Shown here piece after piece: positions 1 through 64,000 of a stretch of DNA of 64,000 nt (positions are counted from its first letter, which is position 1; the number at the start of each line of letters is the position of its first letter). The notes beneath the pieces were generated by a model. That model saw nothing but the letters and a program-made list of their open reading frames with translations, had not been told where the DNA came from and did not search any database. The position numbers and the translations under genes are program-made. The DNA comes from Pseudomarimonas arenosa (GTDB lineage Bacteria; Pseudomonadota; Gammaproteobacteria; Xanthomonadales; Xanthomonadaceae). The stretch is from NCBI RefSeq assembly GCF_014841215.1, contig NZ_JACYTR010000019.1, positions 14,177-78,176 on the forward strand, read 5' to 3'.

Positions 1-1
1 G

Positions 2-1696
2 ACCGGTAAGTCGTTCTCCATGAAGGTCGCTCGTGAGGCCTGGGAAGCGCAAGGATTCAACGTGCGCGGCGCCGCCCTGGCGGGAAAGGCGGCCGATGAA
101 CTACAGGCGGGAAGCGGAATTCCAAGCCGAACGTTGGCCTCGCTGGAGTACGCCTGGAAAGAAGGTCGAGACAGGCTCAGTCGCAACGAAGTATTGGTAA
201 TCGACGAAGCGGGCATGATCGGTAGTCGGCAGCTCGGCCGTGTACTCAAAGCCGTGGAGATGGCGGGCGCAAAGGTCGTTCTGCTCGGAGACCACAAACA
301 GCTCGCAGCCCTTGAGGCAGGCGCTGCATTTCGCGCGATTGAGCAGCATGTCGGCGCAGCGCATATCACCGAAGTTCGCCGACAGCGTCATGCGTGGGCG
401 CGAGACGCCGGGCAATCCTTGGCGCGCGGCTCAACCGCAGAAGGACTGCGGGCCTATGACGAACGTGGTCACGTCCAAATGCTCGCAACTCGTGAAGCAG
501 CAAGGAGAGCGTTAGCCGTAGCCTACGCTGGTGACCGCGGCGAAGGCAGTCAGATAGTGCTTGCACACAGCAAGCGCGAAGTTCTGGCGCTCAATTCCTC
601 AATACGAGAAGTGCGGCAAGAACGAGGCGAACTGGCTGGCGCGGCTCGCTTTGCCGCAGAGTGCGGTGGTCGCGAGTTTGCCAGTGGCGACCGCATCGTG
701 TTCTTGCGAAATGATCGCGAGCTTGGCGTTAAGAACGGCACGCTCGGAACAATCGAGCATGCTCAGCATGACCTTCTTTCGGTTCGCCTTGACAGCGGCG
801 AGTCCCGTCAGGTGAACGCGGCGCAATATGCGGCAGTGGATTACGGCTACGCCGTCACGATTCATAAGGCGCAAGGGCTGACGGTTGAGCACACCTACTT
901 GCTCGCCACGCCAGGCATGGATCGCAGTTTGGCCTATGTCGGCATGACCCGACATCGCGAAAGCGCAACGATGTTCGCGGCCGTAGAAGACTTCGGAAGA
1001 AGAACCACGACAGAGGCCCGAGCGCGGTTGTTGCGCACGCTGGGGCGCGAACGCCCCAAGGAGACCACGCTCGACTTTGCTGCGAGGCGGGGTTTTGACG
1101 GCGAAAGTGTGCTTCAGCGGTGGATTGGGCGGAGCCGGACCAAGCTTGGCGAGCTGGCCAAGCGGGCACGGTTGGCACTTGGCCACGCCCTGGGAGCAGG
1201 CGGTTGGGACAGCTTGGAACCGCAGCGCCAGCCGGATGAAGAAGCTTTCAAGCGACTGTTGAGAGAGCGCGAGGCCGCGCTGCGAGTCCGTGCGGTGCGG
1301 ACCGCAAAAGCGCTCGAATCTCGGCGAGATGCCTTGCGCCAAACCAATCGCGCTCACCAGCTCGCGCGTCCTCAGGAGCCACGCGGCGTGGCTGCGCTGA
1401 AGCCTGGCGCAAGAGCGCAATACAACAGGCGCGTGGATTCCTGGGAGGAACAGCGCGAGCAGATAACGCGTCGGCAAATGGATATCCAGCGGCGATTGAA
1501 GGTTGCCGCCGAAGTGGCCAGCGGGCAATTCGAGGCGCGTCGGTTGGCAGAGGCAAAGACCAAACGTGAGCACTCAGTGCTGTGGCAACGAATGCAAGAG
1601 AGTCGGGCCGAACAGTTGAAGCAACGCGGCGCCGAAATTCGCAAGGAACTCGAGCTTCGGCTCCGCGGCCGTGATCGCGGCGGCCTCTCTCGTTAA
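2..1696 (+). CDS. Conjugative relaxase/helicase, TraA(Ti)/MobA-TrwC-like, C-terminal portion. 5' end lies outside the window: the frame is open from nt 2 and reads ..TGKSF.. (Walker A) at the very start.
   Basis: Translation shows an AAA_30/RecD-like helicase core (VLVIDEAGM, LLGDHKQL, YAVTIHKAQG) typical of TraA/TrwC relaxase C-terminal halves. Charged, coiled-coil tail. No in-frame stop before position 20. Confidence 0.75.
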   Translation, partial: TGKSFSMKVAREAWEAQGFNVRGAALAGKAADELQAGSGIPSRTLASLEYAWKEGRDRLSRNEVLVIDEAGMIGSRQLGRVLKAVEMAGAKVVLLGDHKQLAALEAGAAFRAIEQHVGAAHITEVRRQRHAWARDAGQSLARGSTAEGLRAYDERGHVQMLATREAARRALAVAYAGDRGEGSQIVLAHSKREVLALNSSIREVRQERGELAGAARFAAECGGREFASGDRIVFLRNDRELGVKNGTLGTIEHAQHDLLSVRLDSGESRQVNAAQYAAVDYGYAVTIHKAQGLTVEHTYLLATPGMDRSLAYVGMTRHRESATMFAAVEDFGRRTTTEARARLLRTLGRERPKETTLDFAARRGFDGESVLQRWIGRSRTKLGELAKRARLALGHALGAGGWDSLEPQRQPDEEAFKRLLREREAALRVRAVRTAKALESRRDALRQTNRAHQLARPQEPRGVAALKPGARAQYNRRVDSWEEQREQITRRQMDIQRRLKVAAEVASGQFEARRLAEAKTKREHSVLWQRMQESRAEQLKQRGAEIRKELELRLRGRDRGGLSR

Positions 1697-1727
1697 CGGC
1701 CACGTGGCCATTCAAAGGAGCAAAGAT

Positions 1728-1943
1728 ATGAGCAAGACCGAATCGACCCGCAACATGACGCCGGCACAGGCACGCAAGGCATTTTCAGAGGCAGCACGCT
1801 CGATGCCGCCGGAGGAAGCCAAGCGAATCGTATCGGGCGCCGTGCGGGCAGCTCGTCGGGCTCGCGCCGAACAGGCTCGCCGTAAGCAAGCCAACGCACG
1901 TTTTGTCGAGGCCTGGAATCGCGGCGCGGGGCTGGAGCGATGA
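1728..1943 (+). CDS. Small hypothetical protein (71 aa), basic and Ala/Arg-rich, in the element backbone
   Basis: ORF directly downstream of the relaxase. ATG at 1728 follows GGAG. Its stop overlaps the next ORF's start (ATGA at 1940). Confidence 0.35.
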   Translation: MSKTESTRNMTPAQARKAFSEAARSMPPEEAKRIVSGAVRAARRARAEQARRKQANARFVEAWNRGAGLER

Positions 1944-2179
1944 CGAGCACTTCGCTGGACGAGGGGCGGGCGGCAGCCCGGGAAGCCCGCTTTGCGCAGA
2001 GGCAACGATTGCTCGAAGAGCTGCGTCGATTGGGACGGTTCTACATCGATAACGAGAACGAAGATGCCCGCCTTGGAATGGAGGCTATGTGTGATGACTT
2101 CTTCCGATATCTCGCCCCAAGCATGTATCCGGGCGGCTGGCTGGGATTGCTTCAGCACGCGATGCGACAGGCAGGATGA
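1940..2179 (+). CDS. Small hypothetical protein (79 aa)
   Basis: Start-coupled to the previous ORF by ATGA overlap. No recognisable motif. Confidence 0.35.
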   Translation: MTSTSLDEGRAAAREARFAQRQRLLEELRRLGRFYIDNENEDARLGMEAMCDDFFRYLAPSMYPGGWLGLLQHAMRQAG

Positions 2180-2214
2180 CGCCCAGTGTCGCGCCGGTCA
2201 GCACTGCCAATGCA

Positions 2215-2255
2215 TCCGGAAAGAATATTAAAAACATATCAATAGGAGCCACAAT
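2215..2255 (+). promoter_or_regulatory. AT-rich promoter/RBS region upstream of parA
   Basis: gaaagaatattaaaaacatatcaataggagccacaatATG. A sharp AT-rich island in 65% GC DNA, with AGGAG 8 nt before the ATG. Confidence 0.4.
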
Positions 2256-2924
2256 ATGATTCTTACGATAGGCAATACGAAGGGCGGCGTCGGCAAGACC
2301 ACCCTGGCGGTACAGCTCGCAATAACTCGCGCCCTGGCCGGCCGCGAGGTGTGGCTGATCGACGGCGACCGCCAGGGCACCGCAACCGTCGCCATCGCCG
2401 CCCGGGCCGAGAACGGCCGGGCGCCCGGCATCGCCTGCGCCCAATACCCCGACGGCAGCATCCTGCGCACCCAGGTGCAGCAGCAGCGCGGCAAGTGGGA
2501 CGACATCGTGATCGACGCCGGCGGCCGCGACAGTACCGCCCTCCGCGCCGCCCTCACGCTGACCGACGTGCTGGTAGTCCCCTTTGCCCCGCGCAGTTAC
2601 GATGTCTGGGCCTTAGACGACATCGCCGCCCTGGTCGAAGAAGCCCGCAGCCTGCGCGACGGCCTGCAGGCGTTTGCTGTACTGAACCTCGCCGACCCCG
2701 GCGAGCTGTCCGCCGACAACGAAGAAGCCGCCGCGGCCGTTGCCGACGTGCCCCAGTTCGTCTACTTGCCCCAGCCGATCCGCCGGCGGAAAGCCTTCTC
2801 CAACGCCGGTGGCCAGGGCTGCTCCGTCCACGAACTCACCCCGCGCGACCCCAAAGCCTGTGTCGAATTGACCACGCTTGCGGAATCTGTTTTTAATATC
2901 CAAACGATAGCCTTCGCAAGGTAA
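2256..2924 (+). CDS. parA: ParA/Soj-family partition ATPase
   Basis: Deviant Walker A GNTKGGVGKTT at the N-terminus. Fits the about 210-aa ParA Ia plasmid-partition family. Confidence 0.9.
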   Translation: MILTIGNTKGGVGKTTLAVQLAITRALAGREVWLIDGDRQGTATVAIAARAENGRAPGIACAQYPDGSILRTQVQQQRGKWDDIVIDAGGRDSTALRAALTLTDVLVVPFAPRSYDVWALDDIAALVEEARSLRDGLQAFAVLNLADPGELSADNEEAAAAVADVPQFVYLPQPIRRRKAFSNAGGQGCSVHELTPRDPKACVELTTLAESVFNIQTIAFAR

Positions 2925-2929
2925 GGCCG

Positions 2930-3187
2930 ATGTCGATTCAACGTAAACCAAGGGTCACGGATGCGAAGGCGGAGGAGTTCATCGCCGGCGCGCCTGATGC
3001 GAGCGAGATCCCGGCGACCTACAGCAAGGGCATTCGGAAGGGGAACAAACGGCAAATCTCCCTGACGATTGCGCCTGAGTTGCTTCGGAAGGTGGACGAG
3101 GTCGCGAAGCGAACTGGCCAGGGCCGCGCGGGAATCATCAACATGGCGATTTACCGTGCCTTGGAGGGCGATGTATTCGCCTCGTAG
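2930..3187 (+). CDS. Ribbon-helix-helix (ParG/CopG-like) partition/centromere-binding protein
   Basis: 85-aa protein immediately after parA. C-terminal RHH-like segment (ISLTIAPELLRKVDEVAKRTGQGRAGIINMAIYRAL). Confidence 0.6.
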   Translation: MSIQRKPRVTDAKAEEFIAGAPDASEIPATYSKGIRKGNKRQISLTIAPELLRKVDEVAKRTGQGRAGIINMAIYRALEGDVFAS

Positions 3188-3281
3188 GCAAAAAGCCGCG
3201 GGGTTGCGAGGGCAAGATTGCTAAAGCAGATGGCGCAACTGCGGCGCCGACAAGAACAAGGGCCAGGGAGCGGGGCGCTGC

Positions 3282-5693
3282 ATGAGCATGAACGAGGCGG
3301 ATACTCGCTACCACCTCATTGATCCGGTGTTGCGCGAGAAGGGTTACGTCAGCCGCGACCGCATTACGCTGGAAACGGTGCTCACGCCTCCGCCTGTAGA
3401 ACCGAGTGGCCCCAAGGGACGCCGCCGCAATGGACCGGGCCGCACCGACTACTTGTTGTGCGTGCAAGTCGGCGATGCACCGAGGCCCATGCCGGTTGCC
3501 GTGCTGGAAGCCAAGAAGGAAGCCGAAGACCCCTTGAAGGGCATGCAGCAGGCCAGAGGCTATGCGGATACGCTGCGCTTTGACGTCAAGTACGTGTTCT
3601 CGACCAACGGACACCGATATGGCGAATATGATCGGTTCACTCAACTGATTAACGGCCCGTCTCCGTTTTGCGATTTCCCCTCGCATCCGGATCTGACCGC
3701 ACGCTACTGCCAGGACACGGGTATTGACCTGGGTCGATCGGCGTCCGCCATGCTGTTTCAGGCCGACAGCCCCGCGTGGGCCGAAAGTCGCTACTACCAA
3801 GATGCCGCGATCCGCGCCGCGTTCGAGAAGATCATTAGTGACGGCCAGGCCGGCAAGGCGCCGCGGGCGCTGCTCTCGCTAGCCACTGGCGCCGGCAAGA
3901 CCATTATCGCCACCAACTTGCTTTGGCGGCTATCCCAGGCCGGACAGTTGCCCAAACCCGCTTTGTTCCTTTGCGATCGTGATGAGTTGCGAGGGCAAGC
4001 CTACACCAAGCTCAAGGCCGCATTCGGCGACAACGCCCGCATCGTGCGCAGCGAGCGCGGCGGCAATGCGGCGGCCAACGCCCGCATCCACATCGCCACC
4101 TACCAAACGCTGGGCTTGGACGATGAAGAAGGCTTCGCCAGCTTCCTGACCGAGCACTACGGGGAAGACGCTTTCAGCGTCATCATCATCGACGAGTGCC
4201 ACCGTTCGGCCTGGGGCCGATGGTCTGAGGTGCTGCGGCGCAACCCCAGTGCCATCCACATCGGCCTGACCGCCACGCCGCGCAAGCTGGAGGAGTCCGA
4301 CAAGGCCTCGAAGGAAGACCAGGAGATCACGGCCAACAACCGGCAGTACTTCGGCGAGCCGGTGTACGAGTACACCCTGATCCAGGCCCAGGAGGACGGT
4401 TACCTGGCCGCCTGCGAGATCGTGAAACGAAAGGCGAGCATCGATAGCGCCACCTTCACGAAGAAGGAGATCCTGGCCGCTGGCGTCAAGGACATCAAGA
4501 CAGGCATGCCGCTAACCGAAGAAGACCTGGCCAAGGACGAATACACCGGCAAGGACTTCGACGACGAGCTCTTCATCGAGCTGCGCACACCCAAGATGTG
4601 CGCCGACCTGTTCGAGCTGCTGCGCGAGAACGGCGGGCCGGAACAGAAGGTCATCATCTTCTGCACCCGCGAGATTCATGCTGACCGCGTCGCTCAGCAC
4701 ATGAACAACCTGTACGTGCGCTGGTGCAAGGAGCGGGGCCACACGCCCAAGGACCACTACGCCTTCAAGTGCATGGGCGGCGCTAACAACGGCGCCAACA
4801 TGATCGAGCCGATGCGCGGCTCGGGCGAGCGCGCCTTCATCGCGTGCACCGTGGACCTGTTGGAGGCCGGCGTCGACATCGAGCGGCTGAACGCCGTGGT
4901 GTTCTTCCGCTACCTGCAATCCTCGATCAAGTTCTACCAGATGGTCGGGCGCGGCACGCGCATTCACGAAGAGACGCAGAAGTACAAGTTCTGGCTCTAT
5001 GACTACACCGACGTCACGAGCCTCTTCGGTACCGACTTCATCACCAAGCCTCCGCGGCCCGGAAGTGGCGGCAGCGGCAACGGAGAAGGTGGTGGTGGAA
5101 CCGGCGGTGAAGAAGACAATGGTCCGCGAGTCGCTGAGATCAGCGGCCAGTACGTAACGGTGAACGCCCAGGGGCACTTCATCCTCAGCCGCCGCGATGG
5201 GCGCGACACGCCGATCCCGGTGGACGAATACCGGCGCGAGGTGATTCAGCGCGTGATTGCCGAAGCGCACAACCTCGACGAGTTCCGCGCGCTGTGGATC
5301 GAAACCCAGAAGCGTCGCAGCCTCATCGACCACCTGCTGGGTGACAACTTCAGCCCCGAGGTGATTCGCGAGATTGACCAGATGACCGACTTCGACCTCT
5401 ATGACTTCTTCGGCCACCACGGCTACCACGCCCGCGCCCTGCGGCGCCCCGAGCGTGGGGATCTGTTCATCCGTAGTCAACAGCCATGGTTCGACGGCAT
5501 GGACCCCAAGGCCGCCATCGTGCTGAGGGGCCTGGGCCACCAGTTCGCGGCGGGCGGCACCGATGCGCTGGAAACGCCGGCGCTTTGGGAGGTGCCGGAG
5601 ATCATGATGGCCGGTGGCCTGGATGCGCTGCGTGGGCTCGGCAAGCCCATGGACGTGATGCGCGAGGCGAAGGGAAGGTTGTTCGGGGTATGA
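3282..5693 (+). CDS. hsdR: Type I restriction enzyme R subunit (HsdR)
   Basis: N-terminal HSDR_N signature (NEADTRYHLIDPVL). SF2 helicase motifs: motif I ATGAGKT, motif II IIIDECHR, helicase C. Followed by hsdS and hsdM. Confidence 0.9.
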   Translation: MSMNEADTRYHLIDPVLREKGYVSRDRITLETVLTPPPVEPSGPKGRRRNGPGRTDYLLCVQVGDAPRPMPVAVLEAKKEAEDPLKGMQQARGYADTLRFDVKYVFSTNGHRYGEYDRFTQLINGPSPFCDFPSHPDLTARYCQDTGIDLGRSASAMLFQADSPAWAESRYYQDAAIRAAFEKIISDGQAGKAPRALLSLATGAGKTIIATNLLWRLSQAGQLPKPALFLCDRDELRGQAYTKLKAAFGDNARIVRSERGGNAAANARIHIATYQTLGLDDEEGFASFLTEHYGEDAFSVIIIDECHRSAWGRWSEVLRRNPSAIHIGLTATPRKLEESDKASKEDQEITANNRQYFGEPVYEYTLIQAQEDGYLAACEIVKRKASIDSATFTKKEILAAGVKDIKTGMPLTEEDLAKDEYTGKDFDDELFIELRTPKMCADLFELLRENGGPEQKVIIFCTREIHADRVAQHMNNLYVRWCKERGHTPKDHYAFKCMGGANNGANMIEPMRGSGERAFIACTVDLLEAGVDIERLNAVVFFRYLQSSIKFYQMVGRGTRIHEETQKYKFWLYDYTDVTSLFGTDFITKPPRPGSGGSGNGEGGGGTGGEEDNGPRVAEISGQYVTVNAQGHFILSRRDGRDTPIPVDEYRREVIQRVIAEAHNLDEFRALWIETQKRRSLIDHLLGDNFSPEVIREIDQMTDFDLYDFFGHHGYHARALRRPERGDLFIRSQQPWFDGMDPKAAIVLRGLGHQFAAGGTDALETPALWEVPEIMMAGGLDALRGLGKPMDVMREAKGRLFGV

Positions 5694-6934
5694 ACGAAGC
5701 AACATCGACGCCTCCATTCCCGCGTAGGCTTGTCCGAATCTCGGACGTGGCCGCGACTGCCAGCGGGACGACTCCGTCGAGGGATCAGAGTCGCTACTGG
5801 AAGCCCGCAGAGATCCCGTGGGTAAAGACCGGGGAAATCCACTTCGCCCCGATTCGAAGGACAGAAGAAGCCGTATCAAGAATCGCACTCGACGAGTGCT
5901 CGCTACCGCTTCTCCCGCCGGGCACCGTGCTGGTGGCGATGTACGGTCAAGGCAAAACGCGAGGCCAATCTGCTGTTCTTGAGATCGAAGCAACAACAAA
6001 CCAAGCGTGCTTCGCGGTTTTGCCGACTGAAGCGTTCGCACCTGAATACCTTCAGTACTGGTTCCAATTCTCGTACTCGACGCTTCGTCAGTCGTCGGAA
6101 GGGAGGGGCGGAAACCAGGCGAACTTGAACAGCGAAATCCTGGGCAACCTCGAAGTGCCGTGGGTTGAGAGGGAAGAACAGCTCCGAATCGCTGCTCGCC
6201 TTCATGCCCAGCTTGCCGACGCGGAAACCGTTCGACGAGCTGCTCAGGCGCAACGCGAGTCTGCCGAGGCCCTTGTGGCCGCGATCTACCGCGAAGCCTT
6301 CGCGCAAGTGGTGCCCGTGGCTGTACCGCCGGCGTTTGACGAACCGCCACCCGGGTGGCAGTGGCGCAAACTCACCGACGTGGCACGACTCGAAAGTGGC
6401 CATACCCCGAGCCGGTCGCGATCAGACTGGTGGGGCGGTGATGTGTCGTGGATCTCGCTGACCGAAATTCGTGCCCTGGATGGCCAGTGGGTCGAAAGCA
6501 CGCAACTGCGTACCAACGCAGCGGGTATCGCCAATTCGGCAGCGCGAATCCTGCCGCGTGGGACGGTGTGCTACTCGCGCACGGCATCCGTGGGCTTCGT
6601 GGTCATCATGGCCAAGCCCATGGCAACGAGTCAGGACTTCGCAAACTGGGTGTGTGGCGATGCCCTCGACCCGGAGTTCCTGATGCACGCGCTCATCCGT
6701 GCCCGCAAGGAACTGCGTGACCTCGCCACTGGCGCGACGCACAAGACGATCTACATGCCGACGCTGGAATCCTTCCGCGTCTGCGCGCCCGATATCGACG
6801 CCCAGCGCCGCATCGTCCGCGGCCTCAAGCAGCGCTTGGAGGAGGCATCAGCCCTACGCGCTGCGCTGGATGCACAGCAGGCAGAACTAGCGAAGCTGCC
6901 CCAACGCCTGCTCGCCCAAGCCTTCGAGAACTAA
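5690..6934 (+). CDS. hsdS: Type I R-M specificity subunit (HsdS), about 414 aa
   Basis: ATG at 5690 overlaps the hsdR stop (ATGA). The N-terminal and central regions read as two target-recognition-domain-like halves. Sits between hsdR and hsdM. The 5486 upstream start in the ORF track is an in-frame read-through of the hsdR 3' end. Confidence 0.8.
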   Translation: MNEATSTPPFPRRLVRISDVAATASGTTPSRDQSRYWKPAEIPWVKTGEIHFAPIRRTEEAVSRIALDECSLPLLPPGTVLVAMYGQGKTRGQSAVLEIEATTNQACFAVLPTEAFAPEYLQYWFQFSYSTLRQSSEGRGGNQANLNSEILGNLEVPWVEREEQLRIAARLHAQLADAETVRRAAQAQRESAEALVAAIYREAFAQVVPVAVPPAFDEPPPGWQWRKLTDVARLESGHTPSRSRSDWWGGDVSWISLTEIRALDGQWVESTQLRTNAAGIANSAARILPRGTVCYSRTASVGFVVIMAKPMATSQDFANWVCGDALDPEFLMHALIRARKELRDLATGATHKTIYMPTLESFRVCAPDIDAQRRIVRGLKQRLEEASALRAALDAQQAELAKLPQRLLAQAFEN

Positions 6935-6936
6935 AC

Positions 6937-8865
6937 ATGGCCCGACCCAAGAAGACCGACAAAGCCCCCAAGGCCATCGCCAGCACCCAATCGCTCTCGG
7001 CCTTCGTCAAGAGCATCTGCGACGTGATGCGCCGCTCGAACTGCGCGAGTGCGCTGCAGTACGTGCCGGAGCTGACCTGGATCTTGTTCCTGCGCATCCT
7101 CGACGCGCAGGAGGTGCGCGACCAGGAGAAGGCCGAAGCCGTGGGCGCGACTTTCATGCCAGCACTGCGCGCGCCGTACCGCTGGCAGGACTGGGCGGCG
7201 CCCCCGCCGAAGAATGAATCCGACAAGCCCGGGCACCCGAAGACACCTGAGGGCAAGCCCTTCGGCTGGAAGCGGCAGGAACTGTTTGCGGCCGGCGACG
7301 GCAAGCTGTTCGACTTCATCAACAAGGAACTGCTGCCCCACCTGCACAGCCTGGACGTGGACCCGCGCACCAACCTGCCTATGCCCGGCGCCACGCCGAA
7401 GCAGCGCATCATCGGCCGCACGATGACAGCGGTGGAGCGCGTGCGTGTGGACTCCGAGACCAACCTACGCGACATCCTCGACAAGGTGCACGAGATCAGC
7501 GTCGACCACATCGACGACCAGCACTTCTTCACGCTGTCGCAGGTATACGAGGACCTGCTGCTGAAGATGGGCGAGAAGAACTCCGACGGTGGCCAGTTCT
7601 TTACCCCGCGCGAGGTGATCCGCGCGATGGTGCACACGGTGGACCCCCAGCTCGGGCAGACGGTGTACGACCCCTGCTGCGGCACCGGCGGTTTCCTCGC
7701 CATCGCTTACGAGCACATCAATCGCAAGCTGGGGACGCAGGCCCGCAGCACCGACATTGACGCGCTCAAGCACGATACCTTCTTCGGCCGCGAGAAGGAG
7801 AACCTGGTGTTCCCCATCGCGCTAGCCAACCTGGTGCTGCACGGCATCGACCAGCCCAACCTGTGGCACGGTAATTCGCTGACGCGGCGTGCCACCTACG
7901 GCGCGCTGTTCGACAAGGCCCCCAAGCTGTTCGACGTGATCCTGACCAACCCGCCCTTCGGCGGCAAAGAAGGCAAGGACGCGCAGAAGAACTTCGCGTT
8001 CGAGACCAGCGCCACGCAGGTGCTGTTCGTGCAGGACATCCTCGCCGAACTGGCGCCGGGCGGCACCTGCGCCATCGTGCTGGACGAGGGCCTGCTGTTC
8101 CGCACCAACGAGAGTGCCTTCGTTGAGACCAAGCGCAAGCTGGTGGACGAGTGCGAGCTGTGGGCCATCCTCAGCTTGCCGGGCGGCGTGTTCTCCACCG
8201 CCGGCGCGGGCGTCAAGACCAACCTGCTGTTCTTCACCAAAGGCCGCAAGACCGAGCGCATCTGGTACTACGACCTGTCGCAGGTAAAGGTGGGCAAGAA
8301 GACGCCGCTGACCCTGGCGCATTTCGGCTTCGCCCCGGATGGCTCGGTGCTGAACGATGCCGCGCTGCCCGCCGCGCTGGTCGCTGACTGGCAGGCCGAT
8401 GAAGCCAACAAAGGCAAGCCCTTCCCGAGCTACGCCCGCCAGCTGGCGCGGCGCGGCACGCCGGAGGCCGACAGCCGCTGGTCCTGGACGGTCGACTTCG
8501 CCGCCCGCCGCGCCAAGGCGAGCGAGGAGATGCAGCCCCTGCTCGATGACGCCGCCAAGCTCAAGGCCGAGGTGGTGGACCTCAAGGAGCAGTTGAAGCG
8601 CCTGAAGAAGGAGAAGGCTGCCGATGACGTGCTGGAAGCGCACGATGCAAAGATCCGCGAGAAGGACAAAGCGGCGCGTGAACTTGAATCACAAGCTGCT
8701 GCCATCGATGCAGCGGTGTTCGATCTGAAAGCCGTCAATCCGAACACGGTAGCGACCGTGGACAAGCGAACGCCGGCGGAAATCATCGACAGCATCGAAT
8801 CGCACGGTAGGTTGGTCAGCGATGCCTTGGCCCGGCTGCGAAATCTGTTGCGCGAGGCGGCGTGA
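6937..8865 (+). CDS. hsdM: Type I R-M N6-adenine DNA methyltransferase subunit (HsdM), with a C-terminal coiled-coil extension
   Basis: N6_Mtase motifs: NPPFGG, and the SAM-binding stretch DPCCGTGGFL. C-terminal 100 aa is Lys/Glu-rich coiled coil. Confidence 0.9.
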   Translation: MARPKKTDKAPKAIASTQSLSAFVKSICDVMRRSNCASALQYVPELTWILFLRILDAQEVRDQEKAEAVGATFMPALRAPYRWQDWAAPPPKNESDKPGHPKTPEGKPFGWKRQELFAAGDGKLFDFINKELLPHLHSLDVDPRTNLPMPGATPKQRIIGRTMTAVERVRVDSETNLRDILDKVHEISVDHIDDQHFFTLSQVYEDLLLKMGEKNSDGGQFFTPREVIRAMVHTVDPQLGQTVYDPCCGTGGFLAIAYEHINRKLGTQARSTDIDALKHDTFFGREKENLVFPIALANLVLHGIDQPNLWHGNSLTRRATYGALFDKAPKLFDVILTNPPFGGKEGKDAQKNFAFETSATQVLFVQDILAELAPGGTCAIVLDEGLLFRTNESAFVETKRKLVDECELWAILSLPGGVFSTAGAGVKTNLLFFTKGRKTERIWYYDLSQVKVGKKTPLTLAHFGFAPDGSVLNDAALPAALVADWQADEANKGKPFPSYARQLARRGTPEADSRWSWTVDFAARRAKASEEMQPLLDDAAKLKAEVVDLKEQLKRLKKEKAADDVLEAHDAKIREKDKAARELESQAAAIDAAVFDLKAVNPNTVATVDKRTPAEIIDSIESHGRLVSDALARLRNLLREAA

Positions 8866-10823
8866 TTGTGACTGACCAGCCCATCCAAAACTCCCTGTTC
8901 GAGGAAGACTATCTTCTGCGCGAGCTCGGGCAAGTCGCGCATGTGCCGCAGGTTGCACTCACCGAGTTGGTCGCCAACGCATGGGACGCAGGGGCATCCA
9001 AGGTCGACCTGATTCTGCCCGATCACCTCGACGGAACTCTGACCGTGACCGACGACGGGCACGGTATGACACCGGAGCAATTCAAGAAGCGCTGGATGAC
9101 GTTGCGCTATGACCGCCTCCGCCATCAGGGCGCTAACGTCGAGTTTCCGCGTGGTCGGAATGCGCGGCCACGTCGGTCATACGGCCGCAACGGCGTAGGA
9201 CGACATGGCTTGTTGTGCTTCGCCGACGAGTACCAGGTGGAAACCTGGCGTGACGGTGTGTTAGCTACCTTTGTCGTCGGCACAGAGTCGGGGCCGAGCC
9301 CTTTTGTTCTGAGAAGCGAAACCCTCGGGCGATGCGAAGGAAGCGGTACGCGGCTCTCGGTCAGCGTGACGCGCAACCTACCCGATGCCTACGAAATCTT
9401 GACCGTACTGGCCGCTCGCTTCGTTCACGATCAAGAGTTCGAGATTCGCGTCAATGGCGCCCAGAGGTCTTTCAACGAGATTGAAGGCCGAGTCAGCGAG
9501 GAAACGTTGGTGCTAGGCCACGGCCGGACCGCCAAGGTAACCGTGATCGACTCGACCCACGTGAATCACTCGTCGGTGCACCAGGGTATCGCTTTCTGGG
9601 TGCAGGGACGACTGGTCGGCTCGCCATCTTGGACCATCGGGCAGGTCGCAAGCTTCGATGGACGAACACGTTTTGCGCGCCGCTACAAGGTCATCGTCGA
9701 CACTCAAGGGTTCGAGTCCGACGTTGAGCAGGATTGGACGGCGTTTCGTGCAACGGAGGATGTTCGAGACCTGCATCGAGCGACCGCTGAGCATATCGGC
9801 AAAGTGGCGCAGGACCTCGCATCATTTGTTGTCGAGGCGGCATCCGAGGACGCGCTAACACAAAACCGAGCGGAGCTCGCCTCACTTGGGCAAGGCGCCC
9901 GGCTTGAAGTCGCCGAATTCACCAAGGTCGTCGCCCAAGAACACCCAACGATTTCGCCCGACTTTCTGGCTACCGCCGTCAAGGCCGTTATCAATCTGGA
10001 ACGAACCAAGAGCGGCGCGGCGTTGCTGCAGAAGCTGTCTTCATTGCCGCCTGACGACGTCGACGGGCTCGATCGCCTACTCACCGAGTGGTCGATCAAG
10101 GACGCGCTTCGTGTTCTCGACGAGATCGACAGTCGAATCAGTGTGATTGAAACCATTCAGCGCTTGGCTGATGACCCGCACACCGACGAGCTTCATACGC
10201 TGCACCCACTGATTCTTCGCTCGCGATGGTTGTTTGGGCCTGAATTCGAGTCGCATGAATATTGTTCGAACGTCACGTTGAAGTCGGTGGCGCGCGAGCT
10301 TTTCAAGAGCACTGAAGCTCAGTTCATCAATGAACGACAGCGTCCCGACATTGTTGTGCTGCCTGACAAGACCACGTGGCAGATGACGGGCATCGAATCC
10401 TTCAATCCTGCAGATCCAACGCTCACGCAGATTCAGAACGTACTTGTTATTGAGCTCAAGAAGGGCGGATTCGAGCTAACGCGCAAGGAAGTGAACCAAG
10501 CTGACGGTTACGTGCAAGACATTGCTCAATCTGGTGCGATGTCAGGCGCGCCGCACGTTTGTGCTTGGGTAGTGGGGCAGACGATCGGGGCGGGCGTAGA
10601 GCGCGATAAACGGCTCGGCAATCCAGAATATGGTCGGGTCCGAGCTGCCACATTCGCCTGGTTGGTGGACACGGCAAACGCTCGACTGCTTCGACTGCGG
10701 ACTGTGCTGGCAGACCGCTATGGCGGCGCAACTACAGACGGTCTACTCAATCGCGTCCTCTCCTCACATCCGCAGATGGACTTAACATATCGTCAGGGTG
10801 TTGCGAATGTCGGCATTAAATAG
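8862..10823 (+). CDS. GHKL/HATPase_c (MORC-like) ATPase, N-terminal, fused to a C-terminal PD-(D/E)xK-like region; defence-associated, function unknown
   Basis: Bergerat-fold N-box and G1 box (ELVANAWDAGAS ... DDGHGM) in the first 70 aa. C-terminal D...(E/V)xK-like pattern (RPDIVVLPD ... VLVIELKKGG). GTG start overlaps the hsdM stop (GTGA). Confidence 0.65.
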   Translation: MIVTDQPIQNSLFEEDYLLRELGQVAHVPQVALTELVANAWDAGASKVDLILPDHLDGTLTVTDDGHGMTPEQFKKRWMTLRYDRLRHQGANVEFPRGRNARPRRSYGRNGVGRHGLLCFADEYQVETWRDGVLATFVVGTESGPSPFVLRSETLGRCEGSGTRLSVSVTRNLPDAYEILTVLAARFVHDQEFEIRVNGAQRSFNEIEGRVSEETLVLGHGRTAKVTVIDSTHVNHSSVHQGIAFWVQGRLVGSPSWTIGQVASFDGRTRFARRYKVIVDTQGFESDVEQDWTAFRATEDVRDLHRATAEHIGKVAQDLASFVVEAASEDALTQNRAELASLGQGARLEVAEFTKVVAQEHPTISPDFLATAVKAVINLERTKSGAALLQKLSSLPPDDVDGLDRLLTEWSIKDALRVLDEIDSRISVIETIQRLADDPHTDELHTLHPLILRSRWLFGPEFESHEYCSNVTLKSVARELFKSTEAQFINERQRPDIVVLPDKTTWQMTGIESFNPADPTLTQIQNVLVIELKKGGFELTRKEVNQADGYVQDIAQSGAMSGAPHVCAWVVGQTIGAGVERDKRLGNPEYGRVRAATFAWLVDTANARLLRLRTVLADRYGGATTDGLLNRVLSSHPQMDLTYRQGVANVGIK

Positions 10824-10876
10824 CGACTTCCGACCTTGGCTTGTTGACTTGGCTCAGATGACGGCCGAGGTGGTGC

Positions 10877-11530
10877 ATGGCTAACCACTATGCCAGCCTG
10901 AATCCGGACAAAGCACTGATTTGGCGTATTGTCCATGCTGACAATCTCTCATGGATACTCGATAACGGCTTGCACTGTGGCAACGGCGGTGTGGTCGCGC
11001 CAGGGTGGGTGAGCATCGGGAATCCAGAGCTGATTGATAAGCGCGCCAACCACCCCGTGCCGGTGCCTCCCGGTGGCTGCCTTAATGATTATGTGCCCTT
11101 CTATTTCACCCCGTTCTCTCCGATGCTGCGCAACATCAACACCGGATGGGGCGGAGTTCAGAAGCGGCCCAACGACGAGATATTGATTCTTGTTTCAAGC
11201 TTGCGCCACGTTGCAGAGCAAGGGTGGCCGTTCCTATTTACGGACAGTCACGCCTATTACCTGTGGGCCAATTTCTACTCAGAACTGACAGATTTGGACA
11301 AAGTCGATTGGCCTCTGCTGCAGGCGCGGGATTTTCGACGTGATCCGGATGATCCCGCCAAGTTCGAGCGTTATCAGGCGGAGGCCTTGGTATATCGGCA
11401 CTTGCCGATTAGTGGCCTGCTTGGCATTGTGTGCTACACCGATCAGGTAAAGCGCGCTGTTGAGGATCAGCTCGGGCGAAGAAACCTAAGCCTGCCTGTC
11501 CATGCTCGCGCCGGATGGTACTTCCGATGA
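10877..11530 (+). CDS. darT: DarT, ssDNA ADP-ribosyltransferase toxin (DUF4433)
   Basis: Strong matches to the DarT core: [36 protein letters not shown]-terminal GWYF. About 217 aa. Followed by a macrodomain gene with ATGA overlap. Confidence 0.9.
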
Positions 11531-12597
11531 TTACATTCACCCAAGGCAATCTGCTGGAGGCCCGCGTCGAGGCGCTGGTCAATACCGTCAACACTGTCGG
11601 CGTGATGGGCAAGGGCATAGCGCTCATGTTCAAGGAGCGATTCGCTGAGAACTTTCGCCTCTACGCTGCAGCCTGCAAAGCCAACGAGGTGCAGGTTGGA
11701 AAAATGTTCATCACTCCTGTCAGTGAATTGGACGGCCCGCGGTGGATTGTTAATTTTCCGACCAAACAACATTGGCGTGGTGATTCCAAGATTGAATGGA
11801 TCATTGAGGGTTTGCAGGATCTCCGGCAATTCGTGACGAGTAGTCAGATCAAGTCCATTGCCATTCCTCCACTGGGCGCGGGAAACGGCGGATTGGAATG
11901 GGCCGAAGTCAGAGCCCAGATCGAGGAAGTGCTTGCTGGCTTGGATAGCGAGATTCTCGTATTTGAGCCGACGCAAAAGTACCAAAACGTGGCCAAACGA
12001 GCGGGCGTAGAGAAGCTGACCCCGGCGCGCGCGCTAATCGCTGAAGTGGTGCGTCGATACTGGGTGCTCGGCATCGATTGCAGCATGCTGGAGATCCAGA
12101 AGCTGGCTTGGTTTCTGGAACGCAATATTGAGCGAATGGGGCTCCAGCCGCTTGATCTGCGCTTCGTGCCCCACAAGTATGGTCCCTACGCCGATCGGCT
12201 GCGCCATTTGTTGAACGGGCTGGATGGGAGCTACTTGCACTGCGACAAACGAGTAGGGGATGCCGATCCTCAAGACGTTATCTGGTTCGATGACGCGCGC
12301 AAGGCGGTGGTCCAGGCCTATCTCAAGAGCGAGGCAAAGGAATACGCTGCAGCATTGGAGGCCACTTCAACACTGATTGATGGCTTCGAGTCTCCTTTTG
12401 GTTTGGAGTTGCTTGCGACAGTGGATTGGCTATTAAAGGAGGGGGTATCACCGACCGTCTCTGCGGTCAGTTCGGGCTTGCGAGATTGGAGTGGTGATCC
12501 GGAGGCAGCGGAACGTAAGGTTAGGTTGTTCAACGAACGGGCGCTGAGCGTTGCGCTCAATCGCCTCGCGCCAAGCGCAACCGCTGCGGCAACTTGA
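11527..12597 (+). CDS. darG: DarG, macrodomain ADP-ribosyl-DNA glycohydrolase antitoxin with a C-terminal DarT-binding domain
   Basis: N-terminal macrodomain motifs ([20 protein letters not shown] ... [13 protein letters not shown]). About 356 aa. ATG at 11527 overlaps the darT stop. Confidence 0.85.
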
Positions 12598-12760
12598 TTC
12601 GGGCGAGACGCGGTTGGTGGCGGTGCAGCAGCGGTACACAGCTCAGTTCGACCCGGTTCGGCCAACCTTCGCTAAGCTTCTGATTTCAAACTACTTTCGG
12701 CTTCCGCTCCCTTCGCTCACCTTCGCTTGTTTTTCAGTACCTTACTGATTTCCAAGCGAA

Positions 12761-12805
12761 CTCATAATCCTTTGGTTCCAGGTTCGAATCCTGGTGGGCC
12801 CACCA
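12761..12805 (+). mobile_element. Orphan 3' fragment (about 45 nt) of a tRNA with a CAU anticodon, from the anticodon loop through T-arm, acceptor 3' strand and CCA. Probable attR direct repeat of the integrated element.
   Basis: CTCATAATCCTTTGGTTCCAGGTTCGAATCCTGGTGGGCCCACCA. T-arm CCAGG-TTCGAAT-CCTGG, acceptor 3' strand TGGGCCC, discriminator A, CCA. No complementary 5' acceptor strand (GGGCCCA) upstream, so not a complete gene. Confidence 0.5.
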
Positions 12806-13026
12806 ATCCGCTGAGTCTCATGGCGCGGGTATTCGATGGCACGTGCAATACCGCTGCCGGGCGAGTTCAACACAGCAATCCTGCCAATGCCAAGCGGGTG
12901 GTCAACGCCGTGCACAGCACACAAAGCCCGAATCTTGCCGCTGATTCGCCCCAGCAGTCGACACGGTGCCCAGCCATCAACTGATTGACGGCGATGCAGG
13001 CTTGTGTAAACATACGCGGCTCTGTT

Positions 13027-13103
13027 GGCTATGTAGCTCAGCCGGTTAGAGCACGGCACTCATAATGCCGGGGTCGGTGGTTCGAGTCCACCCATAGCCA
13101 CCA
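13027..13103 (+). tRNA. tRNA-Met (anticodon CAT), elongator-type
   Basis: GGCTATGTAGCTCAGCCGGTTAGAGCACGGCACTCATAATGCCGGGGTCGGTGGTTCGAGTCCACCCATAGCCACCA folds as a canonical cloverleaf. Very similar to E. coli tRNA-Met (metT). A Lys-tRNA-Ile2 is not excluded. Confidence 0.85.
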
Positions 13104-13233
13104 ACAGATCCAGCTGCCTAAGCAGCCAGCCGCACAACCTCGCCTTGCGCGGGGTTTTGTGTTTTTGGCGTCAGCGCATGGTCGTCTGATCCGCGTTTCG
13201 AGGCGTTGCACGAGATGGCGAACTCCGGGCTAG

Positions 13234-15423
<2,190 letters not shown>

Positions 15424-15464
15424 CCGCCCAGTCTAGCGACGATGCCGCCTTAGCGCAGTTCCAA

Positions 15465-16139
15465 TCAGTGTGCCGCCTGGGCTTTTGCTTTGCCGTTGCC
15501 CGACTGATGCATCACTCGATCGGTCCAGGCGATACCCAGTGCCGAGAGGATAAAGGCGCTGTGGATGATGGTTTGCCAAAGAACGCCTGCTTCGCTCAAA
15601 TGGCTGCAGGCTGCTTTGACGTTAGCCAAATTGGCCGCAGCGTCGGCTGCGCGCATGATCTCGTGTATCGCCGCGGTGGCCTGGTATGCCTCCAAGCTGC
15701 CGCACACCGGTAGTGCGCCGATCGAACCGGCGGCGATGAAGGTCTTCAGCAGATGGATCGAGGATATACCGATAATGGCGGTGGCCAGCTTGACCTTCAG
15801 TACGCCGGCATTGACGTGACTCAGCCACTCAGGCTGGTCAGGATGGCCTTGCAGTCGTAGCCGCGAGACAAAGGTCTCATAGCCGCCAACGATTACCATC
15901 ACCAGCAGATTGCTGATCATCACCACGTCGATCAGGCCCAGCACGATCAGCATGATCTGTTGCTCGCCCAGCGCCAGCCCGTCGGTGATCAGGTGCCAGA
16001 GCTCCTTGACGAACAGCACTACATACACGGCCTGGGCCAGAATCAAGCCGAGATACAGGGGCAGCTGCATCCAGCGCGAGCCGAAAATAAGGTCGGCCAG
16101 AATGCCTCGGCGGGCGTTGTCTTGAGTTTGCAGGCTCAT
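15465..16139 (-). CDS. UPF0114/YqhA-family inner membrane protein
   Basis: 224-aa polytopic membrane protein resembling the YqhA family. Confidence 0.55.
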   Translation of the reverse strand: MSLQTQDNARRGILADLIFGSRWMQLPLYLGLILAQAVYVVLFVKELWHLITDGLALGEQQIMLIVLGLIDVVMISNLLVMVIVGGYETFVSRLRLQGHPDQPEWLSHVNAGVLKVKLATAIIGISSIHLLKTFIAAGSIGALPVCGSLEAYQATAAIHEIMRAADAAANLANVKAACSHLSEAGVLWQTIIHSAFILSALGIAWTDRVMHQSGNGKAKAQAAH

Positions 16140-16177
16140 GGGGCTTTCAAGCAGATTTGAACAGCAGGGCGCGAAGG

Positions 16178-17506
16178 TTAGACTGCCGCCGCTTCCGTGC
16201 CAAGGGGCGCGCTGCGCTTCAACACCGCGTCGATCTCGTGTACGGTCCGCTCCACCGCGCCGCGTGCCCCGGCCACGCTGCTGCTGGCGGCCTCGCCCAT
16301 GCGCTGGCGCAGGTTCTGGTCGGCAAACAGGGTCTGTACTTCCTGCGCCAGTTGCTCGGCATTGGCAACCCGAAGCGCGGCGCCGCGATCGAGCAGCAAA
16401 TCAGTCACTTCAGTGAAATTGAAGGTGTGCGGCCCGACCAGCACGGGTACACCGAGAGCGGCCGGCTCCAATACGTTGTGGCCGCCAATCGGGTCGAAGC
16501 TTCCGGCGACGAAGGCGACATCGGCGCAGGCCAAGAAGGGCACCAACTCGCCCAATGTGTCGATGATGAAGCACTGAGTATGCGCACTGGGCATGCGCTG
16601 TTCGCTGCGGGTGGCGGTGTTGAAACCATGGCCGCGACACAGCTGCGACATCGGCTTGAAACGCTCGGGATGGCGCGGCGCGACCAGCAAGAGGGCATCA
16701 GGAAAGCGACGCAGGATGCGCGCATGAGCATCCACCACCGGCCATTCCTCGCCTTCGTGGGTACTAGCCGCAATCCACACCGGGCGGCGTTCACCCCAGT
16801 GCTTGCGGCGTTCAGCGGCCTGGCCAGTGATCTCTGCCGGTACCCGCATGTCGAACTTCAGGTTGCCGACGATCTGCAGCTGCTGCGGGCGCACGCCCAG
16901 CGACAGAAAGCGCTCGGCATCGCCCTGTGACTGAGCGGCCACGATCTCGACACATTGCGCCGCCCAGCGAGCCAGGGGGCGCACCGGCCCGTAGCCGCGC
17001 AGGGATTTTTCCGACAGCCGTGCATTGGCCAACACGATGGGGATATTGCGTCGATCGCACTCGAAATACAGATTGGGCCAGATCTCGGTTTCCATCACCA
17101 CAGCGATGCTGGGTCGAATCCGTCGCAAGAAGCGCTTGACGGCTGCCGGCAGATCGTAGGGCAGATAGACATGAAAAACCTGATCCTTCCACAGTTGCCG
17201 CACCCGATCGGAGCCGGTCGGAGTGACCGTGGTGACCACCATGGGGCGGTTGGCGTAGCGAATGCGCAGCGCATCGATCAGCGGTGCTGCGGCGTTGACC
17301 TCGCCAACCGACACCGCGTGCACCCAGATGGCATGGTCGAATCCCGGAGGTGGAAAAAAGCCGAAGCGCTCCAGCCAGCGCGAAAAGTAGCCGCGCAGAC
17401 GCAAGCCGCGCGCCGCCAGGCGATACAGGATGACCGGCGTTACCAGGTACATGGTGAGGGTGTAAAGCGCGCGCATGAATCGGCGGCGCCAGGAGCGAGA
17501 GCGCAT
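16178..17506 (-). CDS. waaA: 3-deoxy-D-manno-octulosonic acid (Kdo) transferase WaaA/KdtA
   Basis: HAVSVGE motif and GT30 family architecture. About 440 aa. Confidence 0.9.
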   Translation of the reverse strand: MRSRSWRRRFMRALYTLTMYLVTPVILYRLAARGLRLRGYFSRWLERFGFFPPPGFDHAIWVHAVSVGEVNAAAPLIDALRIRYANRPMVVTTVTPTGSDRVRQLWKDQVFHVYLPYDLPAAVKRFLRRIRPSIAVVMETEIWPNLYFECDRRNIPIVLANARLSEKSLRGYGPVRPLARWAAQCVEIVAAQSQGDAERFLSLGVRPQQLQIVGNLKFDMRVPAEITGQAAERRKHWGERRPVWIAASTHEGEEWPVVDAHARILRRFPDALLLVAPRHPERFKPMSQLCRGHGFNTATRSEQRMPSAHTQCFIIDTLGELVPFLACADVAFVAGSFDPIGGHNVLEPAALGVPVLVGPHTFNFTEVTDLLLDRGAALRVANAEQLAQEVQTLFADQNLRQRMGEAASSSVAGARGAVERTVHEIDAVLKRSAPLGTEAAAV

Positions 17507-17609
17507 CTGCGAAGGATACCGGAAGGCGTGTTCACTGGCGTGCTCGGCCGAATCTCACGACGGTAGCCAGCACAGACCCGCGGCGGGCAAGCAGCTACAC
17601 TTGCCGGCC

Positions 17610-18515
17610 ATGCCGACGCTTAGTTCACCACCCCCGACCCGGCTGGCCGATTGGCCGGTGCGCTGCGCCATCCTCATCGGCAAGGGGCTGGCCCGACTGC
17701 CTTGGTCGTGGCAGCTGCGCCTCGGGCGCGTACTCGGATTCTTGCTCGCTGGCCTGCTGCCGTCTCGCCGCCGGGCGGCGCAACGCAACATCGAGTTGTG
17801 CTTTCCTGATCTCAGCGCCGCCGAGCGCAAGCGGCGGGTGCGCGACAGCTTCGCCGCACTGGGCGTTGGGGTATTTGAGTTTCTGCGCGCGTGGTGGGGT
17901 GATATCGACCGGTTGCGCGCGGTGACCCGTATCGAGGGCTTGCCGGTGCTGCAGGCGCTGATCGCCGAAAAGCGCGGAATCTTGCTGATCTCGGGTCATT
18001 TCCTCACCCTGGAGCTGTGCGGACGATTGCTCTGCGATCACGCCCCACTGGCGGGCATGTATCGTGCCCATGACCAGCGCTGGATGGAGTTCGAAGTGCT
18101 GAGGGGACGCCTGCGCTATGCGGCCGCCATGTTTACTCGCGATGAGCTGCGCGGCGCGATTCGTCATCTCAAGCACGGCGGCATCCTGTGGTACGCACCG
18201 GATCAGGACATGCGTGGCAAGGACACGGTGTTCGCGCCGTTCTTCGGCATTCCGGCGGCCAGCATTACCGCCACCCATCAGTTGGCGCGCTTGACCGGCG
18301 CGGCGGTGGTGCCGTTCTTTCATCGCCGCGAAGGTGACCGCTATGTGCTGCGGGTCGAGCCGCCGTTGCCGGACTTCCCCAGCGATGACGCTACCGCCGA
18401 CACGGCCAGGGTTAATGCCTGCATCGAGGCCATGGTGCGCGAAGCGCCTGAGCAATATTTGTGGGTGCACAAGCGCTTCAAGCGTCGACCGGCCGGCGAG
18501 TCTAGTCTGTATTAG
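17610..18515 (+). CDS. Lipid A biosynthesis (Kdo)2-lipid IVA acyltransferase (LpxL/HtrB family)
   Basis: LPLAT/HtrB-like fold about 300 aa from ATG 17610 (MPTLSS...). Adjacent to waaA. Upstream in-frame extension from 17475 is probably not translated. Confidence 0.7.
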   Translation: MPTLSSPPPTRLADWPVRCAILIGKGLARLPWSWQLRLGRVLGFLLAGLLPSRRRAAQRNIELCFPDLSAAERKRRVRDSFAALGVGVFEFLRAWWGDIDRLRAVTRIEGLPVLQALIAEKRGILLISGHFLTLELCGRLLCDHAPLAGMYRAHDQRWMEFEVLRGRLRYAAAMFTRDELRGAIRHLKHGGILWYAPDQDMRGKDTVFAPFFGIPAASITATHQLARLTGAAVVPFFHRREGDRYVLRVEPPLPDFPSDDATADTARVNACIEAMVREAPEQYLWVHKRFKRRPAGESSLY

Positions 18516-18643
18516 CGGAGCGGCTAATCGATGGGCTGCTCGTGCCGACGACGTAGTCGCTGTGAATCGCCTGCGCGCCAGCAAATTTACCGGACGCGCG
18601 GGACTTGGAGTTGAACAGGATGTTCAAGCTTCAAGTGGCCGAA

Positions 18644-19897
18644 TCAAGAAGGATTCGGCAGTTGCCTGCGGCTCTGTCCGGCCCAGCTCGCCAGCCAGCC
18701 GGCCGCCAGCACCAACAGCAGGCCGCCCCATTCGCTGGCATACACTGCATAGTGTGTGTTAAGTGGAAACAGCATGGCGATCAGCGCCGTTGCCCAGGCG
18801 CTGCGGTAGCTGCTCCGCGCCAGCGCGCACTGCCGTGACTGCCGCAGCAGCAGCCCGATAGCCACCAGCCATAGCAGCAGCCCCAGCAGACCGGTTTCTG
18901 ACAGCAACTCAAGCACGATGTTATGGGCGTGGGCGGCGCCCTTGCCGGCAGCGAAGTCGACCCAGGGATCACCCGGCGATGCGAAGTCGGCGTAGACATC
19001 GCGGTAGGCGCGCACGCCGACACCATTGATCGGGTGCGCCACGGCCATGCGCGCCGCGTTCTCCCAGATCGGCAAGCGAAACGCCAGGGCATGATCCAGC
19101 CCTTCGCGATCGGCGCTCAACACGGCCAGGCTGCGGTCGATCCGCGAGGCGAAGCTGGTTGAGGTCTGATAGGCCAGGGTGCCGAGCAGTAGCCCGGCAG
19201 CCAGCATACCGAGCAGGGCTTGTGCGCTGCGTCGCGCGCCCAGCTCAACATAACAAAGGCTTCCGACAACGACCGCCAGCATGATCCAGGCCGAGCGGGT
19301 GCCGGCCAATAACACGGCAGTGCCGACCAGGGTCAGGGCGGCCAGCGCCCAGCCAGGATGGCGTCGCCAGGCGGAGACCAGCAGGAAGGGGCAAAGCGCC
19401 ACCAGCATCGGGCCCAGCTTGAGGTCCTCCGCGCCGAAGATGCCGCTGAGTCGGTCCTGACTGCTCTGCCCGCCCAGGCTGAGGCCGGTGCTGGCCTGTA
19501 GCAGGGCATCGCCGCCCCATAACAGAACGATCCATCCCAGTCCTTGCGCGCAGCGCTCGGCGCGCTGCCCCTGACTGAGCTCGAGGGTGAAGTACAGCAG
19601 CATCGGCAGGTAGCGCAGATCAACCGCGACCTCGAGCCAGCTACGCTGAGCTGATAGCGAATCAACGGCCGACAGCAACTCGGGCAGCCAGTAACCGAGA
19701 AACAGCAGCAAGGTCATGGCTGCGGGGCGGCTGCGCAGGCGACCCGGTGTGCGCAGACAGATCATCAGTCCGAGAAGTGCGGCCAATGCCATCGGCAACT
19801 CGGCAATCCGGCCGAACGGCAGCACGGCGACCGCAGCCCAGAGCAGCCAGACCGGCAGCGCGTTCACCCGCCGCTCTCCGGCAGAAACGGGCAGCAC
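18644..19897 (-). CDS. O-antigen ligase-like (WaaL/Wzy_C family) polytopic membrane protein
   Basis: About 12 predicted TM segments with a large periplasmic loop. Sits in the LPS core cluster. Confidence 0.55.
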   Translation of the reverse strand: MLPVSAGERRVNALPVWLLWAAVAVLPFGRIAELPMALAALLGLMICLRTPGRLRSRPAAMTLLLFLGYWLPELLSAVDSLSAQRSWLEVAVDLRYLPMLLYFTLELSQGQRAERCAQGLGWIVLLWGGDALLQASTGLSLGGQSSQDRLSGIFGAEDLKLGPMLVALCPFLLVSAWRRHPGWALAALTLVGTAVLLAGTRSAWIMLAVVVGSLCYVELGARRSAQALLGMLAAGLLLGTLAYQTSTSFASRIDRSLAVLSADREGLDHALAFRLPIWENAARMAVAHPINGVGVRAYRDVYADFASPGDPWVDFAAGKGAAHAHNIVLELLSETGLLGLLLWLVAIGLLLRQSRQCALARSSYRSAWATALIAMLFPLNTHYAVYASEWGGLLLVLAAGWLASWAGQSRRQLPNPS

Positions 19898-20994
19898 AGG
19901 GTCTGGTACAACTGCAGCGTGGCGAGCTGCATGGCCTGTTTGCTGGGCGCCTCGATCGGGCTCAGCTTGGGCGGAAAGCGCATCATCTCAATCGCCCGCA
20001 CCGCCAGATGGCTTGGTTGTTCAATCGGCACTGCGCCCTGCGGAAAGTAGCGACGCAGTGATTCGCCGACGCCGCCGTGATCAAAGCCAAGCACCGGGCG
20101 ACCCAGGCTAAGCGCTTCGACCACCGTGCGGCCAAACGCCTCGGGCTTGTTGGAGAGCTGCAGTACCAGGCGGCTGATCGACATCACCTCGCGGATATCG
20201 TGGCGTGGTGCGGAAATCGCCAGAGCCTCGGCCACCCCCAGCCGACGCGCTTGCTCGCGCAACTCTTCCAGGTAGGCAGAGCGCCCGTGCTCGTCGGCGC
20301 CGAGCAGCAACAGGCGGGCGTCACAGCCAGCAGCATGCAGCCGAGCCAGCAATTCGATGGCGTCGGCGTGGCCCTTCAGTCGCGTGCCGCGACCCGGCAG
20401 ACACATCATCGGGCCGCCCAACAGTTGCGGAAACTCGGCGAAGAAGGCTTGCTTCCAGCCCTCATCCGCCACATAGCCGAATGGAAACGCGTTGCTATCA
20501 ACGCCGCGAGGAATGGTGATCAGTCGACTCGAGTCGATCGCGGGATAGTGCTTCTGAAGATACTCACGCACCGTGTCCGACACGCAGATTACGCGCTCGC
20601 CGCGGGTCATGATGGCGCTGTAGTGCCCAGGTGAGTTCAGGCCGTGCACGGTGGTGATGAAATGTGGGCGCCTGCCGCGCAGGCCGTTCAGTGCCCACCA
20701 GGCGATCCAGGCCGGCAAGCGCGAACGCGCATGCACGATGTCCGGCTGCAGCTGTTCGATCAGGCGCCGCAGACTGACGATATGGCGCAGCGTCCAAGGC
20801 GACTTGCGGCCGATGTCCAGCGCGATGTGGGTGCTGCCCGTGGCCAGCAGAGGTTCCACCAGGCGGCCGCCGGCCGAAGCAACAAACGAAGCGCAACCGT
20901 GCTCGGCGAGCGCCTCGGCAATCTCCAGTGTCGATTTCTCAACTCCGCCCGATTCCAGCGCCGGCAGTAGTTGCAGGACGCGCAGTGCAGCCAC
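19864..20994 (-). CDS. Glycosyltransferase family 4 (GT-B, LPS core glycosyltransferase-like)
   Basis: GT4 C-terminal E...E motif region (KPEAFGRTVVEALSLGRPVL). 376 aa. Confidence 0.8.
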   Translation of the reverse strand: MAALRVLQLLPALESGGVEKSTLEIAEALAEHGCASFVASAGGRLVEPLLATGSTHIALDIGRKSPWTLRHIVSLRRLIEQLQPDIVHARSRLPAWIAWWALNGLRGRRPHFITTVHGLNSPGHYSAIMTRGERVICVSDTVREYLQKHYPAIDSSRLITIPRGVDSNAFPFGYVADEGWKQAFFAEFPQLLGGPMMCLPGRGTRLKGHADAIELLARLHAAGCDARLLLLGADEHGRSAYLEELREQARRLGVAEALAISAPRHDIREVMSISRLVLQLSNKPEAFGRTVVEALSLGRPVLGFDHGGVGESLRRYFPQGAVPIEQPSHLAVRAIEMMRFPPKLSPIEAPSKQAMQLATLQLYQTLCCPFLPESGG

Positions 20995-21002
20995 CGCCAG
21001 CG

Positions 21003-21200
21003 TCAGTCGGTCAGCTCAAAGCGCGCGCCGCAGTAGGGGCAGGTCGCCTTGCCGCTGGTCTCGATCGGCAGGTACACCTTTGGGTGAGAGTTCCACAGGG
21101 CCATGTCTGGCATTGGACAGGACAGCGGCAAGTCGCTACGGCCGATCCGGTAGATGGTCTCAGCGTTGGCGGGGCGCAAGTCGGCGGATGCGGTGGTCAT
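21003..21200 (-). CDS. Small zinc-ribbon protein (zf-CHCC-like)
   Basis: 65 aa with a C-terminal CPxCG ... C pattern (TCPYCGARFEL plus upstream CP). Confidence 0.45.
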   Translation of the reverse strand: MTTASADLRPANAETIYRIGRSDLPLSCPMPDMALWNSHPKVYLPIETSGKATCPYCGARFELTD

Positions 21201-21323
21201 GCAGGCGGTCTAGCTTCAAGAGCAGGCGCAAGTTTACACCGAGCTCAGCGGTGGGTTGTGGATTCGCCCGCACATGGCCAGCGCAGCGGGCGCCCGAGCG
21301 CTGTCGGGCGCCGCGTCATTCAA

Positions 21324-21896
21324 CTACGCCTTCGGCACGGTGGCCTCGACGGTGATCTCGATCTTGACCTCGTCGCTGACATTGGGGGCGTACTTGCCGA
21401 CCCCGAGCTCAGTGCGCTTGAGCTCGGTGCTGGCATCGAACCCGATCGCCGGGCGACCGCTCATCGGGTGGTTTTTCAGCGCATTGAGCTGCACATTGAG
21501 CACCACCTGCTGCTCGACATCACGCAGCTTCAGCGTGCCGGTTACCTTCAGTTGGTTGTCGCCAACCGCCTCCACCTTGCTGCTGGCGAACTCTGCGTTG
21601 GGAAACTTGGCGGTATCGAAGAAGTCCGCTGAGCCCAGATGCTGGTCAAGATCGGCCACGCCGGTGTTGACCTTGGCGAGCGGAATGCTGGCCTTGACAG
21701 AGGCCGCGCTGGGGTCAGCCGGATCGTAGCTGACTTCACCACTGACGCCGGTAAACAGGCCGACGATGGTCGACAGGCCAAAGTGGCTGTATTGAAACCG
21801 CACCTGGGTGTGGTTGGGGTCGATCTGGTAGGTCTCGGCCTGCGCAGTAAACGCCAGTCCAAGACTGAGGGCGGCAAACAGGGCTTTCATTTTCAT
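21324..21896 (-). CDS. YceI-family periplasmic lipid/polyisoprenoid-binding protein
   Basis: Signal peptide MKMKALFAALSLGLAFTAQA, then a YceI-like domain (ETYQIDPNHTQVRF...). The longer ORF-track N-terminus is probably not used. Start coordinate uncertain by 1 nt. Confidence 0.8.
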   Translation of the reverse strand: MKMKALFAALSLGLAFTAQAETYQIDPNHTQVRFQYSHFGLSTIVGLFTGVSGEVSYDPADPSAASVKASIPLAKVNTGVADLDQHLGSADFFDTAKFPNAEFASSKVEAVGDNQLKVTGTLKLRDVEQQVVLNVQLNALKNHPMSGRPAIGFDASTELKRTELGVGKYAPNVSDEVKIEITVEATVPKA

Positions 21897-22115
21897 CGTT
21901 TGGGTTCTCCAGGCAGGGCAGACGCAGGTGTCGGAGTGTCGGCACCTTGGCAAGGTTCCGTGGGTGGGCCATCACCGGTGCGCGAAGGCGTGCCGAGATG
22001 GTTTGCATGTGATACTGGGCGCAGTGTGACTGAATATGGGCTCCGAGACCAAGGCGATGGATGCAACGCAGCGTTGCGCCTCTAACGCGCGGCCAAAGGC
22101 TGTGGAACGGTCCGC

Positions 22116-23102
22116 ATGACAGCCTCTGAGCGGCGCCTGCTGCTGTCGGTGTCAGACCCCAGTCGCGGCAATCAGCGTCAGGCCGATGCCTTGGCCGAAG
22201 CCCTGGCCGAGCGTCTGCGTGCAGGTTGGTCGCATTACACGCTGCGCCCGCGGCTGCCTTGGAAATGGTTGGCGCCGCGCTGGCTGTGGGGCAGCGCGGC
22301 CGGGTTTGACCCCGCGTTCGCTGAGCGTCTAGATGCACTGCGTCCGTGCCTGGTGATCGGCTGCGGTCGACAGGCTGCTCTGGCCACGCGTATAGCGAAA
22401 CGGCGAGTTCAGGCACGGACGGTGCAGATTCTGGATCCGCGTCTCTCCTGCGATGAGTGGGACCTGCGTGTTCAGCCGAACCATGATCCCCATCGTGACA
22501 GTCGCACCCTGGTGACCCGGGGAAGTCTGCATCCGGTAAACCTGAGTTGGCTAGGCGCTCAACGCCAGGCTCACCCCGAATGGGGCAGTCGAGACGCACC
22601 GCGGCAGCTGATCCTGCTTGGCGGGCCGACCCGGCTGTGTCGCTACGGCGTGGACGAGGCGGGGTCATGGCTGCGGCAACTGGCGGACACGCCGGTCGGT
22701 AGTCGCTGGGTCATCGGCTCGGGGCGTACGCCGACCTGGCTGCGAGAGGTCTTTCGGGCCTTGCCCAGTGACTTGCAGTGGTGGACTGCCGATGACGGTG
22801 ACAACCCCTACGGTCCGGCCCTGGCCTGGGCGGATCAGATCTGGGTCAGCCCCGACTCGGTCAACATGATCAGCGAGGCGGCTGCGACGCAGGCCGAACT
22901 GCTGACCCTGCCCGTGCCGCGCCTTGAAGGCAGGTTGGCCGCCTTCCACCAGGTGTTGCGCGCCTCCGCGCGCGTCAGCCAGGGCTTGCCGCGCGGTGAT
23001 CAGCATAGCCTGGTGGTCGAGCCCTGGCACGATCTGGACGAGGTCGTCGAGCAGGTGCTGCAGCGGCTGTTTCCGCCGTCAGTGGCCAGCCGGCCAACAT
23101 AG
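22116..23102 (+). CDS. ELM1/GtrOC1-like (DUF1022) putative glycosyltransferase
   Basis: About 330-aa protein in the LPS neighbourhood with an ELM1-family-like profile. Low-certainty family assignment. Confidence 0.4.
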   Translation: MTASERRLLLSVSDPSRGNQRQADALAEALAERLRAGWSHYTLRPRLPWKWLAPRWLWGSAAGFDPAFAERLDALRPCLVIGCGRQAALATRIAKRRVQARTVQILDPRLSCDEWDLRVQPNHDPHRDSRTLVTRGSLHPVNLSWLGAQRQAHPEWGSRDAPRQLILLGGPTRLCRYGVDEAGSWLRQLADTPVGSRWVIGSGRTPTWLREVFRALPSDLQWWTADDGDNPYGPALAWADQIWVSPDSVNMISEAAATQAELLTLPVPRLEGRLAAFHQVLRASARVSQGLPRGDQHSLVVEPWHDLDEVVEQVLQRLFPPSVASRPT

Positions 23103-23156
23103 CCAAAGGTTATTTCCGCGCCATACGGCGAGGGCAGAACATGGGGCCCTCGAAGA

Positions 23157-23936
23157 TTGGATGCGGCATCGATGGGCGTGGGCGAGGAGTTCTGGCTGTT
23201 CGTGCTGGTCGGTCTGGCCGCGCAACTGGTCGACGGCGCGCTGGGCATGGCCTATGGCGTCACCTGCACCGGTCTGCTGCTGGCCATGGGGGCACCGCCG
23301 GCGCTGGCTTCGGCCGCGGTGCATAGCGCCGAGGTCGGCACCACGGCGGTCTCTGGCCTGAGTCACGCCGCCCTCGGCAATGTCAGCAAGCGCTTGTTTC
23401 TTAACCTGCTGTTGCCTGGCGTGTTGGGGGCCGCGATCGGCGCGCTGGTAATCGGCAATATCGACGGCCATGCGCTGAAGCCCTGGGTGGCCGGCTACCT
23501 TGCCCTGGTCGGCAGCGTAGTGCTGTACCGCACCTTTCGACCGCGTCCGGTTACGCCACTATCGGCCGACAGCCTGTCCAATTCGCGAGTGGCGCCGCAG
23601 GGCTTGATTGCCGGCTTCCTCGACGCCGTTGGCGGCGGCGGCTGGGGTTCGATCAATGTCACCACCCTGTTGGCCCGTGGCGTGCCACCGCGCTTCGCCA
23701 TTGGCAGCGTCAATGCAGCCGAATTCTTTGTCAGCCTGACCGTCGCCAGCCTGCTCTGGCCGGTGGTCGGTACACAGGTGCTGCCGATCGTCGGTGGATT
23801 GTTGCTGGGCGGCGTCCTTGCCGCACCGGTAGCGGCCTGGGCGGCGCGCAAGGTGCCGCCACGGCTAGCCTCGGGCTTATCGGCCAGCTTGGTGCTGGCC
23901 TTGTCGGTGACCACCCTGGGCACGCTGTTGATCTGA
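23157..23936 (+). CDS. TauE/SafE (DUF81) family sulfite/anion exporter membrane protein
   Basis: Two-repeat 4-TM topology with Gly-rich helices typical of DUF81. Confidence 0.7.
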   Translation: MDAASMGVGEEFWLFVLVGLAAQLVDGALGMAYGVTCTGLLLAMGAPPALASAAVHSAEVGTTAVSGLSHAALGNVSKRLFLNLLLPGVLGAAIGALVIGNIDGHALKPWVAGYLALVGSVVLYRTFRPRPVTPLSADSLSNSRVAPQGLIAGFLDAVGGGGWGSINVTTLLARGVPPRFAIGSVNAAEFFVSLTVASLLWPVVGTQVLPIVGGLLLGGVLAAPVAAWAARKVPPRLASGLSASLVLALSVTTLGTLLI

Positions 23937-23955
23937 CCCGGTATTCGATGTGCTG

Positions 23956-23984
23956 CTGTCATCCACCGGTCATCGGTGGGTCAC
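23956..23984 (+). promoter_or_regulatory. Pho-box-like triple direct repeat (CTGTCAT-N4-CGGTCAT-N4-GGGTCAC) upstream of the btaA-like gene
   Basis: Three 7-bp repeats at 11-bp periodicity matching the PhoB-box consensus CTGTCAT-N4-CTGTCAT. Ends 56 bp before ATG 24041. Confidence 0.35.
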
Positions 23985-24040
23985 GGCGCAGTCACTGGCG
24001 TGGCCTAGCGTCTCGAATCCGTGCATTCGAGGGCGACCGG

Positions 24041-25228
24041 ATGGCCGCGTGGCGTGAACGACTGGATCAGCGAGTGTTCAATGCGCTGACCCGAAACAGT
24101 CTGATCTACAACGCCTGCTGGGAGGACCCCGCAGTCGATCGACGCATCTTGGGGCTAAGTGATCAGGACGAGGTGCTGGTGATCACCAGCGGCGGCTGCA
24201 ACGCGCTGGACTATGCCTTGGCCGGCGCACGGCGCATTCATGCAGTGGATATGAATCCGGCGCAGAACGCCCTGCTGGAGCTGAAACTGACTGCCTTGCG
24301 CCGCCTTGAGTTCGAGGACCTCTGGTTGTTGTTCGGGGCCGGTCATCATCGCAAGGCCGGGCGCGTCTACAGGCAGGCCCTGCGTGGCGATTTGAGTGAC
24401 CCCGCCCGGCACTACTGGGACCAACGTATCCGCTGGTTCAGTTCGCCGCGCGGCAGCTTCTACTTTCATGGGCTTTCCGGCTTTGCCGCCTTCGGTGCCC
24501 GACGCTACTTCCGATTTCGTCCAGCCTTGCGCTGTGCCATTGATGCCATGTTTGCCGCTGAGAATCTGCAAGAGCAAGCGGCGATCTATCAGCACGAGGT
24601 GGCGCCGCGGCTGTGGAACGGACCGGTCAACCGGTTGTTGAGCTCGCAGTGGGTAATGAATCTGTTGGGCGTACCGCAGGCGCAGCGCAAGTTGGTCGAA
24701 TTGCAGCATGGCGGCAAGGTGGCCGGCTTCATTCAGCACGCTGTGCAGTACGTCGCCTGTCAGCTGAGTCTGCGCGACAACTATTTCTGGCGGGTGTATT
24801 TCCATGGCAGTTACACGCCCGAGTGCTGTCCGGAATACCTGAAACCACTCAATGCCGAGCGGCTCAAGCAGGGGCTGTGGGAACGGGTGCAATGGCACAC
24901 CGACACGGTGACCGGCTTCCTCAGCACTCACCGCGGCAGCATCTCGCGATTCGTCCTGCTCGATCATATGGACTGGATGGGCCTGCATCACCCACAAGCC
25001 TTGCAGGAAGAATGGGAATGGATCGTGCGTCGATCGACTCCAGGGGCACGTATTCTCTTGCGCAGTGCACAGGCCTGTCCGGGCTATCTGGAGCGTGTGG
25101 TGGTTGGCCCGGAACAACGTCGGTTGCGCGACCTGTTGGCGTTTCCTGAGCACGGCATTGACGACTGGCAGTCCAGCGATCGCGTGCACACCTATGCCGG
25201 ACTGGTGATCGCCGATGCGCCTGCTTGA
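24041..25228 (+). CDS. BtaA-like (DUF3419) S-adenosylmethionine:diacylglycerol 3-amino-3-carboxypropyltransferase family protein
   Basis: About 395 aa. DUF3419-like N-terminal Rossmann region (VLVITSGGCNALDY). Followed by an overlapping SAM methyltransferase gene, as in btaAB. Confidence 0.55.
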   Translation: MAAWRERLDQRVFNALTRNSLIYNACWEDPAVDRRILGLSDQDEVLVITSGGCNALDYALAGARRIHAVDMNPAQNALLELKLTALRRLEFEDLWLLFGAGHHRKAGRVYRQALRGDLSDPARHYWDQRIRWFSSPRGSFYFHGLSGFAAFGARRYFRFRPALRCAIDAMFAAENLQEQAAIYQHEVAPRLWNGPVNRLLSSQWVMNLLGVPQAQRKLVELQHGGKVAGFIQHAVQYVACQLSLRDNYFWRVYFHGSYTPECCPEYLKPLNAERLKQGLWERVQWHTDTVTGFLSTHRGSISRFVLLDHMDWMGLHHPQALQEEWEWIVRRSTPGARILLRSAQACPGYLERVVVGPEQRRLRDLLAFPEHGIDDWQSSDRVHTYAGLVIADAPA

Positions 25229-25944
25229 ACAGGTGGCGTGCTGATCTCGATGTGCTGCGCGCCATGCTGCGCGGCATGCCGAACAGCGGGCCGCAGCAGC
25301 GCCGCCTGGAACACTTCTACAGCAAGCAAGCCGCTGACTATGATCGCTTTCGACAACGGCTCTTGCCTGGTCGTTCTGAGCTGATCGCTTCACTGCCGAT
25401 TGCGCTTGGGGCAAGAGTCGTCGAGTTGGGCGCTGGCACCGGTAGCAATGTCGGTCTGTTCAGTCCGATGCAGCAGCGCGAATGTCAGTTCGAATTGATC
25501 GACCTGTGCCGGCCATTGCTGGCTGAGGCGCGCCGCGCCCATGCGGACAAGCCCAATGTCAGGCTGATTGAAGGCGACGCGGTGACCTGGCAGCCCGATC
25601 AACCGGTCGATCTGGTGCTGATGTCGTACTCACTGAGCATGATGCCGGCGCCGGACTTGGTAGTCGCCAATGCCATGCGCATGCTGCGTCCTGGCGGTCT
25701 GCTGGCGGTGGTTGATTTCTATCTGTCGAGTGCCAAGGCCGAGCCGGGTCGCGCCCAGCACTCGCTGGCCGAACGTCTGTTCTGGTCGCGCTGGTTTGCC
25801 CACGACGGTGTAGTGCTAGGCGCCGAGCGACTGGCGCTGGTGCAAGACGCGTGTCGCGAGAGTGTGCTCAGTGAGCGCCGTCATCGCTTGCCGTATCTGC
25901 CACTGTTGCGCGTGCCGTATTTTCTGTTTCGCGGTCAGGCCTGA
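25225..25944 (+). CDS. Class I SAM-dependent methyltransferase (BtaB-like)
   Basis: Motif I VVELGAGTGSN. Start overlaps the btaA-like stop (ATGA). Confidence 0.55.
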   Translation: MNRWRADLDVLRAMLRGMPNSGPQQRRLEHFYSKQAADYDRFRQRLLPGRSELIASLPIALGARVVELGAGTGSNVGLFSPMQQRECQFELIDLCRPLLAEARRAHADKPNVRLIEGDAVTWQPDQPVDLVLMSYSLSMMPAPDLVVANAMRMLRPGGLLAVVDFYLSSAKAEPGRAQHSLAERLFWSRWFAHDGVVLGAERLALVQDACRESVLSERRHRLPYLPLLRVPYFLFRGQA

Positions 25945-25989
25945 ATCAACGGTGTGGCGTGCCACGATGAGGCTTCTGAATTGCTTGTT

Positions 25990-26823
25990 TCAGCCTGCCA
26001 GCGGCCGCGGCGCCAGCGATCGCAACGGCAGAGGGTTGGGCTGCCAGTGGTCGACACGTCCCTGGTCGGCGGTGGCAATTGCCGTGCAGTGATCACTCCA
26101 GTGCAGCAGATTCATTCGGCCGTCCTGGTCTTCGGTGAGAGCCGTGCAATGCTCCACCCAGTCGCCGTCGTTCAAGTACAGCACGCCGTCGTAACTCTGC
26201 ACGTGTCCAAAATGGATGTGGCCGCAGATGTGGCCATCGTACCCTTCGTTACGGGCGTGAAGCGAAACTCTATGTTCAAATTGCTGAATGTAGTGCAGGG
26301 CAGCCGAGACGCGCGATTTGGCAATGATGCTGAGCGGCAGGTAGGGCAATGACAGGCCGCGGCGCAATCGGTTGAATGCTCGATTAGCCATGCTGAGCCA
26401 GCGCTGCGCATGTTCGCCGACCCAAAGCAGCCAGCGCTTGCCCATTGCTTCGGGATCGAATTCGTCGCCGTGACTGACTCGATAACGACGGCCGTCAGCA
26501 GCCGTGTGTTCGGCCCAAAGCTTGATCTCCACGCCACCCCAGGTTTGCCCGGCGAGCCTGCGCAACTGGCAGTCGTGGTTGCCGGGAATGTAAGTAACCT
26601 TGATGCCGCGGCGAGCAAGGCTCAGTACTTCCAGCATCACCTGCGTATGTTCGGCCGGCCAATAGTGACGTTTTTCCATTGCTTCCAGATCGATCACGTC
26701 GCCGACCAGATACAACTGCTCGCAGTTCAGTTGACGCAGGAAGCTCAACAGGTAGTTTACCCGACACTCCGGCGTTCCTAGATGAATGTCAGAGATGAAC
26801 ACCGAGCGGTATAGCGGCTTCAT
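25990..26823 (-). CDS. Calcineurin-like metallophosphoesterase, LpxH/PlcP-like
   Basis: FISDIHLG ... GDVID ... GNHD metallophosphoesterase motifs. Start at M9 (MKPLYRS) is preceded by AGGAGG. Confidence 0.6.
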   Translation of the reverse strand: MKPLYRSVFISDIHLGTPECRVNYLLSFLRQLNCEQLYLVGDVIDLEAMEKRHYWPAEHTQVMLEVLSLARRGIKVTYIPGNHDCQLRRLAGQTWGGVEIKLWAEHTAADGRRYRVSHGDEFDPEAMGKRWLLWVGEHAQRWLSMANRAFNRLRRGLSLPYLPLSIIAKSRVSAALHYIQQFEHRVSLHARNEGYDGHICGHIHFGHVQSYDGVLYLNDGDWVEHCTALTEDQDGRMNLLHWSDHCTAIATADQGRVDHWQPNPLPLRSLAPRPLAG

Positions 26824-26999
26824 CAGCACCTCCTGCGCACCTGGCAACAGGCTGCCTGCGCTTGGTCAACTTCGCATGTCGTTATGGTGAATCTTTTCTG
26901 ACTGCGGTTCTGAAGCCACGTAGCGACCGCGCCGTGGCATCAATGAATTGTCACAATGCCTGACCATACTTTGATGCCTGAACACCGGAGTGGTTGGTG

Positions 27000-28358
27000 A
27001 TGCGTCGCTTGACTTGCCTGTTGGGCATGCTGTTGCTGGTGAGCTCGGCGGGTGGCCAGGAACGCTTACGCTTGCATGGATCAAACACCATCGGCGAAGC
27101 GCTGGCGCCAGCCATGGTCGAGCGATGGCTGCGTGCGGAAGGCTATGATCAGATTCAGCGTCGTGAGATTGCGTTCGAAGAGATCGAGCTGATCGGACGC
27201 GCCGGTTCGAGCGAACTCGTGGTTGAGATTCATGCTCACGGCTCCAGTACCGGATTCGTCGATGTCGCCGCCGGACGTGCTGACATCGCTATGTCCTCCC
27301 GTCCAGTCAGGGCATCCGACCGTGCACTATCGCAGGCGGTTGCCGGGCTGGACCGGGCGGAGCAGGAGATCGTCCTGGCCATGGATGGCCTGGCGCTGAT
27401 CGTGCATCCCAGCAACCCGCTGCGTGGCCTCAGCAAAGGGCAGATTCGCCAGATATTTTCAGGTCAGCTGAGCGATTGGTCGCAGCTGTCTGCGGATATG
27501 CGCGGCAGGATTCGCGTGCATGCACGCGACGATCGTTCCGGTACCTATGATTCGTTCCGCGCCATGGTGCTCGGCGATGCCGACGTGCTGGAGGGCGCCC
27601 TGCGCTACGAAAGCACAGAAAAGCTGGCTCAGGCGGTGGCAGCTGACCCGCTGGCGATTGGCTTCGTCGGGCTGTCCGGCGTTCGCGGGGTGCGTGCGCT
27701 GGAGGTATCGGACGGTGCGCAGGCCCTGGCGCCCAGTGTCGAGAACGTGGCGGTCGAAGATTACCCCTTGTCTCGCCGCCTGTACTTGTACGCGCCGGAG
27801 CCGCGCAGCCCAATCGCCGATCGCTTTTTGCGCTTTGCCGTCAGCGATCAGGCTCAGCCGCTGGTGGAGTCGGTGGGCTTGGTCTCTCAGGCGATTCGCC
27901 GCTATCAGCCCAGACTGCGCCAGGACGCGCCTGAGGAATACCATCGATTGGTGAAGCAGGCCGAGCGCTTGTCGCTGAACCTGCGTTTCGGCACCGGAAT
28001 GAGCGTGCTCGATGGCAAGAACGTGCGCGACCTGGATCGCCTTGAGCGCTTCATGCAGCAGCCCGAGCAGCGCGGGCGCTCGCTGATCCTGCTGGGCTTT
28101 TCCGATGCCAATGAAACGCTGCCGATCATGGCGCTGCGCATCTCCGGTGATCGCGCGGATTTCGTCGCGCAACTATTGGTTCAGCGCGGCATTGATCCGG
28201 CGCGGGTCCGCGGGCTGGGTGGTGCGGCGCCGGTGGCCTCGAACGACAACGATCTGGGCCGTCAGCGCAACCGACGCGTCGAAGTCTGGTTGGGGCAGGC
28301 GGCTCCGGGTGTGGCCAGTCGTATAACCAGTCGCACCGCGTCAAAGGCCGCTCCATAG
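27000..28358 (+). CDS. PstS-like (PBP-superfamily) periplasmic substrate-binding domain fused to a C-terminal OmpA-like domain
   Basis: Signal peptide. PstS-like LxGSxTIGEALA region. C-terminal OmpA_C-like (GFSD ... NRRVEV). ATG 27000 follows GGAG. Confidence 0.7.
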   Translation: MRRLTCLLGMLLLVSSAGGQERLRLHGSNTIGEALAPAMVERWLRAEGYDQIQRREIAFEEIELIGRAGSSELVVEIHAHGSSTGFVDVAAGRADIAMSSRPVRASDRALSQAVAGLDRAEQEIVLAMDGLALIVHPSNPLRGLSKGQIRQIFSGQLSDWSQLSADMRGRIRVHARDDRSGTYDSFRAMVLGDADVLEGALRYESTEKLAQAVAADPLAIGFVGLSGVRGVRALEVSDGAQALAPSVENVAVEDYPLSRRLYLYAPEPRSPIADRFLRFAVSDQAQPLVESVGLVSQAIRRYQPRLRQDAPEEYHRLVKQAERLSLNLRFGTGMSVLDGKNVRDLDRLERFMQQPEQRGRSLILLGFSDANETLPIMALRISGDRADFVAQLLVQRGIDPARVRGLGGAAPVASNDNDLGRQRNRRVEVWLGQAAPGVASRITSRTASKAAP

Positions 28359-28397
28359 CGGTTCGATGTCGGGTCTATTGATCGCATCAATGACAAG

Positions 28398-28419
28398 AAT
28401 CCAATCAATCGATTGGATT
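28398..28419. promoter_or_regulatory. Perfect palindrome AATCCAATC-AATC-GATTGGATT (operator-like)
   Basis: 9-bp perfect inverted repeat with a 4-nt centre, in the 230-bp non-coding gap downstream of the pstS-ompA fusion. Confidence 0.3.
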
Positions 28420-28587
28420 TAAGCTTGGCGAGAGCCGACACTACGGCCATCGTCGCCCTGTGCGTCGGCAGCGGCTGAACAGCAGGCAGATCTCACTCCC
28501 GTCTGCCGCCGGCTCAGCCCCTTTGCTGGACCCTTTCCTTACGCCTCGGATAAAGAGCGCGACAGAAGCCAAGGTAAAACGGCCAGA

Positions 28588-28617
28588 AGCGCCCCCGGCG
28601 GGGCGCTTTCTTTTTTG
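28588..28617 (+). terminator. Rho-independent terminator
   Basis: AGCGCCCC-CGGC-GGGGCGCT stem-loop followed by TTCTTTTTTGG. Lies between the convergent pstS-ompA and lpd genes. Confidence 0.6.
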
Positions 28618-28623
28618 GTGCGC

Positions 28624-30450
28624 CTACTTCTTCTTCGGGATGTAGAGGTCGGTGATAGTGCCCTCATAGACCTCGGCCGCCATGCCCACCGATTCGCTAA
28701 GGGTCGGATGTGGGTGGATGGTGTGGCCGATATCGGCTGCCTCACAGCCCATTTCGATCGCCAGTGCCAGCTCCGCAATCAGGTCGCCGGCATGCGGGCC
28801 GACGATGCCAGCACCGATCACCCGATGACTGTCCTCGTCGAAGATCAGCTTGGTGAAACCTTCGGTGCGGCCCAGGCCGATGGCGCGGCCAGAGGCGGCC
28901 CAGGGGAACTTGCCGATGCCGATCTTCATCTCTTTCTGCTTGGCTTCGGTTTCGGTCACCCCGACCCAGGCGATTTCCGGATCGGTATAGGCCACCGACG
29001 GAATCACCCGCGCCACCCACTCCTTCTTTTCGCCGGCTGCGACTTCGGCCGCTAGCTTGCCCTCGTGGGTGGCCTTATGCGCCAGCATCGGCTGACCAAT
29101 CAGATCGCCGATGGCGAAGATGTGCGGCACATTGGTGCGCATCTGCCGATCGACCGGAATATAGCCGCGCTCGGTGACACCGACGCCGGCCTTGTCGGCC
29201 TCCAGCTTGGCGCCGTTCGGCACCCGCCCGACCGAAACCAGTACCCGATCGAACAGCATCGGCTCGGGCGCCTTGTCACCCTCAAAACTGACCTTGATGC
29301 CCTTCTTTTCTGCCTTGACTTCGGCCGCTTTGACCTTCAGATGGATCGCCACGCCCTGCTTCTTCAGCCGATCGGCCAGCGGCTTGACCAGATCCTTGTC
29401 GGCGCCCGGCATCAACTGGTCCAGCAGTTCCACCACGGTGACCTCACTGCCCAGGGCGCGATAGACGGTGGCCATTTCCAGGCCAATAATGCCGCCACCC
29501 ACCACCAGCAGTTTCTTTGGCACATCGGCCAGCATCAGCGCGTCGGTGGAATCCATTATCCGCGAATCGTCCCAGGGGAAGCCGGGCAGCTTCACCGGCT
29601 GCGAGCCGGCGGCGATGATGCAGTGTTCGAACTGGATCAACTGCGTGCCGTCCTTGCCCTCGACTTCAACTTCGTGCGGCGATACGAAGCGCGCCCGGCC
29701 TTCCGCCACCCGCACCTTGCGTTGCTTGGCCATGCCGGCCAGGCCACGGGTCAACTGACCGACCACCTTGTCCTTGTAGCTGCGCAAGGTATCGAGATCG
29801 ATCTTCGGCGCGCCGAAGCTGATGCCGTAATCCTTGGCGTGGGCAGCCTCGTCGACCACCACGGCGGCGTGCAGCAGGGCCTTGCTGGGAATACAGCCGA
29901 CATTGAGGCAGACCCCGCCGAGACTGGCATAGCGCTCGACCAGCACGGTGTCGAGGCCGAGATCGGCAGCACGAAATGCTGCGGTATAGCCGCCCGGACC
30001 GGCGCCGATCACCAGCATCTGGCATTCGATATCGGCCTTGCGCCCCGACGGCTTGGCCGCCTCGGCAGCCGGCGTCGAGCCCCTCTCCCCCTGGGAAACG
30101 GGTTGGGGTGAGGGCCGGGTGTCCTTAACGTCTGATTCGGAACGCTTTTCCTCCGACTTCGCAGATTGCTCAGCAGTTCGCGAATCCTTGCCTTTGTCCT
30201 CAGCAGCATCGGCTTCGCTGTCCAGCACGGCGATCACACTGCCCTCGGACACCTCATCGCCCAGCTTGACCTTGAGCTCCTTCACCACTCCGGCATGGCT
30301 GGACGGCACCTCCATCGAGGCCTTGTCCGACTCCAAGGTGACCAGCCCCTGGTCCTTCTTGACGCTATCGCCGACCTTGACCAGCAGTTCAATCACCGGC
30401 ACGCCGGAATAATCACCAATATCCGGCACTTTGACTTCAATGCTGGCCAC
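28624..30450 (-). CDS. lpdA: Dihydrolipoyl dehydrogenase (E3) with an N-terminal lipoyl domain (Neisseria/Xanthomonas-type Lpd)
   Basis: Lipoyl domain KVPDIGDYSGVPVIELLVKVGD ... LESDKASMEV, Ala/Pro/Glu linker, then FAD motif IGAGPGGYTAA and redox-active GGVCLNVGCIPSK. Probable GTG start at 30450, preceded by GGAG. Confidence 0.9.
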   Translation of the reverse strand: MASIEVKVPDIGDYSGVPVIELLVKVGDSVKKDQGLVTLESDKASMEVPSSHAGVVKELKVKLGDEVSEGSVIAVLDSEADAAEDKGKDSRTAEQSAKSEEKRSESDVKDTRPSPQPVSQGERGSTPAAEAAKPSGRKADIECQMLVIGAGPGGYTAAFRAADLGLDTVLVERYASLGGVCLNVGCIPSKALLHAAVVVDEAAHAKDYGISFGAPKIDLDTLRSYKDKVVGQLTRGLAGMAKQRKVRVAEGRARFVSPHEVEVEGKDGTQLIQFEHCIIAAGSQPVKLPGFPWDDSRIMDSTDALMLADVPKKLLVVGGGIIGLEMATVYRALGSEVTVVELLDQLMPGADKDLVKPLADRLKKQGVAIHLKVKAAEVKAEKKGIKVSFEGDKAPEPMLFDRVLVSVGRVPNGAKLEADKAGVGVTERGYIPVDRQMRTNVPHIFAIGDLIGQPMLAHKATHEGKLAAEVAAGEKKEWVARVIPSVAYTDPEIAWVGVTETEAKQKEMKIGIGKFPWAASGRAIGLGRTEGFTKLIFDEDSHRVIGAGIVGPHAGDLIAELALAIEMGCEAADIGHTIHPHPTLSESVGMAAEVYEGTITDLYIPKKK

Positions 30451-30543
30451 GTCGATCTCCCTCCAGTAGACGATGCGAAAGGATAGCGCGAGCTCGGCCA
30501 AACTCGCAGTCTGCAAACGAATGGATTTTCCCGGCGTCGGCCA

Positions 30544-32100
30544 TCAGCGCCGCCAGTTGACGTGGTAGAGATCGTGGCGGCGATCCTTCAGGTTCTGCAC
30601 CGTGCCCGAGGCGCGAGCTTGCAGCAGGGCATCGAGGCGTAGGTCGGCGAACGCCACTGCTTCCACATTCGGTGTGGTATCGGCGGCGATGCCGTCGGTG
30701 GCGAATGGGAAATCGCAGGGGGTGAGGATGCAGCTCTGGGCGTATTGAATGTCGAAGTTGTTCACCCCGGGCAGGTTGCCGACATTGCCCGACAGCACCA
30801 CATAACACTGATTTTCGATCGCGCGCGCCGCGCTGCAGTTGCGTACGCGAAGGAATCCCTGCCGCACATCAGTGCAGAACGGCACGAACAGCAGCATCGC
30901 GCCCTGATCGCAGAGATGGCGGGCCAGTTCGGGGAACTGGGCGTCGTAGCAGATCATGATGCCGATTGGTCCGCAGTCGGTCATGATGGTCTGTGCGCCT
31001 TCGCCGCCGGAAATCTTCCACCAGTGACGCTCGTTCGGCGTTGGATGAAGCTTTTCCCGCACATGCAGCGAGCCGTCGCGCAGGGCGACGTAGCAGTTGT
31101 TGTGAATATCGCCCTCCGGCATATGGGTCGGATGGGTGCCGCCGATGATATTGATGTTGTACTGAACGGCAAGTTTGGTCAGGGTTTCGCAGAAACGCTC
31201 GGTATAGCTGGTCAGTGAACGCATCGAGTCGGCCGGTGACAGCTTCTTGTTTTCCACGCTGAGCAGCTGCAGGGTGAACAGCTCGGGAAACACGACGAAA
31301 TCGGCGTCATAGTCGGCGGCGACGTCGACGAAATACTCCACCTGGGTGGCGAAGTCCTCGTAGGCGGCGATTCGCCGTTGCTGGTACTGCACTGTGGCCA
31401 CGCGAACGACATCGGGCAAATGGCCGCGGCGCTGCACTTCCGCCACCACCGGATGTTCGGCGCGATTGGGGTTGCGCCAAACCAGATGTGCAGCAAAGCC
31501 CAGCGACTCCTTGTCCGAGGGCAGATAGCCCTGCAGCACGCCAATCAGTTCGAAACCGTTGCGCAGCTGGAAACTCAGGGTGCCATCGCGTAGTCGATCG
31601 GCCTGTACGGCTTCGACGTAGGCCTGGGGCGAGCCATATTGCTTGATTCTGCGCGCCAGCCCAGGCAGGCGCCCGCCAAATACGATGCCCTTCAGGTTCA
31701 GCTTGGCACAGAGCTTCTTGCGCTCGGAGTACAGACGGCGGCCGATGCGCAGCCCGCGCCGCTTGGGGTCAACGCATACCTCCATGCCGTACAGCCAATC
31801 ACCATGGGCGTCGTGACGGCTGCCATAGCCAGCGCCGGTGACCTGACGCCAGGTATGCGGCTTCAACGCGATGTCTTCGGCGATGCGAAAGGTGGCGCAA
31901 TAGCCAACGATCAGATCCTCATAGATGGCGACGAACTGGCCCTGGTGAAAATGGGTCAGCTGGCCGGCAACCATTTCCGGCGTGTAGCTGTAGTCATCGC
32001 CATACACCCGCCGCGATAGATCGACGATTGCCTGGGCATCGCTGAGCTTGGCTTGCCGAACCAAGAGTTTGGCTGTGCTACGGCTGGGTTTTTCTGCCAC
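30544..32100 (-). CDS. Bifunctional GNAT N-acetyltransferase / carbon-nitrogen hydrolase (nitrilase-superfamily) protein
   Basis: N-terminal GNAT fold (about 160 aa). C-terminal CN-hydrolase with catalytic E-K-C context (VVFPELF ... ICYD). Confidence 0.75.
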   Translation of the reverse strand: MAEKPSRSTAKLLVRQAKLSDAQAIVDLSRRVYGDDYSYTPEMVAGQLTHFHQGQFVAIYEDLIVGYCATFRIAEDIALKPHTWRQVTGAGYGSRHDAHGDWLYGMEVCVDPKRRGLRIGRRLYSERKKLCAKLNLKGIVFGGRLPGLARRIKQYGSPQAYVEAVQADRLRDGTLSFQLRNGFELIGVLQGYLPSDKESLGFAAHLVWRNPNRAEHPVVAEVQRRGHLPDVVRVATVQYQQRRIAAYEDFATQVEYFVDVAADYDADFVVFPELFTLQLLSVENKKLSPADSMRSLTSYTERFCETLTKLAVQYNINIIGGTHPTHMPEGDIHNNCYVALRDGSLHVREKLHPTPNERHWWKISGGEGAQTIMTDCGPIGIMICYDAQFPELARHLCDQGAMLLFVPFCTDVRQGFLRVRNCSAARAIENQCYVVLSGNVGNLPGVNNFDIQYAQSCILTPCDFPFATDGIAADTTPNVEAVAFADLRLDALLQARASGTVQNLKDRRHDLYHVNWRR

Positions 32101-32168
32101 GATAGGCTCCTTGTCGATACGCGAGCAGGCCGCTGAAATGAGTCTCAGCCGCCTGATAGATGCGCCGG

Positions 32169-33257
32169 CTAGCGATCGGGCGCCGATTCGGCGCCGGGTG
32201 CTTCATCCGCGCTGGGCGGCGCCTTGACTTCGTCGATCGCGTCGTTGCGCGCCAGTTCGGCGCGCTGTTCGCTGCTAAGCAGGGGAGCGCTGTCGGTGGC
32301 CGCCGCCGTCGCGGCTGGCGCATCTGACTTGCCCAGCCAACTGCGCACATGTAAGTCGCGCTGTGGGAACGGGATGACCAGTTCGTGTTTGGCCAGCGCG
32401 GTTTCCAGCGCCCAATTGTAAGCAGCGCGCACCGCACTGGGTCGCTTGGTGGCCTCGGCGGTCAACCAAACCACCAGTTCAAAATCGAGGCTGCTGTCGC
32501 CAAACCCGGCCAGCCAGACCTGTGGCGCCCGCTGGCCTTCCATCGATAGGGTGAACGGCACCTCGCCGGCCGCTTCCAGCGCCGCCTGCTTGACCCGCTC
32601 CTTGTCTGAGCCGTAAGCCACGCCAAACGGTATGCGCATGCGCCGAGATACATCGCGGTGGGTCCAATTCACCACCCGGCCGCTGACGAACTCGGAGTTT
32701 GGCACCAGGATGTCGAGATTGTCATTGGTGACGATGCGGGTGGCGCGAATCTTGATATCGCGCACCTCGCCGTGCACGCCGGATTCCAGCTCGACAAAAT
32801 CGCCCACCTTCAGGCTGCGATCAAACAGCAGGATGAGTCCGGAGACGAAATTGTTGAAGATCGCCTGCAGGCCAAATCCGAGCCCGACGCCGATCGCGCC
32901 GGCCAGCACGGCAAAGCGGCTGGCATGGATACCGATCATCTCCAACGCCAGCATCGCGCCGATGATCAGCAGGGTGTAGTGGATAACCCGGCCGACGGCA
33001 TAAAACGCGGCGCGCCGATTGACGTCACTGCTGCGCTGTTCAACCCTATCAAGCCCGCGTTGAATCCAGCGCGAAACGGTCCAGGCGGCGACGAACATCA
33101 GCACCGCCAGGGTGAGTTTGCCCGGCGTCAGCACCACATCGGAGACTTGCAGCAGCTCGACGTCCCAGGCCCAGCGCGCACCCGAACCAATCGCCTCGCC
33201 GGCATCCTGCAGGCGATCGCTCAGTCCGGGCTCCGTGGGGGCGGGCTTCGGGCTCAT
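32169..33257 (-). CDS. MscS-family small-conductance mechanosensitive channel
   Basis: TM3 pore-helix signature (GAIGVGLGFGLQAIFNNFVSGLILLFDRSLKVGDFV). Confidence 0.85.
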   Translation of the reverse strand: MSPKPAPTEPGLSDRLQDAGEAIGSGARWAWDVELLQVSDVVLTPGKLTLAVLMFVAAWTVSRWIQRGLDRVEQRSSDVNRRAAFYAVGRVIHYTLLIIGAMLALEMIGIHASRFAVLAGAIGVGLGFGLQAIFNNFVSGLILLFDRSLKVGDFVELESGVHGEVRDIKIRATRIVTNDNLDILVPNSEFVSGRVVNWTHRDVSRRMRIPFGVAYGSDKERVKQAALEAAGEVPFTLSMEGQRAPQVWLAGFGDSSLDFELVVWLTAEATKRPSAVRAAYNWALETALAKHELVIPFPQRDLHVRSWLGKSDAPAATAAATDSAPLLSSEQRAELARNDAIDEVKAPPSADEAPGAESAPDR

Positions 33258-33267
33258 ATCGGCAAGC

Positions 33268-34656
33268 TTACAACAGCAGGCGCCTCAGGTCGGTCAGCTG
33301 CTGGGCGAAGAAGCTGGTGAAGCGGGCGGCATCGGCGCCGTCAATCACCCGGTGATCGTAGGACAGCGACAGCGGCAGCATCAGCCTGGGTTCGAACGCC
33401 TGACCATTCCACACCGGCTTCATGCTGGATTTCGACACGCCGAGGATGGCCACCTCGGGTGCATTGACGATCGGCGTGAAGCCGGTGCCGCCAATGCCAC
33501 CGAGCGAGCTGATCGAAAAGCAGCCGCCGGACATCTCGGCCGGGCCGAGCTTCTTGTCGCGCGCCTTCTTCGATATCTCGCCCAGTTCGGCCGCCAGCTG
33601 CAGCAGGCCCTTCTTGTCGCAGTCGCGAATTACCGGCACCACCAGTCCATCCGGCGTGTCGACGGCGATGCCGATGTTGAAATATTTCTTCAGCACCAGG
33701 TTCTCGCCGGTTTCGTCCAGCGAGGCGTTGAAGTGGGGGAATTTCTTCAGTGCTGCCACCGCGGCCTTGATCATGAACACCAAGGGCGTGACCTTCAGAT
33801 CCTTGCTTTCCGCTGCCAGGCCCTTACGGAAGGCCTCCATTTCGGTGATATCGGCTTCGTCATGTTGGGTGACGTGCGGAATCATCGCCCAGTTGCGGGC
33901 CAGATTGGCGCCGGAGATCTTCTTGATGCGCGACAGCGGTTTCGACTCGATCTCGCCAAACTTGCTGAAGTCGATCTTCGGCCAGGGCAGCAGGCTGAGC
34001 CCGGCCGCTCCACCACCCGCTGCGCTCACCGATGCAGCACCTTGCATCAGCGACTTGACGAACTGCTGAACATCTTCCTTGGTGATCCGGCCGGCGCGGG
34101 CTGAGCCGCTGACCTTGCCAAGATCCACTCCGAGCTCGCGGGCGAACAGGCGCACCGCCGGGCTGGCATAGGGCACCGAAGCAGGGGCGACCGATTCGGC
34201 GCCAAAGCTCACCGGCGGGCTGCGCGGTGGGCCCGCCGATACCGCCGGCGCCTGCTTGCTGGCTTCGGCCGGCTTGGCGCTTTCCTTGGCCGGTGGCGAT
34301 TCTGCTTTCTCAGCCTGCTCAGACTTCTTCGTCGAGTCGTCGGATGTGTCCTTGGGCGAGTCCTTGCCGGTCGATTGGGCGGCCTTTGCCTTATCGTCCG
34401 ACTTGGCGTCATCGTCGGCGACTTCGATCATCGCCACCGCACTGCCTTCCGCCACCTCGTCGCCGATCTTGACCTTGAGTTCCTTCACCACGCCGTCGAA
34501 CGGCGCGGGCACTTCCATGGTCGCCTTGTCCGACTCCAAGGTGATGAGACCTTGATCGCGCCGAATGCTGTCGCCTACCGATACCAGCAGTTCGATCACC
34601 GGAACGCCGCTGTAGTCGCCGATATCCGGCACGCGGGCTTCCTTGAGTGCGGCCAT
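33268..34656 (-). CDS. aceF: Dihydrolipoamide acyltransferase (E2, AceF-like) with one lipoyl domain
   Basis: Lipoyl domain, Ala/Pro/Lys linker, E3-binding domain, catalytic domain ending DHRVIDGA. Start at MAALKEA (34656) is preceded by GGAGGA. The ORF-track N-terminal 97 aa is likely not translated. Confidence 0.9.
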   Translation of the reverse strand: MAALKEARVPDIGDYSGVPVIELLVSVGDSIRRDQGLITLESDKATMEVPAPFDGVVKELKVKIGDEVAEGSAVAMIEVADDDAKSDDKAKAAQSTGKDSPKDTSDDSTKKSEQAEKAESPPAKESAKPAEASKQAPAVSAGPPRSPPVSFGAESVAPASVPYASPAVRLFARELGVDLGKVSGSARAGRITKEDVQQFVKSLMQGAASVSAAGGGAAGLSLLPWPKIDFSKFGEIESKPLSRIKKISGANLARNWAMIPHVTQHDEADITEMEAFRKGLAAESKDLKVTPLVFMIKAAVAALKKFPHFNASLDETGENLVLKKYFNIGIAVDTPDGLVVPVIRDCDKKGLLQLAAELGEISKKARDKKLGPAEMSGGCFSISSLGGIGGTGFTPIVNAPEVAILGVSKSSMKPVWNGQAFEPRLMLPLSLSYDHRVIDGADAARFTSFFAQQLTDLRRLLL

Positions 34657-34952
34657 GAGTCCTCCCCGGAACCAAAGTTGAACGATCGAGCGCGTATTGT
34701 GGCCGCTCACGGGGTCAAAGAACCAGCCGCCCGCATTCGATTGCACAAACCGACCGGCGCCCGGCCAGCTGTCACATTGTCGGCAAAGGGTAGTCCTGAT
34801 ATCCGGATCCGGACGTCCGATTTGCGAACCGGACACAGACGAACAAGACAGAGACATCGTTAAAGCGTTGATTTGTCTCGGTTCGTCGACTTGGCACGGA
34901 ACCTGCTCTGGCTTGCAGTGTCTGCCAAGCTGACCATCAGAGGACAAGCGCC

Positions 34953-35222
34953 ATGAACCGTCTTAATCGCTACTTCACCCTGCCGCTCATCTTTGCTGCC
35001 AGCGCGGTCTCGGCGGTGGTGGCCCTCGGCGAGCCGATCGAGCAACCGGCCACCGCGCTGGTCGTGGTCGAGGCGCAGCCCAGCGAACTGCCGATCGCGG
35101 TGGCTGAAGTCGAAGCCGCGGTGGAGCGAATGGAGAAGAAAGCGGCACACATGCGTTGGCTGGTGACCCTGCCGAGCGCGCGCAAGCCCAGCGCCTGCTG
35201 CAATGCGCCTGCGGTTCGCTGA
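34953..35222 (+). CDS. Small predicted secreted protein (89 aa)
   Basis: ATG after AGAGGA. N-terminal signal-peptide-like segment MNRLNRYFTLPLIFAASAVSAVVALG. Confidence 0.4.
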   Translation: MNRLNRYFTLPLIFAASAVSAVVALGEPIEQPATALVVVEAQPSELPIAVAEVEAAVERMEKKAAHMRWLVTLPSARKPSACCNAPAVR

Positions 35223-35244
35223 TCACCAGCAGAAGCGGTCCGGC

Positions 35245-35336
35245 GGTGCGTCCAAGACGCACCCTGCGGACACACGATTTCTTGGCGCGCCGCCGTGCAG
35301 GGCAACGATGTGCATAGGGTGCGTCTTGGACGCACC
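35245..35336. repeat. Pair of 19-bp self-complementary hairpin repeats (GGTGCGTCCAAGACGCACC and GGTGCGTCTTGGACGCACC), 54 bp apart
   Basis: Each arm has a 7-bp stem and 5-nt loop. The two copies are reverse complements of each other. Located between the convergent small ORF and the MOSC gene. Confidence 0.4.
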
Positions 35337-35374
35337 GCAACACCGTTAGTGAGATCACCGCTACTCGGGGCCCG

Positions 35375-36184
35375 CTACTCCAACACCGTCACCCTATTGC
35401 CCAAGGCTATGCGCCCTGCGCCAACGGCGATCAGGTTCACCCCAAAGGTGATGCCGCGCTCGCTGCGCCGATACTCTTTCAAGCTACGCAAGGGTTCGCC
35501 GCGCGGGTCGCGCTCGCCACTGTCGGCATCCACCGTGGTAAACACACAGCGCACGCAGGGTTTGACGTTGTGGAACTCGAGTTCGCCGATCCGCAGCCGC
35601 TTCCAGCTGTCTTCGGCATGGGCAGCGCAGCCCGACACCACGATATTGGGCCGAAAGCGCCGCGCATCGATGCCTCCGCCGGCCTTCTGATTTACCTCCT
35701 CTACCGCCGCCTCGCTGACCAGCAGTAAGGGAAAGCCATCGGCAAAGCTCACTTCCTGCCGGGGGTCGGCGTATTTCGGGTCGGCCGGCCGTGCCGCCTG
35801 CTCATCCATATAGACCAGGCGCACTGGGCGCTGCAGGCGTTGGCTAAGCCAGCCATGTGCGGCGGGCTCGGCCAGGGCGGCATTGATCTCATCCTTCCAC
35901 AAACTGACTCGGTAGCGCGGCGCATCATTCGCCGGCCTGGGCACCTGCAGCGTCTCGCCCTGCCATGCCAGCTGCAGGCCCCGCGTAGTGCCGATCGCCG
36001 ATAGTTTCACCAGCGCGCCGAGCTCGCGCCCGGAGACAAAACGGCCGTTGTCGTCGATCAGCATCCAGCGCCGATCATGCTGCGGCCCGCGCGGCTCGAT
36101 CAGCATCGATTCCAGTGACAGGCCGGCGGCGGATTTCAGCGGGTGGATAAACAGTTGTGATACGTGCATCTGCTGTTGATTCAT
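35375..36184 (-). CDS. MOSC-domain protein (YcbX/YiiM-like molybdenum-cofactor sulfurase C-terminal domain)
   Basis: MOSC_N beta-barrel then MOSC domain with conserved Cys (NVKPCVRC). Start at 36184 overlaps the upstream GNAT stop (ATGA). Confidence 0.75.
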   Translation of the reverse strand: MNQQQMHVSQLFIHPLKSAAGLSLESMLIEPRGPQHDRRWMLIDDNGRFVSGRELGALVKLSAIGTTRGLQLAWQGETLQVPRPANDAPRYRVSLWKDEINAALAEPAAHGWLSQRLQRPVRLVYMDEQAARPADPKYADPRQEVSFADGFPLLLVSEAAVEEVNQKAGGGIDARRFRPNIVVSGCAAHAEDSWKRLRIGELEFHNVKPCVRCVFTTVDADSGERDPRGEPLRSLKEYRRSERGITFGVNLIAVGAGRIALGNRVTVLE

Positions 36185-36747
36185 TCTCGCCAGTCCCACA
36201 CCACCACTTCCCAGACATCATCGGCCTGCGCATCCTCGTACACATGCAGAGTCTCGAAGCCAACCCGGCGATGGGCGCGCAGCGAACGCGCATTGCGCTG
36301 CGAGATTTCGGTCACGCTGAAGTCGAAGCGATCGCGGTAGACATCGCGCAGGGTGTGATACATCCCGTCAAACACGCCCTGGCCGCGAAACTCGCGCGCC
36401 ACACAGACCTGGCCCATCACAAACCAGCGCGGGTTATCGGCCAAGGCTTCGCCGCGCCAGCTCAAGCTATCGAGCATGGCAAACATCGGTTGCAGGATGG
36501 GAATCTGATCGCGGAAGCGCTGCGCCATCATCAGACAGTAGCCGGCCAGATCGTCGCCGGACTTGGCAATTACCGACGGATACTCGTGGTTCATCGCCGT
36601 CAGCACCGCCGGATCATGTCGCACGCTGGTAAAGCCGTCACTGATCGCGGTGGCGGCGTCGACGCTATGGCGATGATTCAGCGCCTGCAGGGCCAGAATC
36701 TGCTCGATCTCGCGATCACGGCTGACGGTGGTGTAGGCCAGGGCCAT
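36181..36747 (-). CDS. GNAT-family N-acetyltransferase
   Basis: 188 aa with GNAT motif A region (VCVAREFRGQGVFDGM). Confidence 0.7.
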   Translation of the reverse strand: MALAYTTVSRDREIEQILALQALNHRHSVDAATAISDGFTSVRHDPAVLTAMNHEYPSVIAKSGDDLAGYCLMMAQRFRDQIPILQPMFAMLDSLSWRGEALADNPRWFVMGQVCVAREFRGQGVFDGMYHTLRDVYRDRFDFSVTEISQRNARSLRAHRRVGFETLHVYEDAQADDVWEVVVWDWRE

Positions 36748-36835
36748 AGGATTGAGCGGTGGGGAAAGCCTGGCAGCTTAACAGCAGGCTGGTGATCATT
36801 TCGCAACGCAGCCTGAGCCCGTCAATGCCCCGCGG

Positions 36836-38452
36836 CTACCAGAAGTAAATCTGCAACGAGGGGTCGACACGCCGCCGCGGTGGCGCCGCCAGTAGCTCGC
36901 GCTGGCTGGGAAAGTTCTCTGCACTGCGGCGGACGAAATCGTCGATCTCGCGCAGGTCGTAGTACTGCTCGTTCGAATTGGCCGGGCGCAGCTCGGGCGG
37001 GAAACAGCCCATGCCGGCCAGCAGGCAGTACCAGGAAAACACCGGATAGCCCTTGCCCAGACGCTGACTGCCGACCTCCTCGGCAATCCCCTTGCCGGAC
37101 AACCATAGCGTGTACAGCTCTTTCAGCGCATCGGATAGTTCGCCATTGGCGGCGCAGTCGCGCCAGTAAGGGGTGTCGCCGCGCGAGTTGGTCTTGTAAT
37201 GGCTGACGATATAATCACGAGTGCCTTCAAAGTGCTCATTGCTTCGCCGGTTGAACTCGGTGCGCGCCTGTTCCGACAGGTCGCCGCGGCGCAGTTGCTC
37301 GCAGAACATCTGCACCGTGCGTTGAATGAAGAGCAGGGCAGTGGCCTCCAGCGGCTCGATGAAACCCTGCGATAAGCCGACCGCCAGGCAATTGCGGTTC
37401 CAGTGTTCGCTCAGTCGGCCAATGCGCATCTTCAGATGGCGCGCCTCGGTCGGGTCATCGAGCAGGCCCAGGCTCTCACGTAGTTCGCGCTCGGCCTGCT
37501 CGGCGCTGCAATAGGCCGAGCTGTAGACATAGCCGTTGCCGTAGCGCTGGGTCAGCGGAATTTCCCAGCGCCAGCCATGACGCATGGCGATCGAGCGGGT
37601 CTGCGAGGGCAGCTGATCGCCGATCGGCGTCGGTAGGGCGACCGCCGCATCATTGAACAGGTTGTTCTTGAAGCTGATAAACGGGGTGTTCAGGGTCTTC
37701 TGGATCAGTACCGCGGCAAAGCCGGTACAGTCGACAAAGAGGTCCGCTTCGAAGCGTTGACCGTCTTTCATCAGCAGAGCGGCAAGATCCCCAGTGTCAT
37801 GCCGTTCCACCGCCTCGACATGGCATTGTCGGTACTGCACGCCGCGTTCGACCGCCTTTAGGTGCAGAAACTTGCCCAACAGCACCGCGTCGAAATGGTA
37901 GCCATACCAGATATCGAACGGAAAACTCTGCCGCGGCCGCGGTGCCTTGCCCTGTTCGGCCAGCTGGGCGGCGACGAAGAAGCGATCTGGGTGGGCGTAG
38001 ACATCGGCGCCACGCAGGCGCTGGTGCACGTTATGCACGAACTGGGTCAGGGTGAGGTTGTCCAGCATCGATGCGAATGGGTGGAAATAGCGCTCGAAGC
38101 CCGGCTTGCGTGACCAGCCTTCGAAACTGATCCCGCACTTGTAGGTCGCATGACAAGCCGGCATCCACTCGGCCTCTTCGATACCCAGCTGATCGAAGAA
38201 GCCACGCAGCCAGGGCGTCGAGCCTTCGCCGACGCCGATTGTTTCCACGGTTGGCGATTCCAGCACATGCACTTCCACCGGGCTGCCCTTCAGTGCATCG
38301 GCCAGCAACAGCGCGCTCATCCAGCCGGCGCTGCCGCCGCCGACCACGGCGATCCGCCTTATCCCGGTGGCCGCCGGCAACTCGCTGGGCGGCAGCGGCG
38401 AGCGGTACTGGTTGTAGACCGTGGCGGTGGGGCCTTGGGTGGCGATGGGCAT
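36836..38452 (-). CDS. Flavin-dependent tryptophan-halogenase-family protein (PrnA/RebH-like)
   Basis: N-terminal GGGSAGW FAD motif. Halogenase motifs GWxWxIP (HGWRWEIP) and FIEPLE. Confidence 0.75.
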   Translation of the reverse strand: MPIATQGPTATVYNQYRSPLPPSELPAATGIRRIAVVGGGSAGWMSALLLADALKGSPVEVHVLESPTVETIGVGEGSTPWLRGFFDQLGIEEAEWMPACHATYKCGISFEGWSRKPGFERYFHPFASMLDNLTLTQFVHNVHQRLRGADVYAHPDRFFVAAQLAEQGKAPRPRQSFPFDIWYGYHFDAVLLGKFLHLKAVERGVQYRQCHVEAVERHDTGDLAALLMKDGQRFEADLFVDCTGFAAVLIQKTLNTPFISFKNNLFNDAAVALPTPIGDQLPSQTRSIAMRHGWRWEIPLTQRYGNGYVYSSAYCSAEQAERELRESLGLLDDPTEARHLKMRIGRLSEHWNRNCLAVGLSQGFIEPLEATALLFIQRTVQMFCEQLRRGDLSEQARTEFNRRSNEHFEGTRDYIVSHYKTNSRGDTPYWRDCAANGELSDALKELYTLWLSGKGIAEEVGSQRLGKGYPVFSWYCLLAGMGCFPPELRPANSNEQYYDLREIDDFVRRSAENFPSQRELLAAPPRRRVDPSLQIYFW

Positions 38453-38753
38453 TGCTGTATTCCCTGCGAAGCGTCTCGCATTCTGGAGTGGGCTGCGGCG
38501 AGACTCAATGTGTCGCGGGCAGTGGCCGGGTTTGGAAGGAAGGGCAGCCGATTCGGCTGCGCCTCGTCAGGGCTGGCCTTCGATACGCTCAGGCCATCAC
38601 TTCGACTGGCTCAGCCAAGGTCGGATTGCGTACGCTGAGCGCAGTCGAAGCGTGCCGAACCGGGGCCGGCAACGCGCGCGGATAACCAGGCAGACAGGCG
38701 TTGAGTCGTCGGCGCTCTGCGCTGATGTGACATCGGTACGCCCAAGGCGCACC

Positions 38754-39779
38754 CTAATGCGGCCGCAGGCGGAAGCGCTCGCGGTAGTCGGCCGGGGTCA
38801 GGGTAGTGGCGCGCTTGAACAGCTTGCGAAAGCTGGATGAGTCGGAATAGCCGCAGCGTTCGACAATCTCATCGAAGCTGAGGTGGGTGGTTTCCAGCAG
38901 GGCCTTGGCGCGTTCAACCCGCAGGTGCTGGATATGTTCCAGCGGGGTGCTGCCGAGCTGGGCCTTGAAGTGGCGCAGCAGGGAGCGCTCGCTCACCCCG
39001 ACCTGTTCGGCCAGATGTGCCACGCTGAGGCTTTCGTGCAGATTCTTGTTAAGTATCTGCTCGATCCGCTCACCCAGCGAATGGCGCGGTTTTTCCTTCA
39101 GCGCCTGACTGATATAGGGCGCCTGACTTTGTCGATCGGGATCGATCAACAGAATACGCGCGGTCTGCTGGGCCAGGTCTTCGCCGCCGACCCGGGCAAT
39201 GAGCTTGAGCACATAACTCATCACCGAGGAGGTGGCGCCGCAGGTGGTAATCGGGCCATCCTCGACGATCATCTTTTCGATATCGAGCTGGGCGCGCGGA
39301 TAGCGCTCTCGGAACACCGCATCCAGCCACCAGGCGGTGGTCGCACGACGGCCATCGAGCAGGCCGGCCTCGGCGAGCAGGAAGGCGCCACTGCAGGAAC
39401 TGGCCAGCTTTACCCCGCGGCGGAACATGGCGTTCAGCAGGTCGATCTCGGGCTGCAGCTGCTGCATACGGGAAATCAACTCACTGCCGCTGCCATGCAT
39501 GCTGCCGGGCACCAGCAGCACATCCGGATCACTCGGCTCGCAGACCACGCCTTCGATGCGCAGACCGCCCGAGCAGCGCAGCGCGTCCATGCCGCGGGCG
39601 GTGACGATCGAGGTGCGAAAGCGCAGCGGGGTGGCGGGGTCGCGCAGCTCAGCCAGCTTCTGCGCCACCCGCAGCATGTCGGTCGGCCCGGCCAGGCTCG
39701 ACAGCATGGCGCCGTCCAGGGCCAACAGGCCAAGGGTGAATTGACGTTCGCTGCGAGTCGGCGCGGGCATCTGGCTCAT
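38754..39779 (-). CDS. AraC-family transcriptional regulator with an N-terminal DJ-1/PfpI (GlxA-like) domain
   Basis: N-terminal class-I glutamine-amidotransferase-like domain. C-terminal HTH_AraC (SVAHLAEQVGVSERSLLRHF ... FRKLFKRATTLTPADYR). Confidence 0.8.
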   Translation of the reverse strand: MSQMPAPTRSERQFTLGLLALDGAMLSSLAGPTDMLRVAQKLAELRDPATPLRFRTSIVTARGMDALRCSGGLRIEGVVCEPSDPDVLLVPGSMHGSGSELISRMQQLQPEIDLLNAMFRRGVKLASSCSGAFLLAEAGLLDGRRATTAWWLDAVFRERYPRAQLDIEKMIVEDGPITTCGATSSVMSYVLKLIARVGGEDLAQQTARILLIDPDRQSQAPYISQALKEKPRHSLGERIEQILNKNLHESLSVAHLAEQVGVSERSLLRHFKAQLGSTPLEHIQHLRVERAKALLETTHLSFDEIVERCGYSDSSSFRKLFKRATTLTPADYRERFRLRPH

Positions 39780-39828
39780 GGTGCTCAATGGTGCTCCTGT
39801 TTCGGTGCGGCAGGTAGACGGGCTGGTC

Positions 39829-40305
39829 TCAATTCTGTGCGGCACGCGGGCCGTCGAAAGCTTCGTGAATCAGCAGACTGCCGTGCTCATTGGCCAGGCT
39901 CTGATACACGACTGCAGGAACGCCGTAGGCCTGCACTCGGCCATCGCGCAATTCCGGATCATCGCAGCTGCGCAAGGCAACCCGACCACTGTGACCGGTC
40001 GGAAGCAGGGTGGCCGAGGGGGCAATCAGCTCCAGCTCGCCTTGGCTATCGCGGCCGATCAGCCACAGTCCAGCCGGCGGCTCGATGCCACGCGGGCAGA
40101 ACGCATCGCCGGCAATCACCCGCGACTCGCCGAACTGCGGCTGCAGTTCCCAATGCTGATCGAGTGCGTCCAGCGAGGCGGTGTAGTCGATGCCGGGCAC
40201 GTATTGCGGCAGCAGGGATTCGGGGGCTTGAGCTGACACGGTGCTGCTGCTCAGGCTCAGGGCCAGGGTTGCGGCGGTTATCAAGGAAGCAATCACGGTA
40301 CGCAT
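39829..40305 (-). CDS. Predicted secreted hypothetical protein (158 aa)
   Basis: Signal peptide MRTVIASLITAATLALSLSSSTVSAQA. No recognisable domain. Confidence 0.5.
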   Translation of the reverse strand: MRTVIASLITAATLALSLSSSTVSAQAPESLLPQYVPGIDYTASLDALDQHWELQPQFGESRVIAGDAFCPRGIEPPAGLWLIGRDSQGELELIAPSATLLPTGHSGRVALRSCDDPELRDGRVQAYGVPAVVYQSLANEHGSLLIHEAFDGPRAAQN

Positions 40306-40639
40306 CTTAGGTTCTCCGGGTCGCCAACAGTTGGCGGAAGTAGATTGCTACAGGCGATTATCGCCATGCAGTGGCGAATCGGACTCTGAAGGGGCGAATT
40401 CCGCCATGTTTGGCTGGCGTTTAGAAAGCCCGTCCCCCCAGTCGCCCAATGACGCGACGCGACGGGCCGCCTATCCTTGTGCAGCCAGTGTGAAGTTGTT
40501 TGCCGCCGTCGGCAGTCAGGGGAGCGGGGAGCCTGCCCAACCACGGCTGAATTCTGACTAGGCCAGAAGTCACAGGTGCCGGTGTCTGGCGTCCTGTCAT
40601 TAACTCAGGGTTTGCGCGCCGAGGCGCGAGGGGGAAGCG

Positions 40640-41275
40640 ATGGACCTGTTCTTGCAAATCGTTACGTCGTTTCCCACGGTGATCTTCACGGTGATTCTGG
40701 GTGTTGGGCTTTGCCTGATGCTGTTGACCATGCTGGGCATGGTCGATATCGAGGGACTGAACTTCGACATCGGCTCAGACGGCGATGGTGCCGGCGGCGT
40801 GTCGGCCTTGCTGATGAAGCTGGGCCTGGATGGCATGCCGCTGATGTTGATCGTGCTCGGCGTTGGTTTGATCGGTTTCGTTCTGAGCTTCCTGGCCGAT
40901 TATTGGTTCCTGCGAGAGGTCGAAGCCGACAACTTCAGGCTGCTGTGGATGGTTCTGGCTGTAGTGATTGCATTCTTCCTGTCATTGCCGCTGACCGGTC
41001 TGCTGCTGTTTCCGCTGAAGTCAGTATTCCGCGAGCAGCCGGTGATCGACAGCGTGTCCTTGCTCGGCAAGTTGGCCATCGTGCGTAGCCCCTTGGTCGA
41101 TGCCAAACAAGGAATGGCCAACCTGGATGACGGCGGTGCGGGCCTGATTCTTCAGGTGCGCAGTCGTGATCAGACCTTCGAGCGCGGTCAGCGCGTGGTG
41201 CTGGTTGAGTACATCGAGGCGAGCAACGCCTATTGGGTGATCGGCGAGCAATCGCTGGACCCCACGGACCACTGA
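40640..41275 (+). CDS. YqiJ/NfeD-like inner membrane protein (OB-fold C-terminus)
   Basis: N-terminal multi-TM region and C-terminal soluble beta-rich domain. Same size as E. coli YqiJ (about 210 aa). Directly upstream of a flotillin gene, as in yqiJK. Confidence 0.55.
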   Translation: MDLFLQIVTSFPTVIFTVILGVGLCLMLLTMLGMVDIEGLNFDIGSDGDGAGGVSALLMKLGLDGMPLMLIVLGVGLIGFVLSFLADYWFLREVEADNFRLLWMVLAVVIAFFLSLPLTGLLLFPLKSVFREQPVIDSVSLLGKLAIVRSPLVDAKQGMANLDDGGAGLILQVRSRDQTFERGQRVVLVEYIEASNAYWVIGEQSLDPTDH

Positions 41276-41334
41276 TCGAATTTCTTGTCGTTCAACGTTC
41301 TTAGTAGTTTCAGGCCGGCAAATCTGGCCCTTTA

Positions 41335-43389
41335 TTGGAGTCAAGCATGGACATGACCACTTTGATGCTCATCATTACCGTCGGCGGCGTGATCGTTGCC
41401 GGCGTGTTGAGTCTCTTTGCCATCCTGAAGATGTTCTACATCAAGGTGCCGCAGGGTACCGCGCTGATCGTCAACGATCTGACCGCCACGCCGAAGGTGC
41501 ATTTCACCGGTGCCCTGGTCTGGCCGGTGATCCACAAAAAGGAGTTCATGAAGATCTCCTTGATCACCCTGGAGGTCGATCGGCGCGGCAAGGATGGCCT
41601 GATCTGCCGCGACAACATGCGCGCCGATATCACCGTTGCCTTCTATCTGCGGGTGAATGAGACCCAGCAGGACGTGCTGAAGGTGGCCAAAGCCATCGGC
41701 GTCGATCGCGCCTCGGAAAAGAACGCGGTCAATGAACTGTTCAACGCCAAGTTCAGTGAGGCGCTGAAGACGGTCGGCAAGAAGATCGACTTCGTTGCCT
41801 TGTTCGAGAACCGGCAGGAATTCCGTGACCGCATCATCGAGGTGATCGGCAACGATTTGAACGGTTACATCCTGGAAGACGTGGCGATCGATTATCTGGA
41901 GCAGACGCCGAAGTCCTCGCTGGATCCGAACAATATTCTCGATGCCGAAGGCATTCGCAAGATCACCGAGCTCACCGCCACCCAGAACGTGGTGACCAAT
42001 GAGTTGGAGCGCAACAAGGAACTGGCGATCCAGAAGAAGAACGTCGAGACCAAGGAATCGATGCTGGCATTGGCGCGTCAGCAGGCCGATGCCGAAGCCA
42101 AGCAGCAGCGTGAGATCGCCACCATCCAGGCGCGCGAATCGGCCGAGACCCTGCGCGTGCAGGAAGAAGAGCGGCTGAAGGCCGAACAGGCGCGCATCGC
42201 CACCCAGGAACAGCTCGATATCCGTGAGCAGAATCGGATGCGTGAAGTTGAAGTGGCTGAGCAGAACCGCCAGCGCGCCGTGGTGATCGAGATCGAAAAG
42301 GTCGCCCGCGCCAAGGCACTGGAAGAAGTCGCCCGCGAACGCGAAGTCGAACTGCAGCGGATCGAGAAAGAGCGCGCCCTGGAAGAGCAGCGCAAGGAAA
42401 TTGCCAATGTCATCCGCGAGCGGGTGGTGGTCGAAAAATCGGTGGCAGTGGAAGAAGAGCGGATCAAGGAAGTGCGCGAAATCTCCGAAGCCGAGCGCCT
42501 GAAGCAGGTCACCATTCTTGATGCCCAGGCCAAGGCAGAGGAAGAGCTGGTTAAGCAGGTCAAGCAGGCCGAAGCCGACGAAGCCAAGGCCAAGCACAAG
42601 TCGGTCGAGATCACCATCCTGGCTCAGGCCGAACTGGAAGCCGCCGGCAAACAGGCCGAAGCCAAGCGCAAGCTGGCCGAAGGTATCGAGGCCGAGCGTG
42701 CCGCGCCGGGCCTGGCCGATGCGCGGGTGCGCGAAGTGACCGCGGCGGCGATGGAAAAGGAAGGTCTGGCCAAGGCCAAGGTGATCGCCGAGCAAATGGC
42801 GGCCGAGGCGCGCGGCGAGCAGGACAAAGGTGTGGCCCAGGCCAATGTGATCGAGGCGCAGGCCGAAGCGCGGCGCAAGGAAGGTCTGGCCGAGGCCAAG
42901 GTGCTGGAAGAAAAGCTGAGCGCGCAGGCGCGGGGCGAGGAACAGGTCGCGCTGACCAAGGCCAAGGCCACCCAGGAGGTCGGCAATGCCGAGGCGGCGG
43001 TGCTGCTGGCCAAGTTCGAAGCCGAGGCCAAGGGTCTGGCGGAGAAGTTCGGCTCGCTGGAAGCGCTCAGCGACAAGGCGCGCGCCCACGAAGAGTTCCG
43101 CATGCAGCTGGAAAAGACCTTCGAGCAGACCGTGCGCGGCATCGAGGCGAACGAAAAGATCGCCCGCGAACAGGCCGATGTGCTGGCCGCCGCGCTCAGC
43201 AAGGCCAAGGTCGACATCGTGTCCGGCGGCGGCGACTACTTCAACAGCCTGGCCCGCGGCATGGGCATGGGCAAGATGGTCGAGGGCGTGACCGGCTCCA
43301 GTCCGATCGTCGGTGACCTGCTGCAGCGCTTTCTGGGCAACACCCCGAAGAAGCCGGAAGCGCCGTCGGCTAACGATACCGAGCAGTAA
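41335..43389 (+). CDS. Flotillin/SPFH (band-7) family protein, YqiK-like
   Basis: N-terminal TM. SPFH domain. Long Ala/Glu/Lys/Arg coiled-coil region (EA-repeat-like) typical of flotillins. Confidence 0.85.
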   Translation: MESSMDMTTLMLIITVGGVIVAGVLSLFAILKMFYIKVPQGTALIVNDLTATPKVHFTGALVWPVIHKKEFMKISLITLEVDRRGKDGLICRDNMRADITVAFYLRVNETQQDVLKVAKAIGVDRASEKNAVNELFNAKFSEALKTVGKKIDFVALFENRQEFRDRIIEVIGNDLNGYILEDVAIDYLEQTPKSSLDPNNILDAEGIRKITELTATQNVVTNELERNKELAIQKKNVETKESMLALARQQADAEAKQQREIATIQARESAETLRVQEEERLKAEQARIATQEQLDIREQNRMREVEVAEQNRQRAVVIEIEKVARAKALEEVAREREVELQRIEKERALEEQRKEIANVIRERVVVEKSVAVEEERIKEVREISEAERLKQVTILDAQAKAEEELVKQVKQAEADEAKAKHKSVEITILAQAELEAAGKQAEAKRKLAEGIEAERAAPGLADARVREVTAAAMEKEGLAKAKVIAEQMAAEARGEQDKGVAQANVIEAQAEARRKEGLAEAKVLEEKLSAQARGEEQVALTKAKATQEVGNAEAAVLLAKFEAEAKGLAEKFGSLEALSDKARAHEEFRMQLEKTFEQTVRGIEANEKIAREQADVLAAALSKAKVDIVSGGGDYFNSLARGMGMGKMVEGVTGSSPIVGDLLQRFLGNTPKKPEAPSANDTEQ

Positions 43390-43397
43390 TGCTTAAA

Positions 43398-43425
43398 GCC
43401 CCTCTCCCCCGCCAGGGGGAGGGGC
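43398..43425. repeat. REP-like GC palindrome GCCCCTCTCCCCCGCCAGGGGGAGGGGC
   Basis: Imperfect 11 to 12-bp-stem hairpin in the flotillin/giant-gene intergenic region. The same core motif recurs within each unit of the 55988-56550 tandem array. Confidence 0.45.
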
Positions 43426-43465
43426 TAGAGCTTGAGCAAGTCCGGACCACGGAGTGCTACCCCGC

Positions 43466-46400
43466 ATGGCCAACAATGAGAAATCTGCAGCCACTGAACA
43501 GGTCGATACCGCGATCACCGATCAGGCGGTGGCCGAGGGTGGCGCCTATGAGGTTTTGCGCAAGCGACTGAGTGATCAAGGCAGTCAGCTGAAAGTAGCG
43601 GCCGAGGCGCTGAATGCTGAGCGGCTGGCAGCCTTCGGCAGCAGTGAGCTGAAGGTGATCGGCCGGCTGCGGGTGCGCACCGAACACAATTGCGTGCCGC
43701 GCGATCTGGTCCAGGTCGGGGAGTGTCTGCTGTTCGGCTACAACGTGTTCCTCGGGCTGAAAAAGGAAACCCAGGTCGACGACGTATTTGCCCTGTACAA
43801 ACTGGTTGAGGGGACAGAGGGTTTCGATGTCGAGCCGCAGGCGCTGAAGGGCAGTTTCCTCGATCAGGCCAGCTTCGTCGCCGATTTCAAGGAGCTGTAC
43901 GCCTACTACAAGAACACCCGGCTGCTGCAACTGGTACGCAAGGATGAGTGGCTGCTGGCCAGTTTCCAGATCGGCGATCGGATCAGTGATGTGCGGGTGT
44001 TCCGCTGGAGCGTCTCAGCCGATGGTCAAACTATTCGTTATGTGGACAACCGTGGCGAACGCGATATCGCCCTGCCACCGAACTACGACTTCGAGTGGAC
44101 CCGCTGCGGCCGTGAGCATGCGGTCGAGGGGCGTCATCCGCATCTGAATATTCTCGATACGGTATTCGTCGAAACCGTGGGTGGCGACCTCACGGTCAAG
44201 ATCGAGAACAACACCAATGATGGCCTGGGTATCTATCGCGAGCCGGTCGATGACCAGACCCAGAGTCTGGACGATGCCAAGGTTGATTTCGCCAAGGTCG
44301 GCAGCCTGATCTTGCTGCGCATCCTGCCCTACCGCGAAACCCAGTCGCGCTATCTGGCCTACAACACCCTGACCCGCGAAGTTCGGCGGATCGATGCCAT
44401 CGGTCAGGCCTGCGTGCAATTGCCGGAGGACCACGGCATCGTCTTTCCCGGCGGCTATCTGCTGCAGAACGGCGAATACCGCCAGTTCGAGCAGTCAATG
44501 GCTGGCATGCGCTTCAAGCGGATGATCCGCTCGCCCAATGGCGAGGACGTGCTGTACATCTTCTACGAGCCCGAGGACGGTCGCTTTGCCCTGTTCACCT
44601 ACAACCTGATCGAGCGCAAGCTGCAGCCACCGCTGTTCGGTCACGGTTATGCCCGCTATGACGATGGGCGGATCGTGTTGTTCAGCATGCAGGGCAGTGA
44701 GGCAACCCGCGTGCATCCGATGCAGATCTGGCAGACCGCCTTCTGCAGTGATGAGTTCGCCGCCCAGCAGCCGGCCAAGCAGGGCTTTGCCGGCCGCATC
44801 GGCAATGCCGAATTGGTGCGTGGTGTTTCCAATCTGCTCAATCTCTGCCGTGAGATTGAGGCGGAGAAGGTCTCCCAGGCGCGCTATGAGCGGCTGATCG
44901 CCGACGCCCGCAAGCTGTTCGATCTGCATCACTGGCTGGCCGAGTCGCACTGTGAACAGGCCGCTGCTGTGGTGCGCAGCATCGCCCAGTGCAGCGAGCT
45001 GGTGATCGACGAGTTCGTCAAGGTGGAGGCAATTCGCGCATCCGCCGAGCGCGCCTTGGCCGAGGCGCGTACCCTGCAATCGCAGCTCAAGCGCGAATGC
45101 CTGCCGGAACGCTGCGAGGCGATCGCCGATTTTGTCACCGCCCTTAACAGGCTGTCACGACAGCGCGGTCATCTGCTCAGTATTCGTGAGTTGCGCTATA
45201 TGGATGTGGCGGCCATCGATGCCATGGGCGGCGATCTACAGGCCTGGCATGACGAGCTGTCCAGGTCCACTGCCGCGTTTCTCGACCGGCCCGAAGCCCT
45301 GGCTGACCTCGCGGCGCAACTCGATGCTCAGGAGAAGCAGCTCGGCATGGCGGAGAACGCCGCCAAGTTGCGTGAGCTGGTCGAAGCGCTGAAGCAAAGC
45401 GCGGCCGATCTCGATCTGCTCAGCCAGCTGCTGGCCGGGTTGCCGGTGGATGACGCCGAACAGCGTACCCGCATCGTCGAGGCGATCTCGGCCCTGTATG
45501 CGCGGCTGAACCAGATCCGTGCCCGCGCCGAGGCCAAGCGCAAGCAGCTTGGCAGCGCCGAGGCGGTGGCCCAGTTCGGTGCCCAGTTCCATCTGTTCTC
45601 GCAATCGGTGTCGGCAGCTCTGGCCGATGCCCGCGACCCCGAGGCCTGCGACGATGCGTTGGCCAGGGTGTTGGTGCAGCTGGAAGGGCTTGAGGGCCAG
45701 TTCGGCGAACACGAGCAGTTCCTGCAGGACATCCTGGCCAAGCGCGAGGAAGTGCTGGAGGCGTTCGAGTCGCACAAGCAGACCTTGCTCGATGAACGTC
45801 AGCGCCGCGCCCAGGGCCTGCACGATGCCGCGGTGCGCATCATCGATGGTCTGCCGCGGCGAACCGAGAAGTTCAGTGGCGCTGATGAGCTGAACAGTTT
45901 CTTTGCCGGTGACGCCCTGATCCTCAAGCTGCGCGACCTGGTCGAGCGCCTGCGTGGCTTCAAAGACAGCGTCAAGGCCGACGATATCGAAGCGCGGCTG
46001 AAAGCCTGTCGCGACCAGGCCGCGCGTCGGCTGCGTGATGCCAGCGAGCTGTTCGAGGACGGTGGCAATCTGATCCGGCTGGGTCGGCACCGCTTCAGTG
46101 TCAACCGGCAGGAACTCGATCTCACCCTGATTCCACGCGGCGAGCGACTCTGCCTGCATCTCACCGGCACCGATTTCTTCCAGCCGATTCAGGCTGACCA
46201 GCTCGATTCGATGCGGCCCTTCTGGGAGGCCTCGCTGCCCTCGGAGTCGGCCGAGCTGTCGCGTGCCGAATACTTAGCTGGTGCTTTCCTCGAGGCGGCC
46301 GAGCGTGGCGAGGAGGGGCTCGATGCCGGTCTGCTCATTCCGGGCAAGGATCAGGCCTCGGCGCTGGAGCAAGCCTTGCGCAAGTTCGCTGCCGCGCGTT

Positions 46401-48652
46401 ATCGCGAAGGCTATGAGAAAGGCTTGCACGATCATGATGCAGCACGGATTCTGGCCGCCTGGGCGCCACTGCGACAAACCGCCGGCCTACTGCGTTTTGC
46501 GCCTGGCGCGCGCGCCCTGGCCATGCATGCCTGGAAGGCGCTGCGCGAGGGCATCGGCAAGCGCTGGCCGGAACGGGCGCGGGCGGCGGCCCGGCTGCGG
46601 GCACAGTTCGACGATCGAGCGGCCTGCGAACAATGGGTTAAGGAGATCGCCACCGACTTGCTGGCGCCTGCTGAAGCGCTGGATTTTGCCAAGGACCAAG
46701 CCCGGCAGGCAGCGGCCTACCTGTTCGAGGTGCTGGCCGAGCCGCATCCGCAGTTCGCCTTCAGTCGCCCCGCGCACGACCTGCGCGATGCCCTGCAAAG
46801 GGCTCTGGCCAATGATGATGGCTGGCGAAATCTGTTGCAGAGCGCCGCCGAACTGCAGGATTTGCCCAGGCTGCAACGCGAATTGATCCTCCATGCATTG
46901 AACGCCTTGTTGCGTCGTCAGCCCAAGGCCGGCGAGCCGCGCTATGTCGACGAGGCCGCAGCCCTGATTCTGCTCGCCGATCACTTGCCGAATCGTTTCA
47001 GCGAGGCCGACCTCAGTGTCGAGGTGCAGGGCTTGCTATCTGCGCATCAGCGCATTCAGGAAGGACGACTGCCAATTGCGGTGGATGACCTGGACGCACG
47101 ACTGGCCCACCACCGCCAGCACTATCTGCCGCAGCTGCAGCGTTTCCAGTCGATACGGCATGCCGAACTGGAAACGGCACGCGAACGCATGCGGCTGGGC
47201 GAATTCAAACCGCGGCCGCTGACCTCGTTCGTGCGCAATCGGCTTATTGATCAGGTCTACCTGCCGCTGATTGGCGACAACCTGGCCAAGCAGATGGGCA
47301 GTGTCGGCGAGGGCAAGCGCTCCGATCTGATGGGCCTGTTGATGCTGATCTCGCCGCCTGGCTACGGCAAGACCACCTTGATGGAGTACACCGCGCACCA
47401 GCTCGGTCTGATCTTCATGAAGATCAATGGGCCGTCGCTGGGTCATGAAGTGCGCTCGCTGGATCCGGCGCAGGCGCCCGATGCCAATGCCCGGCAGGAG
47501 CTGGAAAAGCTCAATCTGGCGCTGGAAATGGGCAATAACGTGATGCTGTATGTCGACGACATCCAGCACACCCATCCGGAGTTCCTGCAGAAGTTCATCT
47601 CGCTCTGCGATGCCACCCGCCGCATCGAAGGCGTGTACGGCGGCCGCACCAAGACCTATGACATGCGCGGCAAGAAGTTCTGCGTGGTGATGGCCGGCAA
47701 CCCGTATACCGAATCCGGCGACTTGTTCCGCATTCCCGACATGCTGGCCAACCGCGCCGACGTGTACAACCTGGGTGACGTGCTGGGCGGCATGCAGGAG
47801 GCCTTCCTGCTCAGCTATATCGAGAACAGTCTGACCTCGAGCCCGGTGCTGGCGCCGCTGGCCACCCGTGGCATCGAGGATCTGTACAAGCTGGTCGACA
47901 AGATTGCCGGCAAGGGTTTTTCTGCCAGCGCCTTGGCGCATAGCTATAGCGCCGCCGAACTCAGCGATATGGAGGCCGTGCTGAGTCGCCTGATGAAACT
48001 GCGTGATGTGGTGTTCAAGGTCAATCAGCAATACATCGCCAGTGCCGCCCAGGCCGAGGCCTACCGCACCGAGCCGGCATTCAAGCTGCAGGGCAGCTAC
48101 CGCAATATGAACAAGCTGGCGGAAAAGGTGTCGGCGGTGATGAATGAGGCCGAGCTCGATCAGTTGGTGCGTGATCACTATCTCGGTGAATCGCAGCTGC
48201 TCACCCATGGCGCCGAGGAGAATCTGCTCAAGCTCGGTGAGCTGCTCGGCACGCAAAAGGCTGAAGACAAGACGCGCTGGGAGCAGATCAAGGCCGACTT
48301 CCGCCGGCTGAAGGCGATCGGCGGCGCCGATTCTGACACCGGCACACGGGTGGTGGCCCAGCTGCACGATCTGGTTCAGGGGGTGAACTCGCTCAAGGCC
48401 AGCGAGCCGGTCGAAGCAGCGGCGAGTCCGCCCTGGTCGCACCTTTCCGATCTGCTGGAACGGATTGTCAACGAACAAACCTTGGCGCGTAACTTCAATC
48501 GCGATGCCGCCACCGACAGCGCCATGTTCTTGAGCGGTCTGCGCAATGCCCTGGAACTTGGCTTCAAGCCCCTGGTCGAGGCGGCCAAGACTCGCAGCGA
48601 ACAGCAGGATGTGTTGATCGAGTTGCTGAAGCGACTGACTAAGAAGCCGTGA
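43466..48652 (+). CDS. Giant (about 1728 aa) multidomain protein with a C-proximal MoxR/AAA_5-like P-loop ATPase module; function unknown
   Basis: Walker A LISPPGYGKTTL and Walker B VMLYVDDIQH. MoxR-like sensor stretch VVMAGNPYTESGDLFRIPDMLANRADVY, around residue 1290-1450. Preceded by about 1250 aa of mixed beta (N-terminal about 420 aa) and long alpha-helical/coiled-coil sequence. Confidence 0.7.
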   Translation: MANNEKSAATEQVDTAITDQAVAEGGAYEVLRKRLSDQGSQLKVAAEALNAERLAAFGSSELKVIGRLRVRTEHNCVPRDLVQVGECLLFGYNVFLGLKKETQVDDVFALYKLVEGTEGFDVEPQALKGSFLDQASFVADFKELYAYYKNTRLLQLVRKDEWLLASFQIGDRISDVRVFRWSVSADGQTIRYVDNRGERDIALPPNYDFEWTRCGREHAVEGRHPHLNILDTVFVETVGGDLTVKIENNTNDGLGIYREPVDDQTQSLDDAKVDFAKVGSLILLRILPYRETQSRYLAYNTLTREVRRIDAIGQACVQLPEDHGIVFPGGYLLQNGEYRQFEQSMAGMRFKRMIRSPNGEDVLYIFYEPEDGRFALFTYNLIERKLQPPLFGHGYARYDDGRIVLFSMQGSEATRVHPMQIWQTAFCSDEFAAQQPAKQGFAGRIGNAELVRGVSNLLNLCREIEAEKVSQARYERLIADARKLFDLHHWLAESHCEQAAAVVRSIAQCSELVIDEFVKVEAIRASAERALAEARTLQSQLKRECLPERCEAIADFVTALNRLSRQRGHLLSIRELRYMDVAAIDAMGGDLQAWHDELSRSTAAFLDRPEALADLAAQLDAQEKQLGMAENAAKLRELVEALKQSAADLDLLSQLLAGLPVDDAEQRTRIVEAISALYARLNQIRARAEAKRKQLGSAEAVAQFGAQFHLFSQSVSAALADARDPEACDDALARVLVQLEGLEGQFGEHEQFLQDILAKREEVLEAFESHKQTLLDERQRRAQGLHDAAVRIIDGLPRRTEKFSGADELNSFFAGDALILKLRDLVERLRGFKDSVKADDIEARLKACRDQAARRLRDASELFEDGGNLIRLGRHRFSVNRQELDLTLIPRGERLCLHLTGTDFFQPIQADQLDSMRPFWEASLPSESAELSRAEYLAGAFLEAAERGEEGLDAGLLIPGKDQASALEQALRKFAAARYREGYEKGLHDHDAARILAAWAPLRQTAGLLRFAPGARALAMHAWKALREGIGKRWPERARAAARLRAQFDDRAACEQWVKEIATDLLAPAEALDFAKDQARQAAAYLFEVLAEPHPQFAFSRPAHDLRDALQRALANDDGWRNLLQSAAELQDLPRLQRELILHALNALLRRQPKAGEPRYVDEAAALILLADHLPNRFSEADLSVEVQGLLSAHQRIQEGRLPIAVDDLDARLAHHRQHYLPQLQRFQSIRHAELETARERMRLGEFKPRPLTSFVRNRLIDQVYLPLIGDNLAKQMGSVGEGKRSDLMGLLMLISPPGYGKTTLMEYTAHQLGLIFMKINGPSLGHEVRSLDPAQAPDANARQELEKLNLALEMGNNVMLYVDDIQHTHPEFLQKFISLCDATRRIEGVYGGRTKTYDMRGKKFCVVMAGNPYTESGDLFRIPDMLANRADVYNLGDVLGGMQEAFLLSYIENSLTSSPVLAPLATRGIEDLYKLVDKIAGKGFSASALAHSYSAAELSDMEAVLSRLMKLRDVVFKVNQQYIASAAQAEAYRTEPAFKLQGSYRNMNKLAEKVSAVMNEAELDQLVRDHYLGESQLLTHGAEENLLKLGELLGTQKAEDKTRWEQIKADFRRLKAIGGADSDTGTRVVAQLHDLVQGVNSLKASEPVEAAASPPWSHLSDLLERIVNEQTLARNFNRDAATDSAMFLSGLRNALELGFKPLVEAAKTRSEQQDVLIELLKRLTKKP

Positions 48653-48818
48653 TTGGTGATTCGGGATTCGGGATTCGGGCGGCGCGCCGCAAGGTGGCTC
48701 GAAGCCATCGATTTTGGCGCGGACAGCAGGCGCGTCCCGGCCTCGCCCCCAAGCTAGCCCGTCCATGGCACAATCGGAGTGTGGCTGGGATTGGCCGGGT
48801 ACCGACTGGGCGCACTCG

Positions 48819-49853
48819 ATGAAGACCACACCGCACTTGCTTGACGAGCTGGTCAAACTGACCTCGATCCGCGATGCCGAGCTGCTCGAATACAGCCTGC
48901 TGCGCACTATTCAGGAGATCCTCTCGCCGACCGTGCTGTCGCTGTTCCGGCTCAGCGCCAACGGGCAGCCGTGCTATCAGATGGTCTGCGATGCTGAGCA
49001 CGGGCCGCGGGTGGTGGCCGAGCCGGTGGTCAGCGCGCGCACCCTGGAGGTGGCGGCGGAATGCATGGGATTGCGCCAGGGCGTGCGGCGCCGACTGGAT
49101 GACGGCCAGGAGCTGTCGGTGTATCCGGTGGTCGAGCTGCGCGGCTTTACCACCTACCTGGAAGTGGTCGACCGGTTTGGCGACGCCAAGGAGGACGCCC
49201 GACTGATCGATGGCTTCCTGCGCTTCTATGAAAACTACTGTGGCCTGCTCGACTACTCACAGCGTGATCAGTTGACCGGCCTGATGAATCGCAAGACCTT
49301 CGATGAGAGCGTGTTCAAACTGTTCAGCAGCGGTGATCGTTTTCAACTCGACGCCGCAAGCCCACGGGCCAAGGACGATCGTCGAATCGGCGCGCATCGC
49401 GGCGAGTTCTGGCTCGGCATGGTCGATATCGATCACTTCAAGCGCATCAACGATTCGTTTGGTCACTTGTATGGCGATGAGGTCTTGCTGCTGGCCTCGC
49501 AGGTAATGCAGCGCGGTTTTCGCGATACCGACCTGCTCTTTCGCTTCGGTGGCGAGGAGTTTGTCATCATCACCCAGAACGTCGATCGCGACGGCGCCCT
49601 GCATGTGTTCGAGCGTCTGCGGCAATCGATCGAATCATTCCGCTTTCCGCAGGTAGGTCAGGTCACCATCAGTATCGGGCTGGTGCAACTGGTGCCGGGC
49701 AAGCTGACGCCGATCCTGCTCGATCAGGCCGACAAGGCGCTGTACTACGCCAAGCAGCATGGTCGCAATCAGGTGGCTGTCTATCAGGATCTGGTCGAGC
49801 GCGGTGACATCGACGAAACCCAGCACACCCAGGGTTCGGTCGACCTGTTCTAG
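48819..49853 (+). CDS. Diguanylate cyclase (GGDEF domain) with an N-terminal sensory domain
   Basis: GGEEF active-site motif (RFGGEEFVII). RxxD I-site-like context. About 150-aa N-terminal putative GAF-like domain. Confidence 0.85.
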   Translation: MKTTPHLLDELVKLTSIRDAELLEYSLLRTIQEILSPTVLSLFRLSANGQPCYQMVCDAEHGPRVVAEPVVSARTLEVAAECMGLRQGVRRRLDDGQELSVYPVVELRGFTTYLEVVDRFGDAKEDARLIDGFLRFYENYCGLLDYSQRDQLTGLMNRKTFDESVFKLFSSGDRFQLDAASPRAKDDRRIGAHRGEFWLGMVDIDHFKRINDSFGHLYGDEVLLLASQVMQRGFRDTDLLFRFGGEEFVIITQNVDRDGALHVFERLRQSIESFRFPQVGQVTISIGLVQLVPGKLTPILLDQADKALYYAKQHGRNQVAVYQDLVERGDIDETQHTQGSVDLF

Positions 49854-49884
49854 CCCGGCTATTTCATGAGGGGACGCGGATGCC

Positions 49885-50487
49885 ATGGCGGAGGCGATCG
49901 AGCAAATTCTGAACTACTGGTTTGGCGATCACGCTGATGACGTGACCATAGCCAAGTCGCAGGCTTCACTGTGGTGGGGCAAGAATGCCGAAGTCGATGC
50001 CGACATTGGGCAACGCTTCGGAGCCCTGGTGCCGGATGCCGAGGCGGGGCGGCTGAGTGATTGGCAAACTTCGCCGCGCGGCCTGTTGGCCCTGATCCTG
50101 CTCACTGATCAATTTCCGCGCAATGTCTACCGTGACCAGGCGATGGCTTTCCATTTTGATCCGGTGGCGCGCTGGTTCTGCCTGGAGGGTCTGATGCACG
50201 GCGTCGATCGCCGCCTGCGGCCGATCCAGCGCGCCTTCTTCTACCTGCCGCTGGAACACGCCGAGGATCTCGCACTGCAGAATCGCAGTGTCGAACTGTT
50301 CGAAGCCCTGGTCAGCGAGGTGCCGGCCGCCGCGCAGTCAACCTTCAAGGGCTACCTCGACTTCGCCCGCCAGCACCAGCGCATCATTCAGCGCTTTGGC
50401 CGATTCCCACATCGGAACGCCGTGTTAGGCAGGGCGTCGACCGAGCAGGAGCTGGATTTTCTGCAACAGCCCGGTTCCTCGTTCTGA
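49885..50487 (+). CDS. DUF924-family protein
   Basis: 200-aa soluble protein with a DUF924-like profile (WWGKN ... DQFPRN). Confidence 0.6.
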   Translation: MAEAIEQILNYWFGDHADDVTIAKSQASLWWGKNAEVDADIGQRFGALVPDAEAGRLSDWQTSPRGLLALILLTDQFPRNVYRDQAMAFHFDPVARWFCLEGLMHGVDRRLRPIQRAFFYLPLEHAEDLALQNRSVELFEALVSEVPAAAQSTFKGYLDFARQHQRIIQRFGRFPHRNAVLGRASTEQELDFLQQPGSSF

Positions 50488-50494
50488 GCAGGAG

Positions 50495-50992
50495 TCAGGC
50501 CAGACTGGCGTTGGCCTCATAGTCGATATGTTCAAGTCCCAGGCCTTCCATCGCCTGATCGAATTCCTGGCTGCGGTCTTCATCCATATCGAGCACCAGC
50601 AACACTTCGCCTTGCTCGATTCGCTGCTCGAAGCGCCGATGCACCTCATTCGGTACGCCAGCACCGGCCAGGGCCGCCGACCAACCGCCGACGGTGGCGC
50701 CGAGCAGGGTGATCAGGCCGGCGCCGACGATGGTCAGACCCAGACCGGGCACCGCCATTGCTGCCAGCCCAGCTACCAGGCCCATGGCGCCACCGCCCAA
50801 TGTGCCGCGCGCCATCGCGGGACGAATGTCGGTCGGTGAGCTTTCCTTCAATTCTGCTGGAAGCTTGTCCAATGATTCACTGCGTGTGATCAGGCCGATA
50901 TCGCGATCCTCGGCGCCGAGTTGCCGGGCGGCCTGCACGCAGCGCACGCCATCGGCCAGCGAACGGGTGGCGTAGACATGGCGAATCTTCAT
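50495..50992 (-). CDS. Small membrane protein with glycine-zipper TM segments (DUF1269-like)
   Basis: Central Gly/Ala-rich TM hairpin (GGGAMGLVAGLAAMAVPGLGLTIVGAGLITLLGATVGG). Family name uncertain. Confidence 0.4.
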   Translation of the reverse strand: MKIRHVYATRSLADGVRCVQAARQLGAEDRDIGLITRSESLDKLPAELKESSPTDIRPAMARGTLGGGAMGLVAGLAAMAVPGLGLTIVGAGLITLLGATVGGWSAALAGAGVPNEVHRRFEQRIEQGEVLLVLDMDEDRSQEFDQAMEGLGLEHIDYEANASLA

Positions 50993-51362
50993 GCGGGTCT
51001 CCTTTCTTCGTTTGGTTCAACAGGGCGCTGAGCGCCGTCCATCCCGGAGCTCGTCAGCGCAAGCAGTTGCGGCAAAGCCGCATCGCCTTGGAAGGGAAGC
51101 AAACAAACAATTGAGTGTTCGATTCCTTTGGCGCGCCATCCGTGGCTCGCGACTGCAGCTGCTGAAAGCACTCAGCAGCCAGCGCAAGCCTATCGCACCC
51201 AGAGTCAAGCCAACGGCAAGCTGATTGTTAATAACATGCCGTTCAACCTAACTGCGGTTGTGGTCTTGGTTGGACGAGGCTGCGCCGCCGATCGATCACG
51301 GTTGCATACCCGAGTACACTGAGTACCGGCGACGGAGTAGGTCGCGGCTGCAGGGAGGCGAC

Positions 51363-52106
51363 ATGAACCTCCAATCCAGCGTTTGGTGGCTTCTGCTGTG
51401 CAGCAGTTTGGCCACCGCAAGTGCGATCAGCGCCGAGTCGCGCGAGTATGCGGCAGGGCGGCGCGCCATGCTGGACGAAATCGCCGCCGATGCCCGCCGC
51501 ACCGCGTTTGATACAGGCCGCAGTCGATTCTCCGAGCCCGTCATGCAGGCCATGCAGCGCGTGCCGCGACATGCCTTCGTACCCGAGCAGTACCGCACGG
51601 TGGCCTATGCCAATCGACCACTGCCGATCGGCCATGGCCAGACCATTTCGCAGCCCTATATCGTCGCCTTGATGAGCGACCTGCTCGATATCGAGCCCGG
51701 CGATAGGGTGCTGGAAATCGGTACCGGATCCGGCTACCAGGCTGCAGTCCTGGCTGAACTCGATGCTAAGGTGTTCAGTATCGAGATCATAGAGCCGTTG
51801 GCCAAGCAGGCGGCCGAGCGCCTGCCTGAACTTGGTTACCGCAGTATCGAGCTGCGCCATGCCGACGGCTACTACGGTTGGCAGGAAGCGGCGCCCTTCG
51901 ATGCCATCATCGTTACTGCGGCAGCCAATTCAGTGCCGCCGCCGCTGATTCGCCAGCTCAAACCGGGCGGCGTACTGGTGATCCCGGTCGGCGCACCGTT
52001 CCTGACCCAGAGTCTGATCAAGGTGGAGAAGACCGCGGCGGGCGAGTTGCACACGCAAAGAATTCTGCCGGTGCGCTTCGTACCCCTGACCGGTGAGCGC
52101 GAGTGA
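51363..52106 (+). CDS. pcm: Protein-L-isoaspartate(D-aspartate) O-methyltransferase (Pcm) with a predicted signal peptide
   Basis: PCMT motifs (VLEIGTGSGYQAAVLAEL, region II/III). N-terminal MNLQSSVWWLLLCSSLATASAISA looks like a secretion signal. ATG 51363 preceded by AGGGAGG. Confidence 0.85.
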   Translation: MNLQSSVWWLLLCSSLATASAISAESREYAAGRRAMLDEIAADARRTAFDTGRSRFSEPVMQAMQRVPRHAFVPEQYRTVAYANRPLPIGHGQTISQPYIVALMSDLLDIEPGDRVLEIGTGSGYQAAVLAELDAKVFSIEIIEPLAKQAAERLPELGYRSIELRHADGYYGWQEAAPFDAIIVTAAANSVPPPLIRQLKPGGVLVIPVGAPFLTQSLIKVEKTAAGELHTQRILPVRFVPLTGERE

Positions 52107-52114
52107 ACTGAATC

Positions 52115-54508
52115 ATGGACAGCTCGCCGGCCCGACCTGCGCAGCCGATCGGTCTGCTGCTGTCGGTTGCCTGTATCGCAGCGGCCGCCCTGGCCTATCA
52201 AATCGTGCTGATGCGCTTCTATGCCGTGCTGCATTGGCAGTGGTTCGCAGCGATGATCGTCAGCCTGGCCCTGCTCGGTCATGGTTTGAGCGGCAGCCTG
52301 CTGGCCTTGCGCAGCGCCGCCTTCGGGCGCTGTTTTGACTGGCTGTACCCGTGGTTGGCGGTGGCCTTTGCGCTGAGCATGCCGCTCGCCTTTGCGATCG
52401 CCCAGCGCTGGCCGTTCAACGGCCTGGAGCTGATCTGGGACCCGGCTCAGCTGGCTTGGTTGGCGCTGAGTTATCTCTGCCTTAGCCTGCCGTTTGCCTG
52501 CGCCGCGGCCTGCTTCGGGTTGGCCTTTATTCGCTATGGTGCGGCGATCCCGCGGCTGTATGCCGCCGACCTGTTCGGCGCTGGTCTCGGCGCCCTGGGC
52601 GTGCTGTGGCTGATGCAGGCCTTGCCCCTACGCCACTGGCTGCCTGCGCTCGGGCTGCTGGCGGTGTTCGGCGCCTGGCTGGGCAGTGCCGGCCTGTCGA
52701 TCGCGCGGCGCAGCAGCCTGTTGGCGCTGGGTCTGCTGCTCCTGCCGCCATCGTGGACCGCGGTGGAACCCAATCCCTACAAGGGGCTGAGCGCCACGTT
52801 GCGACTGCCGGGCGCCGAGCGGCTCGAGCGTCAAGCCGGGCCGCTCGGTGTACTGGATCTGCTGGCCAGTCCCGAGGTGCCGCTGCGTCAGGTGGCCGGC
52901 CTGTCGATGCTGGCTGACCGCGAGCCGGTGGCTCAGCTGGGCCTGTTCATTGATGGCGAGGGGCCGAGTCCGATCAGTCAGGTGGTCGATGTCGATCGAC
53001 TGGGCTACCTGGAGCAAACCACCGCCGCCTTGCCGTATCAGTTACTCAGCGCGCCCAGCGTATTGATCCTCGGCGCAGGCGGCGGCGATGCCGGCTGGCA
53101 GGCCTTACGCGGCGGTGCACGCTCGCTGCAGCTGGTGGAACCCAATGCTCAGTTGGCGGCCTGGCTGGATACGCCTGGCTCGCCGGCTTACTCGGCGCTG
53201 ATCGCTGACCTGCGAGTGCAGCGCCGGGTGGCTGATCCGCGTGCCGTGCTCGATCGGGCCGAGCGGCGCTACGATCTGATCGTGTTGCCGCCGCCCGATA
53301 GTCCGATCGGCGCTGGCGGCGGGGTGCAGGCGGCCTCGGACACCTTTCTTTACACCATCGAGGCGCTGCGCTCGGCCTGGCATGGGCTGCAACCGAACGG
53401 CATGATCAGTATCAGCCGTTGGGAGCAAAGCCCGCCGCGGGCCAGTCTGAAGCTGATCGCCACTGCCGTGGCAGCGTTGCGCGATCTCGGTGTCAGCGAT
53501 CCAGCGGCTCATCTGCTGCTGATCCGCGATTGGCAGACCAGCGTACTGCTGATCGGGCGTCGGCCCTTCAGCGCCGAGCAGCAGGCCGCGGCACAATCGT
53601 TTTGCCGCCGCTACGCCTTCGAGACGGTTCATCTGGCCGGTCTGGACCTGTCTGATCTGCAATCGAACGATAGGCTAAGGGAGGCGGTGCGGGCTGTGCT
53701 GGGCGCAGATGCCGAGCGGTTCATCGCCGAGTATGCGTTCGATATTCGCCCGGCCAAGGATGAGCGGCCGTTCTTTCACAACTACTTTCGCTGGCAGACC
53801 CTGCCGGTACTATGGCGGCTGCGCGCCCAGGGCGGCGCGACCCTGCTCGATTCGGGCTATCTGTTGGTGCTGGCGGGCCTGGTCCAGGCCAGCCTGCTGG
53901 CCGCATTGCTGATCTTGCTGCCACTGCGCTGGTTGCCGCGCGCCGCCCGTGCATCGACCTCGGCACTGCGCCGCTGGCCGGCCGCCGCGTACTTCTTCGC
54001 CCTGGGCCTCGGCTTCTTATTCTTCGAGATCGCCGCCCTGTCGCGCTACACGCTGTATCTTGGTCAGCCGCTGTGGTCGGCCTCCCTGGTTCTGGCCGGG
54101 CTGTTGGGGTTTGCCGGTGTGGGCAGTGCCACTGCCCAACGTTGGACGACCCGACCGATGGCGCGGCGTATCGCGGCGTTAAGTGCCGCCGTTGCCATCC
54201 TGGCGTTCGAGTGGCTGCATCCGGCCTGGTTTGCCCTCAGCGCGAACTGGCCGGTGTGGGCGCGCGCGCTCAGCGGTGGCCTGTTGCTGGCGCCCTGCGC
54301 CTTTCTGCTCGGCCTGCCGTTTCCGCTCGGCCTCAGCCGCCTCGCCACGCATGCCCCGGCCCTGGTGCCCTGGGCCTGGGGCATCAATGGCGTGGCCTCG
54401 GTGATCAGTGCCCTGCTGGCCGTGGTGCTGGCCATGGCCTGGGGCTATTCGGTGATCATGCTGATTGCCGCTGGCTTGTATGTGCTGGCGGCGTGGTCGC
54501 GGTTTTGA
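52115..54508 (+). CDS. Polytopic membrane protein with a central spermidine-synthase-like (aminopropyltransferase/methyltransferase-fold) domain
   Basis: About 797 aa. Multi-TM N- and C-terminal blocks flank a soluble region resembling the spermine/spermidine synthase fold (VLILGAGGGD ... DLIVLPPPDSP). Confidence 0.5.
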   Translation: MDSSPARPAQPIGLLLSVACIAAAALAYQIVLMRFYAVLHWQWFAAMIVSLALLGHGLSGSLLALRSAAFGRCFDWLYPWLAVAFALSMPLAFAIAQRWPFNGLELIWDPAQLAWLALSYLCLSLPFACAAACFGLAFIRYGAAIPRLYAADLFGAGLGALGVLWLMQALPLRHWLPALGLLAVFGAWLGSAGLSIARRSSLLALGLLLLPPSWTAVEPNPYKGLSATLRLPGAERLERQAGPLGVLDLLASPEVPLRQVAGLSMLADREPVAQLGLFIDGEGPSPISQVVDVDRLGYLEQTTAALPYQLLSAPSVLILGAGGGDAGWQALRGGARSLQLVEPNAQLAAWLDTPGSPAYSALIADLRVQRRVADPRAVLDRAERRYDLIVLPPPDSPIGAGGGVQAASDTFLYTIEALRSAWHGLQPNGMISISRWEQSPPRASLKLIATAVAALRDLGVSDPAAHLLLIRDWQTSVLLIGRRPFSAEQQAAAQSFCRRYAFETVHLAGLDLSDLQSNDRLREAVRAVLGADAERFIAEYAFDIRPAKDERPFFHNYFRWQTLPVLWRLRAQGGATLLDSGYLLVLAGLVQASLLAALLILLPLRWLPRAARASTSALRRWPAAAYFFALGLGFLFFEIAALSRYTLYLGQPLWSASLVLAGLLGFAGVGSATAQRWTTRPMARRIAALSAAVAILAFEWLHPAWFALSANWPVWARALSGGLLLAPCAFLLGLPFPLGLSRLATHAPALVPWAWGINGVASVISALLAVVLAMAWGYSVIMLIAAGLYVLAAWSRF

Positions 54509-54533
54509 GCGCTTCGGCGAGTGCGGCACGTCT

Positions 54534-55898
54534 TCAATCGGCACCGGCCAAGGCTGAACGCAATAGACCGCTGCGCAGCAAGTTGGCCACCGCCTCGCCG
54601 GGCAGCTGAGTGCTGGGGACCTTTGTCCCCGCCAGTGGAAACAGATCGCGTAGCAGACGTCCGCCCAGAAAGGCGGCACGTTGTCCATTGTCCGTGCAGA
54701 CCAGGGTAGGGCGCAGGGCGATGCGATCGGTCAGGGCGCAGGGCGCGTCTTCCCAGTGTGTGGTCTCACCCAGCTGTAGCCAGCGCGGCAGCTCCAGCGG
54801 CGAAGCGGCTGCATGCGTGTCCTGGGTTTCAAGCTCCGTGCCAGAGCGATCGCGCCAGAACGCACTGCTGATGCCCGCTGCGGCATAGTGCTGCTGCGCG
54901 AAGCGCCGGTGTCGGTTGGCAGTGTCACACAATGCCTGCTGATAAAAAGCCAGGGCCGCATTGCGGTCTGCCGAATAGTGCAAGGCGGTGTTCAGTACCA
55001 GGGCGGCCAATAGGGCCGTCTGGATCGCCACCTGCACCCCGCTGGCGGCCAGCGGATCGATCTGCAACGCTGCATCGCCCACCGCCAACAGGCCGTCAGG
55101 CAGGGGCCAGTCGATCTGCGCGGCGCTGGCATCGACCGCCAACACGCGTCCATGATCGGCCGAGATTTCGCCCTGATCGAGAATCTCGCTGTCGACAACC
55201 GCTTGCCGATACGCTGCTGCCAAGGATGAAGCAGCGCGCTGGCGGCGTAGTTCGGTCGCGTCCTTGAACACAAAGATCCGACTCATGCCGGCTGGCAAGG
55301 GGACGCGCCACAGCCAGCCCTGTGCCGTTGCCGCCAGCCGTGGCGAGGGCGGCAGTTGCGGCCACTCGGCATGCATTGCCCAGGTACTGGCGCCGACATG
55401 CCGCAGCGGCAGTCGCAGCGCGCGCTGCCGGCCGCTGGCGTCGATCAGCCAGCGGCACTGAACGTCGCGTTGAGTTGTGTCATGGCCTAGCCTGAGTCGC
55501 CAGCCCTGCTCCATCTGGCTTCGATGGAGCAAGCGCGCGGGCTGCCAGACCTCGGCTCCATGCGCCTGTGCCATGCGCAGCAACAGGGCATCGAACGCGC
55601 CGCGATCGACCAGCAGGCCAGGGTATGGGTCGTGCCGAGTCTGCCATTCGCTGCCCCAACGAATACCGATTTCATCGGCGACAGGAAAGCGCAGTGCGGC
55701 GATGGCCTCGCCGATACCGAGCGACTGCAGCTGCTGCAGGCAACCGGCACTGATCGACTCGCCTAGGCGTGGCCGAGGAAACGGCTCGCGCTCGACGATC
55801 AGGCTGCGCAGACCAAGCTGAGCACAGCGCAGGCCCAACACACTGCCGGCCGGGCCGGCGCCGAGGATCACGAGGTCGTAGTGGGGTCGAGCAGTCAA
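54534..55898 (-). CDS. FAD-dependent oxidoreductase (halogenase / geranylgeranyl-reductase / UbiH-like fold)
   Basis: N-terminal YDLVILGAGPAGS dinucleotide-binding motif. About 454 aa. Confidence 0.7.
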   Translation of the reverse strand: MTARPHYDLVILGAGPAGSVLGLRCAQLGLRSLIVEREPFPRPRLGESISAGCLQQLQSLGIGEAIAALRFPVADEIGIRWGSEWQTRHDPYPGLLVDRGAFDALLLRMAQAHGAEVWQPARLLHRSQMEQGWRLRLGHDTTQRDVQCRWLIDASGRQRALRLPLRHVGASTWAMHAEWPQLPPSPRLAATAQGWLWRVPLPAGMSRIFVFKDATELRRQRAASSLAAAYRQAVVDSEILDQGEISADHGRVLAVDASAAQIDWPLPDGLLAVGDAALQIDPLAASGVQVAIQTALLAALVLNTALHYSADRNAALAFYQQALCDTANRHRRFAQQHYAAAGISSAFWRDRSGTELETQDTHAAASPLELPRWLQLGETTHWEDAPCALTDRIALRPTLVCTDNGQRAAFLGGRLLRDLFPLAGTKVPSTQLPGEAVANLLRSGLLRSALAGAD

Positions 55899-55987
55899 GG
55901 CTGCAGACCGCCTGCTCGCCGCGGAACTCCCTTGCCGATGGTTGGGGAGGCTGCAGGGGTTCGGCAGCCGATCTTTCTCCGCCTAGG

Positions 55988-56550
55988 GGGCTGGCGTAGC
56001 GAGGTGCCTGGGTAGGGGGAAGTGTTTTCGGCGCCCCGGTTTCCCCCTCTCCCCAACCCCTCCCCCGCCAGGGGGGAGGGGCTATAAGAAGGGGCTTGGC
56101 GTAGCGAGGTGCCTGGGTGTGGGGAAGTGTTTTCGGTGCCCCGGTTTCCCCCTCTCCCCAACCCCTTCCCCGCCAGGGGGGAGGGGCTATGAGGGGCGTG
56201 GCGCAGCGAGGTGCCTGGGTAGGGGGAAGTGTTTTCGGCGCTTCGGTTTCCCCCTCTCCCCAACCCCTCCCCCGCCCGGGGGGAGGGGCTATGAGGGGCG
56301 TGGCGTAGCGAGGTGGCTGGGTAGGGGGAAGTGTTTTCGGTGCCCCGGTTTCCCCCTCTCCCCAACCCCTCCCCCGCCCGGGGGGAGGGGCTATAAGAAG
56401 GGGCGTGGCGTAGCGAGGTGGCTGGGTAGGGGGAAGTGTTTTCGGTGCCCCGGTTTCCCCCTCTCCCCAACCCCTCCCCCGCCCGGGGGGAGGGGCTATA
56501 AGAAGGGGCTTGGCGTAGCGAGGTTCCTGGGTAGGGGGAGATGCCTTCGG
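55988..56550. repeat. Tandem array of about 5.5 copies of a 102 to 104-bp unit, each with two GC-rich hairpins (GGGGGAA..N19..TTCCCCC and CCCCTCCCCCGCC(A/C)GGGGGGAGGGG)
   Basis: Units start with GGGC(T/G)TGGCGTAGCGAGGTGCCTGGGTAGGGGGAAGTGTTTTCGG. They are head-to-tail, more than 90% identical, and the last copy degenerates toward 56630. Both strands give long ORFs that are simply translations of the repeat. Confidence 0.85.
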
Positions 56551-56592
56551 ATTCCCGAACGCTCTCTGTTCTCAACCCCTGCATCGACAAGT

Positions 56593-57966
56593 TCAGCACG
56601 AATCCCCCGCCAGGGCGGAGGGCCTACAACGAGGTGTTTGGTTGAGTCGCAGCCAGGCCCCCAGGCAATGCAGCAACCAGCCGCGGATGTAGTCGCAGGC
56701 CGGGCGGCCGCGGGCGATGACTTCGTGGTGGCAGCCGCCGCCGCAAAGATAGCGGGCCCAGCAGCTTGAACATGGACTTTGCGCGTGGACATGACGTTGG
56801 CGCAGCCAGTTCGCCTGCTTGCCACGATCGATGCCATCCTCGATATCGCCAAGCACGGCGCTGCTATCACCGACAAAGCGATGACAGGCGGCCAACTGGC
56901 CCTCGGCATCCACGCCGAGATAGCCGGCGCCGGCGCCGCAGGGGTAGGGGCGGTGGGTGCCGCGGCCGAGTTCGCGCAGGGCGTTCATCAAATTGGCAAA
57001 GGCATAACGTCGACCTTGGGCGAGCTGTTGCTCGGCGTGCTCGGCGCAGGCGATCATCTGGCCCAGCAGCACACGCAGATCGTCGGCGCCCATTTCCATC
57101 TGGCCGTTCGGCGCATGCAGCATCGGTGAGTAGCCGACGCTGTGAAAGCCGAGGCCGAGCATCGCATCCAGTCCCTCGGGGGTGGGCAGATTGTGCGGTG
57201 TCACCGTCACCCGCGCTGACACCTGCATCTCGCCCTGCCGCGCCAGCAAGGGCTCGATGCGTTGCAGGATGCGCGCGTAGCTGCCTTGGCCATTCGGAAA
57301 CGGCCGTAGACGGTCGTGCTCGGCGGCGTCGCCGTCCAGGCTGATAGTGACGGCGAATCGATGTCGCTGGAACAGCTCGATATCGTCATCGCGGATCAGG
57401 GTGCCATTGCTGGTGATGGAAAAGCTGAGCGCGATGCCGGCCGCCGCAGCACGTTCGGCGGCATAAGCCGTGGTAGCGTGCAGGACGCTGCGATTGGCCA
57501 ACGGCTCGCCGCCCATAAAGGCGAGATTGGCCTTGCCCAGTGGCGCGGCGTCGGTCAGCAAGCGGTCGACCGAACGCTGCGCCACCTGCAGAGACATCGC
57601 TTTCGGCGCTGCCCCAAAACCGCCTTGCTGGGCATAGCAGTACTGGCAGCCGAGATTGCAGCGCTGCGCCACTGCCAGGCTGAGGGCGTGCAGGGGCGGT
57701 TCTTCCGGTGCGCGATCGTCGATTGCCCGACGCGGGTCGACGCCCCAGCGACTTAACAAAGTGCTGCGCTCTATGTCGTCGCCTTGGTGCCAATCCTGGG
57801 CCGCCTGATCGGCGATATCGAACAGCTGCGAGGCATTGCAGACCAGCAGCTGCGCGCCATCGGGGCCCTGAAACAGATGGCCATGGGCCGACTGTGGTCG
57901 ACTGGCCGCGATCGCGCGCTCGGCCCGCGAGCGCGCGGCCAGGCCGTGCTCAGGGCTCAGGGGCAT
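56593..57966 (-). CDS. Radical SAM enzyme with a C-terminal SPASM domain (peptide/protein-modifying maturase family; anSME/PqqE-like)
   Basis: CNLGCQYC (CxxxCxxC) cluster. Auxiliary-cluster Cys patterns near the C-terminus (CGAG ... C ... CSSCWARYLCGGGCHH). About 110-aa N-terminal extension before the radical-SAM core. Confidence 0.85.
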   Translation of the reverse strand: MPLSPEHGLAARSRAERAIAASRPQSAHGHLFQGPDGAQLLVCNASQLFDIADQAAQDWHQGDDIERSTLLSRWGVDPRRAIDDRAPEEPPLHALSLAVAQRCNLGCQYCYAQQGGFGAAPKAMSLQVAQRSVDRLLTDAAPLGKANLAFMGGEPLANRSVLHATTAYAAERAAAAGIALSFSITSNGTLIRDDDIELFQRHRFAVTISLDGDAAEHDRLRPFPNGQGSYARILQRIEPLLARQGEMQVSARVTVTPHNLPTPEGLDAMLGLGFHSVGYSPMLHAPNGQMEMGADDLRVLLGQMIACAEHAEQQLAQGRRYAFANLMNALRELGRGTHRPYPCGAGAGYLGVDAEGQLAACHRFVGDSSAVLGDIEDGIDRGKQANWLRQRHVHAQSPCSSCWARYLCGGGCHHEVIARGRPACDYIRGWLLHCLGAWLRLNQTPRCRPSALAGDSC

Positions 57967-60160
57967 CGCGGCCGCCGATCTGGAATTTCAGCACCTCTTC
58001 CCAGCGCGCGAACAGGTCGGCGTAATCGATCAGGCGCTGATCCTGATAATCGTCGATCACATACTCGCCATCGCGTACCTTGCTCATCCAGTTGTCGCCG
58101 CGACTGCCGTTTTCGGCCGGTTCCAGGTTGATGTAGTCGGGCCGGCTCGAAGCCCAGTAGTAGCAGACGCATTCGCGAAAGTCGTTCTGCCACGGCGAGC
58201 ACAGGCCGCGGGTCAATTCGCCGGGTTCGGCGATCGCATCGCTGATCAAGCCCGAGTCGGGTTCGAAAAAGTTCCGAACTTCGAGTTCCACCGTAATGGT
58301 TTTCTGATGGGTCGGCTTCAGCTCGTGCGGCGCCACCTCGGCGCTAAATTTGCACGGCACCTTCTGCCCGGCCTTTTGCAGGATCAGGGCAAAGGTGTTC
58401 GACCATTCCATGGTGAAGGGCGAGTAGGCCTCATCGCCGGTGCCATCGGCCGAGGGGCCATGGGCCATTGCCACCGTTGGATGGCCATCGACCTCCAGCA
58501 GTCGATGATGTAGCAGCTGCTCCAGGCCCGGGTCGGCCTGCACCACGTAGTTGTTGTGCTCGACCAGGGTGATGCCGCACAGCACCCGACGCCAGGCGCT
58601 GCGGAAATCGAGTTCCAGGCCGGGGCAGCAATTGCCCACCGAGGAGCTGACCACGCTGACGAAAGAGTTGAACTCGCCCTGATACAGCAATTGCGCACTG
58701 CGATTGCGCGGACTTAGCGCGGCGGCTTTGGGTGCTGCGTCGTCATCGAACAGGGTCCACTCGCCGGCGCGTTGCAGGGTGTTCAGTTGGCGCCGGGTCA
58801 GGGCCAGGTAATTGGTATCGGCGCCCGACATCAGGGCCGGCATCTTGCGTCGGCCCTGATCGCTGAGGTCACCGGTGGCATCGGGCGAGCGCATCAGGCG
58901 CGAGAACCAGGCCGGCGTGCCGCTCTGCATGGTCGCCATCAGCTGCTGGTGCAAAGCCAGAATCGCATAGGTATCGACCGCATGCGGCGCCATCACCGGT
59001 GCCAACGGACGCGGATAATCGGAGGAATCATCGGCCGGCATGGTGTCGGCGCGATTCGGTCGGCCGCGGGTGGTGTCGCCATTGAGCACCGCGATGTTCA
59101 TGAACTGCACGGTCTGGAATGCGCCCCGCACGATCGACTCGGCCTCGGCCAGCGGAATCCGCGCGCCCTGCGGGTGTTCCGGGCCTTCCAGTGCCTGCAG
59201 CAGATCGTCGGCCAGGCGACGTACGAACTGCGCATCAGGGGCAAAGATCGGCGGCGCTGAACAGACCCTGCCGCGGGCGCTGTGCACCACACAGTCGTTC
59301 TTATCGACCAGTTCCACCTCGACGTAGCCGTCGCAGATATCATCGAACATGCCGCGGCTGGGTTGCGGGTCGTCGGTGAAATTGAAGAACGGCGCCTTGC
59401 CATAGGCGGCGTACAGGCCCTGCGACAAGGTGTTCAGGGTTTCATCGTCATCGCGGTAGCCATGCCAGCTGCCCTTCTGGCTGTCGTAGAACACCCGCTC
59501 TGGCGGCACTTCGTAGCGCGCGGTGTGCCAGACCGGCGGGATCTTCAGTTCGCGCCGTTGCTCCTCGGTCAGCGGCGTACTGCCGTACACCGCGCCATTG
59601 CTGGGCCAGAAGCGCAGGCGCAGCTGCGGGTGCTCGGCATTCGGTTCGATCAGCTGCAGGGCGCCAAACGGCAGTCGGTACTGTTCGCCCTGGAGGAAAT
59701 TGGCGCATTCGCCGAGCAGGGCCTGTGGCGCATGATCATCGCCCGCGGCGCTCACTTCGGCCCGGATCTTGTCGTTTGGATCATTGGTGCGGCGGAACAG
59801 TTTGTTATTGCCGACCACGGCCCGCCAGCGCAGGCTAAGGCCGGCGGCTTTGAGGTCGGCCTCGGTCAGTGGGCGCAACTGCTGATCGTCGCCGACCCGC
59901 GCATACAGCTCGATAAATGGCGCCACCGGTCGAATCTTGCCGTCCTGCTTGAACGCGATCGGCTGCTCGTTCGGCGCCAGTTCGCCAATGATCTTGCCGC
60001 TGGCGCGATCGGTAAGCAGGGTGCGATCACGGCACAGTCGCGGCAGTTCCAGCGGCTTGTCCGGATCGGGTATCAGGCGGAAGTTGTCCAGCGGCGATTC
60101 CGCCGAACCAACCCGGGCGATGGTCAGTGGTGGCAACAGGCGCAGATCGTCGATCTTCAT
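57950..60160 (-). CDS. Large (about 736 aa) protein of unknown function, operonic with ferritin-like and rSAM/SPASM genes
   Basis: Start MKIDDLRLL at 60160, preceded by AGGAG, overlaps the upstream gene's stop (ATGA). No motif I can assign. Several conserved-looking Cys/Trp clusters (GNCCPGLELDF; CSPWQNDFRECVCYYWASS). Confidence 0.6.
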   Translation of the reverse strand: MKIDDLRLLPPLTIARVGSAESPLDNFRLIPDPDKPLELPRLCRDRTLLTDRASGKIIGELAPNEQPIAFKQDGKIRPVAPFIELYARVGDDQQLRPLTEADLKAAGLSLRWRAVVGNNKLFRRTNDPNDKIRAEVSAAGDDHAPQALLGECANFLQGEQYRLPFGALQLIEPNAEHPQLRLRFWPSNGAVYGSTPLTEEQRRELKIPPVWHTARYEVPPERVFYDSQKGSWHGYRDDDETLNTLSQGLYAAYGKAPFFNFTDDPQPSRGMFDDICDGYVEVELVDKNDCVVHSARGRVCSAPPIFAPDAQFVRRLADDLLQALEGPEHPQGARIPLAEAESIVRGAFQTVQFMNIAVLNGDTTRGRPNRADTMPADDSSDYPRPLAPVMAPHAVDTYAILALHQQLMATMQSGTPAWFSRLMRSPDATGDLSDQGRRKMPALMSGADTNYLALTRRQLNTLQRAGEWTLFDDDAAPKAAALSPRNRSAQLLYQGEFNSFVSVVSSSVGNCCPGLELDFRSAWRRVLCGITLVEHNNYVVQADPGLEQLLHHRLLEVDGHPTVAMAHGPSADGTGDEAYSPFTMEWSNTFALILQKAGQKVPCKFSAEVAPHELKPTHQKTITVELEVRNFFEPDSGLISDAIAEPGELTRGLCSPWQNDFRECVCYYWASSRPDYINLEPAENGSRGDNWMSKVRDGEYVIDDYQDQRLIDYADLFARWEEVLKFQIGGRDAPEP

Positions 60161-61614
60161 GCCAGGGCTCCTGCGGCAAGGACGGCGTTGGCATTGCGTT
60201 GAAAGGCCAGCAAGGCATCGCGCCAGCGCTGATCGGCATCGATCATGGCGGCGAAATAGTCGCGCTCCTCGCCTTCGGCGCTGGCCTTCAGCTCGGCGGA
60301 AAGCAGCAGGGCGGTATCGACCAGTTCCAGCTGCACCGTCCAATCGGCGGCGGCATCCAGGGCCAGGGCCTGAGTGTAAGGCAGCTGGAAAGGTGGCCCG
60401 GCCATCAGTGCATCGGGGCGTTCAGTCATCGGGGCGTGCATCAGCCGATTGGCCAGGCCTTTCAGCGCGTACATCTCGACAAAGCTGTGCTGCAGCAGGC
60501 TGGCCATGGCGCCCGGCGTTTGGTGTTGCTGCGGGTTGCGGGCCAAACGGAAATACTGCGCCAGACAAAACAGCAGGATGCGGTAACGCAGATCGCTGAG
60601 TGCGGCCAGCTTGCGTGTGCGCGGGTGACGAATGCGGCTGCCGTTGCCGTCCTCTGTGTCGCGCAAGGTGCTGGGGTTGCTGGCGATATTGCGATACGGC
60701 ACAGGCGCCTCGTTAGGGAAGCGCTTCTTGTAGTCGCGATAGATGCCGAGAAAGCGCTGGAAGTGCGAGCGCTCATCCGGATCGTGCGGCGCCTCGCCCT
60801 GTTCGGCGACCCGCTGCAGCGCCGCCACGGCTTGATCGCGGGTGGCGCAGGGCTCGATCAACATATCCACCCGTTGCGGCGGGGTGCGCGGGTCGCGCGG
60901 TGGCGGATCGGTATCCCAGCCGACCTGGCCCTCACCGGTCGGTCGGCCATGATTGCGCGCCCAGCCGGCAAAGTCGGCCTGAATAAAGAAGCGGTATTCG
61001 TCGAATACGCTATCCGGCACGCAGTGCCGATCGCTGAGCACCTTGATCAGCCGCTTGTACAGCTTGCCGACGTGGTGGAATTCGTCCTGATTGACCTGCA
61101 GGTACTTCACCGGCGCGCCGATCAGGCGGGCAATTTCCTCGGCCTCCGGCCCGCGCCAGTCCGGCGGCGCCTCGGCATAGACAAACCGTGCCAGCGCCTT
61201 CAGGGTCAGCGGCTCGAGAGTGAAAGGAAACGGATAAAAAGCGCTGTCCCAGGGCAGGTCGCGACGATCCCAGGTGGTGCTGCCGCCAATCAGAGTAATG
61301 ACGTTCTGCACCGTCATCAGATGGCCCATTTCTTCCTTGGCGATACTGAGAATGGTGTCTTGCCAGGCCCGTACCGCTTCGCGGTCGGCCTCTGGCACCT
61401 GCGAGCCACCCAGCGACCAGGCGGCGTACAGGTACTGCACCATCAGCGCGTGCTCGATCTCGGCGCCCATGTGAGCGAGCAAGGCGGCGTAATCGCGCCA
61501 GCCGATCTCATCCGGCTTGCCGCGTGGATGGCGGTGATCGTCCTGCTCCAGGCTGGCCAGCAAGGGCAGCTCCAAACGACGGTGACGCGGTGACCCAGTA
61601 TCAGCACTCGACAT
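60157..61614 (-). CDS. Ferritin-like (diiron-carboxylate fold) domain protein
   Basis: Two ExxH motifs spaced as in ferritin-like four-helix bundles (AEIEHALMVQYLYAAW ... KEEMGHLMTVQNV). Start at 61614 (MSSADTG), alternative 61764. Stop overlaps the next gene's ATG. Confidence 0.55.
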   Translation of the reverse strand: MSSADTGSPRHRRLELPLLASLEQDDHRHPRGKPDEIGWRDYAALLAHMGAEIEHALMVQYLYAAWSLGGSQVPEADREAVRAWQDTILSIAKEEMGHLMTVQNVITLIGGSTTWDRRDLPWDSAFYPFPFTLEPLTLKALARFVYAEAPPDWRGPEAEEIARLIGAPVKYLQVNQDEFHHVGKLYKRLIKVLSDRHCVPDSVFDEYRFFIQADFAGWARNHGRPTGEGQVGWDTDPPPRDPRTPPQRVDMLIEPCATRDQAVAALQRVAEQGEAPHDPDERSHFQRFLGIYRDYKKRFPNEAPVPYRNIASNPSTLRDTEDGNGSRIRHPRTRKLAALSDLRYRILLFCLAQYFRLARNPQQHQTPGAMASLLQHSFVEMYALKGLANRLMHAPMTERPDALMAGPPFQLPYTQALALDAAADWTVQLELVDTALLLSAELKASAEGEERDYFAAMIDADQRWRDALLAFQRNANAVLAAGALA

Positions 61615-62042
61615 GTCGCCCCCCAGCGCATGGCCTGAACTCAAGGTTTCCCCGGCATCGATCGCCCGAGGATGGAAACGCGTGAGGGGAGTGTGCCAGA
61701 AGCGGAATCGTTTCGCCGGGTCGGCCGTAGTGAACAACGGCACAGTGCAGCGTTTGATTGACATGCGAGTCGAATGGGTCAGGTGGGCACGGTCCCTGTC
61801 GGATGCGCCTCAATGCGTAGCACAATGCTGAAGTACTCATTTCAGCAGCCTGTTGTTGCGCGGCGCACTCGGAATTCACCCACGCACGTCATTGATGTCC
61901 GGCACCTTTGGACGAGTATTCTGGGATTGTTGAGCGGTTGCGCTGAAAACCATCCAGGGTGGAGGTATTTCGACAGCCTGTTAAACCTTTTCCCACCCAA
62001 CGGCATCCAACCAACACCATTGACCCTAGAGGGAGCTTGCTC

Positions 62043-62873
62043 ATGCGCATCGAATTGCCCTTCACTGCCTGTCTGCTGCTGGCCTCCGGCTCGGCATTCG
62101 CCTGGGGCGACTGCGATCACCGCGCCGAGCGCGCGCTCGATATCGCACCCGGCCAGGCCGTCACCCTGGCCCTGGCTGTTGGTGCCGGTGACCTGGAGGT
62201 GCGCGGCGACCCCAAGGCCAGCCAGATTCAACTGCGCGGCCGCGCCTGTGCCAGCAGCCAGGCATTGCTCGATCAGATTCAGTTTCTTGGGCAAACCAGC
62301 GGCGACCGGGTCGAGGCACAAACCCAGATCCCCAAGCTGGAGGGCGGCTGGGGCTCGGACACTGCCTACATCGATGTCACCGTGGTGATGCCCGCTCACC
62401 TGATACTCGATTTGCGCGATTCCTCAGGTGATATCGACATCCATGCCGTGGCCGCGGTCAAGGTGAAGGACAGCTCAGGCGATATCCGTATTCGTGAGAT
62501 TGGCGGCTCGGTGGAAGTCGCGGACAGCTCTGGCGATATCGAGATTCGCACCGTCGCCGGCAATGTCGAGGTAACCAATGACAGCTCCGGTGACATCGAG
62601 ATCGATGACGTGCAGGGTAATGCTCTGGTGCGGGTCGACAGCTCGGGCGATATCGAACTAAGCGGCATCCGCAAGAACGCCGAAGTCGGCCGCGACAGCT
62701 CCGGCGGCATCGTGTTCAAGGATATCGGCGGCAATGCTACCGTCGGCAGCGACAGCAGTGGCGGCATTCGGGCCAGCAAGGTGCGGGGCGACTTTATCGT
62801 CGATGCGGATACCAATGGCGATATCAGCCATAGCGATATTGGCGGCCGGGTTGACGTGCCGATGCGGCGCTGA
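62043..62873 (+). CDS. Secreted DUF4097-like beta-strand repeat (putative adhesin-like) protein
   Basis: Signal peptide MRIELPFTACLLLASGSAFA. About 8 tandem 20-aa repeats with core DSSGDI(E/R/D)I. Confidence 0.6.
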   Translation: MRIELPFTACLLLASGSAFAWGDCDHRAERALDIAPGQAVTLALAVGAGDLEVRGDPKASQIQLRGRACASSQALLDQIQFLGQTSGDRVEAQTQIPKLEGGWGSDTAYIDVTVVMPAHLILDLRDSSGDIDIHAVAAVKVKDSSGDIRIREIGGSVEVADSSGDIEIRTVAGNVEVTNDSSGDIEIDDVQGNALVRVDSSGDIELSGIRKNAEVGRDSSGGIVFKDIGGNATVGSDSSGGIRASKVRGDFIVDADTNGDISHSDIGGRVDVPMRR

Positions 62874-63217
62874 ACAGAAAGGTCCACCTTGGCGCTGGCA
62901 TTTCGGTGTGTAGCCGCGCGCGTGGCTTTGCCCGATCCTCACCCCCGCCCCGCACTCCGGCCATCGCGCATGCCTGCGCGATGGCGGTTGGCGACTTCGT
63001 CGCTACGACGGGCTGACGCCCGAACGGCGGCTCGCAGCGATGCTGCTCGAAGCCCGCCTCACCCCTTGGGGAGAGATCGATGTGCGCCGACTTTCGCCGC
63101 ACCGGTTGATGCCCCGGAACTCCCTCCCCGATGTTCGGGGAGGGCTGGGCAGGGGTGTAAAGCGCTGGCTCGGCGAATCAATGAGTTAAAGCATCGATTC
63201 ATGGAAAGAGAGACGTC

Positions 63218-63763
63218 TCACTTCACCCTGTCCCCGGTGCTTGCACGCCTGGCGGCCGGGGTGCGGTGAGGGTCCTCGAGCTTCAATTCACGTAACAGCC
63301 CCTCAATCCACTCATCCTTGGCCTGCTGATACGCCTGCCGCTGATGGGCGAATTGATCCGCCAAGACCCGCTTGGTCTCGGCATAGCTCGCCGCCAGCGC
63401 CGGATCTGCACGCAGTAGATCGCGAAAGCTGATCAGCAGCCGCCACTGTTCAGAGTCGAGTTCCAGCATATGCAGATGATGGGTGCGCGGCTCGCCCTTG
63501 ACGAAATAGTGGCGTCGCGCAACACCGTATTCGCCGCGATAGTGATAGCCGATGAGCTGCAGCGGCTCGATGCAGGCGGTCGCGCTTTCGAAGTTGTCCA
63601 CGCCAACCACAATATCCAGGATCGGTTTGGCCGGCACGCCGGGGATGGCAGTGCTGCCGACATGTTCAATGCTCAATGCAAGGTTCCCGAGCACGGTGAG
63701 CATCCGTCCTCGTTCCTGTTCAAACACATTCGCCCACTCGGTATGCCAGCCGCTCAGCGTCAC
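63218..63763 (-). CDS. GrpB-family protein (nucleotidyltransferase-fold; dephospho-CoA kinase-associated)
   Basis: 181 aa with GrpB hallmark motifs (IEHVGSTAIPG ... KPILDI). Confidence 0.7.
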   Translation of the reverse strand: MTLSGWHTEWANVFEQERGRMLTVLGNLALSIEHVGSTAIPGVPAKPILDIVVGVDNFESATACIEPLQLIGYHYRGEYGVARRHYFVKGEPRTHHLHMLELDSEQWRLLISFRDLLRADPALAASYAETKRVLADQFAHQRQAYQQAKDEWIEGLLRELKLEDPHRTPAARRASTGDRVK

Positions 63764-64000
63764 CTCGCCCCCCGCTTGACCAAGCCTGGCTAGCAGCCTG
63801 TCGGACTTCGTCCCGCGAAACGCGATTTCGGTCGATCTTACCCAACGATCGATGGCGTCAGGTGGTTCTTCGATTCCGCAATCGGTCGGCCCTTCGCCGA
63901 ATCGCTGAACGTGCTGCGAGTCAAGACGTTTTGAGCCCGCTCGGCAGACGTGGTGGGCTGCCTCGGCGGATCAGAGCGCCTGCTGCAGTCGGTGTAGCCG

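Follow-up and report, generated by a model that had tools for sequence, protein, structure and literature searches.

The defence block at positions 3282 to 12597 of the window (the whole 64,000-nucleotide stretch of Pseudomarimonas arenosa DNA that was analysed) is best read as a composite island, in which two mobile modules were joined end to end at the distal end of a conjugative or mobilizable element that appears to be integrated in a tRNA-Met gene. The probability that we attach to this reading is about 0.75. As a composite defence island the locus is ordinary, though well resolved, and every one of its components is of a known defence type: a Type I restriction-modification (RM) system, a GHKL-nuclease and the toxin-antitoxin pair DarTG. 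The block is the junction of two modules with separate compositions and histories, and not a co-evolved six-gene unit. A preliminary description had proposed a layered defence operon; the stacking of genes is indeed present, but both GC3 and the separate recurrence of the two parts speak for a fusion of two modules instead of a single co-evolved unit.

Two modules with separate histories

The limits of the first module, the RM system, are set by DNA homology at window positions 3243-8807, and its GC3 is 0.82-0.89 for hsdR and hsdM. The second module, the trio of GHKL-nuclease gene, darT and darG, occupies 8869-12582 and has a GC3 of 0.63-0.66. This trio is collinear with a locus of Dyella sp. 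(L035) at 73-74% DNA identity, the homology running from exactly the start of the GHKL gene to a point 15 nt short of the darG stop; in Dyella it is accompanied by no RM system and no integrative and conjugative element (ICE), and adjoins waaA. Two metagenome contigs carry it as well, one behind a system of the order M-S-R (L038) and the other alone (L039), with 79-85% amino-acid identity to the proteins of the window. In the relatives of the RM module, what lies 3' of hsdM is either JetABCD (Wadjet) or nothing. The 3' flank of hsdM in this RM family thus looks like a docking slot, taken by Wadjet in relatives and by GHKL-DarTG here, and the junction, resolved to about 60 nt, offers a clean natural example of defence-island assembly. 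When the whole block was compared with plasmids by megablast, only a 10% patch was matched, in hsdM of Meiothermus.

Gene layout

As the preliminary description had it, the block is made of six consecutive plus-strand genes, all of them intact open reading frames, with spacings of -4, 2, 2, 53 and -4 nt. The ATGA overlaps of hsdR with hsdS and of darT with darG (11527-11530) are present, as is the 2-nt gap between hsdS and hsdM. The GTGA overlap that had been proposed between hsdM and the GHKL gene fared less well: a GTG does exist at 8862, but the likely start is the GTG at 8868, which agrees in alignment with 20 homologous gene starts. Because of this agreement, and because the NCBI protein is 651 aa long, the junction is likely a 2-nt gap and not an overlap. 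The identities assigned to all six genes hold, with profile, structure and motif evidence in agreement. Since the gaps from hsdR to the GHKL gene are of 2 nt or less, these four genes probably share a transcript that begins upstream of hsdR, and the 53 nt between the GHKL gene and darT would leave room for a separate darTG promoter. A consensus scan of positions 2800-13300 found fewer promoter-like sites than in shuffled sequences, which is uninformative for operon structure, and terminator-like sites in a chance-level number only.

The Type I restriction-modification module

The hsdR, hsdS and hsdM genes are contiguous. The restriction subunit (hsdR, 3282-5693, + strand) is EcoAI/EcoEI-like and qualifies, by profiles and motifs, as an SF2 helicase motor joined to a PD-(D/E)xK nuclease. 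It has ResIII, SWI2_SNF2, Helicase_C and EcoEI_R_C domains, a PADLOC REase_I match of 261 bits, and the motifs D56...E76-x-K78, ATGAGKT201 (Walker A) and DECH304; against NF046051 it scores 396 bits, under the cutoff of 550. The specificity subunit (hsdS, 5690-6934, +) has two target-recognition domains, seen as two Methylase_S stretches (PADLOC Specificity_I, 301 bits), and these have diverged to 31-78% identity with relatives. The modification subunit (hsdM, 6937-8865, +) is an N6-adenine methyltransferase of the gamma class, with the motifs DPCCGTG245 and NPPF338, matches to N6_Mtase (181 bits) and HsdM_N, and a full-length match to PADLOC MTase_I PDLC03036 (1193 bits).

HsdM extends about 180 aa past the methyltransferase domain in a long, predicted helical tail. 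A coiled coil of about 100 aa had been suggested here; the 67 residues 535-601, which are K/E-rich, free of Pro and Gly and have L/V at 4-3-4-3 spacing, fit this roughly; the coiled coil itself is putative. The tail is kept at 85-95% identity in 120 homologues and, to judge from these sequences, is a trait of the RM family that is not peculiar to the locus. The gene order R-S-M is correctly seen, but it is no oddity, being canonical for a widespread RM family that includes Carboxydocella and Meiothermus plasmids as well as Achromobacter, Variovorax and metagenome relatives. A local rearrangement is ruled out by the sharing of this order among all close relatives. HsdR is 86-91% identical to its counterparts at L031, L033 and L034, HsdM is 86-94% identical to those of the R-S-M systems of Achromobacter, Variovorax and metagenomes, and the DNA homology to R-S-M relatives covers window positions 3243-5693 and 6936-8807.

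The GHKL-nuclease

The paraMORC3 family was defined by Iyer, Abhiman and Aravind in 2008 (PMC2292703), who predicted RM roles for paraMORCs and observed that paraMORC3 genes with a nuclease frequently stand alone. A second point of reference is VcSduA (Shedu type I-D), from the WASA lineage of Vibrio cholerae, which is active alone in E. coli and loses defence when either its ATPase or its nuclease is mutated at a point (Adams et al. 2025, PMC12137116). The product of the GHKL gene (8868-10823, +) has the architecture of these proteins: an ATPase, a putative middle domain of the S5-fold/transducer kind, a helical region and a C-terminal nuclease of the restriction-endonuclease fold.

HATPase_c_3 matches residues 30-135 only, and the GHKL motifs I-IV (E33/N37/D40, D62xGxG66, G106..G111 and G160-T161) show no variation across 50 sequences. 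Over the N-terminal two thirds the protein is Hsp90/MORC-like by Foldseek, which aligned some 370-445 columns to the N-terminal and middle domains of Hsp90, TRAP1 and MORC taken together (E 1e-12 to 1e-15, with a TM of only about 0.27-0.3). The earlier guess that this gene carries a nuclease is borne out by the restriction-endonuclease fold of the C-terminus and its conserved E-D-ExK motif.

Dedicated defence models see little of this protein. DUF4263 (PF14082) was matched by none of 24 diverse C-terminal domains (E<=1), nor by the full protein. PADLOC matches the full-length protein with two REase_II models only, over the GHKL domain, and the 24 C-terminal domains with weak PDC-S41, PDC-S02 and Cas4 hits of at most two members each; no Shedu/SduA family appears in either search. 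Searches of PDB sequences with the protein and with a C-terminal profile gave weak GHKL matches or noise such as Lsm3. The family amounts to about 300 clusters at 50% identity (E<=1e-30) and, because neither DUF4263 nor the PADLOC models detect it, this paraMORC3-like class is probably under-counted by current defence finders.

The DarTG pair

The toxin gene darT (10877-11530, +) encodes a DNA ADP-ribosyltransferase of the DUF4433 kind that matches PF14487 at 175 bits and NF048013 at 253 bits (cutoff 150). Among PDB entries it matches Thermus DarT 7omv best (E 2e-28), and its catalytic Glu falls on the residue that is mutated there (E160A). Directly downstream and overlapping lies darG (11527-12597, +), for the antitoxin, a macrodomain ADP-ribosylglycohydrolase (NF048014, 434 bits against a cutoff of 250). 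Its macrodomain matches 5m31 and 5m3i, with E 4e-51 for 5m31 from Thermus aquaticus DarG, and retains Lys80 within NFPTKQHWR (pattern NFPTKxHWR); its C-terminal half has a match in 7yk3_B, the portion of M. tuberculosis DarG to which DarT binds. An antitoxin of the macrodomain type, not NADAR, and with the catalytic Lys, places the pair in the DarTG2 subfamily. Schuller et al. 2023 is reportedly also a source for this definition of the subfamily. The definition by a macrodomain antitoxin is taken here from PMC12255303, whose introduction also states that DarTG systems defend on their own.

The mobile-element context

The block had been placed between transfer and partition genes on one side and a tRNA fragment on the other, and this placement is upheld. 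At the upstream edge lies the 3' part of a Ti-type traA relaxase/helicase gene (1-1696, +; TIGR02768, AAA_30), cut by the window edge and open in frame from base 2. It matches TIGR02768 TraA_Ti at 492 bits over profile positions 392-751, and this is the C-terminal helicase part, the relaxase domain being beyond the edge. A parA partition ATPase gene (2256-2924, +) follows, with Pfam CbiA/AAA_31 matches and an NF041546 ParA_partition score of 137 bits, under the 180-bit cutoff; its product is 74% identical to the ParA adjoining an RM-GHKL island of Comamonas faecalis (L003). Five nucleotides further on, a small RHH-like gene (2930-3187, +; weak RHH_1, E=0.0075), 43% identical to the ORF adjoining ParA in L003, encodes the probable, ParG-like partner of ParA.

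Downstream, a 45-nt 3' half of a tRNA-Met (12761-12805, +), running from anticodon loop to CCA (CTCATAA...CCAGGTTCGAATCCTGG...CCA), is the candidate right-hand att site of the integrated element. It is single-copy in the window, is not called as a tRNA, and is 72% identical to the adjacent, intact and different tRNA-Met at 13027-13103. Because of this modest identity, and of a position on the wrong side, the intact gene was rejected as the integration target. Past it come the core genes uvrD, waaA and a lipid A acyltransferase gene. Within the window there is no integrase, no T4SS (mating-pore) gene and no second att copy. The defence block is plausibly the terminal cargo of an ICE whose integrase and partner att copy would lie outside the window and whose mating-pore and coupling-protein genes would be found to the left of its start. 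The trio need not have been ICE cargo on arrival, since in Dyella it adjoins waaA without an ICE.

A model of layered defence

Module 1 is a complete Type I RM system of a widespread, horizontally spread family, kept in its native order hsdR-hsdS-hsdM. In the proposed mechanism HsdS would read a bipartite site, at which HsdM2S would methylate the host's own DNA; incoming DNA that lacks this methylation would be translocated and cut by HsdR. The second module is a three-gene unit that moves as a whole, of which the GHKL-nuclease is presumably an ATP-controlled, directly acting DNA nuclease. DarT is expected to ADP-ribosylate thymidine in single-stranded DNA and thereby block replication; the DarG macrodomain would reverse the ADP-ribose mark and the C-terminal domain of DarG would sequester DarT, giving a defence of the abortive-infection type. 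The three systems most likely work independently of one another and in layers, with restriction first, then the nuclease, and abortive infection last. Their presumed carrier, the TraA/ParA/RHH element, conjugative or mobilizable, appears to be integrated into a tRNA-Met gene.

Could the GHKL-nuclease, DarT and DarG instead form one functionally coupled three-gene system, the nuclease perhaps acting on DNA ADP-ribosylated by DarT or perhaps sensing infection for DarTG? This seems to us improbable. The trio stays collinear in the window and at Dyella L035, L038 and L039, four contexts unrelated to one another, the longest ORF in the GHKL frame extends 8 nt beyond the darT start in both L038 and L039, the GHKL gene of L017 is followed by one intervening gene and a distant DarTG, and no description of the linkage was found in the literature searched. 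Yet L017 is the only one with DarTG near the GHKL homologue among the genome, plasmid and Azonexus-type loci (L001-L023, L026 and L118-L120), and the distant homologues checked on alphaproteobacterial plasmids have no DarTG adjacency. The GHKL gene lies upstream at only 2 of 80 DarG-related metagenome loci; as both are among the closest relatives, one ancestral GHKL-DarTG fusion suffices. VcSduA and DarTG, moreover, each defend alone (PMC12137116; PMC12255303 introduction). We put equally little faith in the wider proposal of an undescribed three-gene cassette, in which a paraMORC3-like GHKL-nuclease and DarTG move as a unit, dock 3' of unrelated Type I RM operons and are possibly coupled. Its docking contexts would be R-S-M here, M-S-R in L038 and none in Dyella, and the coupling could consist in an ATP-driven nuclease that breaks phage DNA where DarT has left its reversible ADP-ribose marks, or in a trigger in the form of evaded restriction. 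Functional coupling, if true, would amount to a new mode of DarTG-based immunity. An accessory role of the GHKL-nuclease in the Type I RM system, assisting or back-stopping HsdR, would accord with the RM roles predicted for paraMORCs (PMC2292703), with the 2 nt that separate its start from hsdM, and with its presence, co-oriented in one array with hsdR/hsdM/hsdS, at 10 of 20 homologue loci, usually directly after hsdS with an 8-nt overlap. We hold it improbable too, however: the protein, conserved at 70-85% identity, follows unrelated partners (three RM families, GmrSD, AAA_15 and HNH genes), in Dyella and on plasmids of Agrobacterium, Rhizobium and Azospirillum it has no defence gene before it, paraMORC3 genes that bear a nuclease frequently stand alone (PMC2292703), and VcSduA works without a partner in E. 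coli (PMC12137116).

Two further assignments are hardly credible: that the GHKL product is a Type II restriction enzyme like BbrUII/HgiDII, and that the RM genes are part of a MADS system. The former idea comes from matches to NF050001 restrict_BbrUII (81 bits) and PADLOC REase_II (48 bits), but these are restricted to the GHKL domain (about 105 of some 660 profile positions), are far under the 550-bit cutoff and are accompanied by no cognate m5C methyltransferase. The latter comes from mad2 and mad5 matches for HsdM and HsdS, but MAD2 reaches 96 bits against a cutoff of 720, Type I models score far higher, and the other mad genes are absent. More weight, though still a minor share, goes to the view that the island is not ICE cargo but a separate islet, or an older tRNA-Met-integrated remnant, abutting a decayed TraA/ParA element. 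It would account for the missing integrase, T4SS and second att copy, for the divergence of the fragment from the intact tRNA-Met, for the Dyella trio beside the same LPS-core gene, waaA, and for the ParA/RHH pair of L003, which is on the opposite strand and on the other side of its island. Against it, traA, darG and all that lies between them, eleven genes in total, share one orientation and are set apart by small gaps, the tRNA fragment is not repeated between traA and hsdR, and the fragment is oriented as expected for the distal att of a leftward-extending element.

Comparison with known systems

The RM module shares with Type IB systems (EcoAI/EcoEI) an HsdR with EcoEI_R_C, whose best NCBIfam match, nearly full-length, is the EcoAI/FtnUII family; it differs in an HsdR score below the equivalog cutoff (396 versus 550 bits), in its R-S-M order and in an HsdM that is about 640 aa long and ends in the extended, predicted helical tail. 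With VcSduA and paraMORC3 the GHKL-nuclease has in common the N-terminal GHKL ATPase motifs I-IV, a putative Hsp90/MORC-like middle domain, a C-terminal PD-(D/E)xK nuclease with E-D-ExK, a length of about 650 aa, a sporadic distribution in proteobacteria and a location in defence islands. Its Yersinia and Rahnella relatives directly follow a GmrSD gene, much as VcSduA follows GrwAB (PMC12137116). It departs from Shedu in that the DUF4263 signature and the PADLOC Shedu models are unmatched. The DarTG pair resembles the DarTG2 systems of Thermus and Mycobacterium tuberculosis in DarT, in the DarG macrodomain and in the C-terminal half of DarG, and differs in host and context.

A close counterpart in arrangement is the RRDM island of EPEC (RptR - Type I RMS - DarTG2 - M48; Zhang et al. 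2025, PMC12255303), a combination of Type I RM and DarTG shown experimentally to protect against phage. Of its other features, an RptR gene, an HTH gene directly before hsdR and an M48 peptidase were sought, and none is present at the locus; with no regulator gene, and no TAGCTA operator in 1-9261, RptR-type regulation is ruled out. Both islands are horizontally acquired DNA with a co-directional Type I RM system and a macrodomain DarTG. In EPEC, DarTG is embedded between hsdS and hsdR, whereas here it is terminal, after the whole of an RM system of another family and of R-S-M order, with the GHKL-nuclease gene in between. That DarTG associates with Type I RM is known from earlier papers (PMC5179494, PMC12255303), Jankevicius et al. 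2016 (PMC5179494) having made the general observation that DarTG is inserted in Type I RM operons, and the association is reproduced among the DarG-related metagenome loci, 30 of 80 of which have Type I genes, with hsdR directly downstream at 24.

A composite island

The island studied (window 3282–12597) is made of six intact, co-oriented genes, as recognized in the preliminary description, and profile searches back every assignment. On the plus strand, hsdR (3282–5693) carries ResIII, SWI2_SNF2, Helicase_C and EcoEI_R_C domains, scoring 396 bits against the NCBIfam EcoAI family, under its 550-bit cutoff. It is followed on the same strand by hsdS (5690–6934), with two Methylase_S stretches, hsdM (6937–8865), matched end to end by PADLOC MTase_I PDLC03036 (1193 bits), a GHKL-ATPase gene (8868–10823; Pfam HATPase_c_3), darT (10877–11530; NF048013, 253 bits vs. 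a cutoff of 150), and darG (11527–12597; NF048014, 434 bits vs. a cutoff of 250). The catalytic motifs are intact in HsdR (D56...E76xK78, ATGAGKT201, DECH304) and in HsdM (DPCCGTG245, NPPF338).

Codon composition splits this set in two: GC3 is 0.82 in hsdR and 0.885 in hsdM, vs. 0.656 in the GHKL gene, 0.63 in darT and 0.64 in darG. The island is best explained as the fusion of an R-S-M Type I restriction-modification (RM) module with a GHKL-DarTG trio. The DNA homology of the RM module to one relative, locus L031, covers window 3243–5693 at 87% and 6936–8807 at 93%, ending about 60 nt short of the hsdM stop, and the joint between the modules probably lies within these last ~60 nt.

Successive gaps from hsdR to darG are −4, 2, 2, 53, and −4 nt. 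A GTGA overlap at 8862 had been proposed for the hsdM/GHKL junction; it is possible, but a 2-nt gap is more likely, since gene starts in 20 homologues line up on the GTG at 8868 and NCBI lists a protein of 651 aa. Judging from spacing only, co-transcription would extend at least from hsdR to the GHKL gene; a promoter/terminator scan was uninformative for operon structure.

The surroundings, a probable mobile element

The island probably sits at the distal end of an integrated element bearing TraA and ParA. The left edge of the window falls within a Ti-type traA relaxase/helicase gene, after which come two small ORFs, then parA and a small RHH gene ahead of the island; the eleven genes that run from traA to darG share one orientation. 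Downstream of darG is a 45-nt tRNA-Met 3′ half (12761–12805, plus strand) that takes in everything from the anticodon loop to CCA, with a perfect T-arm. This fragment is single-copy within the window, with no copy between traA and hsdR. The intact tRNA-Met at 13027–13103 is only 72% identical to it. The fragment's orientation fits the distal att of a leftward-extending element, making it a candidate att; an intact partner tRNA-Met gene would end in CTCATAATCCTTTGGTTCCAGGTTCGAATCCTGGTGGGCCCACCA. The window contains no integrase, mating-pore genes, or partner att. Beyond the tRNAs are the core genes uvrD, UPF0114, waaA, a lipid A acyltransferase, and an O-antigen ligase of Pseudomarimonas arenosa, the former Pseudoxanthomonas sp. 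CAU 1598.

Elsewhere in the window, region 41335–48652 codes for a 1732-aa protein (43454–48652) with two recognizable domains, DUF7902 and, at 670 bits, DUF3686 (“ATPase involved in DNA repair”). Ahead of it, in a stretch of extreme AT skew (0.43 at 42–43 kb), lies a 684-aa ORF that neither Pfam nor PADLOC matches. Two 797-aa ORFs (52115–54508, plus strand; 57950–60343, minus strand), also without Pfam or PADLOC match, are mutually unrelated despite their equal length (BLASTP E 0.4).

The RM module and its relatives

Neither the order R-S-M nor the long tail of HsdM, both pointed out in the preliminary description, is peculiar to this locus. The closest annotated relatives share the hsdR-hsdS-hsdM order, a Carboxydocella plasmid being R-S-M and a Meiothermus plasmid R...PDDEXK-S-M. 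Family members whose HsdM is 85–95% identical are spread widely through Burkholderiales, Achromobacter, Variovorax, Nitrospira, and others, and all of these HsdM proteins measure ~640–650 aa. The tail includes a 67-residue Pro/Gly-free, K/E-rich stretch at 535–601 that is kept in relatives. Both features are therefore traits of the RM family. The target-recognition domains of hsdS diverge from those of relatives, as expected.

Three arrangements were read in this family: HTH_17-R-S-VapBC-M-JetABCD in L031 and L032, where the VapBC pair is inserted between hsdS and hsdM; HTH_17-R-S-M with nothing behind in Achromobacter (L033); and HTH_17-R-S-M-JetABCD in Variovorax (L034), with DarTG upstream on the opposite strand. 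The hsdM 3′ flank is a variable slot. In L031 (10974–17767), L032, and L034 (10974–17767), JetABCD, a complete Wadjet system, begins 26 nt past hsdM. A 69-aa HTH_17 gene, missing from the window, overlaps the hsdR start in all of these relatives.

The GHKL-DarTG trio

The best solved relative of DarT is the Thermus DarT chain 7omv; the catalytic motif of DarT is intact, a Glu occupying the site of the E160A mutation in that crystal structure. For the DarG macrodomain, the matches are DarG of Thermus aquaticus and of M. tuberculosis; its catalytic motif is likewise intact, with Lys80 inside NFPTKQHWR, and the C-terminal half of DarG matches the DarT-bound M. tuberculosis DarG fragment. A macrodomain antitoxin is the defining mark of the DarTG2 subfamily (PMC12255303).

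Among close DarG relatives (79–83% identity), the locus of Dyella sp. M7H15-1 reads GHKL-darT::IS-darG; it is flanked by an outer-membrane-efflux gene on one side and waaA on the other, and has no RM. This trio is collinear with window 8869–12582 at 73–74% DNA identity, starting exactly at the GHKL start. In Dyella, a ~50-nt stretch lying after a terminator and before the start of the GHKL gene is left over from the 3′ end of an ORF that, in a Mesorhizobium MAG, stands ahead of its GHKL homologue (L035 6430–6488 and L001 784–843); this suggests that the Dyella cassette arrived carrying a scrap of its old upstream neighbor. The metagenome contig L038 (hsdM-hsdS-hsdR-GHKL-darT-darG) and locus L039 (GHKL-darT-darG) share 79–85% amino-acid identity with the window for all three genes. 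In further close relatives, which lack the GHKL gene, DarTG is either embedded in Type I RM or added at its end. One Pseudoxanthomonas locus (L036 1421–11068), beside an integrase and close to mnmE/yidC/rnpA/rpmH/dnaA, shows the appended layout with different filler genes: hsdM-hsdS-Abi_C-hsdR-SH3_3 protein-darT-darG.

The neighborhoods of GHKL homologues were surveyed at 20 loci (L001–L019 and L026). There, the commonest position is directly behind the final gene of an RM system from another Type I family, whose components are ~30% identical to those of the window (R-M-S-GHKL and R-M-YhcG-S-GHKL). L019 reads R-M-S-AAA_21-HNH-GHKL; L017 (R-M-S-AAA_15-GHKL-DUF4357-DarT-DarG) is a longer stack of the kind seen in the window, in which a PDC-S14/DUF4357 candidate defence gene (11962–12885) separates the GHKL gene from a distant DarTG. 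In Yersinia, Rahnella, and Photorhabdus, a tRNA-Leu-integrase-GmrSD-GHKL islet is found (L007, L008, L009, L015, about 6400–11940), the GHKL ORF being cut to 373 aa in Yersinia pestis NCTC5923 (L015). On plasmids of alphaproteobacteria, distant homologues stand alone amid other defence genes. At 11 of the 20 surveyed loci (L002–L019, L026; locus coordinate about 10001), the GHKL gene starts ATG-NCT-GAN, and the upstream gene, hsdS or an unrelated GmrSD, stops at the embedded TGA, 8 nt inside it.

Probable mode of action

Restriction by the Type I RM system, cleavage by an ATP-gated GHKL nuclease, and abortive ADP-ribosylation by DarTG would most likely act as three independent layers. Could the trio instead be functionally coupled, or the GHKL gene coupled with RM? 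Three-gene sets do recur in Dyella, L038, and L039, but coupling is disfavored, since in most cases the GHKL gene and DarTG are found apart: among the best 80 DarG-related metagenome loci, only L038 and L039 have the GHKL gene. Type I genes are present in 30 of these 80, hsdR lying immediately downstream in 24, the published embedded layout; where at least 2.2 kb of upstream sequence is available, Hsd genes are found in 21 of 44.

Independent layers remain the preferred reading, and every component is of a known defence type. The association of DarTG with Type I RM is already published (PMC5179494, PMC12255303), and the island's combination conforms to it. The locus is of an ordinary, well-understood kind, and its original description as a defence island was correct. 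What is new is the resolution of module boundaries, the hsdM-3′ docking slot, and the conserved GHKL-DarTG trio, of which no mention was found in the literature searched, with its GHKL-nuclease family that escapes detection by DUF4263 and PADLOC.

The GHKL protein and known systems

The Pfam match is restricted to HATPase_c_3 (residues 30–135), and PADLOC gave only REase_II models, on the GHKL domain. With a threshold of E ≤ 1e-30, a whole-library HMMER search returned 301 cluster representatives, most of them ~640 aa long, and 50 of these sequences were aligned (27–69% identity to the query). The GHKL motifs E33/N37/D40, D62xGxG66, G106...G111-R112, and G160-T161 are invariant. Toward the C terminus, R492-P493-D494, E529-L-K531, Q544, and Y548 show little or no variation, and E459 is nearly invariant; these residues make up the E-D-ExK pattern. 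In the AlphaFold model (pLDDT 83), four parts can be told apart: the GHKL domain, a middle domain rich in beta structure, a long helical stretch, and an alpha/beta domain at the C terminus; by Foldseek, the N-terminal two thirds align to Hsp90/TRAP1 and MORC2-4.

At the sequence level, no match to Shedu proper was found: the protein gave no DUF4263 hit and, in PADLOC, nothing beyond the REase_II models on its GHKL domain. As modeled, it would have the same architecture as paraMORC3, which combines GHKL, S5, and a restriction-endonuclease fold with E-D-ExK, and occurs in proteobacteria and bacteroidetes, often standalone (PMC2292703). It also shares its architecture with VcSduA, the “Shedu type I-D” system, whose protection is non-abortive and whose E27A and K557A mutants are without defence (PMC12137116), a likeness at the level of architecture drawn from the published description.

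Follow-up and report, generated by a model that had tools for sequence, protein, structure and literature searches.

A GHKL-ATPase/PD-(D/E)xK-nuclease gene coupled to a Type I restriction operon is probably a self-contained, mobile defense cassette

Introduction

When a gene starts within the stop codon of a restriction-modification (R-M) gene, does its product work with the R-M enzyme or does it simply share its location? The question is raised by a 64,000-nucleotide stretch of DNA from Pseudomarimonas arenosa (hereafter the window), in which a gene encoding a putative GHKL ATPase/PD-(D/E)xK nuclease (8862..10823, plus strand) lies between the hsdRSM genes of a Type I system and a darTG toxin-antitoxin pair. 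The original prediction saw in it a candidate uncharacterized defense component and a possible partner of the Type I enzyme. We uphold the defense role as almost certain. As to its place in the operon, we estimate a probability of about 0.65 that the gene encodes a self-contained, ATP-regulated defense nuclease of the paraMORC3/GHKL-type Shedu (type 1D) kind, traveling as a mobile single-gene cassette and not forming part of the Type I enzyme.

Results

All genes of the run are on the plus strand. It opens with hsdR (3282..5693, 803 aa), whose product matches Pfam ResIII, Helicase_C and EcoEI_R_C and the PADLOC REase_I model (E=5e-78). The specificity subunit gene hsdS (5690..6934; Pfam Methylase_S in two stretches, E=3.7e-30) has its start set at the ATGA (5690-5693) that its ATG forms with the hsdR stop, and is followed by the methyltransferase gene hsdM (6937..8865, 642 aa; Pfam N6_Mtase, E=3e-53, and HsdM_N; PADLOC MTase_I, 1192 bits). 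Beyond the GHKL-nuclease gene, and at the distance from its stop codon that had been noted, come darT (10877..11530), for an ssDNA ADP-ribosyltransferase toxin (Pfam DarT, E=1.7e-51; NCBIfam toxin_DarT, 252.9 bits, cut-off 150), and darG (11515..12597), for the macrodomain antitoxin (NCBIfam antitoxin_DarG, 433.4 bits, cut-off 250; PADLOC DarG, E=1e-123). From hsdR to darG the successive junctions are an ATGA overlap, 2 nt, a GTGA overlap, 53 nt and a 16-nt overlap. We found no credible terminator inside this run, and the sole strong terminator-like hairpin (13136-13156) comes after a tRNA-Met gene (13027..13103, plus strand; ARAGORN). The spacing of the genes is consistent with the single R-S-M-X-darTG transcript originally proposed. 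The tRNA-Met gene is likely to be the right-hand boundary or the attachment site of the island; past it lie core-like genes (UvrD, Kdo transferase, lipoamide dehydrogenase). The hsd genes have a GC content of 0.63-0.65; it drops to 0.55-0.58 over the 3' half of the GHKL-nuclease gene and darTG, which suggests that these two segments arrived together.

The reading frame proved to be as predicted, with 653 codons and a GTG start (8862-8864) overlapping the hsdM stop TGA (8863-8865) as GTGA. A second in-frame GTG at 8868, located 10 nt downstream of a GAGG (8854-8857), is the start used in GenBank entry MBD8526235.1 (651 aa); the coupling to hsdM is tight with either codon. The encoded protein is identical to an NCBI "ATP-binding protein" of P. 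arenosa CAU 1598. At the DNA level, homology to related loci extends from 8869-8896 to 10524-10762 (to 10720-10762 in the seven closest loci), and is therefore confined within the GHKL-nuclease frame.

The motifs behind the reading as an ATPase-nuclease fusion are where they had been placed: ELVANAWDAGAS at aa 35-46 (nt 8964-8999), DDGHGM at aa 64-69, RPDIVVLPD at aa 494-502 and VLVIELKKGG at aa 527-536. The domain anatomy agrees with this reading. An N-terminal GHKL (Bergerat) domain (8901..9431, aa ~14-190) carries motifs I (E35/N39/D42), II (D64xGxG68), III (G108..G111xG113) and IV (G162-T163) and belongs to the GHKL superfamily by its score of 57.2 bits against Pfam HATPase_c_3 (cut-off 25), a model matched by all of 49 relatives as well. 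There follow a beta-rich transducer or middle domain (9432..9752, aa ~191-297), with R250, W257, D266, R268, D291, W292 and F295 nearly invariant, and a helical arm or linker (9753..10169, aa ~298-436), which AlphaFold models as five long helices (299-436, pLDDT 70-95). The C-terminal PD-(D/E)xK domain (10170..10721, aa ~437-620) has as key residues E443, W456/G459, N470, R494-P495-D496, E531-L532-K533 and Q546xxxY550. Both active sites are intact and invariant in the 49 relatives, at 27-69% identity; in the ATPase this includes E35, N39, D42, D64, G66, G68, G111, G113 and G162. We predict both ATPase and nuclease activity for the window protein.

Pfam searches with the last 253, 453 or 273 aa at E<=10 returned only a weak HSDR_N_2 hint (E=0.19), and PDB sequences, searched with the C-terminal domain by sequence and by profile, offered no meaningful match, only beta-mannanase, LSm3 and ATP synthase gamma at E>0.1. 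A Foldseek comparison of the C-terminal model with the PDB yielded no match at E<=0.001; the top weak matches were McrC, NucS, EcoT38I and Can2. In structural comparison of the nuclease domain NucS ranks first, scoring above canonical Shedu SduA.

The architecture itself has already been described, and for this reason the original interpretation, in which the kind was uncharacterized, was only partly right. Iyer, Abhiman and Aravind (2008) defined paraMORC3 as a GHKL+S5 module with a C-terminal RecB-like E-D-ExK nuclease, often standalone, and suggested a role for paraMORCs in looping DNA as part of R-M systems (PMC2292703). The window protein fits that definition (GHKL, transducer and C-terminal E-D-ExK nuclease), a match by definition and not by alignment to the founding members. 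It also fits by description the type 1D homologues of Shedu (GHKL/HATPase_c_3, N24 and nuclease), with HATPase_c_3 and an Hsp90/MORC-like middle domain, catalogued by Gu et al. (2023), who found 602 of 5,499 Shedu genes inside R-M loci (PMC10441436). Adams et al. (2025) equated VcSduA-like proteins with paraMORC3 and reported that VcSduA, from the WASA lineage of Vibrio cholerae, protects E. coli and V. cholerae on its own, an ability abolished by ATPase mutation E27A and by nuclease mutation K557A (PMC12137116).

Against a profile built from nine members of the VcSduA family, residues 1-300 of the window protein align collinearly over 238 columns (hhalign, 97.3%, E=1.8e-11), in a match that places E35 on VcSduA E27 and runs on through the transducer domain. 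With HMMER, two sequences of the VcSduA family matched the transducer in the same collinear manner. The relationship is remote, the HMMER score for VcSduA being only 7.9 bits, which does not indicate close membership in that family, and the motif I strings of the window family are absent from all 543 catalogued VcSduA homologues. The N-terminal module is homologous to that of the VcSduA family, as profile-profile comparison alone brings out, and the window protein belongs to a different subfamily. Full-length hhalign against VcSduA, as a single sequence or as the nine-sequence profile, scored high in a non-collinear alignment of negative similarity that set our C-terminus on their middle; we rejected it as an artifact of helical or compositional bias, the run limited to aa 1-300 having yielded the sole sensible collinear alignment. 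The A2 profile gave no significant alignment with the partial nuclease region of the VcSduA homologue from Pseudomonas St290. Pfam DUF4263 (PF14082) matches none of the 49 relatives, nor the window C-terminus even at E<=10, and the PADLOC and NCBIfam Shedu models do not recognize the window protein; the PADLOC SduA model PDLC00401 finds weak matches in 15 of the 49 relatives (best E 2e-4; aa 416-464 in P0185).

The family is large: it comprises at least 1,920 clusters (50% identity) of uniform length, ~640 aa, and a search of 185,579 species genomes located relatives on at least 536 genomic stretches. We took a census of 81 loci, covering 7 kb around the gene and counting the window locus apart. 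Immediate neighbors are very diverse and rich in defense functions (Methylase_S, Eco57I/MmeI, AAA_15/21, Schlafen, KAP, GmrSD, Gabija, KwaB, AbiEii, HepT), and clustering them by BLASTP revealed no conserved partner other than the hsd genes. In 22 of the 81 loci an R-M-like gene of some kind lies within 7 kb, whereas the other ~59 have none; most members stand alone in defense islands, and around plasmid copies no R-M gene is annotated within 7-8 kb. Megablast of plasmids returned hsdM fragments only, and tblastn of phages gave no matches. A dedicated Type I partner is not what this census describes, with hsdM and hsdS together within 7 kb in only 16 of the 81 loci. Nor is the gene tied to darTG, which it precedes in the window and in two census loci (L013 and L041).

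Consistent co-occurrence with hsdM/S/R, as expected of an extra Type I subunit, is lacking family-wide and is found only in the clade whose proteins share 69% identity or more with the window protein (most of them 79-85%). In this clade 12 loci show translational coupling of the gene to the last hsd gene, namely the window and 11 others (L001, L005, L007, L010, L011, L012, L027, L068, L091, L092, L093) where it overlaps hsdS by 8 nt. The cassettes are 79-83% identical (69% in L027), yet they stand behind Hsd proteins that share only 28-32% identity and represent three unrelated Type I lineages with different gene orders: R-S-M-X, R-M-(YhcG)-S-X and R-M-S-ATPase-X. Such coupling exceeds what simple co-residence predicts.

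Discussion

In the reading that we favor, two N-terminal GHKL domains would bind ATP and dimerize, as in MutL, Hsp90 and MORC. The transducer and the long helical arms would relay the conformational change to the C-terminal PD-(D/E)xK domains, which would thereby be enabled to cleave the invading DNA of phages or plasmids, and ATP hydrolysis would reset the clamp. The position of the gene at the 3' end of hsdRSM, before darTG and beside tRNA-Met, would reflect defense-island assembly and co-expression. Dimerization, the trigger, the defense phenotype and independence from the Hsd proteins are the elements of this scheme that we infer.

The most serious competitor, though in our judgment an improbable one, is that the clade protein has a functional tie to the Type I enzyme, as a second-line effector restrained by or cooperating with HsdM, HsdS or HsdR, or acting on the ends or loops generated by translocation. 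The recurrent start overlaps speak for it, as do members of ~50% identity embedded in or beside other hsdM/S/R sets in seven loci (L031, L032, L037, L054, L066, L079, L083). With one or two Type I systems of ~6 kb per genome of ~4 Mb, moreover, chance would put hsdM and hsdS within 7 kb of the gene in well under 1% of loci, against the 16 of 81 counted. The DNA looping proposed for paraMORCs within R-M systems would fit as well (PMC2292703). However, the majority of loci have no R-M-like gene nearby, an 80% identical copy in L013 has no hsd genes and is flanked by GGDEF/EAL and aldehyde dehydrogenase genes, the gene of L091 has outlasted the decay of hsdR and hsdM, and enterobacterial copies (75% identical) are coupled to GmrSD instead. 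Type I operons also carry many unrelated embedded defense genes, including YhcG in these same loci, and both VcSduA and canonical Shedu act alone (PMC12137116). Because start-coupling to unrelated hsd operons recurs in the clade, these points weaken the idea of a functional link without disproving it.

The remaining explanations seem to us far less probable. A module with DarTG, with the nuclease as sensor or backup on ADP-ribosylated or stalled DNA, would account for the shared low GC content and for the recurrence of the pair, since darTG also follows the gene in L013 (8-nt overlap; DarT 81% and DarG 79% identical) and an unrelated darTG (24% and 39% identical) follows it in L041, there with a DUF4357 gene in between; still, DarTG is an autonomous toxin-antitoxin defense system, the pairing is confined to these three loci, and most relatives have no toxin-antitoxin neighbor. 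It is equally doubtful that the protein acts like the BbrUII/HgiDII enzymes, as an ATP-dependent, Type II-like restriction endonuclease against which the adjacent methyltransferase protects the host. The N-terminus does match NCBIfam restrict_BbrUII (E=5e-23) and PADLOC REase_II (E=1.5e-13), the latter model being matched by 45 of the 49 relatives. These matches span only aa ~31-142, within the GHKL domain, leaving the C-terminal two-thirds unmatched (81.4 bits against a cut-off of 550 for the full-length model NF050001), and most loci have no methyltransferase nearby. The least credible proposal is a housekeeping repair enzyme, MutL- or NucS-like, acting on mismatches or DNA ends. Weak sequence matches to the N-terminus of MutL/PMS2 and the structural match to NucS point that way, but the gene has a patchy distribution over the phyla, gamma- and betaproteobacteria share copies at 80-85% identity, and the genes sit on integrase- or tRNA-flanked islands and plasmids beside defense genes. 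The original prediction was right to set the gene apart from MutL/HtpG paralogues.

One may speculate, though we consider it unlikely, that cooperation explains why the clade cassette was repeatedly acquired, translationally coupled, behind three or more unrelated Type I operons and beside two unrelated DarTG pairs. It might serve as a guard nuclease, freed when anti-restriction proteins inhibit the Type I enzyme, or its substrates might be DNA ends or loops arising from Type I translocation or DarT-stalled replication. If so, it would form a PrrC-like second layer based on a DNA nuclease. In any case, the coupling to unrelated Type I operons provides a concrete test of cooperation between an embedded defense gene and its host R-M system.

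The self-contained defense nuclease that we favor would give a name and a testable mechanism to a common "ATP-binding protein" annotation. Since Pfam, PADLOC and NCBIfam all fail to recognize the window protein as a defense nuclease, annotators probably under-count GHKL-type Shedu/paraMORC3 genes. The sole tested relative, VcSduA, is distant, and the original prediction had correctly stated that no biochemical mechanism is known for this family. As its members are highly conserved and their domains well predicted, the subfamily is a reasonable subject for biochemical work on the gating of a PD-(D/E)xK nuclease by a GHKL clamp.

Comparison with known systems

PrrC is an anticodon nuclease embedded in a Type I operon and held in check by EcoprrI. 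The likeness, pertinent only if the clade protein is wired to the Type I enzyme, is that of a co-expressed nuclease gene within a Type I operon or at its end; PrrC is, however, an RNase regulated by an ABC-type ATPase. The BbrUII/HgiDII enzymes come closest to the GHKL domain in sequence and are similarly long (659 aa), but the alignment is restricted to aa 33-142.

With paraMORC3 the window protein shares intact GHKL ATP motifs, an S5-type transducer and a C-terminal RecB-like restriction-endonuclease fold with E-D-ExK (and QxxxY in the window protein), together with prevalence in proteobacteria, lateral mobility and a distribution partly in R-M neighborhoods and partly standalone. It differs in that paraMORC3 was linked mainly to R-M contexts with SF2 helicases and cytosine methylases, not to the 3' ends of Type I operons. 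VcSduA (673 aa) is a GHKL-type Shedu, type I-D, of the same overall architecture, encoded by a single gene in a defense island beside GmrSD-type genes, as in L016-L018; by eye, the order of motifs at the start of the nuclease domain (E..L.H.L..P / WL....H / PDIxVL) is also alike. Unlike the window protein it is not HATPase_c_3 by Pfam, and its motif I reads FEAVINS in place of ELVANAWDAG. Canonical Shedu SduA (B. cereus 8TI8/8TI9; E. coli 8PS4) has unrelated N-terminal domains, with Whirly-type or clamp folds instead of GHKL, and forms tetramers or octamers, whereas GHKL proteins are expected to dimerize. Among MORC, MutL and Hsp90, none is clearly closest to the window GHKL and transducer domains, and a MORC-specific S5 or signature was not found. 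The window protein has neither the MORC S5 or CW domains, nor the C-terminal endonuclease of MutL, nor the C-terminal domain of Hsp90; its effector is a PD-(D/E)xK nuclease.

Organization of the gene block and of the island

Gene X, which encodes a putative GHKL-ATPase/PD-(D/E)xK nuclease, belongs to a block of six genes read from the same strand: hsdR (3282-5693), hsdS (5690-6934), hsdM (6937-8865), X itself (8862-10823, + strand), darT (10877-11530) and darG (11515-12597). The X reading frame, with a translation of 653 aa, and the motifs quoted in the original prediction were all found at the positions assigned to them, as was the overlap of its start with the end of hsdM, where the GTG shares GTGA with the stop. 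The start codon is nonetheless ambiguous: the overlapping GTG 8862 lies 4 nt after a GAGG (8854-8857), whereas GTG 8868, the start chosen in GenBank MBD8526235.1 (651 aa), follows it by a better-spaced 10 nt. X is tightly coupled to hsdM with either start. Its product, listed in NCBI records in versions of 653, 651 and 635 aa, is identical to the "ATP-binding protein" of Pseudomarimonas arenosa (formerly Pseudoxanthomonas sp.) CAU 1598.

Three loci carry darTG downstream of X: the window, a Nevskia sp. locus and a Pseudohongiellaceae MAG. In Nevskia (L013:9986-13660) the order is X-darT-darG, with DarT and DarG 81% and 79% identical to the window's; this locus is without hsd genes and is flanked by housekeeping functions (GGDEF/EAL and aldehyde dehydrogenase genes). 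In the MAG (L041:9956-14592) a DUF4357 gene intervenes, and DarT and DarG are unrelated to the window's (24% and 39% identity). In the window the hsd genes have a GC content of 0.63-0.65, against a lower 0.55-0.58 for darTG and the 3' half of X. Right after darG comes a tRNA-Met gene (13027-13103), which suggests an island boundary, and beyond it a strong terminator-like hairpin (13136-13156) closes the island. Taken together, the GC drop and the tRNA-Met gene with its terminator suggest a mosaic assembled from an hsd block and an X-darTG block.

Just upstream of hsdR lie genes for an AAA_30/TraI-RecD-like helicase (20-1696) and a ParA-family ATPase (2256-2924), consistent with the backbone of an integrative or conjugative element reaching past the left end of the window. 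Elsewhere, a 1,732-aa ORF (43454-48652, + strand) combines an AAA segment with DUF7902 and DUF3686 ("ATPase involved in DNA repair", E=2e-201) and is flanked by large ORFs at 41335-43389 and 48714-50487; this region possibly holds a further large system for defence or repair.

Domain structure and conservation

Pfam recognizes HATPase_c_3 in the window protein (aa 30-135, E=2.4e-15) and no other domain. In the AlphaFold model (pLDDT 82), the GHKL domain at aa ~14-190 is followed by a beta-rich transducer domain at aa ~191-297, then by long helices that span about 140 residues (aa ~298-436), and last by an alpha/beta domain at the C-terminus (aa ~437-620). Among 1.84 billion cluster representatives, at least 1,920 match the family at E<=1e-3 and 301 at E<=1e-30, the full-length relatives measuring ~640 aa nearly throughout. 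When 49 members (27-69% identical to the window protein) were aligned, the invariant columns were exactly the two catalytic signatures: E35, N39 and D42 (motif I), D64xGxG68 (II), G111xG113 (III) and G162 (IV) in the GHKL domain, and R494-P-D496, E531-L-K533 and Q546xxxY550 in the nuclease domain. With E443, conserved in at least 90% of these members, the invariant C-terminal residues make up an E-D-ExK-QxxxY nuclease signature.

Genomic neighbourhoods

About 80 loci (L numbers) encoding relatives were examined in species genomes, and metagenome contigs in addition. Immediate neighbours are extremely diverse, with any one family accounting for at most 6 of 131 neighbour proteins, and many have defence functions: Methylase_S, Eco57I/MmeI, AAA_15/21, Schlafen, KAP, GmrSD, Gabija, KwaB-like, and a GTPase of dynamin-like type that carries a PLD-like (MIT_C) domain. 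Plasmid copies adjoin genes for AbiEii or HepT, and no R-M gene is annotated within 7-8 kb of them; a tblastn search found no copy in phages. What the original prediction observed is confirmed, and its interpretation is supported in part: X is almost certainly a defence gene of the GHKL-nuclease type, but it does not add a new module to Type I restriction. In an iterative-HMM census of co-occurrence, hsdM and hsdS lie within 7 kb in just 16 of 81 non-redundant loci. R-M-like genes of whatever kind do so in 22/81. Given these counts and the diversity of neighbours, the family overall behaves as a single-gene defence system that has often landed within R-M loci or next to them, in line with what is reported for Shedu.

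Other defence genes directly adjoin family members at L093:10164-14005, L079:8853-9761, L031:10054-11586 and L057:7140-9962; they include Gabija (OLD-TOPRIM ATPase and UvrD helicase), a KwaB-like protein, a cytidine-deaminase plus HATPase_c_4 protein and the dynamin-like GTPase with its PLD-like MIT_C domain. The 75% identical X copies of Photorhabdus (L016), Yersinia nurmii (L017), Rahnella (L018) and Y. pestis NCTC5923 (L072) are start-coupled to a GmrSD-type (DUF262+DUF1524) gene, which they overlap by 20 nt and which has an integrase next to it, an arrangement that echoes the GrwAB-VcSduA neighbourhood of V. cholerae. X is followed by the gene for an MmeI-type enzyme in L016 and, according to the iterative-HMM census, also in L018. 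The Y. pestis copy appears truncated, since the match ends at aa 367.

Within the clade of members at least 69% (mostly 79-85%) identical to the window protein, the usual order is hsdR-hsdM-(YhcG)-hsdS-X, X overlapping hsdS by 8 nt (L001, L005, L007, L010, L011, L012, L027, L068, L092, L093). Unlike these, the window has the order R-S-M-X. Here X shares 83% identity with its L001 counterpart; identity to the Hsd proteins of the other loci is only 28-32% for HsdR and HsdM, and for HsdS no similarity is detectable. L041 represents a third operon type, R-M-S-ATPase-X. DNA similarity between loci runs from 8869-8896 to 10524-10762, all inside the X ORF. As the similarity is confined to this ORF and the Hsd proteins are unrelated, one cassette has been joined, start-coupled, to three or more Type I operons that are unrelated to one another.

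A YhcG/DUF1016 (PD-(D/E)xK) gene separates hsdM from hsdS in L005:7691-8854, L092:5682-6845, L091:5664-6854 and L007:8549-8827, cut down to 92 aa in L007 and L008. These insertions are another example of cargo in these Type I operons. In the Zoogloea genome (L091:5246-9932), hsdR and hsdM have decayed to ORFs of 30 and 105 aa, and YhcG-hsdS-X is intact amid metabolic genes.

Proposed mechanism and relation to known systems

We consider it about 65% probable that X is a self-contained, ATP-regulated defence nuclease. By analogy with MutL, Hsp90 and MORC, and from VcSduA genetics, ATP binding would cause the GHKL domains to dimerise; the transducer and helical arms would carry the conformational change onward, the paired PD-(D/E)xK domains would thereby be licensed for cutting foreign DNA, and ATP hydrolysis would reset the enzyme. 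In this scheme the ATPase and nuclease functions are putative, as are the oligomeric state, what triggers the enzyme and its independence of Hsd proteins. One could also envision that, in the window's clade, X is functionally linked to Type I systems in a PrrC-like role. Repeated start-coupling to unrelated Type I operons keeps this idea alive; the same recurrence is compatible with defence-island hot-spot behaviour, and we regard the functional link as unlikely. Each of the other readings considered is very improbable.

The suggestion that X is an undescribed kind of gene did not survive, its architecture being already in the literature. The paraMORC3 family combines GHKL+S5 with a C-terminal RecB-like E-D-ExK nuclease and is frequent in proteobacteria, laterally mobile and in many cases standalone (Iyer, Abhiman and Aravind 2008, PMC2292703). 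Type 1D comprises Shedu homologues with a HATPase_c_3 GHKL fold and an Hsp90/MORC-like middle domain, "N24", and 602 of 5,499 Shedu genes lie within R-M loci, Type I included (Gu et al. 2023, PMC10441436). Pandemic V. cholerae encodes VcSduA, a GHKL + DUF4263 protein that defends E. coli against T1-like phages and V. cholerae against phage X29; its protection is non-abortive and is abolished by E27A and K557A (Adams et al. 2025, PMC12137116). The significance of X lies mainly in an annotation gap and in the fact that unrelated Type I operons have repeatedly captured it.

Compared by sequence, the window protein is not close to these described proteins. The first ~420 residues of VcSduA, taken from preprint supplements, score only 7.9 bits against the HMM of the window protein's family, though the alignment is collinear; Pfam does not recognize HATPase_c_3 in these VcSduA residues, and the motif-I strings of the window protein's family are absent from 543/543 catalogued VcSduA homologues. 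A profile-profile comparison limited to the first 300 residues of the family and a nine-sequence VcSduA-family profile aligned 238 columns collinearly (97.3% probability, E=1.8e-11), superposing motifs I-IV, placing E35 on VcSduA E27 and extending through the transducer domain; with HMMER, a second VcSduA-family member again matches collinearly in the transducer. To judge from these profiles, the N-terminal modules are homologous. The PADLOC models TmtA (Tiamat) and MzaB weakly match 22 and 17 of the 49 members, within the GHKL domain where individual members were scanned, and both may share with the family a related HATPase_c_3-type N-terminal module. Evidence that the nuclease domain is Shedu proper is mixed: the PADLOC SduA model weakly matches 15 of the 49 members (best E 2e-4, over a helix plus an E..PL..W.FG segment) and not the window protein itself, Pfam DUF4263 matches 0/49, and Foldseek returned no significant structural match to the domain. 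Because the N-terminal homology is remote and the Shedu nuclease evidence mixed, we file the window protein in the paraMORC3/GHKL-Shedu class, in a poorly annotated subfamily of putative GHKL-nuclease defence proteins distinct from the one tested experimentally.

Follow-up and report, generated by a model that had tools for sequence, protein, structure and literature searches.

The closest described relative of the genes considered here is the bacABCDEF operon of Pseudomonas aeruginosa (PA3732-PA3727; Mace 2008, PMC2587700; Wallart 2024, PMC10948618), which RT-PCR identified as a six-gene operon and whose products BacB to BacF increase 6- to 13-fold when bacA is mutated (PMC10948618). Osmotic shock leads to accumulation of PA3731 (PMC2587700), phage infection induces PA3728-PA3732 (PMC12041424), and mutants of the operon's upstream genes, bacA and bacB, have biofilm and virulence defects. 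The flotillin of this operon, PaFlo3 (BacD), has a short NfeD protein as its partner, and deletion of paFlo3 in strain PA14 had only a ~20% effect on biofilm (PMC13086221), which points to a mild core phenotype under those conditions. Operons combining a flotillin, a YqiJ/YuaF protein and a novel AAA+ protein, including an "abbreviated" form, are described by Ravi et al. 2024 (PMC11237479).

Here, a window of 64,000 nucleotides from Pseudomarimonas arenosa was analyzed, and all coordinates below refer to it. Judged from the predicted gene products, positions 40640-48652 are an abbreviated Bac-type module made up of a YqiJ/short-NfeD-like gene (C), a flotillin gene (D) and a giant DUF3686 AAA+ gene (E). 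The three are orthologous to bacC-bacD-bacE (PA3730-PA3728) and share their order and orientation, whereas bacA (DUF2170/CesT-Tir-like), bacB (PspA) and bacF (PLD) are missing. Searches with tblastn yielded no match to DUF2170, PspA or PLD within the window, and it is the absence of the DUF2170-PspA dyad that makes this locus an abbreviated form. The locus represents a shortened version of an envelope-stress gene cluster that is known and widespread, with nothing new in kind.

Organization of the locus

Gene C (40640-41275, 211 aa), gene D (41347-43389, 680 aa counted from the ATG, with an alternative TTG upstream at 41335), gene E (43466-48652, 1728 aa) and a GGDEF gene (48819-49853, 344 aa) all lie on the forward strand, as the first-pass annotation had described. 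The gaps that it gave as 60, about 75 and 167 bp measure 71 bp (59 bp from the TTG), 76 bp and 166 bp. Its four-gene picture needs one correction, in that a fifth co-directional gene, of the DUF924 family (49885-50487, forward strand; Pfam PF06041, E 1.3e-64), begins 31 bp past the GGDEF gene. On the 5' side, a 334-bp intergenic region (40306-40639), presumed to carry the C-D-E promoter, separates gene C from a divergent 158-aa open reading frame with a signal peptide (39829-40305, reverse strand). Compared with the P. aeruginosa operon, C-D-E is set in different surroundings, with a divergent secreted-protein gene 5' and the GGDEF gene 3'.

No sigma-70-like site was reported in the 334-bp region, and no match to the sigma-54 consensus at 8 or more of 12 positions was found upstream of gene C. 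The sigma-54 promoter proposed for P. aeruginosa bacA had no counterpart here in a consensus scan of the upstream regions, and upstream of about 75 related loci, that of P. aeruginosa among them, no match reached 10 of 12 positions.

Predicted proteins of the core

Gene C is predicted to encode a YqiJ/short-NfeD-like inner-membrane protein homologous to BacC (PA3730). The P. aeruginosa protein matched it with 41% identity over 209 aa (tblastn, E 1e-37), and hydropathy analysis indicated three hydrophobic segments, the C-terminal ~80 aa being soluble. Neither Pfam nor NCBIfam returned a family above cutoff for this gene, and there was no PDB profile match. With no usable family match for C or D in these libraries, both were compared as profiles with E. 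coli YqiJ and YqiK. The family profile of C (A3) aligned with YqiJ by hhalign (E 1.4e-6) over a stretch that takes in the C-terminal region in question as an NfeD-type OB-fold, at a probability of 90.5% but an identity of 15%.

The product of gene D, which is 74% identical to BacD (PA3729/PaFlo3), is by its sequence a flotillin-type SPFH protein, in which an N-terminal transmembrane anchor is combined with an SPFH domain and a long coiled coil rich in Glu and Ala; hydropathy placed its single hydrophobic segment at the N-terminus. The Pfam models Band_7 and Flot were below detection (E 0.01 not reached), NCBIfam likewise gave no usable match, and Band_7 matched only one of 27 D homologs. In the profile comparison, alignment A2 of D matched YqiK with a probability of 99.9% (E 1.7e-32) over 405 columns that include the SPFH region, an unambiguous result for the predicted SPFH domain. 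Together, the two comparisons bear out the earlier reading of C and D as a yqiJ-yqiK-type pair.

Gene E is predicted to encode a giant cytoplasmic homolog of BacE (PA3728). The protein is 100% identical to P0001 of Pseudomarimonas arenosa and 62% identical to P. aeruginosa BacE, and hydropathy analysis gave no transmembrane segment. Its AAA+ core had been called its only recognizable element, a description that misses two further Pfam families, DUF3686 (PF12458, E 2.2e-201) and DUF7902 (PF25472, E 6e-22), matched alongside weak AAA and AAA_5 hits. A long helix (residues 13-57) precedes a predicted beta-propeller that forms the core of DUF3686 (43643-44740, residues ~60-425); in AF2 model m8042e899df19 this domain is all-beta over residues 63-423, with a mean pLDDT of 82.9. 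Searches by Foldseek with the N-terminal 1199 residues returned only generic beta-propellers or propeller-plus-helical proteins and no specific relative (propeller matches at E 1e-6 to 1e-3, with TM about 0.1). The AF2 secondary structure continues with a helical and coiled-coil region (44750-46051, residues ~429-862) containing DUF7902, whose match at open reading frame residues 614-698 corresponds to about 610-694 in the 1728-aa numbering. Invariant alignment columns and the AF2 model then delimit a small beta domain with helices (46070-46495, residues ~869-1010), marked by the family-invariant motifs RHRFSVN at 874 and GYEKG-HDHDA at 982 (alignments A1 and A5).

The AAA+ ATPase module of E (47318-48265, residues ~1285-1600; like the other domains, on the forward strand) has a Walker A motif GYGKTT at 1299, a Walker B motif LYVDD at 1361-1365 with an invariant Asp-Asp, and a sensor-1 region AGNPY around 1410-1414. 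The AF2 models contain this AAA+ domain as well as the propeller. Because Walker B ends in Asp-Asp and not Asp-Glu, ATPase activity of E is an assumption in what follows. Foldseek ranked RuvB above NorQ for this core, an ambiguous and weak clade assignment, and PDB sequence and profile searches with E, D and C gave matches at the P-loop level only, or none.

Conservation of gene order

In order to follow the gene order in other species, as the first-pass annotation had proposed, loci were compared in 80 species-level genomes carrying gene E, whose E homologs are 54-64% identical. Gene D lies upstream of E in all 77 loci (77/77), and C lies upstream of D-E in all 74 (74/74). The C-D-E arrangement is thus kept in other species far beyond chance, as a conserved module of strictly maintained order, one that holds from one order of Gammaproteobacteria to another. 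The proposed linkage of the giant gene to SPFH and NfeD genes stood, and that to GGDEF genes failed, as detailed below. The E family itself has at least 528 species-level relatives and 742 clusters at 50% identity, with full-length members mostly of about 1500-2000 aa.

The surroundings of the core are variable. The DUF2170 (A) and PspA (B) pair is present in 44 of 72 related loci, and the gene 3' of E may be a PLD gene, a rhomboid protease gene, a gene for a helical protein of ~230 aa with a GWxGRLLGRD motif (X2), or none of these. A PLD gene was found within 3 kb of E in 30 of 69 loci. At 21 loci the gene 3' of E was a rhomboid gene, often with a 4-bp overlap with the stop codon of E, and at 22 loci it was X2. 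X2 and PspA are unrelated (hhalign probability 0.1%).

Proposed function and alternative explanations

C-D-E most likely functions in envelope stress, as a membrane scaffold served by an ATP-driven remodeler, and we give this account of the locus, as an abbreviated bacCDE core of the Bac type, a probability of roughly 0.7. By analogy with other NfeD/SPFH pairs, C and D would form a scaffold of the SPFH type at the inner membrane, on its cytoplasmic side. Soluble E would dock on this scaffold by means of its propeller and coiled-coil regions and form oligomers by way of its AAA+ domain. When the membrane is stressed, ATP would drive E in assembling, remodeling or unloading the scaffold and its clients; PspA, which is ESCRT-III-like, might also be acted on where it is encoded alongside. 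The variable gene 3' of E, where there is one (PLD, rhomboid protease or the ~230-aa helical protein), could supply a membrane-acting output.

A more specific proposal, which we offer tentatively, is that E is a dedicated ATP-driven factor for assembly or disassembly of the flotillin scaffold, with interchangeable, translationally coupled membrane effectors encoded 3' of it, namely PLD, a predicted active rhomboid protease or the GWxGRLLGRD helical protein. In P. arenosa the module would then operate with no linked effector or PspA, possibly with transcriptional read-through into the cyclase gene. To our knowledge, no ATP-driven assembly or disassembly partner has been shown for any SPFH protein. 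The accessible text of the literature on these operons does not mention the coupling of rhomboid and helical-protein genes to E; in that of Ravi et al. (PMC11237479), PLD is the only extra gene mentioned, and neither the rhomboid nor the X2 gene appears.

Alternatively, E could be a MoxR-like chaperone that matures or inserts the membrane enzyme encoded 3' of it (PLD, rhomboid) or other membrane complexes, with C and D as a mere platform. We consider this improbable. The MoxR-class maturases (NorQ/NorD, CbbQ/CbbO, RavA/ViaA) have a VWA partner, and no VWA/MIDAS partner was found for E in or beside the operon: the VWA family was absent among Pfam matches for window genes at 36836-41275, 41335-50992 and 51243-54508, and among those at three further loci (L001, L082 and L084). 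E is also kept at many loci without a 3' enzyme, the window included. Its core differs from these maturases in having DD in Walker B and in following a propeller and coiled-coil stretch of about 1280 residues, and the clade assignment, as noted above, is weak.

The first-pass annotation had joined all four genes in one operon and proposed a flotillin-anchored, ATP-driven machine coupled to c-di-GMP through the GGDEF cyclase. The cyclase itself looks catalytically competent from its motifs: the cytoplasmic 344-aa protein, of the same length as its ortholog at L082, has an intact GGDEF domain (PF00990, E 2.8e-34; TIGR00254, E 2.4e-39) with GGEEF at residues 244-248 and an RxxD I-site (RDTD) at 235-238. 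In addition, the 166-bp gap after E contains no terminator by pattern scan and folds no better than shuffled sequences (z -0.73), so that, with no significant hairpin in the way, read-through from E into the co-directional GGDEF gene is possible in this strain. At L018 (P. linyingensis), a GGDEF gene follows E after 76 bp, but this cyclase has a membrane N-terminus unrelated to that of the window protein. Across the loci, a forward-strand GGDEF gene lies 3' of E within 1.5 kb in only 1 of 69 and within 3 kb in 3 of 69. Counted anywhere in the flanks, GGDEF genes occur at 8 of 80 loci, about one per 200 kb, which is about the usual density for Pseudomonas genomes. The closest relative, 84% identical, has its GGDEF ortholog set apart from E by a minus-strand gene of 155 aa, and a TetR gene occupies the position 3' of E in P. 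salicorniae. The N-terminal ~190 aa of the window protein matched no Pfam family and showed no homology to the conserved 3' genes of other loci, a match that would have rescued the c-di-GMP idea. The GGDEF gene is a chance neighbor outside the conserved system, and the DUF924 gene is likewise a separate neighbor; the latter is absent from all 80 related loci, and at L082 a minus-strand CHASE3-GAF-GGDEF gene lies between the DUF924 gene and the GGDEF ortholog. As a conserved coupling, the c-di-GMP model is largely refuted and the tie to this signal unsupported, leaving it a very slim chance; what stands of the four-gene unit is C-D-E.

An anti-phage or conflict system, in which a giant NTPase would work with membrane partners and with a PLD effector where a genome has one, is just as unlikely. 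Defense systems commonly include PLD-family effectors and large ATPases, and the induction of PA3728-PA3732 by phage (PMC12041424) would suit such a role, but it equally fits a general Psp-type envelope-stress response. PADLOC returned only a P-loop fragment match to IetA (E 0.0055), and the stable gene order across Gammaproteobacteria orders also argues against it. In P. aeruginosa, 3222 sequences make up the protein cluster, and the locus is fixed between thrC and recJ/lasB, a housekeeping context unlike that of variable defense islands. The idea that E is a DNA repair ATPase, for which database names alone speak (NCBI and Pfam: "DNA repair ATPase", "ATPase involved in DNA repair"), can be set aside almost entirely, as E showed no nuclease, helicase or DNA-binding domain, its invariant neighbors are membrane proteins, its resemblance to RuvB is limited to the generic AAA+ fold (E about 1e-3), and a full-text literature search found no mention of DUF3686.

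Comparison with known systems

C-D-E is found in at least 528 bacterial species, including the core genomes of P. aeruginosa and Stenotrophomonas, and in P. aeruginosa both envelope stress and phage infection elicit a response of the whole operon. As the three-gene core persists in the window without a linked PspA, PLD or other effector, we argue that flotillin, NfeD-like protein and ATPase are the functional unit. Two misleading labels are also corrected, namely "DNA repair ATPase" for E and the supposed c-di-GMP link.

Genes C and D resemble the two-gene NfeD/flotillin membrane pairs of E. coli (yqiJ-yqiK) and B. subtilis (yuaF-floT), with the likeness of C to YqiJ lying in topology and, probably, in the C-terminal domain. 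At 680 aa, D is longer than YqiK (553 aa), and its divergence puts it beyond the reach of Pfam Band_7/Flot. In E. coli, yqiJK is followed by sibD/ibsD and not by a giant ATPase gene. The likeness to Vps4/ESCRT-III and PspF-PspA is one of analogy only: the full operons pair an AAA+ gene with PspA of the ESCRT-III superfamily, but E is not a homolog of Vps4 or PspF by any search and the window has no PspA. Compared with the abbreviated operons of Ravi et al. (PMC11237479), nothing essential differs in the window, and the AF2 models of E agree.

Organisation of the locus and identity of C, D and E

The first-pass annotation described four co-directional genes with short gaps, and these are present on the plus strand at 40640-49853, with intergenic distances of 71, 76 and 166 bp that lie near the earlier figures. 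They encode C, a YqiJ-like protein (40640-41275, 211 aa); D, a flotillin (41347-43389, 680 aa from the ATG aligned with residue 1 of the P. aeruginosa homologue); E, a giant DUF3686 AAA+ protein (43466-48652, 1728 aa); and a GGDEF diguanylate cyclase (48819-49853, 344 aa, the same length as its orthologue in the nearest relative). Next in the same direction, 31 bp further on, is a fifth gene, DUF924 (49885-50487). As C is preceded by a minus-strand 158-aa open reading frame with a signal-peptide-like N-terminus (ending at 40305) and, beyond it, an AraC/DJ-1 regulator gene, the unit begins at C. Shortly past the E stop codon, within the E-GGDEF spacer, GATTCGG occurs three times in tandem (48659-48679).

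By hydropathy, C comprises three hydrophobic segments followed by a soluble tail. It has no recognised family in Pfam or NCBIfam, and a profile of 26 homologues matched E. coli YqiJ with 90.5% probability (hhalign). D has a single N-terminal hydrophobic segment and zero Pfam matches, which is surprising for a flotillin; only 1 of 27 D homologues reached Band_7, the other 26 having neither a Band_7 nor a Flot match at E 0.01. The profile of the D family aligned with E. coli YqiK over 405 columns (99.9% probability, E 1.7e-32, hhalign), and together these matches bear out the earlier call of a yqiJ-yqiK-like pair. This flotillin subfamily (window 41347-43389 plus 26 homologues) will be missed by domain-based SPFH censuses.

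E is 100% identical to the P. arenosa NCBI protein P0001 (1728 aa), labelled “DNA repair ATPase”. Its AAA+ core had been taken as its sole recognisable element, but Pfam yields three signals: DUF3686 (E 2.2e-201), DUF7902 (E 6e-22) and a weak AAA/AAA_5 match. In the AlphaFold2 model, which covers residues 1-1199 (mean pLDDT 82.9), a long helix (13-57) leads into an all-beta domain (63-423), very long helices (429-862), a small beta domain (869-907) and a helical domain extending to about residue 1170. Foldseek searches with this model returned only generic beta-propellers and propeller-plus-helical proteins. Alignments and the model place family-invariant motifs, RHRFSVN-Q-LDL and F-A-x-x-R-Y-x-x-G-Y-x-K-G-x-H-D-x-D-A, within the small beta domain and adjoining helices (residues ~869-1010; window 46070-46495), a region covered by no Pfam family that may serve as a site of catalysis or binding. 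The N-terminal domain family comprises 742 clusters at 50% identity, and its full-length members are mostly ~1500-2000 aa.

Conservation of gene order and the c-di-GMP question

Scanning a single genome for each species gave at least 528 relatives of E, and 80 of these, at 54-64% identity, were analysed; they come chiefly from Gammaproteobacteria, with a few from Burkholderiales and Longimicrobium. Counting only loci whose contig permits the test, D lies immediately 5' of E in 77/77 loci and C lies 5' of D in 74/74, while a DUF2170-PspA pair precedes C in 44/72 and a phospholipase D-type (PLD) gene occurs within 3 kb past E in 30/69. The proposed flotillin-anchored ATPase module is thus real and conserved as C-D-E, whereas the four-gene order is not kept: a plus-strand GGDEF gene 1.5 kb or less from E occurs in just 1/69 loci (L018), and the encoded cyclase begins with a membrane region that bears no relation to the ~190 family-less N-terminal residues of the window's soluble protein (GGEEF, with an RxxD I-site).

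GGDEF genes were found anywhere in the ±10 kb flanks of 8/80 loci, with 9 matches in 1.8 Mb, or about 1 per 200 kb. Such a frequency is roughly what genomes of these bacteria show in general. In the closest relative (84% nucleotide identity across the locus), ~830 bp holding a minus-strand gene for a 155-aa secreted protein separate E from the orthologous GGDEF gene, and a second, minus-strand GGDEF gene lies between that orthologue and DUF924; in P. salicorniae, a TetR gene follows E. Given this rare adjacency, near-background density and interruption in the closest relative, the c-di-GMP coupling suggested earlier is unsupported as a property of the system, and the link is local and recent. 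Because pattern scans and folding found no terminator-like structure in the E-GGDEF gap, transcriptional read-through is possible in this strain.

Variable genes 3' of E and the wider neighbourhood

The gene directly 3' of E varies across loci. In 21/80 it encodes a rhomboid-family protease of ~185 aa (PF01694 E 1.7e-18, GASG and His motifs visible), often with a 4-bp overlap with the E stop codon and usually followed by the PLD gene (L006:15217-15783; also L007, L009, L011-L015, L017, L019, L026, L027, L039, L043, L049, L056, L058, L061, L075 and L077). The available portions of the bac and Psp literature make no mention of an SPFH-linked intramembrane protease. In 22/80 loci (L030:15274-16050, L072:15349-16056, L076:15274-15957 and 19 others), carried by Lysobacter, Stenotrophomonas, Luteimonas and Thermomonas, the gene immediately 3' encodes X2, an all-helical protein of ~205-260 aa that carries an invariant GWxGRLLGRD-like motif, belongs to no Pfam or NCBIfam family and does not resemble PspA. 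X2 is missing from the window. Elsewhere E is followed directly by PLD, by a zinc-ribbon protein, once by PspA, or by nothing recognisable. In Pseudomonas sp. NUPR-001, a PspA homologue (L080:14981-15682, 47% identity to BacB) lies 3' of E rather than before C, giving C-D-E-PspA without DUF2170.

Downstream in the window, 52115-54508 (+) encodes a 797-aa polytopic membrane protein (~10 hydrophobic segments; no Pfam or NCBIfam match), the central part of which aligns with E. coli spermidine synthase (BLASTP E 1e-4, 25% identity) across GGGDG and D-x-x-DP-IGPG motifs; a PCMT-type methyltransferase gene (51258-52106, +) lies 8 bp upstream. Ravi et al. (PMC11237479) associate PspA operons with spermidine-synthase-like proteins of the membrane. 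The window's gene lies 2.3 kb away from the locus, and no counterpart was found in the other related loci. On the minus strand, the flanks (54534-60343 and 36836-38452) encode a radical-SAM protein, a pair of flavoenzymes from the tryptophan-halogenase family, and a protein of 797 aa that bears a faint resemblance to LodA/GoxA-type (CTQ) oxidases. These genes may form a small modification or natural-product cluster, and the closest relative carries a comparable halogenase and radical-SAM pair.

Proposed mechanism and alternatives

From the homology, gene order, domain layout and topology established for C-D-E, we infer that C and D would form an SPFH scaffold at the inner face of the membrane, on which soluble E would dock through its propeller and coiled-coil regions. 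The AAA+ ring of E may then assemble, remodel or unload this scaffold, and PspA where present, under envelope stress, with the variable 3' gene supplying a putative lipid- or protein-directed output. It is unlikely that E instead matures the 3' enzymes in the manner of MoxR. A defence system is considerably less probable still, as there was no PADLOC match and the core-genome context is fixed. A DNA repair ATPase, for which the database name is the whole of the case, is very improbable. The remaining interest lies in the biochemistry of E and in the variable 3' effectors.

Comparison with the bac operon

The P. aeruginosa locus reads DUF2170, PspA, 213 aa, 688 aa, 1746 aa (the E homologue), PLD, YaeQ, recJ and an M4 protease, and is PA3732-PA3727, beside recJ/lasB. 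PA3732-PA3729 were named the biofilm-associated cluster (bac), with PA3730 of 23 kDa and PA3729 of 76 kDa (Mace et al. 2008, PMC2587700). RT-PCR defined bacA-bacF as one six-gene operon, and mutation of bacA raised BacB-F 6- to 13-fold (Wallart et al. 2024, PMC10948618). Phage infection induces PA3728-PA3732 (PMC12041424), and deletion of the flotillin PaFlo3 (PA14_16180), which is paired with a “short NfeD”, lowers biofilm by ~20% (PMC13086221). Control of the operon by RpoN has been proposed in the literature; in contrast, no site matching at least 10/12 positions of the sigma-54 consensus (TGGCACG-N4-TTGCW) was found in the 350 bp that precede bacA or bacC, whichever opens the operon, in P. 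aeruginosa or ~75 other loci.

The first-pass annotation knew of no described function for such an arrangement, but C-D-E is already in the literature: Ravi et al. (PMC11237479) describe abbreviated operons, limited to a flotillin, a YqiJ-like protein and sometimes the ATPase, as more widespread. Unlike the P. aeruginosa operon, the window has no match to BacA, BacB or BacF anywhere in its 64 kb, and its locus is such an abbreviated operon, consisting of C-D-E only.

Follow-up and report, generated by a model that had tools for sequence, protein, structure and literature searches.

The DNA analysed here (the window) is a stretch of 64,000 nucleotides from Pseudomarimonas arenosa. It carries a unit of three genes on the forward strand, the last of which encodes a giant ATPase, with a stem-loop between the second and the third gene:

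40640..41275, + strand: gene for an NfeD/YqiJ-like membrane protein of 211 aa, orthologue of BacC/PA3730 (homology and hydropathy)
41347..43389, + strand: gene for a flotillin-like, putative SPFH scaffold protein of 680 aa, orthologue of BacD/PA3729/PaFlo3 (homology and hydropathy)
43398..43425, + strand: GC-rich stem-loop with no T-run after it, 9 nt past the stop codon of the flotillin-like gene
43466..48652, + strand: giant ATPase gene (BacE/PA3728 orthologue), 1728 aa, predicted soluble

The open reading frame (ORF) of the giant ATPase spans 43454/43466-48652 (+). The ATG at 43466 is preceded by GGAG and the product has 1728 aa, which confirms the giant ORF described in the initial annotation. 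That annotation also implied that the protein was new. It is, however, already in NCBI with 100% identity under the entry "DNA repair ATPase [Pseudomarimonas arenosa]", its P. aeruginosa orthologue has been described as BacE (PMC10948618) and there are more than 6000 homologues. The gene is an ordinary orthologue in a widespread, previously described bacterial family, BacE/PA3728.

For the NfeD-like protein we found 41% identity with PA3730 over the full length. It shows three hydrophobic segments on the Kyte-Doolittle scale followed by a soluble C-terminal domain, and nothing in Pfam reaches threshold; PA14_16160 has been termed a short NfeD (PMC13086221). The flotillin-like protein shares 74% identity with PA3729 across 683 aa and consists of an N-terminal transmembrane helix (its one hydrophobic segment in the Kyte-Doolittle scan), a globular domain and a long coiled-coil rich in Glu, Ala and Lys. 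The protein gave no Pfam Band_7 or Flot match even at E 1. Neither phmmer with the protein alone nor a profile built from 29 sequences found a match in the PDB. The putative SPFH nature rests on two publications (PMC13086221, PMC11237479) and on the 74% identity to PaFlo3. Both partners carry transmembrane segments, whereas the same scan found zero hydrophobic segments in the ATPase. This upstream context of NfeD/YqiJ-like and flotillin-like genes was absent from the initial annotation and we regard it as decisive.

The unit is preceded by the gene of an AraC-type regulator and a 158-aa ORF of opposite orientation, and a GGDEF diguanylate cyclase gene follows the giant ATPase. Using the P. aeruginosa proteins as tblastn queries we detected no homologue of bacA (DUF2170, CesT/Tir-like), bacB (PspA) or bacF (PLD) in the 64-kb window. 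A scan of 40200-49000 for sigma-70 promoters and terminators yielded no more sites than shuffled sequence, and inspection by eye revealed no convincing sigma-54 site upstream of 40640.

The stem-loop had been called a REP-like hairpin. Its hairpin character stands, with a minimum free energy of -40.5 kcal/mol (z = -3.1) for the 86-nt stretch. A repetitive character was not apparent, the hairpin being single-copy in the window even when 3 mismatches were tolerated. The consensus terminator scan did not call it a terminator. Many related loci have hairpins of differing sequence at the same position; 41% of the loci reach -25 kcal/mol or below, compared to 8% of the control windows. The stem-loop would probably keep ATPase expression below that of the scaffold or buffer it.

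Domain layout of the giant ATPase

The layout below is based on an AlphaFold model of aa 1-1200 (mean pLDDT 85.7), a separate model of the C-terminal part (pLDDT 81) and Pfam. All conservation figures were calculated from an alignment of 93 homologues.

43478..43636, + strand: long N-terminal helix, aa 5-57 (AlphaFold; low confidence for the first ~22 residues)
43652..44734, + strand: beta-propeller, core of DUF3686, aa 63-423 (Pfam and AlphaFold)
44750..46051, + strand: helical bundles including DUF7902, aa 429-862
46070..46189, + strand: small beta domain, aa 869-908 (AlphaFold and conserved alignment columns)
46262..46975, + strand: second helical region, aa 933-1170 (AlphaFold; mean conservation 0.55, below that of the first helical region)
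47321..47800, + strand: AAA+ core, aa 1286-1445 (conservation, C-terminal model, Foldseek and Pfam AAA_5)
47801..48649, + strand: lid and C-terminal helical region, aa 1446-1728 (C-terminal model and conservation)

The N-terminal part had been described as unassigned, which we could not uphold. Pfam DUF3686 (PF12458) matches aa 42-489 with an E-value of 2.1e-201 and 669.7 bits, covering profile positions 2-448 of 448, and DUF7902 (PF25472) matches aa 610-694 (nt 45293-45547) with an E-value of 6e-22. Both are domains of unknown function. According to precomputed annotation the combination of DUF3686, DUF7902 and AAA+ occurs in nearly all among the 240 homologues listed. The giant ATPase belongs to this family, having a full-length N-terminal DUF3686, a DUF7902 in its helical middle region and a single C-terminal AAA+ module. 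Membership of the N-terminal part in a known repair family of the SMC/Rad50 type had been named as the result that would overturn the first reading, and it was not found.

The initial annotation had proposed that a beta-rich segment of about 420 aa is followed by more than 800 aa of helical repeats. The order of the two parts agrees with the AlphaFold model, in which the strands are located at aa 63-423 and the helices at aa 429-862 and 933-1170. The helical nature of the second part also agrees. Repeats were not recovered at the sequence level, where profile-profile comparison of the helical segments with hhalign gave probabilities of at most 2%. The overall architecture of a large beta-then-helical N-terminal part fused to a single AAA+ module of the MoxR/AAA_5 kind was correct.

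The propeller comprises ~28 strands in about seven four-stranded blades, mostly with pLDDT values above 90. Foldseek matches of the N-terminal model were propeller proteins, namely a nucleoporin chain, Elp1, Ski8, prolyl oligopeptidase, YncE and PON1. The arrangement of propeller and helical bundles loosely recalls eukaryotic coat and nucleoporin proteins. The small beta domain carries a motif of the form G-R-H-R-F-x-V-N-x-Q-x-L-D-L-T in which G873 and F877 are invariant in the 93 sequences and most of the other positions are at least 90% conserved. The last ~120 aa of the protein are poorly conserved.

An NCBIfam scan of the protein returned P-loop noise and nothing more. PDB searches with the single sequence and with the 93-sequence family profile matched p97, NVL or RuvB over the Walker A stretch alone, so that we are dealing with an ATPase family without a solved relative. 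In the literature we found nothing on DUF3686, or on a 'DNA repair ATPase' together with flotillin.

The AAA+ module

No part of the protein is more conserved than the AAA+ core, where mean conservation is 0.87 and 86 of the 160 positions are invariant across the 93 sequences. The following motifs were located in the core and in the region behind it:

47354-47380, + strand: Walker A PPGYGKTTL, aa 1297-1305, invariant in 93/93
47546-47569, + strand: Walker B LYVDDIQH (DD), aa 1361-1368, invariant in 93/93
47696-47755, + strand: stretch from sensor-1 N1412 to the candidate arginine finger R1430, GNPYTESGDLFRIPDMLANR, aa 1411-1430, invariant in 93/93
48092-48103, + strand: invariant G-S-Y-R, candidate sensor 2, aa 1543-1546 (conservation)

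The first three are the Walker A, Walker B and sensor/arginine motifs that had been noted before, and they are present and invariant in every aligned homologue. The G-S-Y-R stretch may represent sensor 2, going by its likeness to the MoxR motif G-x-S-x-R. Walker B reads D-D and not D-E in all 93 sequences, and therefore ATP hydrolysis may be slow or regulatory. The conserved motifs and the highly conserved core point to an active ATPase under selection, and we count this towards the explanation favoured below. Going by the fold, we assume that the AAA+ module would form a hexamer.

In the C-terminal model a predicted pre-sensor-1 beta-hairpin sits between the Walker motifs and the sensor-1 stretch, and the position of the helix-2 insert is occupied by a loop with a short helix only. 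The best Foldseek matches of this model were NorQ and CbbQ (E 2e-6 to 1e-5), with RuvB narrowly behind (1e-5). Pfam AAA and AAA_5 matches are located at aa 1292-1415; AAA_5 stayed at 21.4 bits, short of the cut-off of 22, when the whole protein was scanned, and reached 24.4 bits with the C-terminal fragment. AAA_3, which represents MoxR proper, gave no match in the giant ATPase. The earlier assignment to MoxR/AAA_5 finds some support in the NorQ and CbbQ folds, which lead RuvB by a narrow margin, and the Pfam evidence is marginal.

The lack of a VWA gene had been pointed out as unusual for such a module and we can extend this observation. We found no VWA/MIDAS gene among the scanned neighbours in the window, and the genes called at the P. 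aeruginosa, Nanopelagicales and Sorangium loci did not include one either. The MoxR family (NorQ, CbbQ, RavA) provides the closest solved folds, narrowly ahead of RuvB. The giant ATPase shares with it a single AAA+ module, a predicted pre-sensor-1 hairpin and an N-P sensor-1 with a conserved arginine behind it. It differs from the family in having no VWA partner, in its extensions (1250 aa N-terminal and roughly 280 aa C-terminal), in the D-D of Walker B and in its Pfam matches, AAA_3 being absent and AAA_5 at threshold only.

Gene linkage and the published operon

More than 567 GTDB species carry a homologue of the giant ATPase. We studied the gene neighbourhood in the best 80 related species genomes out of these, and the upstream counts refer to loci with enough upstream DNA. 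In this sample a flotillin-like gene was located upstream on the same strand in 73/73 loci and an NfeD-like gene in 71/71 (loci where 3.2 kb or more were available upstream). Among the same best 80 of more than 567 species, PspA is present in 35/68 loci, a DUF2170 chaperone-like gene and PspA accompany the pair in about half of the loci and a PLD-family gene follows in 16/80. The gene order is identical across gamma- and beta-proteobacteria and Myxococcota, and an actinobacterial metagenome-assembled genome (Nanopelagicales) also retains the flotillin-like/NfeD-like pair. The pair is missing in one Sorangium locus, where no flotillin-like gene was found within 8 kb. The linkage of the ATPase to the flotillin-like and NfeD-like genes is near-obligate.

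The P. aeruginosa orthologue PA3728/PA14_16190 (BacE) has 1746 aa and is 62% identical over 96% of the query. The identity rises to 89% in the AAA+ core, all regions align and the same Pfam domains are present. The 90% cluster of the P. aeruginosa protein contains 3222 member sequences. The order of genes in P. aeruginosa is DUF2170, PspA, a 213-aa gene, a 688-aa gene, the 1746-aa gene and PLD. This is bacABCDEF, the 'biofilm-associated cluster', which was shown by Wallart et al. 2024 to be one transcript (PMC10948618); in a bacA mutant BacE was up 8.9-fold along with BacB, BacC, BacD and BacF (PMC10948618). The window shares with this cluster the NfeD-like BacC and the flotillin-like BacD upstream of the ATPase. 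It differs in the absence of bacA, bacB and bacF and in the GGDEF diguanylate cyclase gene that follows instead.

Ravi et al. 2024 described the operon and the fusion and proposed a role in membrane dynamics (PMC11237479). They also reported abbreviated operons reduced to the flotillin and YqiJ/YuaF proteins, in some cases together with the ATPase (PMC11237479), a gene set that is exactly that of the window and differs from it in nothing material. The unit in the window is such an 'abbreviated' form of the bacABCDEF or PspA-flotillin operon, without the DUF2170, PspA and PLD genes. The family and the operon are hence already known; our analysis adds the count of seven blades, the MoxR-like fold, the finding that Walker B reads D-D, the numbers on gene linkage and the hairpin between the cistrons.

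The genes PA3728-PA3732 were co-induced in a stress proteome (PMC13637947) and were induced together by phage infection in all infected samples (PMC12041424). In P. aeruginosa the ATPase gene is co-transcribed and co-induced with the psp-like genes. A P. aeruginosa transposon mutant of PA3728 grows normally and the deletion of PaFlo3 lowers biofilm by only about 20% (PMC13086221), and thus no phenotype anchors a mechanism.

Candidate roles of the BacE-type ATPases

We infer that the protein most likely acts in the cytoplasm as an AAA+ remodeller of the membrane scaffold made by flotillin (and PspA). On balance we lean towards the full form of this explanation, in which the protein is the BacE orthologue, the third gene of a unit with NfeD-like and flotillin-like genes, and remodels the flotillin (and PspA) scaffold. 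The soluble ATPase would oligomerise through its AAA+ module in the fashion of MoxR proteins, and the propeller and the helical scaffold would bind the flotillin-like assembly from its cytoplasmic side. ATP hydrolysis would then assemble, open or dismantle the flotillin scaffold during envelope stress, and PspA polymers may be remodelled likewise where they are present. By analogy, the role would be comparable to that of Vps4 for ESCRT-III, or of FtsH in relation to HflK/C cages. In those systems, too, an AAA+ motor is genetically tied to a membrane-scaffold polymer. The analogy is based on PspA being a relative of ESCRT-III and on flotillin and HflK/C both being SPFH proteins. The BacE-type proteins differ from Vps4 and FtsH in that they belong to another AAA+ clade and not to the classical one, and have no MIT domain, protease domain or transmembrane anchor. 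Several observations speak against the remodeller explanation: the normal growth of the PA3728 mutant and the small effect of the PaFlo3 deletion, the D-D Walker B, the Sorangium locus and the negative Pfam and PDB searches for an SPFH domain in the partner.

The first alternative, which we regard as unlikely, is a MoxR-type maturation chaperone for one client complex, such as a membrane enzyme, in the manner of NorQ/NorD, CbbQ/CbbO or RavA/ViaA. The propeller and the helical region would replace the VWA adaptor, and the flotillin assembly would be a client-concentrating platform only. NorQ and CbbQ as the best structural matches agree with this, as do the NP...G...P...R motif region and the marginal AAA_5 match, and because no VWA gene is nearby an adaptor in cis is plausible. 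SPFH proteins are also widely seen as scaffolds for other proteins (PMC13086221). However, Pfam AAA_3 does not match and there is no conserved candidate for a client gene: the NfeD-like and flotillin-like genes alone are constant while PspA, DUF2170 and PLD vary.

The induction of PA3728-PA3732 in all phage-infected samples (PMC12041424) could also suggest a conflict or immune module, in which the propeller senses a phage or toxin signal and the ATPase triggers a membrane response, with the PLD protein as effector where present. The PLD-family gene in 16/80 loci (best 80 of more than 567 species) would fit, and MoxR ATPases in combination with beta-propellers recur in bacterial conflict systems (PMC7159879). 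Furthermore, a Walker B of the form hhhhDD is reminiscent of STAND NTPases, and nSTAND_NTPase5 matches weakly (E 0.024). The phage response is, however, equally expected from a general envelope-stress response of the Psp type. PADLOC reported only IetA, at E 0.0055 over 26 P-loop residues, and no match for the neighbours. The MoxR-vWA ternary conflict systems described by Kaur et al. 2020 (PMC7159879) likewise combine a MoxR-type ATPase with a beta-propeller, but they have a separate vWA protein, variable effectors and a patchy distribution. The giant ATPase has its propeller on the same polypeptide as the motor, comes with neither a vWA component nor variable effector domains, and has flotillin and NfeD as neighbours. 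The gene order is constant across gamma-, beta-proteobacteria and Myxococcota, and the 3222-member P. aeruginosa cluster looks like that of a core gene and not of a patchy defence island. We therefore consider an immune function decidedly improbable.

The databases probably misname the protein when they call it a "DNA repair ATPase", and we give almost no credence to a role in DNA repair: it is backed only by the Pfam description of DUF3686 and the NCBI product name, by one paper that repeats the annotation (PMC8855297) and by RecJ three genes downstream in P. aeruginosa, whereas RecJ and YaeQ are not kept as neighbours outside Pseudomonas, the constant neighbours are membrane proteins, the sequence likeness to RuvB is confined to ~40 residues around the P-loop and searches of Pfam, NCBIfam, PDB sequences and folds revealed no nuclease, helicase, SMC or DNA-binding domain.

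Remodelling of the flotillin scaffold remains our preferred explanation, and a broader form of it can be considered tentatively. A review noted that a Vps4-like ATPase is apparently absent from bacteria (PMC7619361). The BacE-type proteins might be this missing ATP-driven remodeller of bacterial membrane scaffolds and a functional analogue of Vps4, an idea that we think rather doubtful. A MoxR-like motor on a scaffold of propeller and helical bundles could dock on flotillin-like SPFH cages, and on PspA/ESCRT-III polymers where these occur, and open or dismantle them. The near-obligate linkage, the co-regulation in P. aeruginosa, the strict conservation of the ATPase motifs and the position of a soluble protein beside two membrane partners would be compatible with this.

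As the striking giant ORF of the window is an ordinary orthologue in a catalogued family, the single gene is of modest interest. The family itself is widespread and highly conserved, and no other ATPase shows such a constant linkage to a bacterial flotillin-NfeD pair, with PspA often nearby as well. If remodelling by BacE-type proteins is true, it would explain how bacteria recycle their membrane scaffolds under envelope stress.

Family identity and predicted fold of the giant ATPase

The giant open reading frame described by the initial annotation is present at 43454-48652 (+), and translation from the ATG at 43466, which is preceded by GGAG, gives 1728 aa. Long ORFs also occur on the opposite strand (e.g. 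47036-48907), of the kind that a G+C content of 63% commonly produces. We located the three quoted ATPase motifs at aa 1297-1305 (PPGYGKTTL), 1361-1368 (LYVDDIQH) and 1411-1430 (GNPYTESGDLFRIPDMLANR). The N-terminal region had been called unassigned, which the Pfam search refuted: DUF3686 ("ATPase involved in DNA repair") matches aa 42-489 with the whole model covered (E 2e-201) and DUF7902 matches aa 610-694. The AAA matches at aa 1292-1415 were weak, with PF00004 restricted to the P-loop part and AAA_5 spanning the AAA domain at a threshold score.

Its sequence matches the NCBI entry "DNA repair ATPase [Pseudomarimonas arenosa]" at 100% identity; the species belongs to the Lysobacteraceae. 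More than 6000 clusters (90% identity clusters) matched the protein with E 1e-5 or lower; the P. aeruginosa cluster shares 62% identity and holds 3222 member sequences. Searching again from a myxobacterial homologue (47% identity) recovered the same architecture across Myxococcota and in one actinobacterial MAG. In a pattern scan across GTDB species, each represented by a single genome, relatives were confirmed in at least 567 stretches. The gene belongs to a known family within a known operon type.

We built two AlphaFold models from a 93-sequence alignment, covering aa 1-1200 (mean pLDDT 85.7) and aa 1151-1728 (mean pLDDT 81.3). The first contains the following elements:

Predicted elements of the giant protein, aa 1-1200
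aa 5-57: N-terminal long helix
aa 63-423: beta-propeller, ~28 strands grouping as seven four-stranded blades
aa 429-862: long helices
aa 869-908: small beta domain with a strongly conserved G-R-H-R-F-x-V-N motif
aa 933-1170: second helical region

In the second model a beta-hairpin precedes the sensor-1 strand of a single AAA+ alpha/beta core; a lid and then helices follow, and confidence falls across the last ~120 aa. The architecture first proposed, a beta-rich and then helical N-terminal part ahead of a single AAA+ core, was largely right. No hydrophobic segment was found in the protein. The top Foldseek folds for the C-terminal model were the MoxR-type NorQ (E 2.3e-6) and CbbQ (E 1e-5), with RuvB a close third (E 1.1e-5). 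In sequence searches with the giant protein or the family profile as query, matches to solved structures were confined to the P-loop stretch.

Conservation along the protein peaks in the AAA+ core, where the column mean is 0.87 and 86 of 160 positions are invariant. GYGKTT, D1364-D1365, N1412-P1413, R1430 and G-S-Y-R (aa 1543-1546) are unchanged in all 93 sequences. Judged from this alignment, the conservation of the core and its invariant motif residues indicate strong purifying selection on the giant ATPase. Family identity, domain layout and conserved ATPase motifs are established. In every one of the 93 members Walker B reads D-D (aa 1364-1365, nt 47555-47560) in place of the usual D-E. 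Such a D-D pair is seen more typically in STAND NTPases, and Pfam gave a weak nSTAND_NTPase5 match (E 0.024). The giant ATPase comes nearest to the MoxR family in its fold ranking, by a narrow margin over RuvB, and is unlike it in its D-D Walker B, in having no AAA_3 match and in lacking a VWA partner. No VWA gene was found among the neighbours scanned, in line with the initial annotation.

A conserved flotillin-like neighbourhood

Both genes directly upstream share the strand of the giant gene, a context that had been overlooked. They and the next gene downstream are as follows:

Neighbours of the giant gene in the window
40640-41275 (+): NfeD/YqiJ-like gene, 211 aa, three hydrophobic segments and a soluble C-terminal domain, 41% identity to PA3730
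41347-43389 (+): flotillin-like gene, 680 aa, 74% identity to PA3729
48714-49853 (+): GGDEF diguanylate cyclase gene, true start perhaps ATG 48766

In the flotillin-like protein a single TM helix at the N-terminus is combined with a globular domain and a long coiled coil rich in charged residues. The protein gave no Pfam Band_7 or Flot match even at E 1 and no match in the PDB by sequence or profile search; its P. aeruginosa orthologue is classed as SPFH (PMC13086221). The gene order in P. aeruginosa is DUF2170, PspA, PA3730, PA3729, the 1746-aa gene and a PLD-family gene.

We compared 80 loci from different species with 47-64% identity to the window's giant protein. They span gamma- and beta-proteobacteria, Myxococcota, one zetaproteobacterium and one MAG labelled Clostridia. 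Denominators are the loci having enough flanking DNA.

Genes accompanying the giant gene in related loci
Flotillin-like gene upstream, same strand: 73/73
NfeD/YqiJ-like gene upstream, same strand: 71/71
PspA: 35/68
DUF2170: 35/68
PLD gene downstream: 16/80

Linkage to the membrane-anchored flotillin-like protein and the NfeD-like partner is near-obligate, and the flotillin-like gene is kept in the actinobacterial MAG. In two loci secondary insertions separate it from the giant gene: an NYN-domain gene and an unknown ORF in L011 (3609-7001) and two tandem PDDEXK_2 (Rpn-type) genes in L043 (4968-7001). Among the loci seen, only L083 from Sorangium sp. So ce233 (giant ATPase gene at 8001-13613) has neither a flotillin-like nor an NfeD-like gene within 8 kb. 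There the giant gene is flanked upstream by a gene for a divergent DUF4215/PA14 repeat protein of 978 aa and downstream by a FIST-domain gene. Homologues of PspA, DUF2170 and PLD were absent from the 64-kb window.

The GGDEF gene is not a conserved neighbour, since only weak tblastn matches (31-44% identity) were found in 5 of the 80 loci; in three cases the match lies on the same strand downstream (L005, L061) or inside the locus. The gene deserves mention in view of the link between the P. aeruginosa cluster and biofilm formation. Directly past the giant-gene stop codon lies a tandem array (48651-48679) of three GATTCGG copies (48658-48678) preceded by a degenerate GATTGGT.

Elsewhere in the window we observed a type I restriction-modification system (3282-10823, +) with HsdR at 3282-5693, HsdS at 5486-6934 and HsdM at 6937-8865. 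A 653-aa GHKL-type (HATPase_c_3) protein (8862-10823) starts in overlap with the HsdM stop, and the region 3282-10823 is probably a small defence island. G+C falls to 0.55-0.58 across 10-14 kb. Two candidate 797-aa ORFs, 52115-54508 (+) and 57950-60343 (-), had no Pfam match; the former lies within a 67% G+C stretch with strong negative AT skew.

The intercistronic hairpin

Upstream of the giant gene the stem-loop GCCCCTCTCCCCC-GCCA-GGGGGAGGGGC occupies 43398-43425, and the 86-nt stretch holding it folds at -40.5 kcal/mol (z = -3.1). The hairpin that the initial annotation called REP-like is real; the evidence does not show it to be a REP element, as no second copy occurs in the window even with three mismatches allowed. 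No T-run follows it. Many of the related loci (L001-L081) carry strong hairpins of unrelated sequence directly after the flotillin-like stop codon: a 45-nt hairpin of <= -25 kcal/mol is found in 41% of 75 intergenic regions, compared to 8% of control windows taken within the giant gene. A similar stem (CCCCTCTCCC/GGGAGAGGGG) is present in an Aquimonas MAG, the closest of the relatives sampled. In Myxococcota, where the flotillin-like and giant genes lie almost end to end, the hairpin is absent. Because such hairpins recur at this place and yet read-through across the junction occurs in P. aeruginosa, their likely role would be partial attenuation or 3'-end stabilisation, so that the cell would have more scaffold protein than ATPase.

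Proposed role and alternatives

The name bac cluster for PA3729-PA3732 goes back to Mace et al. (2008), who also remarked on the similarity of PA3731 to PspA (PMC2587700). Co-transcription and co-regulation are established in P. aeruginosa: Wallart et al. (2024) found PA14_16140 to PA14_16200 to be a single operon by RT-PCR, renamed PA14_16190 bacE and PA14_16200 bacF, and in a bacA mutant observed 6- to 13-fold higher levels of BacB through BacF (PMC10948618). PA3728-PA3732 also rise jointly in a stress proteome (PMC13637947), and a list of genes regulated by RsmA includes PA14_16190 (PMC8855297). Ravi et al. (2024) noted that the PLD gene is sometimes present and that abbreviated operons without PspA also exist, and suggested that the system acts in membrane dynamics (PMC11237479). 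A 2026 SPFH study identified PA14_16180 as PaFlo3 and PA14_16160 as a short NfeD; PaFlo3 deletion had a small biofilm effect only (PMC13086221). A PA3728 transposon mutant grew normally and was used as a neutral control. We found no paper testing the ATPase itself.

We propose that the soluble giant ATPase would oligomerise via its AAA+ module, while its propeller and helical scaffold would bind the cytoplasmic face of the flotillin-like assembly. ATP might then be spent to assemble, open or dismantle this assembly during envelope stress, and PspA polymers, where present, may be remodelled likewise. BacE identity and a general role at the flotillin-like scaffold, taken jointly, seem to us modestly probable; the specific remodelling step alone is less probable and is put forward tentatively.

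The MoxR-like fold would also suit a maturation chaperone in the manner of MoxR proteins, acting on some client protein with the flotillin as platform, which we consider unlikely. The joint rise of PA3728-PA3732 upon phage infection (PMC12041424), the MoxR-plus-propeller theme (PMC7159879) and the PLD gene would fit a conflict or immune module; this appears more doubtful still, given that PADLOC returned no meaningful matches, gene order is stable and the distribution resembles that of a core gene. A function in DNA repair is favoured by the database name alone, a name that is unsupported, and is very improbable.

To the known family and operon we add the blade count, the MoxR-like fold assignment with the findings that speak against MoxR membership, the linkage statistics and their single exception, the recurrence of an intercistronic hairpin and the judgement on the "DNA repair" name. 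The window itself is of modest interest, and the giant-ATPase family would repay an experiment.
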